The notes under the pieces are model-generated. The model worked only from the letters and a program-made list of their open reading frames with translations. It was not told the DNA's origin and ran no database searches. The position numbers were made by a program, and so were the translations under genes. A stretch of DNA of 50,425 nt, from sequence record SRR22947725_875. One strand, given 5' to 3'. Shown here piece by piece: positions 1 through 50,425 of the stretch (position 1 is its first letter; each line of letters opens with the position of its first letter).

Positions 1-1
1 T

Positions 2-322
2 GATGTTGCAATTGATCAAGGTGGATGTGTAGAAACAAGTAAGCCGACTACTCATGCAAATCCAACTTATGTTATTGATGACGTTGTACATTATTGCGTT
101 GCAAATATGCCAGGAGGTGTTCCTATGACTTCAACCTTGGCTTTAAATGCCGCGACTCTTCCTTTTGTTTTAAATCTAGCTCAAAATGGTTACCGTGATG
201 CTCTAAATAGTGATGCAAATTTCCTTGCAGGTTTAAATGTTTGCCAAGGAAATGTTACCTACAAGGCAGTTGCAGATGATTTGGATTATGAATTTGTTGA
301 TCCAAGTAAGGCAATAAACTAA
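2..322 (+). CDS. ald: Alanine dehydrogenase, 3' part (5'-truncated by window edge)
   Basis: Frame open from base 2: DVAIDQGGCVETSKPTTHANPTY...HYCVANMPGGVPMTSTLALNAATLPF, the AlaDH C-terminal motifs. Confidence 0.95.
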   Translation, partial: DVAIDQGGCVETSKPTTHANPTYVIDDVVHYCVANMPGGVPMTSTLALNAATLPFVLNLAQNGYRDALNSDANFLAGLNVCQGNVTYKAVADDLDYEFVDPSKAIN

Positions 323-332
323 TTGAATTTAT

Positions 333-1310
333 ATGGTTGACTCAAATGATGAGTTAATGATGGAAACAATGTATTGGTGGGGGATACCAACATTGTTTAG
401 ATGTGAACATAATAAAGATTTAGCTAAATGTGATATTGCTCTAGTAGGAGTACCTCATAGTACAGGAAATGGGACAACAGAAAGAGATCAACATTTAGGA
501 CCAAGGGCTGTTCGTCATGTTTCTGCAGGATTAAGAAGAGTTCATTTAGATTTTAATATTAATCCCTGGAAAAAGAAAAACATATTTGATTTGGGTGATG
601 TTGCTCTCCCTCATGCAAATAATAATGAAAAGTGTATTGAAGATATCACTAGTTTTTATTCTCAAATTGCTCGTGCTAATAAGCCTGTCGTATCAATTGG
701 AGGAGATCATTCAATTACAGGAGGTATTCTTCAAGGTCTTGGTTCTGAAAATCTTGAAATGACCAAAGGAAAAAAAATATCATTTTTACATATTGATGCA
801 CATACAGATACTTTTAGTCAACTTGATCATTTTATGGGAGCAAAAAAAAGTGCCGCTCACTGGGGAGCTTATCTTGTTGATCAAGGAATTATAGATCCTC
901 ATAATAGTATGCAAATTGGAATGCGCGGTAACCCTCGAACCTTGGATTGGCTACAGCCTAGTTATGATCTTGGATATAATGTTGTAACGATGGCAGAATT
1001 TAAAGAAAGAGGCATTAAAAAAGTGATAGATGAGACTCTTGAAAAAATTGGTGACAATCCTGTTTATATCACTTTTGATTTAGATTCATTAGATGCTTCA
1101 ATAGCTCCAGCAGTTTCAAATATTGAACCTGGTTTTACTGGCTTTACAATAGATGAAGCTAAAGAATTGATTCAATCAGTTAAAAATAAAAATGTAATTG
1201 GTGGTGATGTTGTTTGTTTAATGCCCACCAAAGATCAGAAGAATAATATTACTTCAATGGTAGCTGCATCTATTATGTTTGAGATTATTAGTGTAATTGC
1301 ATACAATTAA
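333..1310 (+). CDS. Divergent ureohydrolase (arginase/agmatinase family)
   Basis: Metal-ligand motifs GGDHS, DAHTD and FDLDSLD intact; substrate-loop motifs differ from canonical SpeB. Confidence 0.88.
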   Translation: MVDSNDELMMETMYWWGIPTLFRCEHNKDLAKCDIALVGVPHSTGNGTTERDQHLGPRAVRHVSAGLRRVHLDFNINPWKKKNIFDLGDVALPHANNNEKCIEDITSFYSQIARANKPVVSIGGDHSITGGILQGLGSENLEMTKGKKISFLHIDAHTDTFSQLDHFMGAKKSAAHWGAYLVDQGIIDPHNSMQIGMRGNPRTLDWLQPSYDLGYNVVTMAEFKERGIKKVIDETLEKIGDNPVYITFDLDSLDASIAPAVSNIEPGFTGFTIDEAKELIQSVKNKNVIGGDVVCLMPTKDQKNNITSMVAASIMFEIISVIAYN

Positions 1311-1835
1311 ATGTTTGCTTTTCAAAAAAATAAAAACTTATATTTAGCAATTGGTTCAACAACTGTGTTTATCTTGTACATAATTTTTTTCTTGCGAGAT
1401 ATTAGCAGCTGTTTTTTTCTTCAAGGTGAAAATAATTCACTGGGCTTATCTTTTTTTTATACGAAAGAAATGGTTCAAAATTTTTTTGAGATTAGAAATC
1501 AAGAACAACTTGCTTGTTACAGTGAGTTTTTAAAAATTTGGGATATTGTTTTTGCTGTTATTTATACCGTGATGTATGCATCATGGATTGCGTTATTATT
1601 GAAAAAAATAATTTTACTTATTGTCCCTGTTTTAGCTATGATTTGTGACTGGGCAGAAAATTATTCAGAAATACTGATGTTAGAGATGTATTTAAATTCA
1701 GACTTAATATCTGAAAGTTTGATCATGATAGGATCTGGAATTAATTCTGCAAAATGGATCTTTTTTTACTTAACCTATTTGATAATTTTAATGGGAATAA
1801 TTGTAAAAATTAAAAATTATTTTAAAAAAAATTAA
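1311..1835 (+). CDS. Hypothetical integral membrane protein
   Basis: About 4 hydrophobic segments, DWAEN motif; abuts both neighbours. Confidence 0.65.
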   Translation: MFAFQKNKNLYLAIGSTTVFILYIIFFLRDISSCFFLQGENNSLGLSFFYTKEMVQNFFEIRNQEQLACYSEFLKIWDIVFAVIYTVMYASWIALLLKKIILLIVPVLAMICDWAENYSEILMLEMYLNSDLISESLIMIGSGINSAKWIFFYLTYLIILMGIIVKIKNYFKKN

Positions 1836-1837
1836 GT

Positions 1838-2698
1838 ATGAAAAAGTATACCCAGCATCAAAAACCTGCAGATGGGGATGAGAGAAAATTAAATTCACCT
1901 GTTATTTGTTATCCAAATGATACTTTGAAAATTCCATATTGGGATAATTATCAGAAAGCAAGAGAAGAACTAACAAAAGTAGATGAGATTATAATTCCAC
2001 CAAGAGATGCAAAATGTTTTGAGGTAAAAGCAGGATATTTTTTTAGAATAGAGAGCACTGATGGACCGCAAGTTGGAGATCTTAATTTATTCAATGCTAA
2101 TAATTATAAAGAAAAATTTTATTCAGGTAAAACGCGCGCTCTACATGGAACACACTTATCCCTCAAAGATCAAATGTGGAGTTCTTTCCCTTATATGAGG
2201 CCGCTTGCTACTATTACATACGACTCTCTAGATTGGTACGGATTTGATAAAGATGGAGGTTCAGTTCACGACGTTATTGGTACAAGGTGTGATCCATATA
2301 CAAATAATTTAATTTCAAATAATCAATATCATTTCTGTTGTCACTCCAATCTCACAAGGGCTTTAGTTAATGAGAGAAATTTACAAAAAGAAGAAGCTGA
2401 AAATTTAGTTCATGATGTTCTTAATGTATTTATGTGTACAGGTTTTACTCTTGACACACATCAATATTTTATGAAGGCAAGCCCGGTTAGACCAGGAGAT
2501 TTTTTAGAATTTTTTGCTGAGGTAGATTTACTTGGTGTACTATCCGCTTGTCCTGGAGGAGACTGTAGTTCTGAGCATTCATCAGATACTGCGAAGTGTT
2601 ATCCCTTAAAAATATCAGTATTCAAAACAACATCTAAAGTTTTAGATAGTTGGACATCTCCTTTAGTATCAAATTATAATCAACTACACGGTTTATAA
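1838..2698 (+). CDS. DUF1989 / urea-carboxylase-associated family protein
   Basis: GPQVGDLNLFN, HDVIGTRCDPY, CCHSNL, LNVFM, PGDFLEFFAE, LSACPGGD motifs. Confidence 0.88.
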   Translation: MKKYTQHQKPADGDERKLNSPVICYPNDTLKIPYWDNYQKAREELTKVDEIIIPPRDAKCFEVKAGYFFRIESTDGPQVGDLNLFNANNYKEKFYSGKTRALHGTHLSLKDQMWSSFPYMRPLATITYDSLDWYGFDKDGGSVHDVIGTRCDPYTNNLISNNQYHFCCHSNLTRALVNERNLQKEEAENLVHDVLNVFMCTGFTLDTHQYFMKASPVRPGDFLEFFAEVDLLGVLSACPGGDCSSEHSSDTAKCYPLKISVFKTTSKVLDSWTSPLVSNYNQLHGL

Positions 2699-2701
2699 AA
2701 A

Positions 2702-3772
2702 TTAAATATAAACTCTTTTTACTCTTTTAGAAATAGATGTAAGTATTTCATCACATATTGTGTTACATTGATTTGCAATTTTATCAATTCCATTCGAATG
2801 ATTAATTATTTCCATATAGTCACCTACTTTTATTAATTTATTATTTTTTGAAATATCTACTGTTATTGAGTCCATTGATACGCGACCTATAATTTTAAAA
2901 GTTTTGTTTTTGAAATAAGCATTACCTTTATTGCTTAATACTCTGGAAATTCCATCGGCATAACCTATGCCTACAATTGCTACTTTTAATTTTTTATGAG
3001 TTTTATATGTTTGATTATATCCTACAAATTCATTTTTACTAATTTCCTTTATTTGAAGAATTTTTCCTTTTAAGCAAATAACTGGTTTTATAATTTGTTT
3101 CATTTTTGTATTAAAATGACCACCATATAAAGAAATTCCAGGTCTAACTAAATCATGGTGAAAATTATTCCCTAAAATTATTCCCATCGAATTGGAGAGA
3201 CTATTGTACTTAGCATTAATTTTAAGATTAATGGCGGATTTAAATTTATTATTTTGTAAAATATTATAATTATTTTTACCCTCATCTGCACTTGATAAAT
3301 GACTTAATAAAATGTGAATTTTATTATGGTTAGAATTTATTGTTAGTAAATCTTTTATGTCTAACCCAAGTCTATTAAGACCTGTATCTATATGAATCCC
3401 AAATTTTAATTTTTTGTATTGTTTTATTTTTTTGATTATAAAGTTATATTCATCTTTATCATTAATTATAGGTATAATATTAGTGTCATTAAAAATTGAT
3501 AATTCATTACTTTCTAATCCATTTAAGACATAGACATTAGCTAATAATTTTTTTTTTCTTATCTCTAATGCTTCTTCGGTAGTTGCAACAAAAAAATGTC
3601 TACACTTATTTTTATATAAAGTTTCAAATGTTTTGATCACTCCAATTCCGTATGCATCTGCTTTGATCGTTGCGGCACAAATAGATTGATTAGCTATTTT
3701 AGATAATTTTTTATAATTAAACGCAAGATTTTTTAAATTTACTTCAAGAATTGCATTATGTTTAATCACCAA
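2702..3772 (-). CDS. alr: Alanine racemase
   Basis: IKADAYGIG PLP-lysine motif, HIDTGLNRLG, VRPGISLYG, GYADG, GRVSMD. Confidence 0.95.
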   Translation of the reverse strand: MVIKHNAILEVNLKNLAFNYKKLSKIANQSICAATIKADAYGIGVIKTFETLYKNKCRHFFVATTEEALEIRKKKLLANVYVLNGLESNELSIFNDTNIIPIINDKDEYNFIIKKIKQYKKLKFGIHIDTGLNRLGLDIKDLLTINSNHNKIHILLSHLSSADEGKNNYNILQNNKFKSAINLKINAKYNSLSNSMGIILGNNFHHDLVRPGISLYGGHFNTKMKQIIKPVICLKGKILQIKEISKNEFVGYNQTYKTHKKLKVAIVGIGYADGISRVLSNKGNAYFKNKTFKIIGRVSMDSITVDISKNNKLIKVGDYMEIINHSNGIDKIANQCNTICDEILTSISKRVKRVYI

Positions 3773-3795
3773 ATAACACTAACAGATTTTAAAAA

Positions 3796-4848
3796 TTAAT
3801 TAAATTTTTTTACTGCTGAAGACATTACTTTTAACTTACTAATAGCAAGCTCCCTACTAAGGTGGCCAAGGCCACAATCTGGAGCAGCAATTAATTGTTC
3901 TTTAGCTATAAATTTTAAAGCTTCATTTATTCTGACTGTAATTTCTTCTTCAGACTCAATTTTAGAATTTGCAATTTTAATGAGTCCAAAGATTACTTTT
4001 GTTTTTGTATAATCTTTTAATAAACTTAGATCATTATGACGATGCGCATCCTCAATTGAAACGCTATCAATTATAGAGTCATCCAACGCTTTTGCAATTT
4101 TCTTATACGAATCTAAGGGTGCTTTTGGATAATTAATAGCATCTAACTTATCAGGATAGCCGCAACAAATATGTGTTATTCTCTCAACATTTTCTTGAGT
4201 TATTCCATCAAAACACTTTTCTAAATTTTTTATACCAAACGCAAGTGCATTATCTGGTTTTCTTGCAAATAATGGTTCATCCACTTGTATATATTTACAT
4301 CCTGCACTCACAAGTCTTTTTATTTCAACGTTAATAGCAACTGCTAAGTCATTACCCATTTCTTCATCAGAAGTGTAATGAGTATTAGCAATTGTATCAG
4401 TTATAGTCATGGGTCCGGGGATAGTAACTTTAACAGGTTTAGATGTTTGTGATTGATTTAGTTTCCATTCACTAACCAAAAACTCTTCTTTAGCCTTAAT
4501 TTTATTCGTTATAGTTGGAAGCCAACATTTGTAGTTGCCTGTTCTTGCAACTTTTTCCGTAAGAGTATCAAAATCAACACCCTCTAAATGACGACAATGG
4601 TAATGAATATAATTTTCTCTTCTAACTTCACCATCAGTTAAAATATCAATACCACATTCTTCTTGATCTTTAATTACCTCTTTTGCTGCTTTAAGAAAAA
4701 TTTCATCTGCCTCTGATCCCATCCGATTAATTTCTTCATTATAGAACTTAGTAGGATTAGCTGTATCAGTGCCGCCTGAAGCATTAAACCAATCTGTTAT
4801 TTTTAAAAAAGCGGGTTTAGGAAATGCTCCTATAACAGTCGTAAGCAT
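3796..4848 (-). CDS. Cobalamin-independent methionine synthase II family protein (single catalytic barrel)
   Basis: TTVIGAFPKP, TDGEVRR, PGPMT, IQVDEP, Zn ligands HIC..E..PDCGLG; only 350 aa. Confidence 0.85.
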   Translation of the reverse strand: MLTTVIGAFPKPAFLKITDWFNASGGTDTANPTKFYNEEINRMGSEADEIFLKAAKEVIKDQEECGIDILTDGEVRRENYIHYHCRHLEGVDFDTLTEKVARTGNYKCWLPTITNKIKAKEEFLVSEWKLNQSQTSKPVKVTIPGPMTITDTIANTHYTSDEEMGNDLAVAINVEIKRLVSAGCKYIQVDEPLFARKPDNALAFGIKNLEKCFDGITQENVERITHICCGYPDKLDAINYPKAPLDSYKKIAKALDDSIIDSVSIEDAHRHNDLSLLKDYTKTKVIFGLIKIANSKIESEEEITVRINEALKFIAKEQLIAAPDCGLGHLSRELAISKLKVMSSAVKKFN

Positions 4849-4851
4849 AAA

Positions 4852-6393
4852 TTAATTTATCATTTTTCTAGATTGTGGTCCATTAATTTTTGCAACACCA
4901 TCTTTTGAAACTTGTAAACTTGAAAGCTGTCTGTCTTGATGTCTAAGTCTATGGCTTAATAAATCACTCATCAATTTATTTTTAATTTCTTGATATTTTT
5001 TATCTTCTGCCAAATTCTTCATCTCTTGAGGATCATTTTCCAGATCAAATAATAATGCTGGCAAATTTGGAAAATGTACATATTTCCATTTTTTGGTTCG
5101 AATACAAACTAGGGAACATTCCTCCGGTGTCAGTATTTTTTCTTTAACAAATTGTGAATAGTGACTTTCACTAAAATCAAATTCAAAAACAACATGGGAT
5201 TTAATTGATTTCCTTTTTCCTTTTTTTGTATAATCAATTAAGGACTCTCCACTCCAATTAATAGGAATATCTAAATTGAACCAATCAAGAATCGTAGGAG
5301 CTAAATCAACTGACTCAGTAAAATCATCTATTTTATGATTTTTTTCATCTGGATTATGAATTATTAGAGGTATTCTATAGGCTGAATCCCACCATCCTAA
5401 TTTACCCCACATTCTATTCTCACCTAGTAATTCACCATGATCACTTGTAAAAATAATTAATGTATTTTTTTCTAAATTATTTTTTTCTAAACTTTTTAAA
5501 ATTCTACCAATATTATGGTCAACTTCAGCACACATTCCAAGGTATACAGCAATAATATTTTTTTTATCTTGATCTTTTAAATCTTTATAACGTATTTCTT
5601 TATATGTATCTTCATTAAGAAATTTTCTTGCCATTTCTTTTAAGAAAGGGTGCTGATTTAGTAGCTCTTCATAATTAAAGGTCTCTTTTGGTAATTCGAT
5701 GTCATTTGGATTTATAAGGCTATGCCAAGGTTCAGAAACAAACATGGGTGGGTGAGGTCTTAAGAAGGATATATGATAAAAAAAGGTAGAAGTAATATTT
5801 TCTAAATCTTTTATAACTTCATCTGCAAGAAAAGTTGTATCAGAATGTTCAGTTGGTATATCCCAAGCCTTAAAAACATACCCCTCCCCATCTTTTGGTT
5901 TTTCTCTTGTATATAAATCATGTGGATTTTTTACATCATAGCCTTTTGATTTTAAAAAATTAGCCCATAGAACTGGATTGCCCTCTGGAAGATGACAAAC
6001 AGGTTCAAATCCTTCCATAGGAGATTCATAAGTATATTTTTTTTTATCTTCATCTTTTAGAAAACGAGGATCCCAAGTTGTATCAGTATATCCATAAAGT
6101 TTTGGATCATAACCAATCCTTCTCACCTCCTTTGCAATATTAGTGAAACGTTTATCAAGAGGTGCACCATTTCTTATAGAACGATGTATAAAAGGATAAA
6201 GACCAGTCAGCATTGTTGCTCGTGCAGGACCACAAGGAACTATTCCTGTAAAATGTGATTTAAAAATCGTACTTTTTTTTGCTAGTGTATCTAAATTAGG
6301 AGTTATTGCATTTTTGTGTTTCATAAATCCAAAGCAATCCCAGCGCCACTGATCCGCACATAAAAATAAAACTGATTTATTCTGATTTTTCAT
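4852..6393 (-). CDS. Phosphonate monoester hydrolase / phosphodiesterase-like formylglycine enzyme (sulfatase superfamily)
   Basis: ADQWR, TPNLD, VPCGPARATMLTGLY, HR..RNGAPLD, GYDPKLYGYT.TT.DPR, RPHPP, SDHGE closely follow the PMH (PehA) sequence as recalled. Confidence 0.8.
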   Translation of the reverse strand: MKNQNKSVLFLCADQWRWDCFGFMKHKNAITPNLDTLAKKSTIFKSHFTGIVPCGPARATMLTGLYPFIHRSIRNGAPLDKRFTNIAKEVRRIGYDPKLYGYTDTTWDPRFLKDEDKKKYTYESPMEGFEPVCHLPEGNPVLWANFLKSKGYDVKNPHDLYTREKPKDGEGYVFKAWDIPTEHSDTTFLADEVIKDLENITSTFFYHISFLRPHPPMFVSEPWHSLINPNDIELPKETFNYEELLNQHPFLKEMARKFLNEDTYKEIRYKDLKDQDKKNIIAVYLGMCAEVDHNIGRILKSLEKNNLEKNTLIIFTSDHGELLGENRMWGKLGWWDSAYRIPLIIHNPDEKNHKIDDFTESVDLAPTILDWFNLDIPINWSGESLIDYTKKGKRKSIKSHVVFEFDFSESHYSQFVKEKILTPEECSLVCIRTKKWKYVHFPNLPALLFDLENDPQEMKNLAEDKKYQEIKNKLMSDLLSHRLRHQDRQLSSLQVSKDGVAKINGPQSRKMIN

Positions 6394-6551
6394 AAAATAT
6401 ATTAAAAACTACTAAATATGGTATTTTTGACAAAAAAAATACACAATAACTTTAAAAAAATTGAAATAAATGTGTCATATCATTTTGATAACAGATAGAA
6501 TTTGTTTATTAAAAATAGAAAGATTTTATTCTTAATTAAGGAGAAAATAAT

Positions 6552-8612
6552 ATGTTTAAAAAATTAATTTTAACGATTGTGTTTTCTGCTGTTTCAATTT
6601 CTTGGAGTAGTTATTCTTTTGCCGGTCCTTGTGCAGGTAATGGTTCAACGCAAAGTAATCCTAATGGTGTTGATGCAGGTACGTATACACAACAATATGA
6701 ACTAGCTGAGTTTGAAAGCTTAGCAGGTTGTACTATGCAATTTAAAGAAAACCCTAATATTGCAAGTATTAACGCTAGCATTCAAGGTAATAAAGCATTA
6801 CCTCCAGTTGCTGAGAGACTACCAGAAGAGCCACTAGTAATCAGACCTTATGACTCTATTGGAAAATATGGTGGTACAATTAAATTTTTATCAAATGCTA
6901 CTGAGGCTGGAACATCTGATATGTTGTCAACTCGTCACGTAAATCTATTAAGATTTGCTGATGACTTATCAACTATCGTTCCAAACGTAGCTAAAAGTTT
7001 TGAGTGGAATGATGATTTCACAACTTTGACATTTAAACTTAGAAAAGGACATAAGTGGTCAAATGGTGAACCGTTTACTGCTAGAGATGTAGAGTTTTGG
7101 TATGAAGATCTAATGATGAATACAAACATTAGAGAAAAACCTTATCCATATCTTTTAGTTGGTGGTGAGCCAATGACTGTTGATGTTATAGATGATGTAA
7201 CTGTTAGATTTAACTTACCATCTCCATTTCCAGGTTTAACAGCAACTATTGCATGGTCTTATAACCAATTTTTTATGCCCGCGCATTTCTTAGAGCAATT
7301 TCATCCTGAAATAGATTCTAACGCTGATGCAAATGCACAAGCTCTTGGTTTTGAAAATGGATGGGATGCTCTAGCAGCTTATTATGGTAACTCTGGTTGG
7401 ACGGATACTCCAACTCCAATGTTGAGAAACCCTGATCTTGTAGCTGGTTTAGAATATGCAGCATATCCTTCTTTAGAAGCTTATATGACTATTGAAGATA
7501 CTACTGAAGGTAGAATATACGCTGCTAATCCATATTTCCACCAAGTTGATACTGCTGGAAATCAATTACCATATATTGATTATCAAAATGAAAGATACAT
7601 CAATGAAAACGAAATTAGATTGTTAAAACTCGTTAATGGTGAAGTTGATTACAAATCTCAGTCAGTTCAGCTTGAATCTGCTCCTCAGTTACTAGATGGT
7701 GCTGATTCTGGAGAGTATAGTCTGCAAATTAACCCAGGTTGTGGTGCAGCACTATTTAGCTTTAACGTAACTCATCCAGACATGGAAAAACGTAAAGTGT
7801 ATGGAGATATTCGTTTCCGTCAAGCAATGTCAATTGCTCTTGATAGAAATGAAATCAATGATGTAGCTTATTACGGTATGGGTGTTGTAGAACAGTTTGT
7901 AGGTATTTCACCTGCACCTGATTTTGTTTCTGATGAAATTAAAATGCATATGACTCAATATGATCCAGATGGAGCTAACGCTTTACTTGATGAAGTTGGA
8001 TTAAAAGATATCGATGGTGATGGCTTTAGAGAACTTCCAAACGGAGAGCCTTTTGCAATGAACATCGATTATGCTACTCAAGGTATTGGTGGTGTTGAAG
8101 TTGAACTTGTTGCACGTATGTGGAATGATGTTGGGGTAAAAACCAACTTCAAAGAAGTTACTCCTGATGAATATCGTGGATCACAATCCTCTAATGCATT
8201 AGATGTTCATGCTTGGGATAAAGGTCAACCATTGGCTATTATTGCAGGTAACCCTGAAACATTTAAAGCACCATTTGGTAACTACTTCAACCATACTCAA
8301 GGTATGTTATGGGCAGCTTACATTGATAGTAATGGCACAGACGGTGTTGAGCCTCCTCAGTGGGTGTATGATTTAAGTGATGGGATTGATAAATTTCAAT
8401 CTTACGCTTTAGGTACAGCTGAGTCAAATGAGTGGGGTGAAAAAATTACAACGATGTTAACAGAACAAACTTTGTTAATTGGAACTGTAAAAGCACCATT
8501 CCCAACATATCATAGAAATGCTTTGAAAAACTTTACGCAATTCAAAACTACTTCTTATGAGTATTATAGAACTTATCCATATCTAGCTACACAATGGTGG
8601 TTGGACGAATAG
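6552..8612 (+). CDS. ABC transporter substrate-binding protein, family 5 (oligosaccharide/AgpA-like subgroup)
   Basis: Signal peptide; LPPVAERLPEEPLV..GKYGG, LRKGHKWSNGEPFTARDV, GNQLPYID, RFRQAMSIALDR; SD AAGGAG upstream. Confidence 0.9.
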   Translation: MFKKLILTIVFSAVSISWSSYSFAGPCAGNGSTQSNPNGVDAGTYTQQYELAEFESLAGCTMQFKENPNIASINASIQGNKALPPVAERLPEEPLVIRPYDSIGKYGGTIKFLSNATEAGTSDMLSTRHVNLLRFADDLSTIVPNVAKSFEWNDDFTTLTFKLRKGHKWSNGEPFTARDVEFWYEDLMMNTNIREKPYPYLLVGGEPMTVDVIDDVTVRFNLPSPFPGLTATIAWSYNQFFMPAHFLEQFHPEIDSNADANAQALGFENGWDALAAYYGNSGWTDTPTPMLRNPDLVAGLEYAAYPSLEAYMTIEDTTEGRIYAANPYFHQVDTAGNQLPYIDYQNERYINENEIRLLKLVNGEVDYKSQSVQLESAPQLLDGADSGEYSLQINPGCGAALFSFNVTHPDMEKRKVYGDIRFRQAMSIALDRNEINDVAYYGMGVVEQFVGISPAPDFVSDEIKMHMTQYDPDGANALLDEVGLKDIDGDGFRELPNGEPFAMNIDYATQGIGGVEVELVARMWNDVGVKTNFKEVTPDEYRGSQSSNALDVHAWDKGQPLAIIAGNPETFKAPFGNYFNHTQGMLWAAYIDSNGTDGVEPPQWVYDLSDGIDKFQSYALGTAESNEWGEKITTMLTEQTLLIGTVKAPFPTYHRNALKNFTQFKTTSYEYYRTYPYLATQWWLDE

Positions 8613-8632
8613 GTTAAATTATTAAATTTTAA

Positions 8633-8670
8633 AAAAGCGGCAATTTTTTTATTGCCGCTTTTCTTTTTTT
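8633..8670 (+). terminator. Intercistronic hairpin / intrinsic terminator after SBP gene
   Basis: AAAAGCGGCAAT-tttttt-ATTGCCGCTTTT perfect 12-bp stem followed by a T-rich tract. Confidence 0.8.
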
Positions 8671-8707
8671 AATTATTCTAAATAAGCAATTACGAAAAAT
8701 ACAAATT

Positions 8708-9721
8708 ATGATTAATTTTATTCAGTTCACTTTAACAAGAGCTTTTTTATCTATTATAACATTACTCATAGTTTGTTTTATTGTTTTTTCTTTAATGGAG
8801 TTAGTTCCAGGAACTTGTGCTGAGCGTTATCTTGCTTTTAAAAATACTCAAGGTTCACAAATAACGTTTGAAGACATTGCAGCTGAAGAAAAAAGATTAG
8901 GATTAGATAAACCCTTTTTATATCGGTACACCAAATGGGTATCAGATATAGTTATTAAACAAGATTTTGGAGATAGCTGTATTTTGCGAATTAGCATCAA
9001 CGAGCTTTTAAGTGGAAGATTTGTTTTATCTTTAACAATTGCTATAACAGCTTTATTATTTTCCTATGCTATCGCCATTCCTGTAGGAATTATTTCGGCC
9101 ACAACGAAGTACGCCTCTTTAGATAATGCTTTAAAGTTTATAAGCTATCTTGGTATTGCTTTACCTAATTTTTTAGTGGCACTTTGTATTATGTTATTTA
9201 TGACAGTGTACTATGGAGACACTATGACTGGATTATTTTCACAAGAATATGAAAATGCACCTTGGTCTTCTGCAAAGGTTCAAGATTTTTTAAGTAGAGC
9301 ATGGTTACCAATTTTTGTGTTGGGCTGGAATGCTACTGCATTTGCTCTTCAAACAGTACGTGCCTTAATGCTTGATGAAAATGACAAATTATATGTCATG
9401 GCAGCTCGTGCTAGAGGTGTTTCTGGAATGAGTTTACTATGGCGTTATCCTGCTAAACATTCACTTGGACCAGTAATTAATTCAATAGGTTTTGATTTAA
9501 ATAGAATTTTTAGTGCACTCCCTGTTGTTGCACTTATTTTAATTTTAACTGAGGCTGGAGCTTTGTTAATAGAAGCTTTAGCAAGGTCGAATGATCAGCA
9601 ATTAGCTGGAGCTATAATATTCTTGCTTACAGCTACAATTGTTTTTGTAAATTTTGTCACTGATATTATTTTAGCAATAATGGATCCTAGGATAAGAAAA
9701 GGAGTAATGGGTGGAGGTTAG
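8708..9721 (+). CDS. ABC transporter permease (OppB/DppB type)
   Basis: LGLDKP..RY..W, EAA-like loop YVMAARARGVS, C-terminal DPRIR. Confidence 0.92.
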   Translation: MINFIQFTLTRAFLSIITLLIVCFIVFSLMELVPGTCAERYLAFKNTQGSQITFEDIAAEEKRLGLDKPFLYRYTKWVSDIVIKQDFGDSCILRISINELLSGRFVLSLTIAITALLFSYAIAIPVGIISATTKYASLDNALKFISYLGIALPNFLVALCIMLFMTVYYGDTMTGLFSQEYENAPWSSAKVQDFLSRAWLPIFVLGWNATAFALQTVRALMLDENDKLYVMAARARGVSGMSLLWRYPAKHSLGPVINSIGFDLNRIFSALPVVALILILTEAGALLIEALARSNDQQLAGAIIFLLTATIVFVNFVTDIILAIMDPRIRKGVMGGG

Positions 9722-10871
9722 TTCAGCAAAAAAAGAAGCATATTTTACTGCTACTCAAATGCAGCTGGTGCGAACACGTTTTTTTGGAAATAGAACAGCT
9801 ATGATAGCTGGTTCTATTTTATTATTTATGATTGTTTGTAGTCTATTTGCAGACTTTTTATCACCTTATGATCCTACAATTGCTGGTCGAGATAAAGAGT
9901 ATGAAAATGGAGCTCCTCAAATACCAATGTTTTGGGATAAAAATGGATTTTCTCCCAGACCTTTTCTACATACTCTGACCAAATACAGAGGTGCCGATAC
10001 TAACTTTAGATGGGTATATAAAATAGATGATGATAAAAGAAGGTATGTTTATTTCTTTGTAAAAGGATGGGAATATAAATCTCTAGATTTTAAAATTAAT
10101 TTACCTGGAAAAAAATTTGATTTTCAATTTCCTGGATTCACTTCTGATCGTCATTTATTTGGAACTAAAGAAGGTGGTATTCATTTATTTGGAACTGATA
10201 AGGCAGGAAAAGATTTATTTAGTAGAACTTTGAGTGCAATTTATATTTCCTTGGCTGTAGGAACATTAGGTGTATTCATATCTTTTGTCTTATCTTTAAT
10301 TATTGGAGGTATTTCAGGATATTATGGTGGATGGATAGATAGTCTGCTCCAAATGTTTACTGATGCGATAAGGACGGTTCCGCCCATACCATTATTTATG
10401 TGTTTGGCCGCGTTTGCACCTCAAGAATGGAGTTCTGAGCTGAGGTTTTTCTTTATATCATGTCTCTTAGGATTAATTTCTTGGCCAACATTAGCTCGAC
10501 GAGTTCGAACACATTTATTAAGTGAAAGAAGTCAAGAATATATTCTTGCAGCGCAAATGTCTGGAGCATCTTCTGCACATATTATAGGGCGTCATCTTTT
10601 ACCAAGCTTTACAAGTTACATAATTGTCGACTTGGTTATCAGCTTTCCTTATATGTTGTTATCTGAAACAGCACTGAGTTTTATTGGCTTAGGATTAAGA
10701 GAGCCAGTTAATTCATTAGGAGTGCTATTACAAAATGCAACTAAAGCTGATGTACTTTTAAATTATCAATGGTATTTTATTCCAGTATTTTTCTTAGTTG
10801 TTTTAATTTTATCTTTTGTTTTTGTTGGAGATGGTCTTCGCGATGCAGCTGATCCTCATAAAAATAAATAA
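9711..10871 (+). CDS. ABC transporter permease (OppC/DppC type)
   Basis: LFGTDKAGKDLFSR, EYILAAQMSGAS..HLLP, ETALSFIGLG, GDGLRDAADP. Confidence 0.92.
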   Translation: MEVSSAKKEAYFTATQMQLVRTRFFGNRTAMIAGSILLFMIVCSLFADFLSPYDPTIAGRDKEYENGAPQIPMFWDKNGFSPRPFLHTLTKYRGADTNFRWVYKIDDDKRRYVYFFVKGWEYKSLDFKINLPGKKFDFQFPGFTSDRHLFGTKEGGIHLFGTDKAGKDLFSRTLSAIYISLAVGTLGVFISFVLSLIIGGISGYYGGWIDSLLQMFTDAIRTVPPIPLFMCLAAFAPQEWSSELRFFFISCLLGLISWPTLARRVRTHLLSERSQEYILAAQMSGASSAHIIGRHLLPSFTSYIIVDLVISFPYMLLSETALSFIGLGLREPVNSLGVLLQNATKADVLLNYQWYFIPVFFLVVLILSFVFVGDGLRDAADPHKNK

Positions 10872-10873
10872 TC

Positions 10874-11854
10874 ATGTCCGCATTACTAGATATTAAAAAT
10901 TTAAATGTTCAATTTGATACAGATGAAGGAAGAATTGTAGCTGTAGAAAATATTTCATTATCTGTAAATGCTGGAGAGGTGTTAGGGGTTGTTGGAGAGT
11001 CGGGATCAGGTAAATCTGTTACTGCAAAATCAATTATGCAGTTAAATCCTGGTAACACTCACTATAATGAAGATGCAGAAATTATTATTGATGGAGAAAA
11101 CACTCTTAAGTTTACCTCCAAAGAAGATTTGAAAAAAATTAGGGGTGGTAAAGTGTCAATGATATTTCAAGAGCCTATGGCTAGTTTTGCCCCAGCAATA
11201 AAAATTGGCGCACAGATGGTAGAACAATTACTTTTACATAAACCAATTGATAAAAAAGAAGCAAAATCGATATCTGTTGATATGTTAAAGAGAGTAGGAA
11301 TAGCTGACGCAGAAAAAAGATTTAATCAATATGCTTTTGAATTATCGGGCGGTATGCGCCAAAGAGCTATGATTGCAATGGCTCTATCTACGATGCCAAA
11401 ATTATTATTAGCTGATGAGCCTACAACTGCTCTTGATGTTACAATACAAGCTCAAGTTATAAATTTAATTAAAGATATTATTAAAGAATATCAAATGGGA
11501 GTTATGTTTATTACTCATGATCTAGGTGTAATTGCACAAACAGCTGATAATGTTGCTGTTATGTATTTAGGAGCTATAGTTGAGAAAGGTCCAGTCAGAG
11601 AGATAATTAAAAATCCAAAGCATCCTTATACAAGAGGTTTGTTAAAAGCGCTGCCAGATATAAACAATTTAGATGCTCCACTTCAGCCAATACCTGGAAG
11701 TATCCCAAGTCCTTTGGAGCGTCCAAGTGGTTGTGTATTCAGAACTCGTTGCCCACATCCTACTCAAGAAGGGAAAGAAGGACGAATTAATATGGGCTTA
11801 ATAGAAGTTAGTCCAGGCCATTGGGTAGACCGATGTGGTGTGAATTGTGGATAG
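10874..11854 (+). CDS. ABC transporter ATP-binding protein (OppD/DppD type)
   Basis: Walker A GESGSGKS, LSGGMRQR, ADEPTTALD, ITHDL, HPYT C-terminal domain. Confidence 0.95.
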   Translation: MSALLDIKNLNVQFDTDEGRIVAVENISLSVNAGEVLGVVGESGSGKSVTAKSIMQLNPGNTHYNEDAEIIIDGENTLKFTSKEDLKKIRGGKVSMIFQEPMASFAPAIKIGAQMVEQLLLHKPIDKKEAKSISVDMLKRVGIADAEKRFNQYAFELSGGMRQRAMIAMALSTMPKLLLADEPTTALDVTIQAQVINLIKDIIKEYQMGVMFITHDLGVIAQTADNVAVMYLGAIVEKGPVREIIKNPKHPYTRGLLKALPDINNLDAPLQPIPGSIPSPLERPSGCVFRTRCPHPTQEGKEGRINMGLIEVSPGHWVDRCGVNCG

Positions 11855-11862
11855 GAAAATTT

Positions 11863-12855
11863 ATGAATGATAATCTTGTTAGTGTAAAAAATGTTTCTGT
11901 TGAGTTTGATTATCAAGAAAATTTTCTATCAAAAAAACAGAAAATCCAAGCCGTAAAAAATGTTAGTTTAGATATTAAGAAAAAATCATTTTTAGGTTTA
12001 GTAGGGGAGTCAGGTTCAGGCAAAACAACATTGGGGAAAGCAATATTAGGGGCTAATAAAATTAGTTCTGGACAAGTAATTTTTCATGATGAACATACAG
12101 ACTACGATCTTGCTAATATCAATAAAAAAGAATTAAAAGAGTATAGAAAAAAAGCGCAATTAATATTTCAAGATCCATATGCAGCTTTAAGCCCTAGAAT
12201 GACAGTTAGAGATATTATAGCGGAACCTTTAGAGGTTATGAAAATAACAAAATCTCGTGAAGAAACTGATGAACGAGTAAGAGATATCGCTTCAAAATGT
12301 CGACTAAATCTAGAGCATTTGAGAAGGTACCCTCATGCTTTTTCAGGAGGACAACGTCAAAGAATTTCTATTGCTAGATCACTTGTAAGTTATCCTAAAT
12401 TTATAGTTGCTGATGAGAGTGTTGCCGCTTTAGATGTATCAATTCAGGCTGATATTTTAAATCTATTAAAATCTCTACAAAAAGATTTGGACCTAACTTA
12501 TTTATTTATTAGTCATGATTTAAGTGTTGTTGCGCATACATGTGATGAAGTGGCTGTTATGTATCTCGGGCATATCGTTGAGCAAGCACCATCTAGGGAG
12601 CTTTTTACCAACCCTCGTCATCCATACACAAAAGCACTTTTATCTTCTATTCCTGCTATTGATCCTGATGATCAAAAAAAAGCAATAGAATTAACAGGAG
12701 AAATACCTAGCGCAATGAATCCACCTTCAGGATGTGTCTTTCGAACAAGGTGCCCACATGCTTCACCAGACGGGAAGGAGGCAGGCATCAAAATGGGTTT
12801 AGTAGAAGTTTCACCAGGACATTGGGTAGATCAATGCGGTGTTAATTGTGGGTGA
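11863..12855 (+). CDS. ABC transporter ATP-binding protein (OppF/DppF type)
   Basis: GESGSGKT, FSGGQRQR, ISHDL, HPYT; start moved to ATG 11863, downstream of AGGA and of the previous stop. Confidence 0.93.
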   Translation: MNDNLVSVKNVSVEFDYQENFLSKKQKIQAVKNVSLDIKKKSFLGLVGESGSGKTTLGKAILGANKISSGQVIFHDEHTDYDLANINKKELKEYRKKAQLIFQDPYAALSPRMTVRDIIAEPLEVMKITKSREETDERVRDIASKCRLNLEHLRRYPHAFSGGQRQRISIARSLVSYPKFIVADESVAALDVSIQADILNLLKSLQKDLDLTYLFISHDLSVVAHTCDEVAVMYLGHIVEQAPSRELFTNPRHPYTKALLSSIPAIDPDDQKKAIELTGEIPSAMNPPSGCVFRTRCPHASPDGKEAGIKMGLVEVSPGHWVDQCGVNCG

Positions 12856-13751
12856 AAAATAATCTATTTTTAGCAGTTGTTCTTTCCTTATCTGGGTTAT
12901 TTTTATTAGATTGTATGGGTATTGCCATAAAATACCTTAGAGAAGATTATCCAGCGGCACAATTATCAGTTTTTAGAAATCTGTTTGGAATGATACCGTG
13001 TTTTATTGTTTTATATTTTTCTAAAGACTGGCATGCTAATGGAAGGAAAATAGTAATTAAAAGATGGCGTTTTGGTCTAGCTAGAGGTCTAATTATGTCT
13101 TTTGCACAACTATGTTTATATACTTCTTATCTCTATTTACCTTATGCTTTGGTTGCAACTATGGAGTACACAGGGCCTATGATGATTACGTTATTGGCAA
13201 TACCTCTACTTGGTGAAAAATTTGGATGGTATAAATCTTTAGCCGTATTAACAGGTTTCATAGGTATAATATTTATTATGCAACCTTGGTCTGAAAGCTT
13301 TAATTTTTATATGTTACTTCCTGTAATGGCTGCCTTTGGTTATTCTCTTGCGAGAGTAACAGCTTTAAATTTTTCAAATGATACTCCTGTGCCATTAATA
13401 AATCTTTACGCTAATATAGGAACTTTAATTTGCGCAATACTCTTAGTTATTACATTTAATATGTGGGAAAATTTTAAAAGTTTATATGATTTACTTATAT
13501 TATTTATAATGGGTATAGCAGGTGGTTCAGGGGTATTGTTATTAATTTATGGTTCGAGAAAAGCAGAACTTAGTAAAATTATGCCCTTTGATTATATTGA
13601 AATATTTTTTGCTTTAATTTTAGGGTGGGTATTCTTTAGAGAGTGGCCAGTAGATCAATTATTCCCAGGTGCTTTATTTATAGTCGCTGGGGGAATCATA
13701 ATATATTTACGTCAAATGAATTCTTTAGAAACTAGAGATAGAAAAGTATAA
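12852..13751 (+). CDS. DMT/EamA family transporter
   Basis: About 10 TM helices, LLGEK motif; GTG start overlaps the upstream TGA (GTGA). Confidence 0.85.
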   Translation: MKNNLFLAVVLSLSGLFLLDCMGIAIKYLREDYPAAQLSVFRNLFGMIPCFIVLYFSKDWHANGRKIVIKRWRFGLARGLIMSFAQLCLYTSYLYLPYALVATMEYTGPMMITLLAIPLLGEKFGWYKSLAVLTGFIGIIFIMQPWSESFNFYMLLPVMAAFGYSLARVTALNFSNDTPVPLINLYANIGTLICAILLVITFNMWENFKSLYDLLILFIMGIAGGSGVLLLIYGSRKAELSKIMPFDYIEIFFALILGWVFFREWPVDQLFPGALFIVAGGIIIYLRQMNSLETRDRKV

Positions 13752-14800
13752 TGAAAATTAAAAGAGAAAAAGTAGATAACCCAACTCAACTAAATATAGA
13801 GTCAATTGAAATACATAATGACAATAATTTTAGTTTTAAATTTTATACTTATGGTGGTTACATTCATGAAGTCAAAATACCTTTAAATAATCAAGAAGAT
13901 AAAACAGAAGATGTTTTATTAGGCTACGGAAATATTGATGGAGTTTTAGAGTCTCATGGGTATTTTAATTCTATAGTTGGAAGAGTTGCCAATAGAATAA
14001 GGTCTTCAAAGTTTAATATAGACGATAATGAATATCAACTTTACTCTAATGTTGCTCCCAATCATTTACATGGAGGTAAAGTAGGTTTTAATAAAAAAAT
14101 ATGGAAGATAGAAAATATTGATGAAACAAAAAACTCTATCAAATGTATAATGAAATATTTTTCTCAAGATATGGAAGAAAATTATCCCGGCAATCTTAAT
14201 TGCACTGTTAGCTACGAATTAAATAATAACAATGAACTCTTAATAGATTTTAAGGCAACAACTGATAAAGACACAATTGTAAATATGACTAATCATAATT
14301 ATTGGAATTTTCATGGACATGGAGATCATTATCAAAACAATGAAGATCACATTGTATCGATCAATTCAAAATCAATATGTGAAACAGATGAGCAATCTAT
14401 TCCAACTGGTAAAATTACAAATGTTATGGGGTCAAAATTTGATTTGCAAAAAGATTTTTTAATAAATAAAGATTTTCTCAGCTCTGGTGGTATTGATCAT
14501 AATTATGTTGTAAATGATCAGTCAATGAAAGAATCTGTAGCTAAAATTTATAGCAAAAAAACTGGTTTAGGTGTTGAGTATTTTACAAACCAAAATGGCA
14601 TTCAATTTTATACGGGGAATATGATGTTAAATAAATATATTGGAAAGCACAATAAGTCATATGGCTTGCAACACGGTATGTGTTTAGAGCCTCAGCAATA
14701 TCCAGATGCTATTAATCATCCTAATTTTCCTTCTCCAATTCTTAGAAAAAATAAAAATTATTTATCAAAAATAAAAATTAAATTACGTAACAATTTTTAA
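13751..14800 (+). CDS. galM: Aldose 1-epimerase (mutarotase)
   Basis: GRVANRI, NHLHGG, YPG, NMTNHNYWN, IDHNY, QFYTGN, CLEPQ. Confidence 0.92.
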   Translation: MKIKREKVDNPTQLNIESIEIHNDNNFSFKFYTYGGYIHEVKIPLNNQEDKTEDVLLGYGNIDGVLESHGYFNSIVGRVANRIRSSKFNIDDNEYQLYSNVAPNHLHGGKVGFNKKIWKIENIDETKNSIKCIMKYFSQDMEENYPGNLNCTVSYELNNNNELLIDFKATTDKDTIVNMTNHNYWNFHGHGDHYQNNEDHIVSINSKSICETDEQSIPTGKITNVMGSKFDLQKDFLINKDFLSSGGIDHNYVVNDQSMKESVAKIYSKKTGLGVEYFTNQNGIQFYTGNMMLNKYIGKHNKSYGLQHGMCLEPQQYPDAINHPNFPSPILRKNKNYLSKIKIKLRNNF

Positions 14801-14849
14801 AAAAATAAAATCTTGTTTTATTGTTTTGATGTATTATTAAAGATTTTCT

Positions 14850-15347
14850 ATGAAAATTAGCCAAAAAATAATTACGAATTTAAAATCAGGTGGTGCTGAC
14901 TTTTTTTTGAGTGTTCCATGTAAATTATTGGCGAATATGATTACGATTTTAGAAAATGATAAAGATATTTATTATTCAGCAATTCCAAGAGAAGAAGAAG
15001 GAATGGGAATTTGTGCTGGAGCCTATTTAGGTAATAAACTTCCATGTATTATGATGCAAAATACAGGTATTGGTAATTCAGTAAACTCCATAGTTTCTCT
15101 ACTTCAGTTATATCAAATGCCAGTTGTTTTTCTTATTAGCTACAGAGGTACACCTGGAGAGCCTGTAGGTGCACAAGGTGGCATGGCAAGTGTAACTGAA
15201 GATATTCTAAATACACTCCGAATACCAATGTTGCATTGTAACACTGAAGAAGATCTTGATAAAATTTCTACTTTTACTAATCATGCGAAAGTAATTGAAA
15301 GTCCAGTGGCTGTGTTATGTAATTTTAATATAATGAAAGAAGATTAA
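14850..15347 (+). CDS. comD: Sulfopyruvate decarboxylase alpha subunit
   Basis: SVPC, REEEGMGICAGAYLG, MQNTGIGNSVN, ISYRG..GE; ThDP PYR domain of ComD size. Confidence 0.85.
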   Translation: MKISQKIITNLKSGGADFFLSVPCKLLANMITILENDKDIYYSAIPREEEGMGICAGAYLGNKLPCIMMQNTGIGNSVNSIVSLLQLYQMPVVFLISYRGTPGEPVGAQGGMASVTEDILNTLRIPMLHCNTEEDLDKISTFTNHAKVIESPVAVLCNFNIMKED

Positions 15348-15919
15348 TGATGAATAGATTTGAATTATTAAATCTCTTACAAGATACCATCCAAGAAGAG
15401 CTTGTTGTTTGTAATATTGGTCTTCCATCTCAAGAATTATATAAAATTAACGACCGTCCTAATTATTTTTATATGTTAGGCAGTATGGGTTTAGCTTCTT
15501 CAATTGGTCTAGGTCTTTCTTTAGCGATAGATAAAAATGTTATTAGCATTGATGGAGATGGCTCAGTTTTAATGAATATGAACACACTTGCAACGATTGG
15601 TAATAGGGCACCTTCAAACTATACTCTTTTAATAGTTGATAATGGGTCTTATGGATCAACAGGAGATCAAAAAACTTTTACAAATGAACGAACATCTTTA
15701 AAGGATGTCGCTATAGGAGCTGGTTGTCCTAATGTAATCGAATGCTCTGGAGAAGAAACTAATGAAAATTTACAAAAAGCTCTAGATGATAAAAACAATT
15801 CATATGTTATTATTTCAAAAATAACGTCAGGGAATGTCCCAATAAAACCAATACCTCTTAACGCTGTAACAATAAGAGATCGATTTAGGAAAGAAATAGG
15901 TTTAGTTACTTATCTTTAG
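15347..15919 (+). CDS. comE: Sulfopyruvate decarboxylase beta subunit
   Basis: NIGLPSQELY..DRP.YFYMLGSMGLASSIGLG, GDGS ThDP motif, DNGSYGSTGDQKT; 1-nt overlap with comD. Confidence 0.85.
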   Translation: MMNRFELLNLLQDTIQEELVVCNIGLPSQELYKINDRPNYFYMLGSMGLASSIGLGLSLAIDKNVISIDGDGSVLMNMNTLATIGNRAPSNYTLLIVDNGSYGSTGDQKTFTNERTSLKDVAIGAGCPNVIECSGEETNENLQKALDDKNNSYVIISKITSGNVPIKPIPLNAVTIRDRFRKEIGLVTYL

Positions 15920-15934
15920 TTTTTATAAGGCACT

Positions 15935-16840
15935 ATGATTTATTCAGTAGGTTCAATTTTTCTTGATCATATAATTAAAATTAATTCTTTTCCAAAAAAA
16001 CCAATTAAAGTACTTGCCGAAGGAATTGAAAAAAGACTTGGTGGATCTGCAGCAGTTGCTAGTTTTACTATAAAAAAACTCGGAATAGACTCATCTTTTA
16101 TTGGTAGGTTAGGTGATGATGATGTTTCTAAGTATCTAAAAGAGGAGTTGAATACTTTTAAAATTAAACACAAAGATATTATTACTATTAAGGGCGCTAA
16201 ATCATCCCAGAGTTATGTTTATGAAGATAAGAATGGAGAAAGACTTCTCGCGGCCTTTAATGAAAAAAAATTACTAAATAGTAAAAAATTGCCAAAAATT
16301 TCCTTTGCAAACAATACAACTTTTATGAGCGATTTACGATGGATTGAAGCAACTCTTTATATTGCTAAAAATTGTAAAAAAAATAATTTAATTCAGGTTG
16401 TTGATTTAGATAATTATAAGTTAAACACTAAAATAAAACAAATTGTTGATCTATCTTCTTTTCCGATCTTTTCAGAGACTGGAGCATTTGAGTATACTAA
16501 AATTAAATCGATTATTGGTTCGTTAAAAAAAATGTACTCTAAAAAAAATAAGTTTTATGCCATAACTGCTGGTGAAAAAGGAGTTTATTGGATTGAAAAT
16601 GGAAATATTTTTAACTGCAAGCCTCCTAAAATAAAAGTTGTTGAAACTAATTGTGCTGGAGATGTTTTTCATGGTGCGTTTGCAGCTTTTATTCATCAAA
16701 AACATTCTGTGATGGATACAATGAAATTAGCGACTGCTACCGCTTCATTAAAATGTACAAAAAAGGGAGGTATTTACTCCATACCTTCTTACTCATCTGT
16801 TAAAAAATTTGAAAACAAAATTCAATTAAGAAAAATATAA
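15935..16840 (+). CDS. PfkB-family sugar kinase, sulfofructose kinase (YihV)-like
   Basis: GGSAA, FIGRLGDD, AKSSQS, GER, DLRW, AGDVFHGA, LKCT..GG parallel E. coli YihV as recalled. Confidence 0.75.
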   Translation: MIYSVGSIFLDHIIKINSFPKKPIKVLAEGIEKRLGGSAAVASFTIKKLGIDSSFIGRLGDDDVSKYLKEELNTFKIKHKDIITIKGAKSSQSYVYEDKNGERLLAAFNEKKLLNSKKLPKISFANNTTFMSDLRWIEATLYIAKNCKKNNLIQVVDLDNYKLNTKIKQIVDLSSFPIFSETGAFEYTKIKSIIGSLKKMYSKKNKFYAITAGEKGVYWIENGNIFNCKPPKIKVVETNCAGDVFHGAFAAFIHQKHSVMDTMKLATATASLKCTKKGGIYSIPSYSSVKKFENKIQLRKI

Positions 16841-16844
16841 TTTT

Positions 16845-17768
16845 ATGAAAATACTAATTACAGAATTTATGGAAGATAAAAGTGTAGAAATGCTAAACAG
16901 GAATTTTGATGTTACAGTTGATAAAAGCTTATCCTTAAATCATAACGAGTTAAAAAAAATAATTAGTAATTTCGATATTTTAATTGTTAGGAATAAAACA
17001 CAGGTTAATAAAGAAATATTAGAAAATGCATCAAGCTTAAAATTTATTGGACGCTTAGGGGTTGGTTTAGATAATATTGATACTGAGTATTGTAGAAATA
17101 ATAATATTCATGTTCAGCCAGCAACAGGTATGAATGCAGACTCCGTTGCAGAATATGTGATTAATTGTTCGCTATCTTTGTTAAAAAATATTCCTTTAAT
17201 GCATCAAGAAACTTCTCTTGGAAATTGGCCTAGAACTTCAATTTCTTCAAGAGAATTAAATGGTAAGATATTTGGCTTAATGGGTTTTGGTTTAATTGCT
17301 AAAAAAGTTAGCACTCTGGCTAAAATATTTAATGCTCACATAATTGCTTATGACCCATTTATTGATTCAAATATTGCAAATGAATTTAATATTAAATTAG
17401 TTGATATAAATGAGATCTTCGAACAGGCCAATGTTATTTCTATTCATTTACCTTTAACACCAACAACTCAAAACTTATTAAACTATGATGCTTTTATAAA
17501 AATGCAAAAGCAACCAATTATTATTAATTCCTCCAGAGGGTCTATAATTAATGAAGACGACTTATTGAAAGCTTATGATGAAAAACTAATTTCTGGCTTT
17601 GCTTTAGATGTTTATGAAACTGAGCCAGCACCAAAATTTTTTTTAGATAGTATAAAGAATAATACTAATTGTATTCTTACTCCTCATATTGCTGGAGTTA
17701 CAGAAGAGTCAAATATTAGAGTAAGTGATTTTATTGCAAATTCAGTAAAAGAATTTTTTAAATTATAG
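16845..17768 (+). CDS. slcC: D-2-hydroxyacid dehydrogenase, (S)-sulfolactate dehydrogenase-like
   Basis: ILITEFM, LIVRNKTQV, GRLGVGLDNID, PATG.N..SVAEYV, WPR, TPHIAGVTEESN match SlcC as recalled; clustered with comDE. Confidence 0.72.
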   Translation: MKILITEFMEDKSVEMLNRNFDVTVDKSLSLNHNELKKIISNFDILIVRNKTQVNKEILENASSLKFIGRLGVGLDNIDTEYCRNNNIHVQPATGMNADSVAEYVINCSLSLLKNIPLMHQETSLGNWPRTSISSRELNGKIFGLMGFGLIAKKVSTLAKIFNAHIIAYDPFIDSNIANEFNIKLVDINEIFEQANVISIHLPLTPTTQNLLNYDAFIKMQKQPIIINSSRGSIINEDDLLKAYDEKLISGFALDVYETEPAPKFFLDSIKNNTNCILTPHIAGVTEESNIRVSDFIANSVKEFFKL

Positions 17769-18851
17769 TTTAAACTCTTTCATAAATACAACTCGGTTTT
17801 CTTTTATGGAATATTCAGCTGCTTCACCTATAGCTACTGACATTAGTCCATCTTTTAAAGATACTTCTGGTTTTTTATTTTTTTGAATAGTATCAATAAA
17901 AGCTAAATGTTCAAAATATGTTGATCCATGATGATGTCCTGCGGCTAATATTTCTTTATCAACTTTGACTTTACTTGAATGAGTGATATTATTTTCTCTG
18001 AGGCTAATTTTAACTTCTGATGAGTCCTTTCCTGAAGCACTAGAGGGAACAAATGTTTCTATCTTCCCTTTATCTCCAACAGCAACTATTTCTTCTTGAT
18101 ATTCAGAATTTTCTGCAAACATACATAAATCAAGCATTCCTCGCACACCATTTTCAAAGTCTACTATAACAAATGCATTATCAATAATATCTGGAGTCTT
18201 GCCGTCATATAGTTCTTCTAGATGGTTAACATCCTGATTTCCACTAGCATAAACTTTAGTCGGTTCACTTTGAATAACCAGTCTCATAAGATCAAAAAAG
18301 TGACAACATTTTTCAACTAATGTTCCCCCAGTATTAACTGCAAATCTATTCCAATCATTCACTTTATGTAAAAAAGGAAATCGATGTTCGCGAATAGAAA
18401 GCATTTTTATTTTTCCAATTATACTATTATGAACTTCTTTAATTAATTGCTTTACTGGAGGCATGTATCTGTACTCCATTCCAGTCCAGATTATCTTAGA
18501 ATAATCCTTCGCAAGTAACTCAAATTTTTTACAATCTTCTGTTGTTGTACATAAAGGTTTTTCTATTAATAAATGTTTATTAGTTTTTAAAATGCGCTCT
18601 AATATATTGATGTGTGTAAAATTTGGTGTCGCAATAATATATGCATCTGCAATATTTTTATTTATTAATTCATCTAAATCATTGTAAAATTTTGTAGAGT
18701 TCTTCACTAATGATTTTGATTCGTTTCTTGAATTCTCATTAGTATCACAAATTGCTACAACTTCTGCATTCGCAATTATATTAATATTCTTAATATGTTC
18801 CTGGCCCATAACACCGGTTCCTATAATTCCATATTTTATTGTATTAGTCAT
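17763..18851 (-). CDS. Gfo/Idh/MocA oxidoreductase, probable NAD+-dependent sulfoquinovosidase (SqgA/GH188-like)
   Basis: GIIGTGVMG Rossmann, EKP, EYRY, REHRFPFLHKV..WNRF, GGTLVEKCCHFFDL, GHHHGS. Confidence 0.7.
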   Translation of the reverse strand: MTNTIKYGIIGTGVMGQEHIKNINIIANAEVVAICDTNENSRNESKSLVKNSTKFYNDLDELINKNIADAYIIATPNFTHINILERILKTNKHLLIEKPLCTTTEDCKKFELLAKDYSKIIWTGMEYRYMPPVKQLIKEVHNSIIGKIKMLSIREHRFPFLHKVNDWNRFAVNTGGTLVEKCCHFFDLMRLVIQSEPTKVYASGNQDVNHLEELYDGKTPDIIDNAFVIVDFENGVRGMLDLCMFAENSEYQEEIVAVGDKGKIETFVPSSASGKDSSEVKISLRENNITHSSKVKVDKEILAAGHHHGSTYFEHLAFIDTIQKNKKPEVSLKDGLMSVAIGEAAEYSIKENRVVFMKEFKL

Positions 18852-20224
18852 ATTGTATAAGTTGGTATCTTTAATTGTTTGCCTAAACTTTTTATGTCTT
18901 CAAGCACATCTCCATAAGTAAAACCTACATGATGCTCTAAACCACTTAAAAATAAATTTTTAATTTTTTTATGTGTATTTTTACCTAAACTGATTACTCC
19001 TGAAGTTCCAGAAAAAGAGTTTTTTCTTTTAAGAACCTTTCCATTCATTACAATAAATTTTAATTTATTTTCTGATTTTGAAACACGAAAAATTGTAATA
19101 TCACCTGATTTAAATGCAAAGTTATGCAAAAGTGGCTTTCTTCTATTTGAGTGAATTGTGGCACTAGGTGTATTTTTCTCTGCCATACTAATAGGTGCAA
19201 GTCCACAATGCCAAAAAACAGTAGTATTATCTTTCTGATCCACATCAACAATATCAACTAATAATGCAGGTTTATTATTTAATTGATTTAATATATTGCA
19301 GGTTAAACTTCCAAGAACATCAGCTTCACAGGCAGAGCTTATTTTATTTTCATTCATCATAGCCATTGGTCCGCAAGAAGCACAACCATATTCTGTAAAC
19401 ATCTCAGGCCAACAACGAACAGCAAATGCATCAATATTTTGTGTTTGTTGAATTTTTTCAAGACCATGGAATAATGATATACTTTTATTCAATTCTTTTT
19501 GATTTACATGATTGATGTTTTTAAGGTTTTTGCTTATATTTTTCTTAGTTTCACTGATTTTTTTAATATTAACTTTACTTGAAGTATTAAATAAGCTCTG
19601 CAATTTTATTTTAGTTACGTTTGCAATAAACTTTGATTTTAATTCTTGATTATTAAAATCACAAGTATCAAACCCTTCAGGTCTTTCACCAATTAGACCT
19701 AACTTTGGTTTCTTAAACTTTATTATTTTTTTGTTAACTAATTTTGAATTTATTTTCTTTAAATAATTTTTTTTTGTAAAATTATTATTTGTTCTCATAA
19801 ATTTCAATATTTCTTTAGAAAAAGACTGTTCATCATTGGTGTAAATTATAAAGTTAGAATAAAATTTACTTTTAATTAAAGCATGCAATCCTAAGTTTAC
19901 TCCACAAAGCGAATTTAGCCTTAATCGACCGCCTGATCTCTTTTCTCTAAATGAAATAAATAAAATTGGTTTTCTAAATTTTTTTGCGAATGCAAAAATA
20001 AATTTCGCATCAGTAAAAGTTGATTGAATAACTATAAATTTTTTACATTTAATATTTTTAAAGTATTTAATTGCATTTTTACCAATTGTATCATTAGTTA
20101 TTAAATCATCAAAAAATATTATCTTTTCATTTAATTTTGTAAGTGATTTTTTTGTTTTTAATAATTTTTTCTTAGCAAATTCAATATCAAAAGTTTCTCT
20201 TGCTAAACTAAAGCATCCAATCAT
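18848..20224 (-). CDS. L-fucose/L-arabinose isomerase-fold protein (putative SQ isomerase)
   Basis: NSLCG, AVRCWPE, CEADVLG, FWHCG, C-terminal EHH metal motifs of the FucI/AraA superfamily. Confidence 0.75.
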   Translation of the reverse strand: MIGCFSLARETFDIEFAKKKLLKTKKSLTKLNEKIIFFDDLITNDTIGKNAIKYFKNIKCKKFIVIQSTFTDAKFIFAFAKKFRKPILFISFREKRSGGRLRLNSLCGVNLGLHALIKSKFYSNFIIYTNDEQSFSKEILKFMRTNNNFTKKNYLKKINSKLVNKKIIKFKKPKLGLIGERPEGFDTCDFNNQELKSKFIANVTKIKLQSLFNTSSKVNIKKISETKKNISKNLKNINHVNQKELNKSISLFHGLEKIQQTQNIDAFAVRCWPEMFTEYGCASCGPMAMMNENKISSACEADVLGSLTCNILNQLNNKPALLVDIVDVDQKDNTTVFWHCGLAPISMAEKNTPSATIHSNRRKPLLHNFAFKSGDITIFRVSKSENKLKFIVMNGKVLKRKNSFSGTSGVISLGKNTHKKIKNLFLSGLEHHVGFTYGDVLEDIKSLGKQLKIPTYTI

Positions 20225-21243
20225 TAAAAGCCTTTATAAATATTTTTAAAGTTTGAGGAATTTTTTTGAATTAATTTTTCTGTTAAATATTTTTCTAAAG
20301 ATTGAGCATTTTTTTTTGTGAGTTCATTTAATTTTTTAACATAACCTACACTTTCATTACTAAGCTTTGCAGTAATTTTTTTATAATTTGGATAATCTTT
20401 AAAGGCATCTAGCCAAATAGTTCTGCCAGCTAGATATCCTGAGGCACCATTTTTATAAGCCAACTTTAAACAATTCAAAAAAGACTTCTTACTCATTCCA
20501 GAAGAAAGCATTACCCATGGAATATTTCTTGTAGCTTTAGATAATTGTTTAAAAGCATCTCTTGTAGCTTTATTAAATTTACTATTTTGTAATTGGCTAC
20601 TATCCACAGGACTTTCTAACTTAAAAATATCAACTTTATATTTTTCTTTAGAAAACTCTTTCACACTATTTATTACATGATTTTGATTTTTATCTAGTTG
20701 CTCTTTATAATCTTTAGAATACCCAGTTTCATTTTTAAATGGATAAACCAATAGCTCTAATAAAAAAGGAATATCAAATTTTTCACATTGCTTACCTATT
20801 GTTTCAATATACTTTTTTTGATGTTTAATAGAGTTTTTATCTGCATCAGGTCGATACCAAGCTAATACTTTTACAGCATCACCACCTATTCTTTTTATCT
20901 TTTCAACTGTCCAATTTTTTATATTTTTTGAATACCTGCCTTTGTGTTTTTCAATAAAATCATGATCCTCAAGAGTAATTATTAAACCTTTGCTTTTACT
21001 TGATGGAATAAGATTGGGTACTGAATAAACTGGATCCATTAATATAGCGGTAGAGTGTTGAGAAAGGTTTAACGAGATATTTTTTTTAAAATCTACAACA
21101 TCTTTATAGGTGTATCTTTTTTTTTTCTCTTTTATCAAATTAAATATTGGTGGTCTCTGATCAATTGCGAGCATTTGTAAATGGCTTTGATCATTACACA
21201 ATTTTTTAATATGAACTAGTTTACCAATATTATCAGATCCCAT
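20224..21243 (-). CDS. Class I aldolase, LacD/YihT family (putative sulfofructose-1-phosphate aldolase)
   Basis: MLAIDQR, KVL, LLE, DIFKLE Schiff-base Lys, PWVMLSSG, GASGYLAGRTIW. Confidence 0.82.
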   Translation of the reverse strand: MGSDNIGKLVHIKKLCNDQSHLQMLAIDQRPPIFNLIKEKKKRYTYKDVVDFKKNISLNLSQHSTAILMDPVYSVPNLIPSSKSKGLIITLEDHDFIEKHKGRYSKNIKNWTVEKIKRIGGDAVKVLAWYRPDADKNSIKHQKKYIETIGKQCEKFDIPFLLELLVYPFKNETGYSKDYKEQLDKNQNHVINSVKEFSKEKYKVDIFKLESPVDSSQLQNSKFNKATRDAFKQLSKATRNIPWVMLSSGMSKKSFLNCLKLAYKNGASGYLAGRTIWLDAFKDYPNYKKITAKLSNESVGYVKKLNELTKKNAQSLEKYLTEKLIQKNSSNFKNIYKGF

Positions 21244-21482
21244 TATTTTTTTACCTCTAATTTCTAAAAAATTTATTATTTTTTTGGCTGATTACCATGT
21301 TTTTAATACTGTATTGTATTCATAACTCAAGAATTTATTTTTTTTTAAATTTATTTATTTTTTATTTTAATATCAAATTTAATATTTTTACAATTTTGAT
21401 AATTTTTAGATAATTCATAGCACTTTTTACTCTTGTATATAGTTTAAGTTTGTTCTAAACCTAATAAAAAATTGGAGGACTA

Positions 21483-22739
21483 ATGATTAAATCAATTTTA
21501 AAATTATTTTCAGTAGCTTTTATTTCTTTTTCACTAACTGTAATTTCAACAGTAGCCTCTGCAGAAATTACAATTAACTGGCCGTCAATTTGGGTTGGAA
21601 AAGACTCAAAGACAACAGTTATTGGTGAACTTGTAGATGAATTCAATACTGCAAACGCCGGCTCTATTAAAGTTGTTATAGAAGAACAAACTGATTATGA
21701 CATTTACGCACAAAAATTAACTGCTCAGTTATCTACTGGTACATTACCAGATATATTCACAGTTGGTGCAGACTTATTAGATATTTTGCACAGAAGTGGC
21801 AAAGCTATGGATCTTGCTCCACATGTATCATCTGATTCACATTGGAATAATGTTTACCCAGAAGGAGCACTTGAAAGCAATATGATGGATGGGCAATTAA
21901 ATTATTTACCGTATGAGCTTTTTGTCGTACCCGTAACATATAATAAAAAATTATTAAAAGCTGCTGGTTATGATGAATTTCCAGATAACTATGATGATTT
22001 CTTTAAAATGTGTGAAGCTGTAACTGCTACGGGTGTAGCATGTACATCACAGATGACAGCTAAAAATGCATGGACTTCAATGCTTTGGTTTTCTCAAGCA
22101 TTAGCTTCAGCAGGGGGACCAGACATTTATGAAAAAGGTTTGGATGATCCAGCTTTTGTTAAAGCTTTTGAAGTTATGGAAAAAATGTATCAATATACAA
22201 CTTCTGACGCAATTGGTGCGGATGCTGGTGTTTCAGGTGGCCATTTCTTAAATGAAAGAACTGCAGTTTTCATGAATGGACCTTGGTTCATAGCTCGCTA
22301 CACTTCAGATGGTATACCTGGATTGCATGAAAATATTGGTGTTGCACCAGCTCCAATGCTTATGGGTGGAAAGGGCGCTCCCGGCGGATATGTAGGTGGA
22401 AAGCAATCTTCTCTAGCAGCTGGCAAACAATCTGATCCTGCAAAAGAAGAAGCTGTAGTTAAATTCCTTAAATGGTTAACTACTCCAGAAAATGTTGCAA
22501 GACTATCTTACAGCTCTGGTGCTATGTTTATTGTCAAGGCTGATTTGCCGAGTGATATGGACAGATTATTCATTGAAATGAATGAGCAAAAAGGAAATGC
22601 TCCTTACGTAGCTAAAACATTTATGAATGGCATGGGCTCATTACCAGTTGTTGCTGAATTTCCGCAAGCATTGTCAGCTTTAGCTTTAGGTGAAGTTACA
22701 CCAGAAGGTGCTGTTGAAATGCTTAAAGACGCAGACTAA
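21483..22739 (+). CDS. Carbohydrate ABC transporter substrate-binding protein (family 1)
   Basis: Signal peptide, LPDIF, YNKKLL..AG, MNGPW; SD GGAGG upstream. Confidence 0.9.
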   Translation: MIKSILKLFSVAFISFSLTVISTVASAEITINWPSIWVGKDSKTTVIGELVDEFNTANAGSIKVVIEEQTDYDIYAQKLTAQLSTGTLPDIFTVGADLLDILHRSGKAMDLAPHVSSDSHWNNVYPEGALESNMMDGQLNYLPYELFVVPVTYNKKLLKAAGYDEFPDNYDDFFKMCEAVTATGVACTSQMTAKNAWTSMLWFSQALASAGGPDIYEKGLDDPAFVKAFEVMEKMYQYTTSDAIGADAGVSGGHFLNERTAVFMNGPWFIARYTSDGIPGLHENIGVAPAPMLMGGKGAPGGYVGGKQSSLAAGKQSDPAKEEAVVKFLKWLTTPENVARLSYSSGAMFIVKADLPSDMDRLFIEMNEQKGNAPYVAKTFMNGMGSLPVVAEFPQALSALALGEVTPEGAVEMLKDAD

Positions 22740-22749
22740 AAATCTAAAT

Positions 22750-22781
22750 AACTATGAGGTATTAAATACCTCATAGTTTTC
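22750..22781 (+). terminator. Intercistronic hairpin after SBP gene
   Basis: AACTATGAGGTAT-taa-ATACCTCATAGTT 13-bp perfect stem followed by TT. Confidence 0.75.
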
Positions 22782-22788
22782 TCATTTT

Positions 22789-23661
22789 ATGAAAATTAAA
22801 AAAGATGAAGTTGTATGGCTTTTATTATTTATAGCGCCTACAATAATTTTATTCACTCTCTTTTTTATTATACCAATTCTTTTTCTTTTTATAACAAGCT
22901 TCACTAATTGGGATGGCATAAGTGCTGAATTTGTTGGATTTGAAAACTACGTTAAACTATTTAATAAAAAAAGTTTTATCAATGCTATTACGAATAACTT
23001 ATACTGGTGTGTTACAGCGGCATTAATAACAGTTCCATTAGCTCTGATAATTGCTTTACTTTTAGCTCATAGATCAAGAGGTTGGAAGGTCTTTAGAACA
23101 GTTCTCTTTGTGCCTCAGGTTGTTTCATCAGCTGCTATAGCTATGCTTTGGGCTGCGATGTTTAATGCTGAATATGGTTTAGTTAATTTTTTATTAGATT
23201 ATATCGGTTTCTCAGATTATAAAAATCATAATTGGCTGGGGAACATAAGGACGGCTAATGCAGCATTAATTGGTTTTTCTTTATGTTATGTCGGATATTT
23301 TATGGTTATTATGCTTGCAAAAACTGCTGGTATTTCTGAAGATTATTATGATGCTGCAAATATTGATGGTGCAAGTCAATTTCAAAAGGATTTACATATT
23401 ACGGCACCGTTAATAAAAAGCACTTTTTTTCTTTGTATTATTTTAGCTGTAATATTTAATTTGAGGCAATTCGAATATGTTTATCTAATGACTGCTGGTG
23501 GTCCTGCTAATAAAACTCAGGTTCTTGTTGTTTATATTTGGAATGAGTTAACAGTTCAAAGACTGGGTCGAGGCAATGCAGCCGGAGTTATAATGATAGC
23601 TATAGGTGCTATTCTTTTACTCTCTTTGAGAAAATTATTAAAAAGTGAAACCTACAATTAA
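22789..23661 (+). CDS. Carbohydrate ABC permease (MalF/UgpA type)
   Basis: SFTNWDG, FVGFENY, EAA loop YYDAANIDGAS, MTAGGP. Confidence 0.92.
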   Translation: MKIKKDEVVWLLLFIAPTIILFTLFFIIPILFLFITSFTNWDGISAEFVGFENYVKLFNKKSFINAITNNLYWCVTAALITVPLALIIALLLAHRSRGWKVFRTVLFVPQVVSSAAIAMLWAAMFNAEYGLVNFLLDYIGFSDYKNHNWLGNIRTANAALIGFSLCYVGYFMVIMLAKTAGISEDYYDAANIDGASQFQKDLHITAPLIKSTFFLCIILAVIFNLRQFEYVYLMTAGGPANKTQVLVVYIWNELTVQRLGRGNAAGVIMIAIGAILLLSLRKLLKSETYN

Positions 23662-23662
23662 T

Positions 23663-24499
23663 ATGCAAAAAGATCTTTCCTCAAACTTTTATTTTATTTT
23701 TAAATGGGTAATAATTATTTCTTTTGTATTTTATGCTGTATTTCCTTTTTTATGGTTAGTACTTGCTTCATTGAAAACCAACGCTGAATTACTCAATAAC
23801 CCATTTGCGCTACCTGAAGTTTTTCAGTTTAAAAACTATTCCAATGCTATTCAAGAGGCAGGACTTGGAAGATTAATAATTAATTCTCTTGTAATAAGTA
23901 CTAGTGCAACTTTTTTAAATATTTTGTTTTCATCAATGTGTGCTTTTGCAATAGCCAGACATACATTTTGGGGAAATAATGTTTTGTTTTTAATGATTAC
24001 TGCAGGTATTTTAGTACCATTAAATGCACTTATAATTCCTTATTTTGCAATAATTAATTTTTTAAATCTTTATGATACAAGAATTGGTTTGATTATAGTT
24101 TATTGCGCTGTTGGTCTTCCTGTATCAACATTCATATTAACAGAGTTTTTTAAATCTATCCCAAAGGAAATTGAAGAAGCTTCATATCTTGATGGTTGTA
24201 ATTTTGCTGCAAGATATTTTAAAATTATGCTACCACTTGCTTTACCTGGTTTAGCAACAGCAGGAACATTCCAGTTTATTTTGTGTTGGAATGAATTTAT
24301 ATATGCAATGCTCTTAACTTCCTCAACAGATATTAGAACAATTCAATTTGGTATTAGTTATTTTACTAATCAATTCTTTTCAGATTACGTAGGAATGTTT
24401 GCAGCAGTTGTGATAAGTATTATTCCAAGTATTACCGTTTTTATTCTTTTTCAGGAAAAAGTTATCAATGGTTTAACTGCTGGATCAGTGAAGGGTTAG
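23663..24499 (+). CDS. Carbohydrate ABC permease (MalG/UgpE type)
   Basis: SLKT, IPKEIEEASYLDGC, WNEF, C-terminal GLTAGSVKG; ATG 23663 preferred over GTG 23645. Confidence 0.92.
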   Translation: MQKDLSSNFYFIFKWVIIISFVFYAVFPFLWLVLASLKTNAELLNNPFALPEVFQFKNYSNAIQEAGLGRLIINSLVISTSATFLNILFSSMCAFAIARHTFWGNNVLFLMITAGILVPLNALIIPYFAIINFLNLYDTRIGLIIVYCAVGLPVSTFILTEFFKSIPKEIEEASYLDGCNFAARYFKIMLPLALPGLATAGTFQFILCWNEFIYAMLLTSSTDIRTIQFGISYFTNQFFSDYVGMFAAVVISIIPSITVFILFQEKVINGLTAGSVKG

Positions 24500-24509
24500 A
24501 TAATTTAAA

Positions 24510-25793
24510 TTGACACGTCCCAACATAATTAAAATTATTTGTCATGATATTGGCAAACATCTTGGTTGTTATGGTATAAAATCAGTAAACACTAACTCAA
24601 TTGATAGTTTTGCTAAAGACGGTATTTTATTTAACAATGCATTTGCTACAAGCCCGGGTTGTAGTCCAAGTCGAGCAGCAATAGCAACAGGAAGATATCC
24701 TCATAATACTGGGGTTTTAGGATTAGCACATGCTCATTTTGGGTGGAGTCTTGATAAAAAAATTAAACATATTGCAAAATATTTTTCAAGCAATGACTAT
24801 AATTCAATACTTTTTGGACTCCAACATGTGACTTACAATGAGGAAACTCTTGGTTTCAAGAAAATTTTTCCAGAGAGACCTGCGGATCAAGTCATTAAGA
24901 ATATTGAAGATAATATAGATACTATATTATTTAAAAAACCTTTTTACGCTGAAGTTAATTTTTTTGAACCACATCGACCTTTTGATTTCGGTGGAGTTAA
25001 GTCTTACAGATCTAAAGGTGTATTTATTCCAAAATATATACCCAATAACTCTAATATTAAAAAAGAATTTGAAGCTATGCAAGGGGCAATAAAAAAAATG
25101 GATGAGTCAGTTGGAAAAATTATTAATATTCTTAAGAAGAAAGGTCTTTATGAGAATACAATTATTATATTTACTACAGACCATGGAATACCCTTTCCAA
25201 GAGCAAAAGGAACTTTATATGATGCTGGGATTGAAACTGGTTTAATAATATCTTATCCAAAATTAAAAATCAAAAATAAAAAATTTAATGAATTAATTTC
25301 TAATATTGATATTTTACCAACATTATTAGATTTGGCAAAAATTAAAATACCAAATACCATACAGGGAAAAAGTTTTTATCCATTAATAATGAATAAAAAA
25401 TATATTGAAAATAAACATATATTTGCGGAAAAAACATACCATGATTTATTCGATCCTATTCGATGTATCAGAAATAAAAATTATAAATTAATTATAAATT
25501 TTGACTCAGATAAAATTATAAGAGTGCCAGGTGACGCAATGATGGGCGCTACATATTTATCAATGTTAGATCAAATAATTAATGTAAGAGAACGTTATGA
25601 GCTTTATGATATTAAAAAAGATAAACTGGAAAAGAAAAATTTAGCTAAAAATGAGAAATATAAAAATATAAGACAAGAATTATTGAAAAAGCTTTCTAAT
25701 TGGATGAAGTCTACAAAAGATCCTTTGTTAAGTAATCAAATAAAATCACCTTTTTTTATTGATACATTGAAAGAACTTAAATACTTAACTTAA
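24510..25793 (+). CDS. Sulfatase, N-sulfoglucosamine sulfohydrolase (sulfamidase)-like
   Basis: RPNII..HDIG, CSPSRAAIATGRYPH, EPHRPF, DHGIPFPRAKGTLYDAG; no signal peptide. Confidence 0.85.
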   Translation: MTRPNIIKIICHDIGKHLGCYGIKSVNTNSIDSFAKDGILFNNAFATSPGCSPSRAAIATGRYPHNTGVLGLAHAHFGWSLDKKIKHIAKYFSSNDYNSILFGLQHVTYNEETLGFKKIFPERPADQVIKNIEDNIDTILFKKPFYAEVNFFEPHRPFDFGGVKSYRSKGVFIPKYIPNNSNIKKEFEAMQGAIKKMDESVGKIINILKKKGLYENTIIIFTTDHGIPFPRAKGTLYDAGIETGLIISYPKLKIKNKKFNELISNIDILPTLLDLAKIKIPNTIQGKSFYPLIMNKKYIENKHIFAEKTYHDLFDPIRCIRNKNYKLIINFDSDKIIRVPGDAMMGATYLSMLDQIINVRERYELYDIKKDKLEKKNLAKNEKYKNIRQELLKKLSNWMKSTKDPLLSNQIKSPFFIDTLKELKYLT

Positions 25794-25794
25794 T

Positions 25795-26484
25795 ATGAAA
25801 ACTTTTGAAAATAATAAAATTTTCATAAATTCAGATGAATACATTTATAGAGCTGAGCATCTGACACTTGAAGGATCTTGTTCACTAGATCATGGACCTA
25901 GAAATGTTAAAATTAAAAAAATTTATGCAGATAAATATCCAGTAACAAATAAACAGTATTTATCTTTTGTAAAAAAAACAGGTTACAAACCTCAAGACTC
26001 ACAGCGATTTTTAGCGCACAAACCACAAAAAAATAAATCAAACCATCCTGTAGTTTGTGTATCTCAACATGATGCTATGGAATATGCTAAATGGGTTGGT
26101 GGAAGATTACCAACTGACGAGGAGTGGCAGTATATTGCAGCTGGCCCAGATTATCTTGAATGGCCATGGGGTGCGGAGTTTGACCCATCATTATGTAATC
26201 ACGATCAAAATTCATTAACTGCAGTAAATTCCTATAAAAAAGGTGCAAGTTGGATCGGCTGTGAGGATTTAAGTGGTAATGCTTGGGAATGGACAGCTGG
26301 TGTTTATGATGATGGAGAACATCAATTTGCTCTTTTACGCGGAGGTAGTTTTTACTACGCACATGATCATTGGCATATAGGAGGAGGGGCCAGAAAAACA
26401 AATTTTCATTGGAAATTTCAGTTACTAAATGAAGGAATGAACAGAGCTTCAACTTTAGGTTTTCGTTGCGTATATGATGTATAA
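25795..26484 (+). CDS. FGE-sulfatase (SUMF1/EgtB/PvdO) fold protein lacking the FGE catalytic cysteines
   Basis: YPVTN.QY, HPVV.VS, RLPT.EEW, WPWG, DLSGNAWEW, RGGSF, GFRC. Confidence 0.85.
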   Translation: MKTFENNKIFINSDEYIYRAEHLTLEGSCSLDHGPRNVKIKKIYADKYPVTNKQYLSFVKKTGYKPQDSQRFLAHKPQKNKSNHPVVCVSQHDAMEYAKWVGGRLPTDEEWQYIAAGPDYLEWPWGAEFDPSLCNHDQNSLTAVNSYKKGASWIGCEDLSGNAWEWTAGVYDDGEHQFALLRGGSFYYAHDHWHIGGGARKTNFHWKFQLLNEGMNRASTLGFRCVYDV

Positions 26485-28294
26485 AAATAAAAAAAATAAT
26501 ATTATTAATTTCTCATCAAAAGATTTATTTTTATCTATTGATTATTCAAAAAAAATTAATTTAGATAAATTAATTGATATAAATTCTAGCTACAATTTTT
26601 TAGATAAAAAAAATAATGATTTACTAAAAATTAAAATTGAAGGTGATACTATACCTGATCAATATTTAAAAATTGATAAAGTCTCTGAAAGTATTAATGA
26701 TAAATTAAAGTTTATTTCTTTAGATTTTAAAAAAAATTTTAAAAAAGATTATTTTAAAGGGCGAATTTCAATTATCCAAAAAAAAGAAAATGTTATCGAT
26801 TTTGTTTTTCAATTATCTGTCAACTGGAACGATGATATTCCTAAAAAGACATCACTGATATTTCCTTTCTTACAAAATCTAGCTAATCATAAATTTTTTT
26901 TAAAACCAGGACATATTTCTGATAGTAAAAAAAATCATAAAAAGAGTGTTTGGAATTTTCATGAATACCCTCCTGCTATTTTATCTAATAATTCAGGCAA
27001 AACTGCTATTGGAATAGAGTTTTATGACCAATTTCCATGGCAGTCAAATTATAATCTTGGTATGCATGAAGCTATATCAAGTGATAATTTTGACAAATAT
27101 GAAGCTGAAGTTCAATTAAATCAAAATCTATCAGATGTTGTTGTAATGCGATTATATACAAGTTCTAAAGGTCGTAATCACATCTTCAATTTATGGAAAG
27201 AAAATACGAGAAGCAGATATGATCTTAGAAAATATTTTAGACCACAAAATATGTGGATTAAAAAAAATTATATTACACACTTTACTTTTGCTTATGGAAA
27301 AGAGTCTTTTAATTATGAAAAAACTAAATTTAATATTAAGAAAGTTATTAAAGAAGGTCTAGAGTTCGGTGGTTACGACTCATTAATTTTTTGGCATCAG
27401 TATCCTAGGTTAGGTTTGGATAATACTAATCAATGGGATATGTATAAATATTTACCTGAAGAATATGAGTCCATTCACAAAATAGTTAAAGAATGTCATA
27501 AAAATAGAATTAAGTTTTTTATTCCGTTTAAGCCCTGGGATGTAAAATCAAATGAAAGCTTAGATCATCATGCAAAATCTCTAGAAAATTTTATAGCAAA
27601 AACAAATATCGACGGGTTTTTCCTTGATACAATGTCTTCGTTGCCAGACTCTTTTCTGAGGATAAAAAAGAAATTCCCTTCTTTTGAATTTGCTTCTGAA
27701 GGAACTCCAAGAGAACAACGGCAAATAGAACAATTAACTAGTTCTTGGGATCAAATTGGAGATATTAGAAGAAATTACAAGGTAGAGATCGAGGCAAATA
27801 TGTTCCGTTTTGTCTTTCCAGAACATCCTCTTAACATGGTATCTAGATGGAGTGTAGGATCAGATAAAGACTCTATAATTAAAAGAGCTGCATTTAATGG
27901 AACAGGGTTAGTAATCTGGCAAGATGTATTTGGCACTTGGTTGCCATTTAGTAAAAAACAAAAACAACAAATTAAAAAATTAAAAAATGTACTTAATAAA
28001 TATCATAATATAATATTTGGGTCTAACTCTGTTCCATTAATTGAAACTTTATCAAAGGGTTTGATATGTAATCAATTTTGTGATGACAATTATCAACAAG
28101 TATTTGCAATTTATAATATTACAAAAAAAAATATTAAGGGCTCACTTTTTACCTTAAACTCTAAAGCTAAAATTAAGTTTCAACAAATTTTTGGAGTAAA
28201 AACAAACTTGCAAATTAAAAAAATTAAAAAAGTTAATACTATGTTTGGAACTATTCCTACTGACGAAGTAATATTAATTTATGTTAAATATTAA
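26474..28294 (+). CDS. Hypothetical protein with putative glycoside-hydrolase-like TIM-barrel core
   Basis: FGGYDSLIFWHQYPRLG..NQWD, FIPFKPWD, DGFFLDTM, ASEG; overlaps upstream gene by 11 nt. Confidence 0.6.
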   Translation: MMYKNKKNNIINFSSKDLFLSIDYSKKINLDKLIDINSSYNFLDKKNNDLLKIKIEGDTIPDQYLKIDKVSESINDKLKFISLDFKKNFKKDYFKGRISIIQKKENVIDFVFQLSVNWNDDIPKKTSLIFPFLQNLANHKFFLKPGHISDSKKNHKKSVWNFHEYPPAILSNNSGKTAIGIEFYDQFPWQSNYNLGMHEAISSDNFDKYEAEVQLNQNLSDVVVMRLYTSSKGRNHIFNLWKENTRSRYDLRKYFRPQNMWIKKNYITHFTFAYGKESFNYEKTKFNIKKVIKEGLEFGGYDSLIFWHQYPRLGLDNTNQWDMYKYLPEEYESIHKIVKECHKNRIKFFIPFKPWDVKSNESLDHHAKSLENFIAKTNIDGFFLDTMSSLPDSFLRIKKKFPSFEFASEGTPREQRQIEQLTSSWDQIGDIRRNYKVEIEANMFRFVFPEHPLNMVSRWSVGSDKDSIIKRAAFNGTGLVIWQDVFGTWLPFSKKQKQQIKKLKNVLNKYHNIIFGSNSVPLIETLSKGLICNQFCDDNYQQVFAIYNITKKNIKGSLFTLNSKAKIKFQQIFGVKTNLQIKKIKKVNTMFGTIPTDEVILIYVKY

Positions 28295-29792
28295 AATAAT
28301 TAGATAATAACTCTTTAGGAGGGTCATTATCTTTAATTAATTTAATCATTTTCTCTCTATACTTATTAATTAATTGTTTATCTTCAATTGGCTTTAATTG
28401 TCCTGGATCTTCAACAATATTATAAAGAGCACTTTTAGTGTCTTCCAAGGTTAAAAATCCCTCATCTGTTTTTCTTTGAATTCTATTAACTTTCATAACA
28501 GGTATATTTTTTGTAAATGAAAAAGGTTCTGCTATTGTTATAGTTCTTAGTTCTTCATGAGAGAAAAACTGTCTCATGTGAGTTGGCATTAGAGTATATT
28601 GAAATTTTTTTAAACTAGTTTGATCAAAATTTTCTGGATAAAAAAAATAAGTATATTTTCCATCTGTCATATTAATACCACCTCCCCAATATCCGTAAAG
28701 AGCAGTATAATTCTCAGAATCTTTTTGCAAAAAATCTATAATAGATTTACCTTTTACCTCTTCTGGAATATTTAAATTATTTAGAGATAGAAAGGTTGGC
28801 ATTAAGTCAATATTTTGTGTGACTGTATTTCGGGTCTCACCTGCATATTCTTTGTAATCAGGATGATAAACAAAGAGTGGAATATGGGCTATCTCATTGT
28901 ACATAGGCATTCTATTTTTTGCCCACCAATCATGTTCACCAAGCATAAATCCATGATCAGTTGTTAGTATTAAGGTTGTATCATCCCATAAATTATTTTC
29001 ATCAAAGTAATCTAAAATAGTACCTAATAAATGATCACATAAAGCAACCAATGCTAAATAATTTGCTTTTAATTCTTCTACTTCATCATCTGTTTCTTTT
29101 ACTTTATCATATTGTGGCCAATCTAATCTTGGTCCTCGATAGTTTGTTTTAAATTTTTTTCTAAACCTTTCAGGCGCAAAAAAAGGCTCGTGAGGATCAA
29201 ATGTTTCTAATTGTAAAAACCATTCATCCGTATTTTTATTAGTTTGGAGAAAATTTAGGGCAGAATTAAAGCATTTAACAGAAGGAAAGTCTTTTTCTTC
29301 TTTTATAAATTCACTATTTACAGCATAACGATAGCGTCCAGACTCTCTATCGTGAGTATTTAATTGAGAGTTATGAAATTTTTCTTTAAATTTCTCTAAT
29401 GGTGGTTGAACCATTGCTTTCCATGGGTCGCTTTCTTGCCCTCTAATAAAATCCCAACTGTTAAAACGATTGTGATACGTCGCACCTCCATCTGCAAAAT
29501 AATGATAATGATCTGTTATTAAGTGAGAATATATTTTATTATTTCTCAGTATTTCTGGAAAAGAATTATCAAAAGGTTCTAAGGGCCCCCAACTTCTATG
29601 CAAAAAACTTAATCTACCTGAATGCATATCTCTTCTAGCTGGCATGCAAGGCATACTGCCAACATAATGATTATTAAACTGAATAGATTTTTTAGCTAAT
29701 CGATTAAAGTTTGTTGTTTTGAAATAATTTCCTCCATAGGAGTTTAGCATTCTCAAATTTAATGAATCAAATAATAAAAATACAGTTTTCAT
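28284..29792 (-). CDS. Sulfatase (Cys-type)
   Basis: FDSLN, CMPARRDMHSGR, DPHEPF, TDHGF..GEH, K.RMPMY; no signal peptide. Confidence 0.9.
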   Translation of the reverse strand: MKTVFLLFDSLNLRMLNSYGGNYFKTTNFNRLAKKSIQFNNHYVGSMPCMPARRDMHSGRLSFLHRSWGPLEPFDNSFPEILRNNKIYSHLITDHYHYFADGGATYHNRFNSWDFIRGQESDPWKAMVQPPLEKFKEKFHNSQLNTHDRESGRYRYAVNSEFIKEEKDFPSVKCFNSALNFLQTNKNTDEWFLQLETFDPHEPFFAPERFRKKFKTNYRGPRLDWPQYDKVKETDDEVEELKANYLALVALCDHLLGTILDYFDENNLWDDTTLILTTDHGFMLGEHDWWAKNRMPMYNEIAHIPLFVYHPDYKEYAGETRNTVTQNIDLMPTFLSLNNLNIPEEVKGKSIIDFLQKDSENYTALYGYWGGGINMTDGKYTYFFYPENFDQTSLKKFQYTLMPTHMRQFFSHEELRTITIAEPFSFTKNIPVMKVNRIQRKTDEGFLTLEDTKSALYNIVEDPGQLKPIEDKQLINKYREKMIKLIKDNDPPKELLSNYFNI

Positions 29793-29796
29793 AATA

Positions 29797-30627
29797 TTAT
29801 TTATTTGGAGTTAATATTTTTTCATGAGGCATGACAATTTTTCTTTGAAAACTTGTTAAGCTATCAAGTAATTTTGTTGAAGGCCTATATGGATGACGAA
29901 AAAAACCCCAAGAGGGACCATATCTGTAAACCACTATTCTCCTCTCACCTTCGTTAACTCTTTTTGCTGATCCATGACATATTGAGTCAACGAAAAGTAG
30001 AGCATCTCCCGCATCTAAGTAGACTTCTAAAGAGCCTGTCATATTTTCAGCTGATGATACTTCATTTTTTTTCATTTTATTTGATTTATATTGAGGATGT
30101 TGAATATTAGATTTATGAGATGAGGGAATTATAACAGTACCTCCGTCTCCAGGTCCTATATTATTTAGTGCAATTAGTATATTTACCTGAGAGCAGTTGA
30201 ATTTGCCATCTTGATATCTATAATTATTTCTTTTAATTCCTTCTGGATTACCGGAGTGAATTCCAATGGCTTCACCGGGACCTCTAATATTAGCAAAATT
30301 TTCATCAATAAAAAGTGGACCATGAAGATGATCGAACGTACCTTTTCCTCCAACAAACTCTAGCATATGATTTATCCAAGATGGATGATCAATTAATTTT
30401 GCAAAGGGCTTGCCTGCTTCATATATTTGTTGAAGGTTTAAACCTTCTTTTCCACCATAGTTGTGTCCATGAACATAACCACTCCACATACCATTTTTTA
30501 AATTTTTTAACTGATCTATAATTTTATTACACTCTTTTAGTTCCAATTTATTGAGAGCGTTTTTGATAATAATATAACCATTTAGGTCAAATAAGTATTT
30601 TTCTAGTTTAGTAGGTTTTTGTTTCAC
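29797..30627 (-). CDS. PhyH-family Fe(II)/2-oxoglutarate oxygenase
   Basis: YLFDLNGY, IHSG, GGTVIIPSSHK, AGDALLF...HGS, ERR. Confidence 0.85.
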   Translation of the reverse strand: MKQKPTKLEKYLFDLNGYIIIKNALNKLELKECNKIIDQLKNLKNGMWSGYVHGHNYGGKEGLNLQQIYEAGKPFAKLIDHPSWINHMLEFVGGKGTFDHLHGPLFIDENFANIRGPGEAIGIHSGNPEGIKRNNYRYQDGKFNCSQVNILIALNNIGPGDGGTVIIPSSHKSNIQHPQYKSNKMKKNEVSSAENMTGSLEVYLDAGDALLFVDSICHGSAKRVNEGERRIVVYRYGPSWGFFRHPYRPSTKLLDSLTSFQRKIVMPHEKILTPNK

Positions 30628-31808
30628 ATTACTCCTTTTATAATTCCTCTCAATTCTGATAAACCCATAAGTCTGCCAATAGCTGTATATCCTGGGTTAA
30701 CTGTTTTTTTCTTCTGATCATCAAGTAAGCAGTGTCCATGATCAGGTCTCATTGGTATTTCAATTTTTTTATATTTACTTCGTCTTTTCTCTTCTTTTAA
30801 TATCATTTTTATGAGTTTTACAAAATCTACATCACCACTTAGGTGATTAGATTCATAAAAACTTTTTTTGTCTTTTTCAATTTTTACATTCCTTAAGTGA
30901 ATAAAATGAATTTTGTCCTTAAATTTGTCAAATATCTTATAAACATCATTATTAATATTAGATCCAAGAGATCCAGAACAAAAAGTCATTCCATTCGATT
31001 TAGAACGAAAAGAGTTTAATATAAAATCGTAATCATCTAATGTAGAAACAATTCTTGGTACGCCAAATAATGGAATGGGGGGATCATCAGGATGTATCGC
31101 CATTTTCACATTATTTTCTTCAGCTACTGGTATAATCTCTCTAAGAAAATCAACAAGACTCTCTCTTAAATCATCGTGATCTATATTTTTATATGCATCT
31201 AACATTTGTTTGAAGCTATTTATCGAGTAATTTTTTTCAGAAGCTGGAAGACCTCCCATTATTGAAAATTTCATATTATTCACATCCTTAGGCTTCATTT
31301 TTTTATAGAGTATTTCTGAATTTTTAATTTGCTTAGAAGTATATCTACTTTCTAGATCTTTTAATTTTAAAATGAATCTTTCAAATATAATTACTTGCAA
31401 GTAGTTAAACCTTAGAGCCAATCCATCAGTTGGTAATTTGAAGTCCAACTGTGTTCTTGTCCAGTCAACAATTGGCATAAAATTATAGCAAATAGTTTTA
31501 ATATTGTTCTTTGCTATGTTGGCAATAGTATCCTTGTAGTTATTGATAAGTTTTTTATAATTCTTGTGTCTTAATTTAATATTATTATGAATAGGAATAC
31601 TCTCAACTACATTCCATTTTAAATTTATATTATTAGAAGTGTTATGTTTTTTTATAAAATCTATTCTTTTTTTAACATCATTTTTTGTCCATTTTTCTCC
31701 ATAGGGTATTTGATGTAATGAAGTAACAAGATATTCAGCATTAGTTTGTCTTATATCTGATAAACTTACATGGTCATTTGGTCCATACCACCTAAAAGAA
31801 TTTTGCAT
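30624..31808 (-). CDS. uxuA: Mannonate dehydratase
   Basis: FRWYGPND, WNVVES, CYNFMPIVDWTRT, AIHPDDPP, TFCSGSLG, FIHLRNV, MRPDHG, PGYTAIGRL. Confidence 0.95.
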   Translation of the reverse strand: MQNSFRWYGPNDHVSLSDIRQTNAEYLVTSLHQIPYGEKWTKNDVKKRIDFIKKHNTSNNINLKWNVVESIPIHNNIKLRHKNYKKLINNYKDTIANIAKNNIKTICYNFMPIVDWTRTQLDFKLPTDGLALRFNYLQVIIFERFILKLKDLESRYTSKQIKNSEILYKKMKPKDVNNMKFSIMGGLPASEKNYSINSFKQMLDAYKNIDHDDLRESLVDFLREIIPVAEENNVKMAIHPDDPPIPLFGVPRIVSTLDDYDFILNSFRSKSNGMTFCSGSLGSNINNDVYKIFDKFKDKIHFIHLRNVKIEKDKKSFYESNHLSGDVDFVKLIKMILKEEKRRSKYKKIEIPMRPDHGHCLLDDQKKKTVNPGYTAIGRLMGLSELRGIIKGVM

Positions 31809-31892
31809 GTATTTTTTTATCGCCTTTATGGATTAATTAATAGTTTTTTTTAATATATTTACATAAACTCAATATGAACATAAGAATGTCAT

Positions 31893-32900
31893 ATGAAAAA
31901 AAGACAATTAGGAAGTACAGATATAAATTTATCTGCAATAGGATTTGGCGCTGCCCCAATTGGAGATTTATTTGAGCAATTAGATGAACAAATTTGTTAT
32001 GAAGTTTTAGAGAATTCTTATAAGTCAGAAATTAATATTTATGATACTTCCCCATTTTATGGAAATGGTCTTAGTGAACATCGAGTAGGAAATTTTCTTA
32101 AAAATATTGATGAAAATAGTTATTATTTATCAACAAAAGTTGGTAGGTATTTAACTCCTGAAAAAAAAGAAAAAATTGATAGAGGGGCATGGGCTGGTGG
32201 TCTTAATTTTAAACTTAATCTTGATTACTCTTATGATGGCGTAATGCGTTCATTTGAACAATCATTTCTGAGATTAGCTGTATCTAAAATTGATATATGC
32301 CTAATCCATGATGTTGATAGGTTTACTCATGGAAATGAAGTAGATCATTATTTCAAAGATGCTATGGCTGGTGCTTACAAGGCTCTAATAAAATTAAGAG
32401 AGGAAAAAGTTATTAAAGCAATTGGGGTTGGGGTTAATGAATCCGATATGTGTGCAAGGTTTGCAATTGAAGGTGATTTTGATTGTATGGTACTTGCAGG
32501 AAAATATTCTCTTTTAGACCATAAAAGTGCCTTAGATGATTTTTTTCCAATTGCAGAAAAAAATAATATTGGCATTATTTTAGCAGGTGTCTTTAACTCA
32601 GGTATACTTGCAAAGGGTATTGGTAAAAATGTAACTTATGATTATGGTCAAATTCCTGAAAACATTAAGAGAAAGTATAATAAAATTTTAAAAATATGTA
32701 ATAAATATAACGTTCCCATTCCAGCTGTAGCATTACAATTTAGTTATGCAAATACATTAATATCATCCATGATTTTAGGGATGGATATGAGTGAGCAAGT
32801 TAATGAAAATATTCTAAATTTTGAATATCAAATACCCTCAGATTTATGGAAAGATTTAATTACAGAAAATATAATTGATGAAAGATGTCCAACTAATTAA
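31893..32900 (+). CDS. Aldo/keto reductase, D-threo-aldose (L-fucose) dehydrogenase-like
   Basis: GFGAAPIG, DTSPFYG.GLSEHR.G, STKVGR, DYSYDGVMRS, IHD, GVFNSG. Confidence 0.85.
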   Translation: MKKRQLGSTDINLSAIGFGAAPIGDLFEQLDEQICYEVLENSYKSEINIYDTSPFYGNGLSEHRVGNFLKNIDENSYYLSTKVGRYLTPEKKEKIDRGAWAGGLNFKLNLDYSYDGVMRSFEQSFLRLAVSKIDICLIHDVDRFTHGNEVDHYFKDAMAGAYKALIKLREEKVIKAIGVGVNESDMCARFAIEGDFDCMVLAGKYSLLDHKSALDDFFPIAEKNNIGIILAGVFNSGILAKGIGKNVTYDYGQIPENIKRKYNKILKICNKYNVPIPAVALQFSYANTLISSMILGMDMSEQVNENILNFEYQIPSDLWKDLITENIIDERCPTN

Positions 32901-32916
32901 TTATACTTAAATAAAA

Positions 32917-33126
32917 TTATTTTCTATCTCTCTCTTCTATATAAAAATATAATTCTTTAATTTTTTTTGAAGCACTTGTTGTAAAAAAAGCTGGTATTAT
33001 TGAATGCAATAAAGCTTGTAATGAAGCTATCAGTAATTGTATGGATATTTTAAAGGCAGCACCCATATGTTGTAAGTAATTTTCTTCTGCATCTTTTAGA
33101 TGTTTTTTAGAATCTTTAATCATCAA
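32917..33126 (-). CDS. Small protein, DUF6356-like
   Basis: H...E.Y.QH...A..H...PAFFTTSAS pattern; ATGA overlap with upstream agmatinase. Confidence 0.65.
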   Translation of the reverse strand: MMIKDSKKHLKDAEENYLQHMGAAFKISIQLLIASLQALLHSIIPAFFTTSASKKIKELYFYIEERDRK

Positions 33127-34061
33127 TTTATTTTAGTCATAGTACATAAAATTTCAAACGCAATTGTAGCTCCAACAAGTGAGGTCATGTTATTAAAATC
33201 AAACGGAGGTGAAACCTCCACTACATCGGCACCTATAAAATTTAAAGTATTTAACTGTCTAATTATTAACTGTGCTTCACGAACAGTAATCCCACCTACT
33301 TCTGGAGTCCCTGTACCTGGAGCAAAAGTTGGGTCAATACCATCTATATCAAAGGTAAAGTAAGTAGGTGTATCCTCTAAGACATCTTTGATTATTTTAA
33401 TAGTCTCTTTCATCCCAATTTCATAAAATTTATCAGTAGATATAATTGTGATCCCTTGATCAATAGCCCATTTAAGATCATCAGGGTCATAAAGGCCACC
33501 ACGTAAACCTAAAATAACATATTTTTTTGGATCAATAAGATTCTCCTCAATGGCTCTTCTAAAAGGAGTACCGTGCGTGTATCTGAAACCTCCAAAATAA
33601 GTATCCCAAGTATCAGAATGGGAATCAAACTGGAACATTCCTAATGGTTTATCTTTTGCTAATGCTCTAAGTATTGGAAGAGAAACTAAATGATCACCAC
33701 CAATTGAAAGAGGAATTGTTTTTGATTCAACTATATTATTGTAAAAGTTAGTGACTTTATTAAGTGAGTCTTGAAGATCAACTGGATTTATTGGGCAATC
33801 ACCAATGTCTGCTATTTGAAATTTATCATAAGGGCTTTTTAGAGAGGATGGATGGTACGTTCTTACAAGTGAAGAGGCGTTGCGAATTTCCCTTGGACCA
33901 TGTCTTGCCCCCGGTCTATTAGTAGTTCCACCATCCCAAGGAATACCACAAACACAATAATCTAATTTGTTGAGATCTTTTATGATTGGTAATCGAAAAA
34001 AAGTTGCAATATCTGCAAAGCGAGGTGTGGTTTGACTAGGTAAAGGTTTTATTTTAGTCAT
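33123..34061 (-). CDS. speB: Agmatinase-type ureohydrolase
   Basis: GIPWDGGTTNRPGARHGP, GGDH, DSHSD, HGTPF, DIDGIDP.FAPGTGTPE, DVVEVSP. Confidence 0.85.
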   Translation of the reverse strand: MTKIKPLPSQTTPRFADIATFFRLPIIKDLNKLDYCVCGIPWDGGTTNRPGARHGPREIRNASSLVRTYHPSSLKSPYDKFQIADIGDCPINPVDLQDSLNKVTNFYNNIVESKTIPLSIGGDHLVSLPILRALAKDKPLGMFQFDSHSDTWDTYFGGFRYTHGTPFRRAIEENLIDPKKYVILGLRGGLYDPDDLKWAIDQGITIISTDKFYEIGMKETIKIIKDVLEDTPTYFTFDIDGIDPTFAPGTGTPEVGGITVREAQLIIRQLNTLNFIGADVVEVSPPFDFNNMTSLVGATIAFEILCTMTKIN

Positions 34062-34105
34062 AATTAGTTGTTATGATATAAAGATTAAATTATTACAATA
34101 AAATA

Positions 34106-34651
34106 ATGAGTGATAATTCAAATACATCTATTCCAGAAAATATAAGTGATATGGACAAGCTAAAAAATATATATTTTCCCAATATTTCTCTACCTAATCA
34201 GGATGGTAATTTGCTCAATCTTCATCGTTTAGATACTTTTAGGATGGTTTTATATTTTTACTCAATGACAGGCAGGCCTGACAGACCCCTTCCTGATAAT
34301 TGGAATAATATTCCAGGTGCTAAAGGATGTACAATTCAAACTTGTTTATTTAGGGATAACTATGATGAGATTATAAGTTTAAATGCAGTTCCCATTGGTA
34401 TTTCTTCTCAAAGCGTTGATGATAATAAAGAAATGACTAGCCGGTTAAAGATACCTTATGATATTTTGAGTGATGCAAAATTAGAATTAAGCAATGAATT
34501 AAACATTCCAACGTTTTCGGTGGGTTCAAAAATTTTTTTTAAGCGCATAACATTAATTATTGAGAAAAAAATTATTAAAAAAGTTTTTTACCCTATAAAT
34601 GATATAAATAAGCATATTAAGGAGGTTTTGAAATGGTTAAAAGAAAACTAA
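34106..34651 (+). CDS. Peroxiredoxin (BCP/PrxQ-like)
   Basis: IPGAKGCTIQTC, GISSQ, LSD, KRITL, KVFYP. Confidence 0.85.
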   Translation: MSDNSNTSIPENISDMDKLKNIYFPNISLPNQDGNLLNLHRLDTFRMVLYFYSMTGRPDRPLPDNWNNIPGAKGCTIQTCLFRDNYDEIISLNAVPIGISSQSVDDNKEMTSRLKIPYDILSDAKLELSNELNIPTFSVGSKIFFKRITLIIEKKIIKKVFYPINDINKHIKEVLKWLKEN

Positions 34652-34965
34652 AATATTTAATTACAATACTTTTTTTTATTTCTTCTTTAGCATACGCTAA
34701 TCCAAATACTGACCAGTGGATGGAGTCAGATAAGAGTTATAAAGATTTAATCAATGAAGGATTTGAAGTTAAAAGCTACTCCATGAATACAATTGAAACT
34801 GCCAATGGATTATATATTCTTTTATTTGTTACAGTTTTACAAAAAGAAAAAGAATTATATGAATGTCAAGAATACCAAACTATTGATAAAACAATAGAGA
34901 CTATTGATATGACATTAGTTTGCAAAGAATTAGTTCAGCCTTATGAAAGAGGTTTGGGTACTTAA
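34633..34965 (+). CDS. Hypothetical exported protein
   Basis: Signal peptide ending AYA; two Cys. Confidence 0.6.
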   Translation: MVKRKLKYLITILFFISSLAYANPNTDQWMESDKSYKDLINEGFEVKSYSMNTIETANGLYILLFVTVLQKEKELYECQEYQTIDKTIETIDMTLVCKELVQPYERGLGT

Positions 34966-35543
34966 CTTTTATAGTATTCTAAAAAAAACCATTGAAGTGC
35001 AATTAAAGTTAGTCCATTCATTATTTTTTTTTCTTTCAGCATTTGTTTTACTTCATCAATTTTGAAAGACTTAACAAGTATATCTTCATTTTCTTTTTCA
35101 AGTCCTCTAATTCTCTCTCCATCAAATGTCTGAATTTCTCCTAAATATAAATGATAATATGACTCAGATGACCCAGGAGCAGGAAAATAAGATTGAATAG
35201 GGTGTATTTTTTTTACTTCACACCCTGTTTCTTCAAAACATTCCCTTATAGCTGTTTGCTCTGGATTTTCATCTTCATCAATAATACCTGCTGCTATTTC
35301 AAATAAGTAATCCTCGTCAAATCTTGATAAAACTGCTGCTCTAAATTGCTGTATTAGAATTATTTCTTTTTTAATTGGATCGTAAGGTAACAAAGCAGAA
35401 ACATGAGCACCACTAAATACTTCTCTTTCCACAGTACTCGTCCATTCACCATCATGTTTTTTATGAATAAATTCATATTTATTAAGAGTAAAAAAACCAG
35501 AATAAAGTTTTTTTTTATTAATAATTTTATATTTTAGTTTCAT
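34962..35543 (-). CDS. nudF: NUDIX hydrolase, ADP-ribose pyrophosphatase-like
   Basis: YSGFF, LPYDP, QFR, Nudix box AG..D..E....A.RE..EETG, PGSSE, ENEDI. Confidence 0.85.
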   Translation of the reverse strand: MKLKYKIINKKKLYSGFFTLNKYEFIHKKHDGEWTSTVEREVFSGAHVSALLPYDPIKKEIILIQQFRAAVLSRFDEDYLFEIAAGIIDEDENPEQTAIRECFEETGCEVKKIHPIQSYFPAPGSSESYYHLYLGEIQTFDGERIRGLEKENEDILVKSFKIDEVKQMLKEKKIMNGLTLIALQWFFLEYYKS

Positions 35544-35581
35544 TAGTTTGATTAAATAAATTTAGTGTATATATTTAAATT

Positions 35582-36043
35582 ATGAATCAAAAAGCTTTAT
35601 TTGGTGCTGGCTGTTTCTGGAGTGTTGAAGAGCATTTTAGAACAATTAATGGCGTTACAAAAACAGAAGTTGGATACTCCGGTGGTCATACTAAAAATCC
35701 TAGCTATGAAAGTGTTTGTTATGAAAATACAGATCATGCAGAAGTCTTGCTGGTAGAATTTGATGAAGACTTAATCTCTTATGAACTTTTAGTTGATGAA
35801 TTTTGGAAATGTCATGATCCTACTACTTTGGATATGCAAGGCCCTGATGTAGGTCGTCAATACCGATCTGTTATTTATTATTATAATGATATACAAAAAA
35901 ATATCGCGAATAATTCTAAAGAAAAACATCAAGAAAGTTTTCAAAACAATATTGTTACTGAAATCTCTCCTGCAGATGTCTTTTATAAAGCTGAAGAATA
36001 CCATCAAAAATATATCCTAAAAGGTAATAGCTGCGCAATTTAG
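35582..36043 (+). CDS. msrA: Peptide methionine sulfoxide reductase A
   Basis: GAGCFW, GYSGG, HAE, HDPT...QG.DVG.QYRS, FY.AEEYHQ.Y. Confidence 0.95.
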   Translation: MNQKALFGAGCFWSVEEHFRTINGVTKTEVGYSGGHTKNPSYESVCYENTDHAEVLLVEFDEDLISYELLVDEFWKCHDPTTLDMQGPDVGRQYRSVIYYYNDIQKNIANNSKEKHQESFQNNIVTEISPADVFYKAEEYHQKYILKGNSCAI

Positions 36044-36672
36044 TTTCAATTGATGTTTTCTCTGATACTATTTGTCCTTGGTGTTACATTGGTTTTAATC
36101 AATTAAATCAAGCATTAGAAAATTTTAATAATTATGATTTTGATATTGTGTGGAGACCTTTTCAATTAAATCCTGAGATGCCATCAGATGGCATGGATAG
36201 ACAGCAATACTTAAAATTTAAATTTGGAAGTGAAGATAATGCTCGGTCTGTTTATCAACGTATTGAAGATGAGGGAAAAAAAAATAAAATATATTTTCAA
36301 TTTAATAAAATTGCAAAGACACCCAATTCTTTTTTTTCTCATAAGCTTTTAGCATATGCTCATAATAAAAAAAAACAAACTGAAGTTTTGAAATTATTGT
36401 TTTATAAATATTTTATTGAAGGTGAAGATATTGGTAGTTTAAATGTATTGATTCAGGTATCGAAAGATGCAGATATTTATGATGAACATATTGAAAAATA
36501 TATTATTTCGAAAGAAGATAATGACAGTTTATTAAATGAAGAAAAACAAGCTAAAAATATTGGCATAAATAGTGTCCCATGTTTTATCTTTAATAAAGAG
36601 ATAGTAGTTAGTGGAGCTCAGCCAACGAAAAATTTTAATCAAATAATCGATTCATTAAATAATAATGTCTAA
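36031..36672 (+). CDS. DsbA-family oxidoreductase (FrnE type), probable CTG start
   Basis: Frame open from CTG 36031: LRNLVSIDVFSDTICPWCYIG...WRPFQLNP...GINSVPCF..SGAQ; AAGGT just upstream. Confidence 0.85.
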   Translation: MRNLVSIDVFSDTICPWCYIGFNQLNQALENFNNYDFDIVWRPFQLNPEMPSDGMDRQQYLKFKFGSEDNARSVYQRIEDEGKKNKIYFQFNKIAKTPNSFFSHKLLAYAHNKKKQTEVLKLLFYKYFIEGEDIGSLNVLIQVSKDADIYDEHIEKYIISKEDNDSLLNEEKQAKNIGINSVPCFIFNKEIVVSGAQPTKNFNQIIDSLNNNV

Positions 36673-36865
36673 CGATTTTTATATAGCTTTTTTAACAGGT
36701 TGGTTTGTGTTAGTAATTTTTTGGTCTACTATTATGATCTTTGTATATATACGTAAGCCACCAAATGCTAAGTTAACAAAAAAAGTTTTTTTAGTTTCTT
36801 ATGGGTTTTTTTTAATGATGTTAATACTAATTCTTTTGTTTAACTATGCCGATTCGTTTTTTTAA
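36665..36865 (+). CDS. Small 2-TM membrane protein
   Basis: Two hydrophobic helices; 8-nt overlap with upstream gene. Confidence 0.55.
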   Translation: MSNDFYIAFLTGWFVLVIFWSTIMIFVYIRKPPNAKLTKKVFLVSYGFFLMMLILILLFNYADSFF

Positions 36866-36884
36866 TTTTTGAAATTTTGTAAAT

Positions 36885-36932
36885 CAACTATATATAGTAG
36901 TTAATTTCGATTAAAATACTAACATATTGGGA
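36885..36932. promoter_or_regulatory. Putative tandem NrdR boxes
   Basis: caaCTATATATAGtag (36885-36900) and tacTAACATATTGgga (36917-36932), 32 bp apart; consensus acaCwAtATaTwGtgt. Confidence 0.5.
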
Positions 36933-37041
36933 TATATACATTTTTTTATAATTATCCTTGAATACTAGTTTTTTCGTACATATAAACTACCTCATAATTT
37001 AAGAATTTTTCAACTTTTTTGTATCGTGAAGGAATAAAAAA

Positions 37042-37266
37042 ATGTCTATAATTAAGAACTATTTGAAACAAAATAAAGTGACTCATACCTTTAGTGATTG
37101 CCAATGGCCAATTGGTGATCCCCAAGAGAAAGATTTCCATTTTTGTGAAGCAGAAACTCTTACGGGTAAGCCTTATTGTAAAGAACATTGTGATGTTGCT
37201 TATATTGATGAGAGAGAGCTTAAAAAAGAAAAAGAAGCCCAAAAAAATCGCAAAATTGCTGCTTAG
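37042..37266 (+). CDS. Short GcrA-family protein (C-terminal domain only)
   Basis: CQWPIGDP....FHFC......GKPYC..HC..AY; SD GAAGGA upstream. Confidence 0.85.
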   Translation: MSIIKNYLKQNKVTHTFSDCQWPIGDPQEKDFHFCEAETLTGKPYCKEHCDVAYIDERELKKEKEAQKNRKIAA

Positions 37267-37291
37267 TATTTTTACTAAAAAATTTTAATAA

Positions 37292-37317
37292 AAAGGCTAC
37301 AATTTATTGTAGCCTTT
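37292..37317 (+). terminator. Intrinsic terminator after GcrA-like gene
   Basis: AAAGGCTACAA-ttta-TTGTAGCCTTT 11-bp perfect stem. Confidence 0.75.
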
Positions 37318-37326
37318 CTCATTTTA

Positions 37327-37354
37327 TTGACAATTTTTTTCATTTTCTTAAAAT
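37327..37354 (+). promoter_or_regulatory. Putative sigma70 promoter for cfa
   Basis: TTGACA-16 bp-TAAAAT, 16 nt before the ATG at 37371. Confidence 0.55.
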
Positions 37355-37370
37355 ACTTGAGAAAATAAAT

Positions 37371-38555
37371 ATGCTTTATACTGTTCTCAGAAAAGTTACT
37401 TTTGATGGCAAAATAATAGTCATTGATAGTAGTAACAACATGAGGGAGTTTGGAAAAGGTGATAGATTAGTTAAGATTAAATTAAAAAATAAATCTATAG
37501 AAAAAAAACTATTTCGAAATCCAGCTCTTCATTTAGGTGAAGGATATATGAATGAAGAAATTCTTATTCAAAAAGGAACAATTGAGGAATTAATTGATAT
37601 AGTAACTGCATGCTATGATGATTTTATTCGTAACAACTCAATATACAGATTTTATGAAAACTTTTCTGGTTACGTAAAGGTTTTTCAGCAACTAAATGAG
37701 GCTGTAAAATCAAAACAAAATGTTGCTCATCATTATGACCTTAAAGAAGATTTATATAAATTATTTTTAGACAAAGATATGCAATATTCGTGTGCTTATT
37801 TTCACAATGAAAACATAAGTTTAGATCAAGCGCAAATAGATAAGAAAAAGCATATTATAAATAAACTACAAATAAAAGAAAATATGAGTGTATTAGATAT
37901 AGGTTGTGGATGGGGTGGCACAGCTTTGGAAATTGCAAAACAGACTGGAGCAAAGGTAAAAGGTATTACACTTTCAGAAAATCAATTTGCAACAGCTTCT
38001 AGGAGAGCGCAGGAGGAAGGAATATCAGATAAAGTATCCTTTCAAATTCAAGATTACCGAGATGAAAAATTAAAATACGACCGTATAGTTTCTGTAGGAA
38101 TGTTTGAACACGTAGGAATTAAATATTTCAAAACATACTTAAAAAAAACTTATGATTTATTAAAAGATAATGGAGTGTTTCTTCTCCATACGATTGGCCA
38201 GAGAGGCATTCCAACAGCGACTAGCCCATGGATTAGAAAGTATATTTTTCCAGGAGGATATATTCCATCTTTATCTGATATCATCATCGAGGCTCAAAAA
38301 TTAAATATCAACATTACAGATATTGAAATCTTAAGACTGCATTATGCACATACCCTTTCTCACTGGTATAAAAATATTCAAAAGCATAAAGACGAAATAG
38401 TTAAAATGTTTGATCATCGTTTTTATCGTATGTGGGAATTTTACCTATTGGCTAGTAAATATTCTTTCATAAATATGGGAAACGTTGTTTTTCAGATTCA
38501 AATTGCTAAAAATATTGACAATTTACCTCTTACAAGAAATTATATGTATAATTGA
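37371..38555 (+). CDS. cfa: Cyclopropane-fatty-acyl-phospholipid synthase family methyltransferase
   Basis: LGEGYM, AHHYDL, MQYSCAYF, VLDIGCGWG, VSVGMFEHVG, YIFPGG, HYA.TL..W, RMWEFYL. Confidence 0.9.
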   Translation: MLYTVLRKVTFDGKIIVIDSSNNMREFGKGDRLVKIKLKNKSIEKKLFRNPALHLGEGYMNEEILIQKGTIEELIDIVTACYDDFIRNNSIYRFYENFSGYVKVFQQLNEAVKSKQNVAHHYDLKEDLYKLFLDKDMQYSCAYFHNENISLDQAQIDKKKHIINKLQIKENMSVLDIGCGWGGTALEIAKQTGAKVKGITLSENQFATASRRAQEEGISDKVSFQIQDYRDEKLKYDRIVSVGMFEHVGIKYFKTYLKKTYDLLKDNGVFLLHTIGQRGIPTATSPWIRKYIFPGGYIPSLSDIIIEAQKLNINITDIEILRLHYAHTLSHWYKNIQKHKDEIVKMFDHRFYRMWEFYLLASKYSFINMGNVVFQIQIAKNIDNLPLTRNYMYN

Positions 38556-38608
38556 TTGAATAAATGTATAAAATTCTAATTAAAAACATATAAATTATCT
38601 AAATATTT

Positions 38609-39649
38609 ATGCAGCAAAGTTTAAATCAATATTTGTTAAGAGTTGGAATATTTCTTGCACTTGTATTTGTTGTTGTTGTTTTACTTTATCCTGTTTTACA
38701 AAATGCCTTTTTATCGAACATATTTATTAATTTAATAATATTAGCAGGTTTAGCTATTGGGATAATATTTAATTTAACAAGACTTGTAGGTCTTAATTCA
38801 GATTTCATAGCTTTAGCCAATTTTGAAATAAATAAATCTCCAAAATCATTTCTTAATAATAATGGTAATCTAAAAAATATTTCTGGGGATCTAAAGCAAA
38901 TAGATGGCAGGTTTGTTTTTAAGAGCTCAGTTATAAATAGACTAATAGAAAATACAGATATGTCATTATCAAGTGTAAGAGAAACATCAAGATATTTAGT
39001 TGGGTTATTAGTATTCTTAGGTTTGCTTGGAACTTTTTGGGGTTTATTGAAAACTATAGGCTCAGTTGGGAACGTGATTAGTGGGCTTGGTATCGATGAC
39101 ACAAATGTTGCAGGTTTTTTTAATTCTTTGAAAGATGGTTTGAATGCTCCTCTTCAAGGAATGAGTATAGCATTTAGTAGTTCGTTACTAGGTTTAGCAG
39201 GGTCTTTAATTCTTGGTTTTATGGATATAAATCTTGGTCAAGCTCAAAATAAGTTCAGTTTATTTTTTGAAAAAACGTTAGAAAATAATTCAGTTCCAGA
39301 TTTATTGAAATCGTCTACATCTGATAACTTAAGTCAACAGGCTCTGCAAAAAATTTATGATAATCTGGATAGCGTAGTTTATTCCTTGAAGCAAACCTCA
39401 GAAAATCAGAATGAGATTAACATTAATTTATCTAAGTTAGGCGAGCAAATTAAAAATGCTAATAATCATTCTGCAGGAATAGATGAAAAACTATCAAATT
39501 TTTTGTCAACTCAATTGAATACGCAATCAAGTATTTTGCAATTAATCAACAAAATTAATGAACAAGGCTTTTTAGATGATTCAACAAAAAAAATATTTGC
39601 GGATTTGAGTCAAAGCATTCAAGAATTAAAAGCTAAAAATAAAAAATAA
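38609..39649 (+). CDS. MotA/TolQ/ExbB-family ion-channel subunit
   Basis: LVFLGLLGTFWGL, GMSIAFSSSLLGLAGSL; C-terminal helical tail. Confidence 0.82.
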   Translation: MQQSLNQYLLRVGIFLALVFVVVVLLYPVLQNAFLSNIFINLIILAGLAIGIIFNLTRLVGLNSDFIALANFEINKSPKSFLNNNGNLKNISGDLKQIDGRFVFKSSVINRLIENTDMSLSSVRETSRYLVGLLVFLGLLGTFWGLLKTIGSVGNVISGLGIDDTNVAGFFNSLKDGLNAPLQGMSIAFSSSLLGLAGSLILGFMDINLGQAQNKFSLFFEKTLENNSVPDLLKSSTSDNLSQQALQKIYDNLDSVVYSLKQTSENQNEININLSKLGEQIKNANNHSAGIDEKLSNFLSTQLNTQSSILQLINKINEQGFLDDSTKKIFADLSQSIQELKAKNKK

Positions 39650-39651
39650 TA

Positions 39652-41565
39652 ATGGCATCAAGGTCTTTAAGAAATAGACTTGGTGAATCTACAAATATTT
39701 GGCCAGGATTTGTTGACGTATTAGCTACATTACTTATAGTTATTATTTTTGTGTTAATGATATTTACGGTTTCACAAATTTATTTAAGTGATGCTATTTC
39801 AGGAAGAGACAAAGCATTACAAGAATTAAGAATACAAATAAGTGAATTATCAAAAATTCTTCAATCTGAAGTTAGTGAAAAAGAGGAGGCCCTTGAAACT
39901 TTATCTGAAACTGAGTCGTTGCTTAGCGGAGTTCAATCTGACTTATTACAACAAGAGTTAATTGCAGAAGGTTTACAAACAGATCTTGCTAAAAAAAGCA
40001 CAGAAATATTTATCCAAGAACAAAATATCCTAGCTCTATCTGGACAAATCATGGAGCTTTTAAGTGAGTTGAGAATTGTGGCAAAGGCTCTAGAGGTTTA
40101 TGAGGAATTAGATAGTGCCATTTTGGATACAGAAGGACTTGGTGAAAAAATTAATAAAGCTCTAGCTACTCGTGTAGATCAACTTAAGACACTTAATGCT
40201 AAGCTAGATCAAACAAATAATAAGCTTGCAATAAGTCAAACAAATTTAAATGAGAAAATAAGTGAATTAAAAACTACAAATGAAAATTTAAATGAACTTA
40301 ATAACCAACTTGATGCAACTAATAAAAAACTAGAAATAAGTGAGAAGGAATTAAATCAAACAATTAATGAATTAAATATCAAAAATGTAAACTTGATGGC
40401 CATCAATAAAAGCTTAGGTTTGGAAGATGGTGGTATTGCTGAGCAACTTCAAGCGATTAAAAATAAAAATCAAGATCTTTTAGATTTAAATCAAGATTTA
40501 TTAATTGCACAAAAAGAAACTCAAAAAACTCTTAATTTATTAGAGCAAACTAATTTAGAGTTATCATTAAGAGATGAAGAATTGCAAAATCAAATTACCC
40601 AATATCAAAATTTAATGAATGATTTGTTAGAAATTAATGATAGCCTTGGCTTGAAAGATGCCACTCTTCAAGAACAGTTAGAGGCTATAAGATCGAAAAA
40701 TCAGGAATTAGCTGAATTGAATCAAAATTTAATAAATAAAGATAATACAATATTTGATTTAAGAGGCAAAATTATTGAATTAAATAATGTTTTATCAATA
40801 TCAGATAAACAAAGAATAGATCAGGAATTAGAAATTGCTTTACTTAGAAAAAATATACAAGATATTGAAGACATTAGAATTTCAGAAAAGGAAATTTCTT
40901 CTACTAAAATAGAAGAAATGGAAATTCAGTCTTCCCAAACTTTTGAACAAATAGCAATATTATCAGATGAAATTGAAAATTTAAAAAATGAAATTGAAAC
41001 ATTAAATCTAGCTCTAGAAGCTAGTGAAGAAGAAGCAATGTCAAAAAATCTTGAAATTGAAATACTAGGAGAAAGATTAAATAAAGCGCTGACATCCAAA
41101 ATTTTTGAATTACAAAAATATCGATCAGAATTTTTTGGTAAATTGCAAAATTTATTAGGAGATAGAGATGATATTAAAATAGTTGGTGACAGATTTATTT
41201 TTGAGTCTGAACTTTTGTTTGACTCTTCTTCAGCAAATCTTCAAGAAAATGGAAAAGATAAATTAAAAGAAATCGCAATGACGTTAATGGAGACAACTAA
41301 ACAAATACCAACTGATATTGATTGGATTATTCAAGTTGAGGGTCACACAGATAAAAGGCCAATTAATACTGCACAATTTCCTTCAAATTGGGAATTATCA
41401 ACAGCAAGAGCTAATTCTGTTCTAAAGTTATTACTTGAGATTGGTTTTTCACCAAAAAGACTTGCCGCAGCGGGTTATGGAGAGTTTTACCCTATTAGTG
41501 AGGGAGAAACTAAAGAAGACTATCAACAAAATAGAAGAATTGAATTAAAACTAACATCCCGTTAG
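39652..41565 (+). CDS. MotB/OmpA-family peptidoglycan-binding protein with long coiled-coil stalk
   Basis: WPGFVD TM with conserved Asp; LLFDS, VEGHTD, NWELSTARA, GYGE, NRRIE OmpA-like domain. Confidence 0.88.
   Translation: MASRSLRNRLGESTNIWPGFVDVLATLLIVIIFVLMIFTVSQIYLSDAISGRDKALQELRIQISELSKILQSEVSEKEEALETLSETESLLSGVQSDLLQQELIAEGLQTDLAKKSTEIFIQEQNILALSGQIMELLSELRIVAKALEVYEELDSAILDTEGLGEKINKALATRVDQLKTLNAKLDQTNNKLAISQTNLNEKISELKTTNENLNELNNQLDATNKKLEISEKELNQTINELNIKNVNLMAINKSLGLEDGGIAEQLQAIKNKNQDLLDLNQDLLIAQKETQKTLNLLEQTNLELSLRDEELQNQITQYQNLMNDLLEINDSLGLKDATLQEQLEAIRSKNQELAELNQNLINKDNTIFDLRGKIIELNNVLSISDKQRIDQELEIALLRKNIQDIEDIRISEKEISSTKIEEMEIQSSQTFEQIAILSDEIENLKNEIETLNLALEASEEEAMSKNLEIEILGERLNKALTSKIFELQKYRSEFFGKLQNLLGDRDDIKIVGDRFIFESELLFDSSSANLQENGKDKLKEIAMTLMETTKQIPTDIDWIIQVEGHTDKRPINTAQFPSNWELSTARANSVLKLLLEIGFSPKRLAAAGYGEFYPISEGETKEDYQQNRRIELKLTSR
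40021..41112 (+). repeat. Internal protein-level duplications in the MotB-like stalk
   Basis: LNAKLDQTNNKL / LNNQLDATNKKL (40192, 40297); INKSLGLED / INDSLGLKD (40402, 40633); LGEKINKAL / LGERLNKAL. Confidence 0.7.
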
Positions 41566-41608
41566 GTGCCTTAAATAAAACATAAAGTTTCCTTATTTTT
41601 ATATAACC

Positions 41609-42109
41609 ATGAAATTAGTTCTAGTTACTTTTGTATTGTTTTTTTCTAATTTTGTATATGCAGGTTGTGATGATCAACCTTCTAATGAAGTTGATTGGAC
41701 AAATTGTAATTTTGTAGAAAACCTTGATTTGATTGGTGTTGGTTTAGCAAATGCTAAAATGTCTGGTGTTAATTTATCTCTAGCTAATTTAGAAAAATCG
41801 CAATTAAATAATTCTGATCTTTCTGTCGGAAACTTTATATTTGCTAATTTTAGTAATTCAAATTTATATGCCTCAAATTTACAAGGCGCTAATTGTAATA
41901 ATGCTAATTTTGAAAATGCAAATCTTGCTAAAGTGAATTTTGAAGGAGCAAATCTTTTTACAGCATCATTTAAAGGAGCTAATTTGTATGAGGCTAATCT
42001 TTTAGGAGCTAATATTTCAGGAGCAGTTTTTGATGAAGCAAATTTATCTAGTGCTATCTGGGTAGATGGAAAAAAGTGTGCTTTAGGTTCAATTGGTGTT
42101 TGCAACTAA
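41609..42109 (+). CDS. Exported pentapeptide-repeat protein
   Basis: Signal peptide (VYA), tandem A(N/D)(L/F)xx repeats, Cys pairs at both ends. Confidence 0.9.
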   Translation: MKLVLVTFVLFFSNFVYAGCDDQPSNEVDWTNCNFVENLDLIGVGLANAKMSGVNLSLANLEKSQLNNSDLSVGNFIFANFSNSNLYASNLQGANCNNANFENANLAKVNFEGANLFTASFKGANLYEANLLGANISGAVFDEANLSSAIWVDGKKCALGSIGVCN

Positions 42110-42180
42110 CAACAAATTTATTCAATAAGTTTATTTTCTATTTTACTTTTTAGTTAATTTAATACACAGATTTAATATTT

Positions 42181-43083
42181 ATGAACTCAAATAGTTATTT
42201 CAATGCTTTTCTATTAGTTTTTCTTGCTGGTTTATTTTGGAGTTTTGGTGTTGTAACTGTAAGATATATGGTGGACGCAAATAATTTTGTTTTTCAATAT
42301 TTATTTTATAGAGGAATATCTATCGCAATTATTTTATTAATTTACTTATTTATTAAAGAAGGTTTTGTATTTTACAAAAATTTTTTTCGAATTGGAATTT
42401 CTGGTGTACTTGGTGGAATATTTCTAGCTACAGCTTTTACCGGTTTTATTTTTTCTATTACGATGACAACTGCAGCAGTTACCTTATTCATGCTAGCAGC
42501 AATGCCCTTTATCGCTGCTATAGCTGGATATTTTATTTTAGGAGAAACACTTCGAAGAACAACATTATTTTCTATGACCATTGCTTTTTTTGGAGTTTGT
42601 ATAATGATTTTTAATGATAGTATTTCTGGAAGTGCACTTGGAGCTATTATTGGTTTTATTTCTGCTACAGGTTTTGCTTTATACTCAGTCACTATAAGAT
42701 GGAAACCTGAGACTCCTAAATTTACGACAGTTGTTCTAGCTGGTTTATTTTGTGCATTATTTTCATTTTGTGTTTTAGGTTTTTCTTTTAAGTCTTTTAA
42801 TTCAATGCCACCAATAAACAGTTATTTAAGTTTATTACATGGTCTCATAGTTGCATCTGGGTTGATTTTATATACCTTAGGAGCAAAACATTTACCTTCT
42901 GCTGAATTAACACTATTATCATTAATGGAAGTTGTTGGTGGTGTTATTTGGGTATGGTTACCAATATTTGGTATAAATGAAGTTCCAAGTTTTACTGTTA
43001 TTCTTGGTGGAATAATAATTACGTCTGCAGTTATATTTCATGGCATTGGAGCGAGAAAAAAAAGAGAACCAGTTTTACCTTAA
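42181..43083 (+). CDS. DMT/EamA family transporter
   Basis: About 10 TM helices, ILGE motif, two-fold EamA repeat. Confidence 0.88.
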
Positions 43084-44315
43084 TTATTTACTTGAAGTTG
43101 GGTAGAATTTTTTCTTGGTAAACTTAAATTAGACCATACTTTATCAAGACACTTAACCATATTTTCAATATGCTCTTTTCTATGTTTAGGGGTTACGGTA
43201 ATTCTTAATCTTTCAAGACCTTTTGGAACTGTCGGATAGAAAATAGGTTGGGCATAGATGCCATGGTCATCAATTAATTTCTCTGAAACTTTTTTACATA
43301 GAAAAGGGTCATTGATCATAACAGCAATAATATGACTATTAGTATCAATATAGGGAATAGCTATTGATTCTAATAACTGCCTCATTGTAGATGCATTTTC
43401 ATGAATTTTTATTCTTAATTGATCTGCTAAGGATACTATTTCAATCGCTTTATTAGCACCTGCAGCTATGGAAGGGCAAATAGAGGTTGTAAAAATAAAG
43501 CCAGGAGAAAAGCTACGAATATAGTCAATTATTTCTTTACTAGCAGCAATATACCCACCCATTTGTCCAAAGGCTTTTGCTAATGTACCATTTATGATAT
43601 CAATATCTTGATCAACTTTCATCTCTACAGCAATACCTTTACCTCTTTCTCCGTATAAACCAACTGAGTGTACTTCATCTAAATATGTCAAAGCATTATA
43701 TTTTTTTGCAATATCAACTATTTTTATTATTGGAGATCTGATACCTTCCATAGAATATAAGCTTTCAAAAACAATTAGTTTAGGATGATTAGGGTCTGTG
43801 GTTTGTAAAATGCTTTCAAGGTGATCAACATCATTATGCTGAAAAATATGGCATGAAGCACCACTATTTTTTATACCTTGAATTAGAGACGCATGATTAA
43901 GTTCATCAGAAAATATTTCAAGATTTTTTATTTTTTTCCCAAGTGTCCACAATGTAGATTGATTAGCTGTATAAGCTGAAGAAAATAATAGGGCATTTTC
44001 TTTATTATGAAGATTTGCTAATTTTGTTTCCAAGGAAGTATGAAATGATGATGTTCCGGATATATTTCGTGTACCCCCAGAACCAGTACCAATTTCCAAT
44101 AACGTTTTTACTGTTTCATTCACAACTTCTGGATGTTGACTCATGTTGAGATAATCATTTGAGCACCAAACCTCAACATCTCTTTCCTTGTTATTTTTAA
44201 ATTCATCAGCTTTAGGAAATTTTTTTATTGGTCGATCAATTTCTCTAAAGCTCCTGTAGAGACCTTCATCTTTTAATTTTTTTAATTCTTTTTTAAAAAA
44301 AGTAGAATATTTCAT
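43080..44315 (-). CDS. hemA: 5-aminolevulinate synthase
   Basis: [64 protein letters not shown]. Confidence 0.95.
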
Positions 44316-44385
44316 AATGATTTAATTATAGCTAAATCTTAAAAAACCAAGATACTTATTTGATTAATTGTCACATCCATTTTAG

Positions 44386-44943
44386 TTAATCTTTGCCCCA
44401 AAAATTCATTCTATTCCAAACACCATATTTATCAGAATTCATGAATCGATGATATAAACCTGCACTTAGATGAATTCCAAATACTATTATAAGAGCAATC
44501 ATTGATTGATAATGAAACTGGACAAAAGTTGGATACATTTCAACATTAGTTTCTATAAATTTTGGTATTGTTATTATGCCAAGTAATTGAACATCAAAAC
44601 CACCAGCTTGAGTCATCATTGTTCCTTGAAATGGTATCCATATTACTAAAGCATAAAGTAAAGAATGTATCACTCCAGACGCATATCTGTGAAATTTTGG
44701 TAGAGTGGAGGTATCAGGTTTTGAATTAAAAAATTTCCACATAAGTCTCAATACTACAATCGTAAATATTATTGACCCGATTATTTTATGAATGCCAATA
44801 AATCCAATTTTAGCAGGAGAAAATTCCATATTGTGTAGATTAAAACCTGTAAATATTTGCCATATTAGTAATAAAGCCAGGAGCCAGTGGAATGTTTTTG
44901 CTATTAATCCCCAAGAATTTTCTGTTGCTTTGATACTTCTCAT
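44386..44943 (-). CDS. Cytochrome b561 (CybB/YceJ family)
   Basis: FHW, HK..G, RL.W, H..LY, FH, HL.A..YH heme-ligand pattern over 4 TM. Confidence 0.88.
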   Translation of the reverse strand: MRSIKATENSWGLIAKTFHWLLALLLIWQIFTGFNLHNMEFSPAKIGFIGIHKIIGSIIFTIVVLRLMWKFFNSKPDTSTLPKFHRYASGVIHSLLYALVIWIPFQGTMMTQAGGFDVQLLGIITIPKFIETNVEMYPTFVQFHYQSMIALIIVFGIHLSAGLYHRFMNSDKYGVWNRMNFWGKD

Positions 44944-45090
44944 ATTTGTCCTTTTTTTTTCGAAATTTATGTAAAAATAGATTTAATCAAGTTAAAATTT
45001 TTTACAAGAAGGCAATATTTACATACTACTCAATATTATTATTATCAATTAGTCTAATAGATTAGTGTTTAAAAAAGTTTATATATAACT

Positions 45091-46626
45091 ATGGTTTTGG
45101 ATAAAATAAATATACTCTCAAGAAAAAGTGATCTTGCTGTAATTCAAGCTCGTGAATTTGGACAAATTTTTTCATCTAAATTTCCATCTATAAAATTAAA
45201 TTACATTACAAAAAGTACATCAGGGGATAGGGATTTAAAAACACCTTTATCGGAAATGCCAACAGAAGGTGTATTTACTGATGATTTGAGAGATGAATTA
45301 ATAAAAAAAAAATGTGACATTATAATCCATTCATGGAAAGATTTACCTTTGGATGTAGGCAATCATACTGAGGTTGCAATTACATTAGACCGTGCTGATG
45401 AAAGGGATTTATTATTTATAAAAAAAGATAATATTGAAAAAATTTATCAAGAAAATATAATCTCTATTTTTTCTTCATCGCCTAGACGACAATATAATTT
45501 AGAACATTTTATTAAAAATTATTTACCATTTAAAATTAATAATATTAAATTTGAAAATATAAGAGGAAATATACTTACGCGCTTTAAAAAATTTATAGAT
45601 GGTAATGTAGATGGTTTTGTTGTTGCTAAAGCTGCAATTGATAGACTTCTTAATGCAGATCAAAATGATTTTCCTGATCTTAAAAATATTTTGCTTTCAC
45701 ATATTAATGAATGTTTGTGGAATGTGGTACCACTCTCCATTAACCCATCTTCACCAGGTCAAGGTGCTTTAGCAGTTGAGATACGATCTAATGATTTTGA
45801 ATTAAAAAAAATTTTAACTAAAATAAATAATATAGTAGATTATAAAAATGTAATACTTGAAAGAGAAGAGCTAAAAAAATTTGGAGGAGGCTGTCATCAA
45901 AAAATTGGAGTATCTTATCAAAATACTCATTTTGGAAAAATAAAGTTTAGTAAAGGAGAACAAGAAGATGGATCCTCATTTTATGAAAAAATTATTTATG
46001 AAAATAATAACCCCTCTTATGTAAAGCCAAAATCTATCACTGAGATATTTCCTGAACAGCTTAGCGATTATAATTTTTTTAATAGAAAAGTAATTGAAAG
46101 TAGCATTGAAGAATTATCGAAAACAAAAGATAAATGTATTTGGATTTCTAGACAAAGTGCTTTGCCTCAAAACGTAAGTATAGATAATTCTAATATTATT
46201 TGGGTAAGCGGATTAGAAACTTGGAAAAATATAGCAGAAAGAGGAATATGGATAAATGGATCTTCAGATGGTTTGGGGGAAGATATAGATCCTAAAATTA
46301 AATCTTTAACAAATAATGAATGGATCAAATTAACACATTTAGACTCACCTGTTTCAAGAATAAAAAATGTTATTTACACATATGAATTACAAAAAAATGA
46401 TATCTCTTTAAATCTTGAAAATAAAAACTATTTTTATTGGATGAGTGCAAGTGCATTTAAGTATGCAATTACTAAATATCCAGATATACAAAATAAATTT
46501 CATTTTTGCGGGCCAGGTAACACTTATAATGAAATAAAAAAGATATTAGGTGATGACTCTAAGAATTTAACTATAGAACTTTCATATAAGGAGTGGAAAA
46601 ATAATATTCTTCTTTCAATTGATTAA
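45091..46626 (+). CDS. hemC: Porphobilinogen deaminase with C-terminal HemD-like extension
   Basis: SRKSDLA..QA, TSGD, GVFT, HSWKDLP, R.D.RD, SSPRR, RGN..TR, PGQGALA, GGGCHQ; 511 aa. Confidence 0.88.
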   Translation: MVLDKINILSRKSDLAVIQAREFGQIFSSKFPSIKLNYITKSTSGDRDLKTPLSEMPTEGVFTDDLRDELIKKKCDIIIHSWKDLPLDVGNHTEVAITLDRADERDLLFIKKDNIEKIYQENIISIFSSSPRRQYNLEHFIKNYLPFKINNIKFENIRGNILTRFKKFIDGNVDGFVVAKAAIDRLLNADQNDFPDLKNILLSHINECLWNVVPLSINPSSPGQGALAVEIRSNDFELKKILTKINNIVDYKNVILEREELKKFGGGCHQKIGVSYQNTHFGKIKFSKGEQEDGSSFYEKIIYENNNPSYVKPKSITEIFPEQLSDYNFFNRKVIESSIEELSKTKDKCIWISRQSALPQNVSIDNSNIIWVSGLETWKNIAERGIWINGSSDGLGEDIDPKIKSLTNNEWIKLTHLDSPVSRIKNVIYTYELQKNDISLNLENKNYFYWMSASAFKYAITKYPDIQNKFHFCGPGNTYNEIKKILGDDSKNLTIELSYKEWKNNILLSID

Positions 46627-47624
46627 TGACTAATAATAAATTTTATAACGCTTTAAATAAAATACCGCAATCAACTCCACCAATATGGTTTATGCGTCAA
46701 GCAGGAAGATATCACTCACACTATCAACAGCTAAAACTTAAATATACTTTTGAAGAATTATGTAAAAATGCTGAACTAGCTGCTGAAGTTGCCTGTGGGC
46801 CAGTTGAAGAATTTGATTTTGATGTTGCGATACTTTTTAGTGATATATTATTTGTTTTAGAAGGTCTTGGTTTAGAATTAGAATTTAACCCAGGCCCAAT
46901 ATTTAAAGAAGAATTAAATTCAAATAATTATAAAAAATTCAATGATATTGACAGAGCTATTGAGCATATGTCTTTTCAAAGTGATGCAATTAAATTTACA
47001 AGACAAAAACTTGCCAAAGATAAAAGTCTTATAGGATTTGTTGGAGGTTTATGGACTATTTTAAGATTCGCCACGGGACAAAATAAAGTAAAAAAAAATT
47101 TTCAAAATTTTTATATAGATTTTATGGAAACAACTCTTCTGGAAGTAATTAAAAAAAATATCAGATTACAACTGGATGCTGGAGCAGAAGTTGTTATGAT
47201 GTTTGATAGTGGGATATCTTCTCTAGAAAATGATTTTTATAGAGGTAAGTATCGTCTTCTTTTAAAAAATATATCAAATTCATTTCCTAATAAAGTTGGT
47301 TATTATGCCAGAGGAAAAAACTATAATGAAATTTCTTATTTGTTAGACCTTCCTTTTGCTGGACTTGGAGTAGACAGTAACGTTGGCTTACAACATATTT
47401 TTTTAAATTCTAAATTTGGTTTCATTCAAGGTAATTTTAATGAAAATCATTTATTGCTTGATTCAAAAGAGCTAGAGAATGAATTAAATACATATTTAAA
47501 TACTATGAAAAATTTTGATAACTTAAATGGATGGGTTTGTGGATTAGGTCATGGAATTAACAAGGTCACTCCTGAGAAAAATGTTCATTTATTTATAGAA
47601 ACAATCAGAAAAAAATTTAATTAA
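46626..47624 (+). CDS. hemE: Uroporphyrinogen decarboxylase
   Basis: PIWFMRQAGRY, AILFSDIL, LIGF.G..WT, FDS, QGN, LGHGI. Confidence 0.95.
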   Translation: MTNNKFYNALNKIPQSTPPIWFMRQAGRYHSHYQQLKLKYTFEELCKNAELAAEVACGPVEEFDFDVAILFSDILFVLEGLGLELEFNPGPIFKEELNSNNYKKFNDIDRAIEHMSFQSDAIKFTRQKLAKDKSLIGFVGGLWTILRFATGQNKVKKNFQNFYIDFMETTLLEVIKKNIRLQLDAGAEVVMMFDSGISSLENDFYRGKYRLLLKNISNSFPNKVGYYARGKNYNEISYLLDLPFAGLGVDSNVGLQHIFLNSKFGFIQGNFNENHLLLDSKELENELNTYLNTMKNFDNLNGWVCGLGHGINKVTPEKNVHLFIETIRKKFN

Positions 47625-47629
47625 ACAAT

Positions 47630-48655
47630 ATGAAATATTTTGGTGAAAAAAATTATGAGCATGGCAGTAAGGATAAAACAGGAATCTTGATTACTAATTT
47701 AGGGACCCCTGATGCACCAAATGCAAAATCACTTAAAATATATTTAAATCAATTTCTTTCAGATCCAAGAGTAATTGAAATTCCAAAAATAATATGGCAA
47801 ATAATTTTAAAACTAATTATTCTACAGATCAGACCAAGAAAATCTGCTGCTAATTACAAAAAAATTTGGACAGATAAAGGCTCTCCACTTTTAGATATTT
47901 CGCAAAGACAATTAGACGGTGTTAAGAAAATAATATCAGAAAAATATCCAAATGTTCAGTTTGCACTAGGAATGCGTTATGGCAATCCTTCTATAGAAAA
48001 AGCTTTAAAAGATTTGCAGCAAAAACAAGTAAGACGACTACTAGTTTTGCCTTTATACCCCCAATATTGTGCAGCGACAACAGCAAGTACATTCGATGAG
48101 GTAACGAATACTTTGCAAAAATGGAGATGGATCCCTGAATTACGCTTTATTAATCAATATTTTGAAGAAGAAAAATATATTGAAACTTTAGTATCCTCTA
48201 TAGATGATTTTTGGAAAAAAAATGGTAAGCCTCAAAAAATAATTTTTAGTTATCATGGTATTCCTAAAAGATATTTAATTAATGGTGATCCATATCACTG
48301 CTTTTGTCTAAAGACGACTAGGCTAGTTAAAGAAAAAATGAGACTTAGTGATGATCAAATTATGACGACTTTTCAAAGTAGATTTGGAAGAGAAGAATGG
48401 TTACAACCATATACAAGTGAAACTTTAAAGGAGTTACCAAGCAAAGGTATAAAAGATATCCATATTATATCACCTGGGTTTAGCGCAGATTGTCTTGAAA
48501 CACTTGAAGAACTAGAGGAAGAAAATAGAGAATATTTTATTGAGTCTGGCGGAGAAAAATACAAATACATTCCTTGTCTCAATGATAATGAAAAACATTT
48601 AGATTTTATTTCACATTTAATTATAAAAAATACTCATGGTTGGAATAAAGAATGA
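47630..48655 (+). CDS. hemH: Ferrochelatase
   Basis: NLGTP, FLSDPRV, MRYGNP, PLYPQY, SYHGIP, FQSRFG..EWLQP, F.ADCLETLEE. Confidence 0.96.
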   Translation: MKYFGEKNYEHGSKDKTGILITNLGTPDAPNAKSLKIYLNQFLSDPRVIEIPKIIWQIILKLIILQIRPRKSAANYKKIWTDKGSPLLDISQRQLDGVKKIISEKYPNVQFALGMRYGNPSIEKALKDLQQKQVRRLLVLPLYPQYCAATTASTFDEVTNTLQKWRWIPELRFINQYFEEEKYIETLVSSIDDFWKKNGKPQKIIFSYHGIPKRYLINGDPYHCFCLKTTRLVKEKMRLSDDQIMTTFQSRFGREEWLQPYTSETLKELPSKGIKDIHIISPGFSADCLETLEELEEENREYFIESGGEKYKYIPCLNDNEKHLDFISHLIIKNTHGWNKE

Positions 48656-49455
48656 CACAGCACAATTTTGATGAAGCAAAAAAATGGTTTGAAGATCTCC
48701 GAAATCAACTCATTAAGATAATTGCTGATATAGATGGTAATGATTTTATTAAAACTAACTGGAGCCATCGTCATAAAGGTGGTGGAACAATGGCAAAGAT
48801 TAAAGGATCAGTTATTGAAAAAGGTGGAGTAAATATATCATCTGTATCTGGAAAATTTAACAGTCAAATGCAGGATAAAATTCCTGGAGCAAAAGATAAC
48901 CCAAAATATAACGCTACTGGTATAAGTGTAGTATTGCACCCTGTGTCTCCTAGAATTCCCTCGATGCATTTTAATACTCGTTATTTGATGACAACTGAAC
49001 AATGGTTTGGTGGCGGAATGGATATTACACCTTGCATGGAATTTGAAAAACTTGAACTCTATCACCAGGGATTAAAATATATTTGTGATAAGTACGACCC
49101 AAAAAAATATTCTGAATATAAAAAATGGTGTGATGATTATTTTTATCTTCCCCATCGAAAAGAAGCAAGAGGAGCAGGTGGTATATTTTTTGATTATTTA
49201 AAAAATGATTGGGAACAAGATTTTGATTTTATTAAGGATATTGGAAGATATTTCAGAGATTTCATTCAATCAACTCTAACGGAATTAAAAAATGAAAAGT
49301 GGAGTAATAAAGAAAAAGATTTGCAACTAATAAAAAGAAGTCGTTATGCAGAGTTTAACTTATTGCATGATAGAGGAACCAAATTTGGTTTAGAGACTGG
49401 TGGAAATATTGATGCAATTTTAATGTCAATGCCTCCAGTAGCTAAGTGGGATTAA
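48652..49455 (+). CDS. hemF: Oxygen-dependent coproporphyrinogen III oxidase
   Basis: EKGGVN.S.V.G, ATGIS.V.HP..P..P..HFNTRY, WFGGG.D.TP, RG.GGIFFD, R.RY.EFNL..DRGT.FGL. Confidence 0.95.
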   Translation: MTQHNFDEAKKWFEDLRNQLIKIIADIDGNDFIKTNWSHRHKGGGTMAKIKGSVIEKGGVNISSVSGKFNSQMQDKIPGAKDNPKYNATGISVVLHPVSPRIPSMHFNTRYLMTTEQWFGGGMDITPCMEFEKLELYHQGLKYICDKYDPKKYSEYKKWCDDYFYLPHRKEARGAGGIFFDYLKNDWEQDFDFIKDIGRYFRDFIQSTLTELKNEKWSNKEKDLQLIKRSRYAEFNLLHDRGTKFGLETGGNIDAILMSMPPVAKWD

Positions 49456-49456
49456 A

Positions 49457-49876
49457 ATGGTCTTCAATATATTAAAAACAATCCATATTTTTAGTGTAAT
49501 AGCATGGATGGCGGGGCTTTTATATTTACCAAGGATATTTGTATATCATGCTGAAGATGATATTAAAAAAGAAACATCAGAGACTTTTAAAATAATGGAA
49601 AAGAAATTATTTAATATAATTATGATGCCTGCATTTATTTTTACTTGGATTTCTGGATTGTCTATGCTGTATTATATTGGTTTAGATTTTTGGCTTTTTA
49701 TGAAAATATTTTTTGTTCTTTTACTTACAATCTATCATTTTATATGTAGAAAATGGTTGTTGAGTTTTGCTAATGATAATAACAAAATAAAATCTAAATT
49801 CTTTAGAATTACTAATGAAATTCCTGCATTCATATTAATTTTAATCATAATTTTAGTAGTTTTTAAGCCCTTTTGA
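49457..49876 (+). CDS. hemJ: Protoporphyrinogen oxidase HemJ
   Basis: K..HI..VIAWMAGLLYLPRIFVYH, ME..L...IMMPA, R..NEIP, VVFKPF. Confidence 0.93.
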   Translation: MVFNILKTIHIFSVIAWMAGLLYLPRIFVYHAEDDIKKETSETFKIMEKKLFNIIMMPAFIFTWISGLSMLYYIGLDFWLFMKIFFVLLLTIYHFICRKWLLSFANDNNKIKSKFFRITNEIPAFILILIIILVVFKPF

Positions 49877-49957
49877 GCATAATTGAATTATTCATATTGA
49901 ATTAAAATTTCTTAGTTGTATTGCTTGGAAATTCAATTTTTCTTAGGAGGAAATAAA

Positions 49958-50425
49958 ATGAAAAAATTAATTAATATTTTTTTGGTATTGGTTATCTCAA
50001 GTTTTGTTTCAACCTCGTATGCTGCTTCACTAAAGTGGTCAATGCCAGGTGACTCATTAACTTTAGATCCACATGCACAAAATGAAGGACCTACTCACAT
50101 GGTCTCTCGTCAAGTTTATGAAGGATTAGTAACTCCAGGTATTAACATGGAAATACTCCCACAACTTGCAGAGTCATGGGATGCTACTAGTGCTGATACT
50201 TGGGTATTTAATATTCGTAAAGGTGTTAAGTTCCATGATGGTTCATCTTTAACTGCAAGCGATATTGCTTTTAGTATTAATAGAGCGAAAACAGCTCCAT
50301 CAGATATGGTGGATTTGATTAAAAGTATTAAATCAGCTTCAGCTACAGGTGATCATACAGTTGAAATAAAAACTGAAGGACCAAATCCTATTCTTTTAAA
50401 CCAATTAACTCAGATATTTGTAATG
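49958..50425 (+). CDS. ABC transporter substrate-binding protein family 5 (DppA-like), 3'-truncated by window edge
   Basis: SD AGGAGG, ATG 49958; MKKLINIFLV..SYA signal, TLDPH, VYEGLV, P.LAESW, IRKGVKFHDGS.LTASD; open to the window end. Confidence 0.9.
   Translation, partial: MKKLINIFLVLVISSFVSTSYAASLKWSMPGDSLTLDPHAQNEGPTHMVSRQVYEGLVTPGINMEILPQLAESWDATSADTWVFNIRKGVKFHDGSSLTASDIAFSINRAKTAPSDMVDLIKSIKSASATGDHTVEIKTEGPNPILLNQLTQIFVM

Follow-up and report, generated by a model that had tools for sequence, protein, structure and literature searches.

The window, by which we mean the whole 50,425-nucleotide stretch analysed from sequence record SRR22947725_875, belongs to an uncultured HIMB59/AEGEAN-169-type alphaproteobacterium. 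In the open reading frame list, the plus strand reads galM, comD, comE, a PfkB kinase and a 2-hydroxyacid dehydrogenase, and the minus strand encodes a Gfo/Idh/MocA oxidoreductase (SqgA below), an isomerase and an aldolase. Families were assigned with Pfam and NCBIfam. The features are:

6552..12855, plus strand: Opp/Dpp-type ABC transporter with a 686-aa binding protein, two permeases and two ATPases (Pfam, NCBIfam)
12846..13751, plus strand: EamA/DMT-family membrane transporter of the core operon (PF00892)
13751..14800, plus strand: aldose 1-epimerase (GalM type), candidate sulfoquinovose mutarotase (PF01263, E 4e-72)
14850..15347, plus strand: ComD, sulfopyruvate decarboxylase alpha subunit (TIGR03845)
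15347..15919, plus strand: ComE, sulfopyruvate decarboxylase beta subunit, which binds thiamine diphosphate (TIGR03846, PF02775)
15935..16840, plus strand: PfkB-family kinase, candidate sulfofructose kinase and first gene of the island (best solved relative YihV)
16845..17768, plus strand: NAD-type D-2-hydroxyacid dehydrogenase of the PGDH (SERA) kind, candidate (S)-sulfolactate dehydrogenase (PF02826, PF00389)
17763..18851, minus strand: SqgA, GH188 NAD-dependent sulfoquinovosidase (E 1.7e-110 to 8qc2, 2.8e-110 to 8qc3)
18848..20224, minus strand: SftI-like isomerase with the FucI C-terminal fold (NF048012, PF02952)
20224..21243, minus strand: class I (Schiff-base) aldolase of the DeoC/LacD family, candidate sulfofructose-1-phosphate aldolase (PF01791, PRK12858)
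21483..24499, plus strand: sugar ABC importer of the CUT1 type; genes for a binding protein and two permeases, none for an ATPase (Pfam, NCBIfam)
24510..30627, listed without strand: sulfatase, FGE-type maturase, 606-aa protein, second sulfatase and PhyH-family dioxygenase (Pfam)

On the plus strand, 15 bases separate comE from the kinase gene and 4 bases separate the kinase gene from the dehydrogenase gene. The two convergent sets share positions 17763–17768, where the sequence is TTA followed by TAG, and the stop codon of either gene covers the last sense codon of the other. The aldolase (start at 21243) and the sugar-binding protein (start at 21483) are divergent, with 239 bp between them. 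The first-pass annotation had described two convergent operons with a 6-nt overlap of their ends, galM ahead of comDE and a sugar ABC importer divergent from the aldolase, and the open reading frame list agrees on each point. The order from mutarotase to aldolase is identical in the six related loci that cover the full stretch (L001–L004, L008, L009); beyond the aldolase, L009 has a different transporter. Three further related loci (L005, L006, L010) are interrupted by contig ends. Since the same genes recur in the same order in six full-length related loci, the arrangement is not a product of chance.

Alignment of the window with island-less relatives divides the locus into a core operon, oppABCDF-EamA-galM-comDE, and a 14.7 kb island directly behind it (window 15919–30628). 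The island runs from the kinase through PhyH and holds the kinase, dehydrogenase, glycosidase, isomerase, aldolase and ABC importer, with the sulfatase genes after the importer. The core operon opens with the Opp/Dpp-type transporter genes, which precede EamA-galM-comDE whether or not a genome has the island. The EamA gene is always found between oppF and galM, and its product is possibly a sulfonate exporter or importer. The core operon also occurs without sulfosugar genes. In three genomes that are 82–88% complete (G098, G070, G032), comDE and galM occupy the same position with no sulfosugar gene; galM also occurs in loci L074, L075 and L079, which have no island, and the flanks are unchanged when the island is absent. 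ComE is present in 87 of the 116 family genomes and SqgA in 70, and 20 genomes have ComE but yielded no SqgA. From these 20 genomes and the island-free core operon, it follows that ComDE has a role of its own. The place behind comDE could be an insertion hot spot. The cluster had been proposed as a mosaic, or fusion, of two pathways; the genes do adjoin, but galM and comDE are core genes, so part of this appearance comes from insertion next to comDE.

When both SqgA and ComE are present (67 family genomes), they are less than 5 kb apart in 63; in the other four, one or both genes lie ≤1 kb from a contig start. SqgA identity across these genomes goes down to 60%. The order in another genus of the family (G108) is comD-comE-dehydrogenase-SqgA, with the isomerase and kinase missing. 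Two Rhodobacterales MAG loci read sqgA-galM-gabD-dehydrogenase-comD-comE (L123) and aldolase-isomerase-sqgA-dehydrogenase-comD-comE (L135). The link of the dehydrogenase and ComDE to sulfosugar genes that was first suggested is thus kept throughout the genus, and two Rhodobacterales MAGs show it too.

All eight named sugar and sulfonate contacts of SqgA are conserved (equivalents of Lys107, Tyr136, Arg166, Leu170, Lys172, Glu189, His193 and His321), among them the residues that bind sulfoquinovose at its 4-OH and sulfonate groups. The enzyme should free sulfoquinovose from sulfoquinovosyl glycerol. The galM product matches TIGR02636 under the cut-off and is only 19% identical to E. coli YihR (E 3e-4). 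The sole NCBIfam match of the isomerase is NF048012 (SftI; E 5e-89, 298.9 bits, below the cut-off of 700), and no solved relative was found by sequence. The isomerase is present in 66 of the 116 family genomes and adjoins SqgA in the rows compared. There is moderate support for an SftI-like role, in which it would convert sulfoquinovose into sulfofructose. The best solved relative of the kinase is E. coli YihV (7ag6, E 2e-38), of which it keeps Asp13, Lys27, Ser95, Arg138 and Asp244; Asn109 aligns with Ala. The kinase thus has the catalytic Asp but only two residues of the three-membered sulfonate triad (KRN), the aligned Asn being absent. The aldolase scores 323 bits with PRK12858 against a cut-off of 184. 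Its solved relatives are 8tnf (2e-75), tagatose-bisphosphate aldolases (about 1e-35) and YihT (3e-16). Of YihT it keeps Lys193, which forms the Schiff base, and, in the anion pocket, Ser226, Ser227 and Arg253. Clusters of other lineages pair the same aldolase subfamily with an SftI-like isomerase and either GH31 or SqgA. The first-pass calls of a GH188-type glycosidase, a FucI-fold isomerase (FucI/SftI type) and a YihV-type kinase all stand. The call of a YihT-type aldolase stands in part: the key YihT residues are kept, but the protein is nearer to the tagatose-bisphosphate aldolases and occurs in only 9 of the 116 family genomes, and most relatives with the cluster do not have it.

The binding protein of the importer showed no specific relative among solved structures; the best match, at E 4e-16, was to generic sugar-binding proteins. 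The importer is a candidate for uptake of sulfoquinovose or its glycerol glycoside. Beyond it, the 606-aa protein has DUF6259 and GH123_N-like clusters as its Atlas lead and is possibly a glycoside hydrolase; two sulfatases and an FGE maturase lie in the same island.

ComD scores 155.5 bits with TIGR03845 (cut-off 147.95), and the phosphonopyruvate decarboxylase model scores lower, at 98.4. ComE scores 218.0 bits with TIGR03846 and contains a GDG...DNG stretch, presumably the thiamine diphosphate motif. The assignment as ComDE, made before, is borne out: ComD clears its curated cut-off, and ComE falls 3.5 bits short of 221.5, the cut-off of its model. The window holds no sulfolactaldehyde dehydrogenase and no other aldehyde dehydrogenase. 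The chain from sulfoquinovose to sulfoacetaldehyde, proposed earlier for one cell, is thus incomplete in the cluster, and a GabD-type enzyme, encoded elsewhere in related genomes, would be needed; a housekeeping-type gene with no linkage to the cluster would have to connect the two halves. All five good cluster-bearing genomes encode Xsc and a GabD-type SSADH (both above cut-off) as well as a PTA_PTB protein and TauE-family proteins. Xsc lies about 40–45 kb from the cluster in three related genomes. The GabD of the nearest genome compared (G001) is 53–59% identical to GabD homologs inside sulfosugar clusters. The available text of PMC11131964 reports that Ruegeria pomeroyi GabD oxidises sulfolactaldehyde.

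The dehydrogenase sits between the kinase and SqgA, and its ortholog is found only together with the island. Its best solved relative is 1wwk. The alignment shows no variation in the Arg-Glu-His columns, which we take to be the catalytic triad, or in the glycine-rich loop of the NAD type. Identity is 35–39% to SerA-like paralogs and 37–45% to SuyAB/ComC-linked relatives. Among 80 loci with relatives of the dehydrogenase, 48 have it beside SuyB- and/or ComC-like genes of the sulfolactate module, a Halomonas among them, and 10 beside comDE; in L123 and several roseobacter loci it directly follows a gabD. A quick tree, with long branches and skewed composition, leaves the backbone open between the dehydrogenase and the SuyAB/ComC-linked relatives and places the protein in a separate long-branched clade common to Pelagibacter and Pseudothioglobus. 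In Pseudothioglobus, the same dehydrogenase is the only extra redox enzyme of a sulfosugar operon that encodes no SlaB, YihU or ComDE, and ComE was not found across the complete genome. Pelagibacter loci pair the dehydrogenase with SqgA and have no comDE nearby. The protein had been named SlcC. A PGDH-type dehydrogenase is indeed in the operon, and its SuyB, ComC and comDE context fits, but the tree does not settle orthology. We regard it as SlcC-like by context only; by sequence it is simply PGDH-like.

We read the region as a sulfoquinovose utilisation island inserted directly behind core sulfopyruvate decarboxylase genes, with a route from sulfoquinovose to sulfite, and consider this reading somewhat better than an even bet. 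The ABC system would import sulfoquinovose or sulfoquinovosyl glycerol (step 1), SqgA would release sulfoquinovose from its glycoside (step 2), and the GalM-type epimerase would equilibrate the anomers (step 3). The SftI-like isomerase would form sulfofructose (step 4), the YihV-like kinase sulfofructose-1-phosphate (step 5), and the class I aldolase would split this into DHAP, used for carbon, and (S)-sulfolactaldehyde (step 6). A GabD-type aldehyde dehydrogenase encoded elsewhere would give (S)-sulfolactate (step 7), which the PGDH-like dehydrogenase of the island would oxidise to sulfopyruvate (step 8). ComDE would then yield sulfoacetaldehyde (step 9), and Xsc acetyl phosphate and sulfite (step 10). 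Sequence gives good support to the enzyme families assigned at steps 2, 5 and 9, and support for steps 4 and 6 is moderate; steps 7 and 8 are suggested by gene context and by such enzymes in other bacteria.

Two separate neighbouring systems could produce the same picture: sulfoglycolysis in the island with the C3 sulfonate excreted, and ComDE for C3 sulfonates taken up from outside, such as DHPS, sulfolactate or cysteate, with flexible islands inserting behind comE. The island-free core operon with the same flanks, the higher count of ComE than of SqgA, the unrelated-looking sulfatase genes in the island and the lack of a sulfolactaldehyde dehydrogenase in the cluster are consistent with this, and excretion of the C3 sulfonate is the habit of most described sulfoglycolytic bacteria. 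Catabolism of DHPS and sulfolactate via sulfopyruvate has also been proposed already in SAR11 and roseobacters, in the accessible text of PMC11131964 and PMC12330013. We nevertheless consider separate systems unlikely. The dehydrogenase travels with the island and not with comDE, it lies between the kinase and SqgA just behind the former, the comDE-dehydrogenase-SqgA order is kept in a second genus, and the same join is seen in Rhodobacterales, there with gabD (L123).

The dehydrogenase might instead act on sulfolactaldehyde, for example to give DHPS in place of YihU or SlaB, or on another 2-hydroxy or 2-oxo acid. Enzymes of its family use 2-hydroxy acids as substrates, and the available text of PMC6303947 puts the characterised SlcC within this SERA clade or next to it; the invariant columns and loop, the neighbours of the 37–45% identical relatives (overwhelmingly ComC-, SuyB- or ComDE-like) and the preceding gabD genes point the same way. 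Such a role is thus quite unlikely, even though the Pseudothioglobus operon, the Pelagibacter loci and a tree that does not put the protein inside the SuyAB/ComC-linked group argue for it. We give only a slim chance to a different substrate, either another sulfosugar (sulfofucose, for instance) processed in a tagatose-like way, or a hexose, sulfated or neutral, set free by the island sulfatases. The tagatose-1,6-bisphosphate aldolases nearest to the aldolase, a mutarotase that is GalM-like rather than YihR-like, and the two sulfatases, FGE maturase and possible glycoside hydrolase of the island would suit it. A sulfotagatose route has been considered in print and, in the accessible part of that report, was not found active (PMC12421959). 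However, SqgA keeps the residues that contact the 4-OH and sulfonate of sulfoquinovose, FlSqgA is reported to be specific for sulfoquinovosides (PMC10755693), and the aldolase subfamily keeps company with GH31 or SqgA and an SftI-like isomerase elsewhere. ComDE and a sulfolactate-type dehydrogenase suit a sulfonate, not a sulfate ester.

Under the preferred reading, a sulfoquinovose route to sulfite, the upper half belongs to a known class. The hybrid sulfo-EMP1/2 gene set was described in 2023 (J Biol Chem, PMC10665668, available text) and, as here, combines a PF01263 mutarotase, a PF00294 kinase, a PF01791 class I aldolase (EMP1 type) and a PF02952 isomerase (EMP2 type). The sulfo-EMP cluster of Arthrobacter sp. 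AK01 also carries GH188 SqgA (Kaur et al. 2023, PMC10755693), which here takes the place of a GH31 sulfoquinovosidase. In the accessible accounts, sulfo-EMP clusters encode YihU or SlaB/GabD, and breakdown stops at the C3 sulfonate. The present cluster has neither of these, and has instead the SlcC-like dehydrogenase and ComDE, a LacD-like aldolase and a streamlined pelagic alphaproteobacterial host.

Degradation of sulfolactate and DHPS via sulfopyruvate, ComDE and Xsc was, reportedly, originally described in Roseovarius nubinhibens. The sulfopyruvate-ComDE-Xsc route is part of known DHPS pathways (PMC12330013, available text). The lower half here is the same, with a bona fide Xsc in related genomes. 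In those pathways, as far as the accessible text describes them, the C3 sulfonate is imported, whereas here comDE is physically joined to sulfosugar genes, so the cell itself would produce the sulfonate substrate; the dehydrogenase is a soluble PGDH-like enzyme and not SlcD. Paracoccus wurundjeri combines a tandem sulfofucolytic Entner–Doudoroff pathway with SlcC/ComC-SuyAB (Stewart et al. 2025, mBio, PMC12421959). In the accessible text, it likewise splits a sulfosugar and mineralises sulfolactaldehyde in one bacterium, with an SlcC homolog in the cluster and also no SlaB/GabD-type sulfolactaldehyde dehydrogenase found there. Its substrate is sulfofucose, its route is of the ED type, and SlcC/ComC racemisation is followed by the SuyAB lyase; the route proposed here is EMP-type via ComDE and Xsc. 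As described in the available text of PMC6303947 and PMC12421959, which cite it, the sulfolactate module SlcC-ComC-SuyAB of Chromohalobacter salexigens contains an SlcC that is SERA/PGDH-like, as the window dehydrogenase is, a likeness set by the clade description. Unlike that module, the window dehydrogenase has no adjoining ComC or SuyAB.

Only the lower join, ComDE plus the dehydrogenase, and the host lineage are thus new. The earlier remark that the combination is not recognised from described clusters holds for the lower join but not for the hybrid upper half, which, per the accessible text of PMC10665668, was already in print. In the searchable literature, no link between the HIMB59/AEGEAN-169 lineage and sulfoquinovose was found. 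Splitting and desulfonation of this abundant algal sulfosugar in one cell have so far been credited to other marine bacteria; here, a streamlined, small-genome open-ocean HIMB59/AEGEAN-169 bacterium probably both splits sulfoquinovose and desulfonates the leftover fragment.

The open reading frame (ORF) list, with its Pfam and NCBIfam assignments, places the proposed sulfoquinovose (SQ) genes in two convergent sets.

Genes from the mutarotase to the sugar importer (ORF list, Pfam/NCBIfam)
13751-14800, plus strand, aldose 1-epimerase (mutarotase)
14850-15347, plus strand, comD
15347-15919, plus strand, comE
15935-16840, plus strand, PfkB kinase
16845-17768, plus strand, D-2-hydroxyacid dehydrogenase
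17763-18851, minus strand, Gfo/Idh/MocA oxidoreductase (putative SqgA)
18848-20224, minus strand, isomerase
20224-21243, minus strand, aldolase
21483-24499, divergent from the aldolase, sugar-binding protein and two permeases

The convergent sets share positions 17763-17768, which read TTA followed by TAG, with the stop codon of each lying over the last sense codon of the other. The starts of the aldolase and the binding protein are divergent, with 239 bp between them. The layout described in the first-pass annotation (two convergent operons overlapping by 6 nt and a divergent importer) is therefore borne out by the ORF list and the sequence. A promoter and terminator scan of 6000-25000 was uninformative, with 94 promoter-like sites where 101 were expected and 8 terminator-like sites where the expectation was 8.2. 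The window has a G+C content of approximately 29%. For the window ferrochelatase, identity is 95% to the protein of "Pelagibacterales bacterium SAG-MED31", 84% to that of MAG HIMB59-LRMED-199 and 66-69% to those of MarineAlpha5 MAGs. The isomerase has copies of 85-94% identity in genomes from single cells and metagenomes that carry the label "uncultured Alphaproteobacteria". Because of these relatives, the source organism is assigned to the HIMB59/AEGEAN-169 lineage, formerly SAR11 subclade V. The nearest genome compared, G001, shares 23% of the 31-mers of the window, and the family analyses use G001 and its relatives.

The oxidoreductase at 17763-18851 matches PF01408, PF02894 and PF22725. 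It aligns with the solved SqgA structures 8qc2 and 8qc3 with E values of 1.7e-110 and 2.8e-110, respectively, and residues 3-356 of 362 are covered. In the HMMER alignment, Lys107, Tyr136, Glu189, His193 and His321 (ArSqgA numbering, for which an offset of 13 was derived from the printed structure chain) are all identical (5/5). The stretch EHRFPFLHK, with the sulfonate triad of Arg166, the Leu170 backbone and Lys172, is the same in the window protein and the solved chain. The residues of SqgA that contact SQ were named by Kaur et al. (PMC10755693), and the window protein retains every one of them. We consider this oxidoreductase to be a GH188 SqgA, a predicted NAD-dependent sulfoquinovosidase, and the GH188-type glycosidase first proposed here is thus upheld.

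The kinase matches PF00294, and its nearest solved relative is E. coli YihV (E 2e-38). In the alignment with YihV (sequence from the K-12 record), Asp13, Lys27, Ser95 and Arg138 are kept, and the catalytic Asp244 of the GXGD motif is invariant. The sulfonate-binding triad of YihV is Lys27/Arg138/Asn109 (KRN; PMC8006165). The position of Asn109 is an Ala in the window kinase, with an Asn two positions further on, and the Pseudothioglobus ortholog has an Asn where YihV has Arg138. The isomerase matches PF02952, and its sole NCBIfam match is the SftI model NF048012 (E 5e-89; 298.9 bits, under the cut-off of 700), which supports the FucI-fold isomerase of the first-pass annotation. No solved relative of the isomerase was found by sequence at E 0.001.

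The aldolase matches PF01791, the family of YihT. The Schiff-base Lys193 is invariant in the alignment with YihT, and Arg253, Ser226 and Ser227 of the YihT anion pocket are kept. Among solved structures, the best match is 8tnf (2e-75), followed by tagatose-bisphosphate aldolases (approximately 1e-35) and YihT (3e-16). The entry 8tnf is annotated only as "DUF2090 domain-containing protein", and a literature search with its code gave unrelated papers alone. Of the YihV- and YihT-type enzymes originally named, the kinase is a YihV-like candidate sulfofructose kinase, but the candidate aldolase is nearer to 8tnf and the tagatose-bisphosphate aldolases than to YihT. The mutarotase is GalM-like and barely similar to YihR. 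The binding protein matched only generic sugar-binding proteins among solved structures (best E 4e-16), and none of these matches indicates a particular sugar.

The pair upstream of the kinase had been named ComDE. ComD scores 155.5 bits with TIGR03845, over the curated cut-off of 147.95, but ComE, with 218.0 bits for TIGR03846, is 3.5 bits short of its own (221.5). The phosphonopyruvate decarboxylase model gives 98.4 bits for ComD and 125.4 bits for ComE. The ComE translation contains a GDG...DNG stretch, which we take to be a thiamine-diphosphate-type motif. An alternative reading of the locus is ordinary galactose or tagatose catabolism, with ComDE acting as some other decarboxylase. This reading was rejected on the SqgA residue pattern together with the ComD and ComE model scores. 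Very probably, the island serves the catabolism of SQ glycosides.

The dehydrogenase is a short PGDH-type protein with PF02826 and PF00389 matches, and among solved structures the type IIIH PGDH 1wwk is closest to it. Characterised SlcC falls in or beside the SERA clade, according to the available sections of PMC6303947. A quick maximum-likelihood tree of 96 sequences, made without a characterised SlcC sequence and flagged for long branches and skewed composition, groups the window dehydrogenase with HIMB59-type, Pelagibacter and Pseudothioglobus proteins in a supported clade of 17 rows. The tree does not resolve the backbone at which this clade meets the SerA-like paralogs (E. coli SerA among them) and the SuyAB/ComC-linked groups. 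For the open backbone, the long branches and the skewed composition, we rejected the tree as proof of SlcC orthology. Since the backbone is open, the SlcC-like function of this candidate is suggested by its gene neighbours and not by orthology. The protein thus belongs to the SERA/PGDH-like family expected of SlcC, and SlcC-like is a candidate label for it. Among the 49 window ORFs scanned, no match to PF00171 or to a YihU-type reductase family reached E 1e-5. The cluster therefore encodes no enzyme for converting sulfolactaldehyde to sulfolactate, and the missing sulfolactaldehyde dehydrogenase is the main gap in the complete chain from SQ to sulfoacetaldehyde initially proposed for it.

Candidate proteins for the steps that the cluster lacks are present elsewhere in the related genomes.

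Candidate proteins for the missing steps in related genomes
Xsc, over the curated cut-off: G001 and 5/5 good cluster-carrying genomes
GabD-type SSADH, over the cut-off: the same 5/5 genomes
PTA_PTB protein: 5/5 genomes
TauE-family proteins: 5/5 genomes

In three genomes (G003, G039 and G091), the Xsc gene and the cluster share a contig and are 39-46 kb apart. In G003 (locus L086, G003:C1:84000-100000), Xsc has next to it a convergent gene for a GMC (choline-dehydrogenase-like) oxidoreductase and then a TRAP transporter, and a gene for a DddP-like DMSP lyase lies a few kb beyond these. The Xsc/GMC oxidoreductase/TRAP neighbourhood may be an isethionate-type uptake and oxidation unit. The GabD of G001 shows 53-59% identity to GabD homologs encoded inside the sulfosugar clusters of other bacteria. 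With the Marinicaulis cluster copy as a second query, the same homologs show 56-59% identity. The G001 protein matches the solved structure 8c54 at 2e-166, and E. coli GabD more strongly. The GabD of Ruegeria pomeroyi is reported to oxidise sulfolactaldehyde in the available text of PMC11131964. A PF00174 molybdoenzyme occurs in 5/5 genomes and was rejected as a sulfite dehydrogenase, being too short and generic.

The distribution was counted in 116 species genomes of the family. SqgA matches occur in 70 genomes (7/11 of the high-quality ones), isomerase matches in 66 (adjoining SqgA in the rows compared) and ComE matches in 87. SqgA and ComE are found together in 67 genomes and are at most 5 kb apart on one contig in 63 of these; in the other four, SqgA and/or ComE lies within 1 kb of a contig start. 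The linkage persists as the identity of SqgA to the window protein drops from 94% to 60%. An ortholog of the dehydrogenase with 59% identity is present in the island-carrying genome G080. The best dehydrogenase matches in G098, G070, G032 and G063, where SqgA was not found, are paralogs of 35-39% identity.

Three of these genomes (G098, G070 and G032, 82-88% complete) have oppABCDF-EamA-galM-comD-comE and then directly the uxuA-like gene, which the window has at 30624-31808. By DNA alignment, the break points fall at window positions 15918/15926 and 30629. From these island-less comE neighbourhoods and break points, the intervening 13 genes are a 14.7-kb insertion, comprising the kinase, dehydrogenase, SqgA, isomerase, aldolase, ABC importer, two sulfatases, FGE maturase, a 606-aa protein and PhyH. 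Thus galM and comDE are core genes. The core operon (6552-15919; Opp-type importer, DMT transporter, mutarotase and comDE) keeps the same flanks without sulfosugar genes in loci L074, L075 and L079, where importer, transporter and mutarotase are tied to a sulfopyruvate decarboxylase all the same. A third sulfatase gene (4852-6393, 513 aa) lies on the opposite strand immediately upstream of the opp operon. The second half of the island (24510-30627) encodes a sulfatase, the FGE-type maturase, the 606-aa protein, the second sulfatase and the PhyH-family dioxygenase, and suggests that a sulfated-glycan function may travel with the SQ genes. The 606-aa protein has no Pfam or NCBIfam match, and in the Atlas it lies near unnamed clusters and clusters with DUF6259 or GH123_N. 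Beyond the island, an aldo-keto reductase gene (31893-32900) lies within a second small stretch (31817-33125) that has no counterpart in island-less relatives.

The LacD-like aldolase was matched in just 9/116 genomes, adjoining the isomerase in 8/9. In G003, the SftI-like isomerase is the final match on that side of the cluster, with no aldolase; in G016, the binding protein directly follows the isomerase with no aldolase between; and in G080 (96% complete), no aldolase match was found anywhere in the genome. As the aldolase is absent from most relatives, another one is needed there. Class I FBA (PF00274) was dismissed, since it occurs in just 1/5 genomes tested. Class II aldolases (PF01116) are present in 41/47 genomes that are at least 80% complete, mostly in two copies and with or without the island, and give no specific candidate as a family. 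In four good genomes, the genes for a 276-aa class II aldolase (PF01116) and a 244-aa membrane protein of the TauE family are approximately 1 kb apart.

Pairs of the 276-aa aldolase and the TauE-family protein
G039:C1:229135-231614
G080:C5:67258-69737
G051:C7:11148-13627
G091:C7:2734-5213

The 276-aa protein is a candidate sulfofructose-phosphate aldolase for the relatives without a cluster aldolase. A different arrangement is seen in another genus (L078, G108:C2:29000-48900). The locus holds a G3P-dehydrogenase-like gene, an ABC importer, a GH31 gene (804 aa), comD, comE, the dehydrogenase and SqgA, and continues with a second ABC importer, a class I FBA (PF00274), a Gfo/Idh/MocA oxidoreductase, an aldo-keto reductase and LacI. 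Neither the isomerase nor the kinase was found in the stretch examined. With its two glycosidase types, this locus perhaps uses a different cleavage route.

Related gene sets are found outside the family. A complete Pseudothioglobus genome has DeoR-aldolase-isomerase-SqgA-kinase-dehydrogenase with a glycerol kinase and an ABC system; ComE was not found in this genome. In a Marinicaulis MAG, the dehydrogenase lies with YeiH, ComC-like, SuyB-like, GabD, kinase, aldolase, isomerase, GH31 and SorA genes. A profile search with an alignment of six dehydrogenases gave 80 loci, whose neighbours were scored by tblastn of marker proteins. SuyB- and/or ComC-like neighbours were found in 48/80 loci (10 of the 48 also with sulfosugar genes), comDE in 10/80 (four of them HIMB59-type), sulfosugar genes only in 14/80 and none of the markers in 8/80. 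Two Rhodobacterales MAGs carry sqgA-galM-gabD-dehydrogenase-comD-comE (L123) and aldolase-isomerase-sqgA-dehydrogenase-comD-comE (L135). Four loci (L111, L151, L152 and L159) have comDE and no sulfosugar genes within the flank compared. The same mosaic thus arose or spread beyond HIMB59, once with the missing gabD in line, and no other observation supports the proposed chain as strongly. Sulfo-EMP-type genes (SftI-like isomerase, LacD-like aldolase, PfkB kinase, and SqgA or GH31; at some loci also GabD, YeiH and SorA) are joined to SuyB-, ComC- and SlcC-like genes at L110, L115, L120, L130, L133, L137, L139, L145, L147 and L011. The hosts are Rhizobiaceae, Steroidobacteraceae, Woeseia, Marinobacter and unclassified proteobacteria. 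With so many genomes, tandem clusters of sulfoglycolysis and sulfolactate lyase look widespread.

In genomes named as Pelagibacter or Pelagibacteraceae, HTCC8051 and HIMB1495 among them, eight loci encode a dehydrogenase 57-59% identical to that of the window; at seven of these loci (L087-L089 and L091-L094), the partner of the dehydrogenase is a convergent SqgA homolog (61-63%). In Ca. Pelagibacter ubique HTCC8051 (L093, 9995-11993), the gene ends overlap by 8 nt. The surrounding genes encode an aldehyde dehydrogenase, a PanE-like reductase, a TRAP transporter, iolD/E/G and unknown proteins, together with an aldolase of the HpaI type, the family to which the sulfo-ED aldolase belongs; the locus showed no isomerase, kinase or comDE. 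The Pelagibacter pairs could be another SQ route in SAR11.

A single-cell tandem route would thus run from hybrid sulfo-EMP through GabD, the SlcC-like dehydrogenase, ComDE and Xsc to sulfite. Granted that the island serves SQ glycosides, its coupling via the dehydrogenase to ComDE and Xsc is plausible because the linkage is conserved and recurrent, and we lean towards it. Against it count that one step is unlinked, that the dehydrogenase is a candidate and that ComDE has a role of its own. The interpretation first given is thus partly supported, with SQ catabolism by the island very probable and its coupling to ComDE plausible. Six runs recorded as metatranscriptomic RNA contain 25-36% of the sampled words in the run index, a measure of word sharing and not of expression.

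SQ compounds in the sea amount to approximately 1.5 Pg C per year, and the principal marine consumers named are Alteromonadaceae and Roseobacteraceae (available sections of PMC12780224). In the accessible part of PMC13436972, Pelagibacter appears as a secondary consumer that takes up short sulfonates. In the portions available of PMC12330013, PMC11131964, PMC10504371 and PMC13436972, SQ catabolism is not assigned to SAR11-like bacteria. Our literature search, partly at title and abstract level, found no paper linking sulfoquinovose to HIMB59 or AEGEAN-169; supplements might already list such clusters. No "sulfo..." word occurs in the main texts of the two AEGEAN-169 genome papers, and two 2026 reviews, PMC13436972 among them, do not use "sulfopyruvate" in their accessible text. 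In the work examined on sulfoquinovose together with sulfopyruvate decarboxylase, ComDE appeared solely in a legend of known DHPS pathways (PMC12330013, available sections).

We suggest tentatively, as a possibility that falls somewhat short of our favoured expectation, that open-ocean streamlined oligotrophs (AEGEAN-169/HIMB59 and some true Pelagibacter) are primary consumers of SQ glycosides that mineralise them to sulfite within one cell. The extension to some true Pelagibacter follows from the conserved dehydrogenase/SqgA gene pair. If true, these lineages would not be merely scavengers of C2/C3 sulfonates, and some of the marine sqgA signal that is at present assigned to roseobacters would come from them. 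Clusters built on SqgA are present in 70/116 species genomes of an abundant family of streamlined pelagic bacteria, and they are physically linked to a desulfonation branch. Should these clusters work as proposed, the cell would gain all six sugar carbons, and possibly the sulfur too, without a partner organism. For AEGEAN-169, an "expanded sugar metabolism" with an entry into glycolysis called unclear is described in the available text of PMC10308909, and the cluster may account for part of it.

The combination of genes had at first not been recognised from described clusters. For the upper half, this does not hold: the available part of the scheme of Sharma et al. 2023 has a "hybrid sulfo-EMP1/2" class, reported across Proteobacteria and Actinobacteria (PMC10665668), and the upper half is thus of a known kind. 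The window set likewise joins mutarotase, kinase and aldolase families of the sulfo-EMP1 type to an isomerase family of the sulfo-EMP2 type. Sulfoglycolysis and biomineralisation pathways within one bacterium are called "unusual" by Stewart et al. 2025 (PMC12421959, available text). The route from hybrid sulfo-EMP through GabD, the SlcC-like dehydrogenase and ComDE to Xsc was not found in the literature searched. Every one of its parts comes from a known family, and the novelty lies in their tandem arrangement and in its being a common flexible island of an abundant lineage of streamlined pelagic bacteria.
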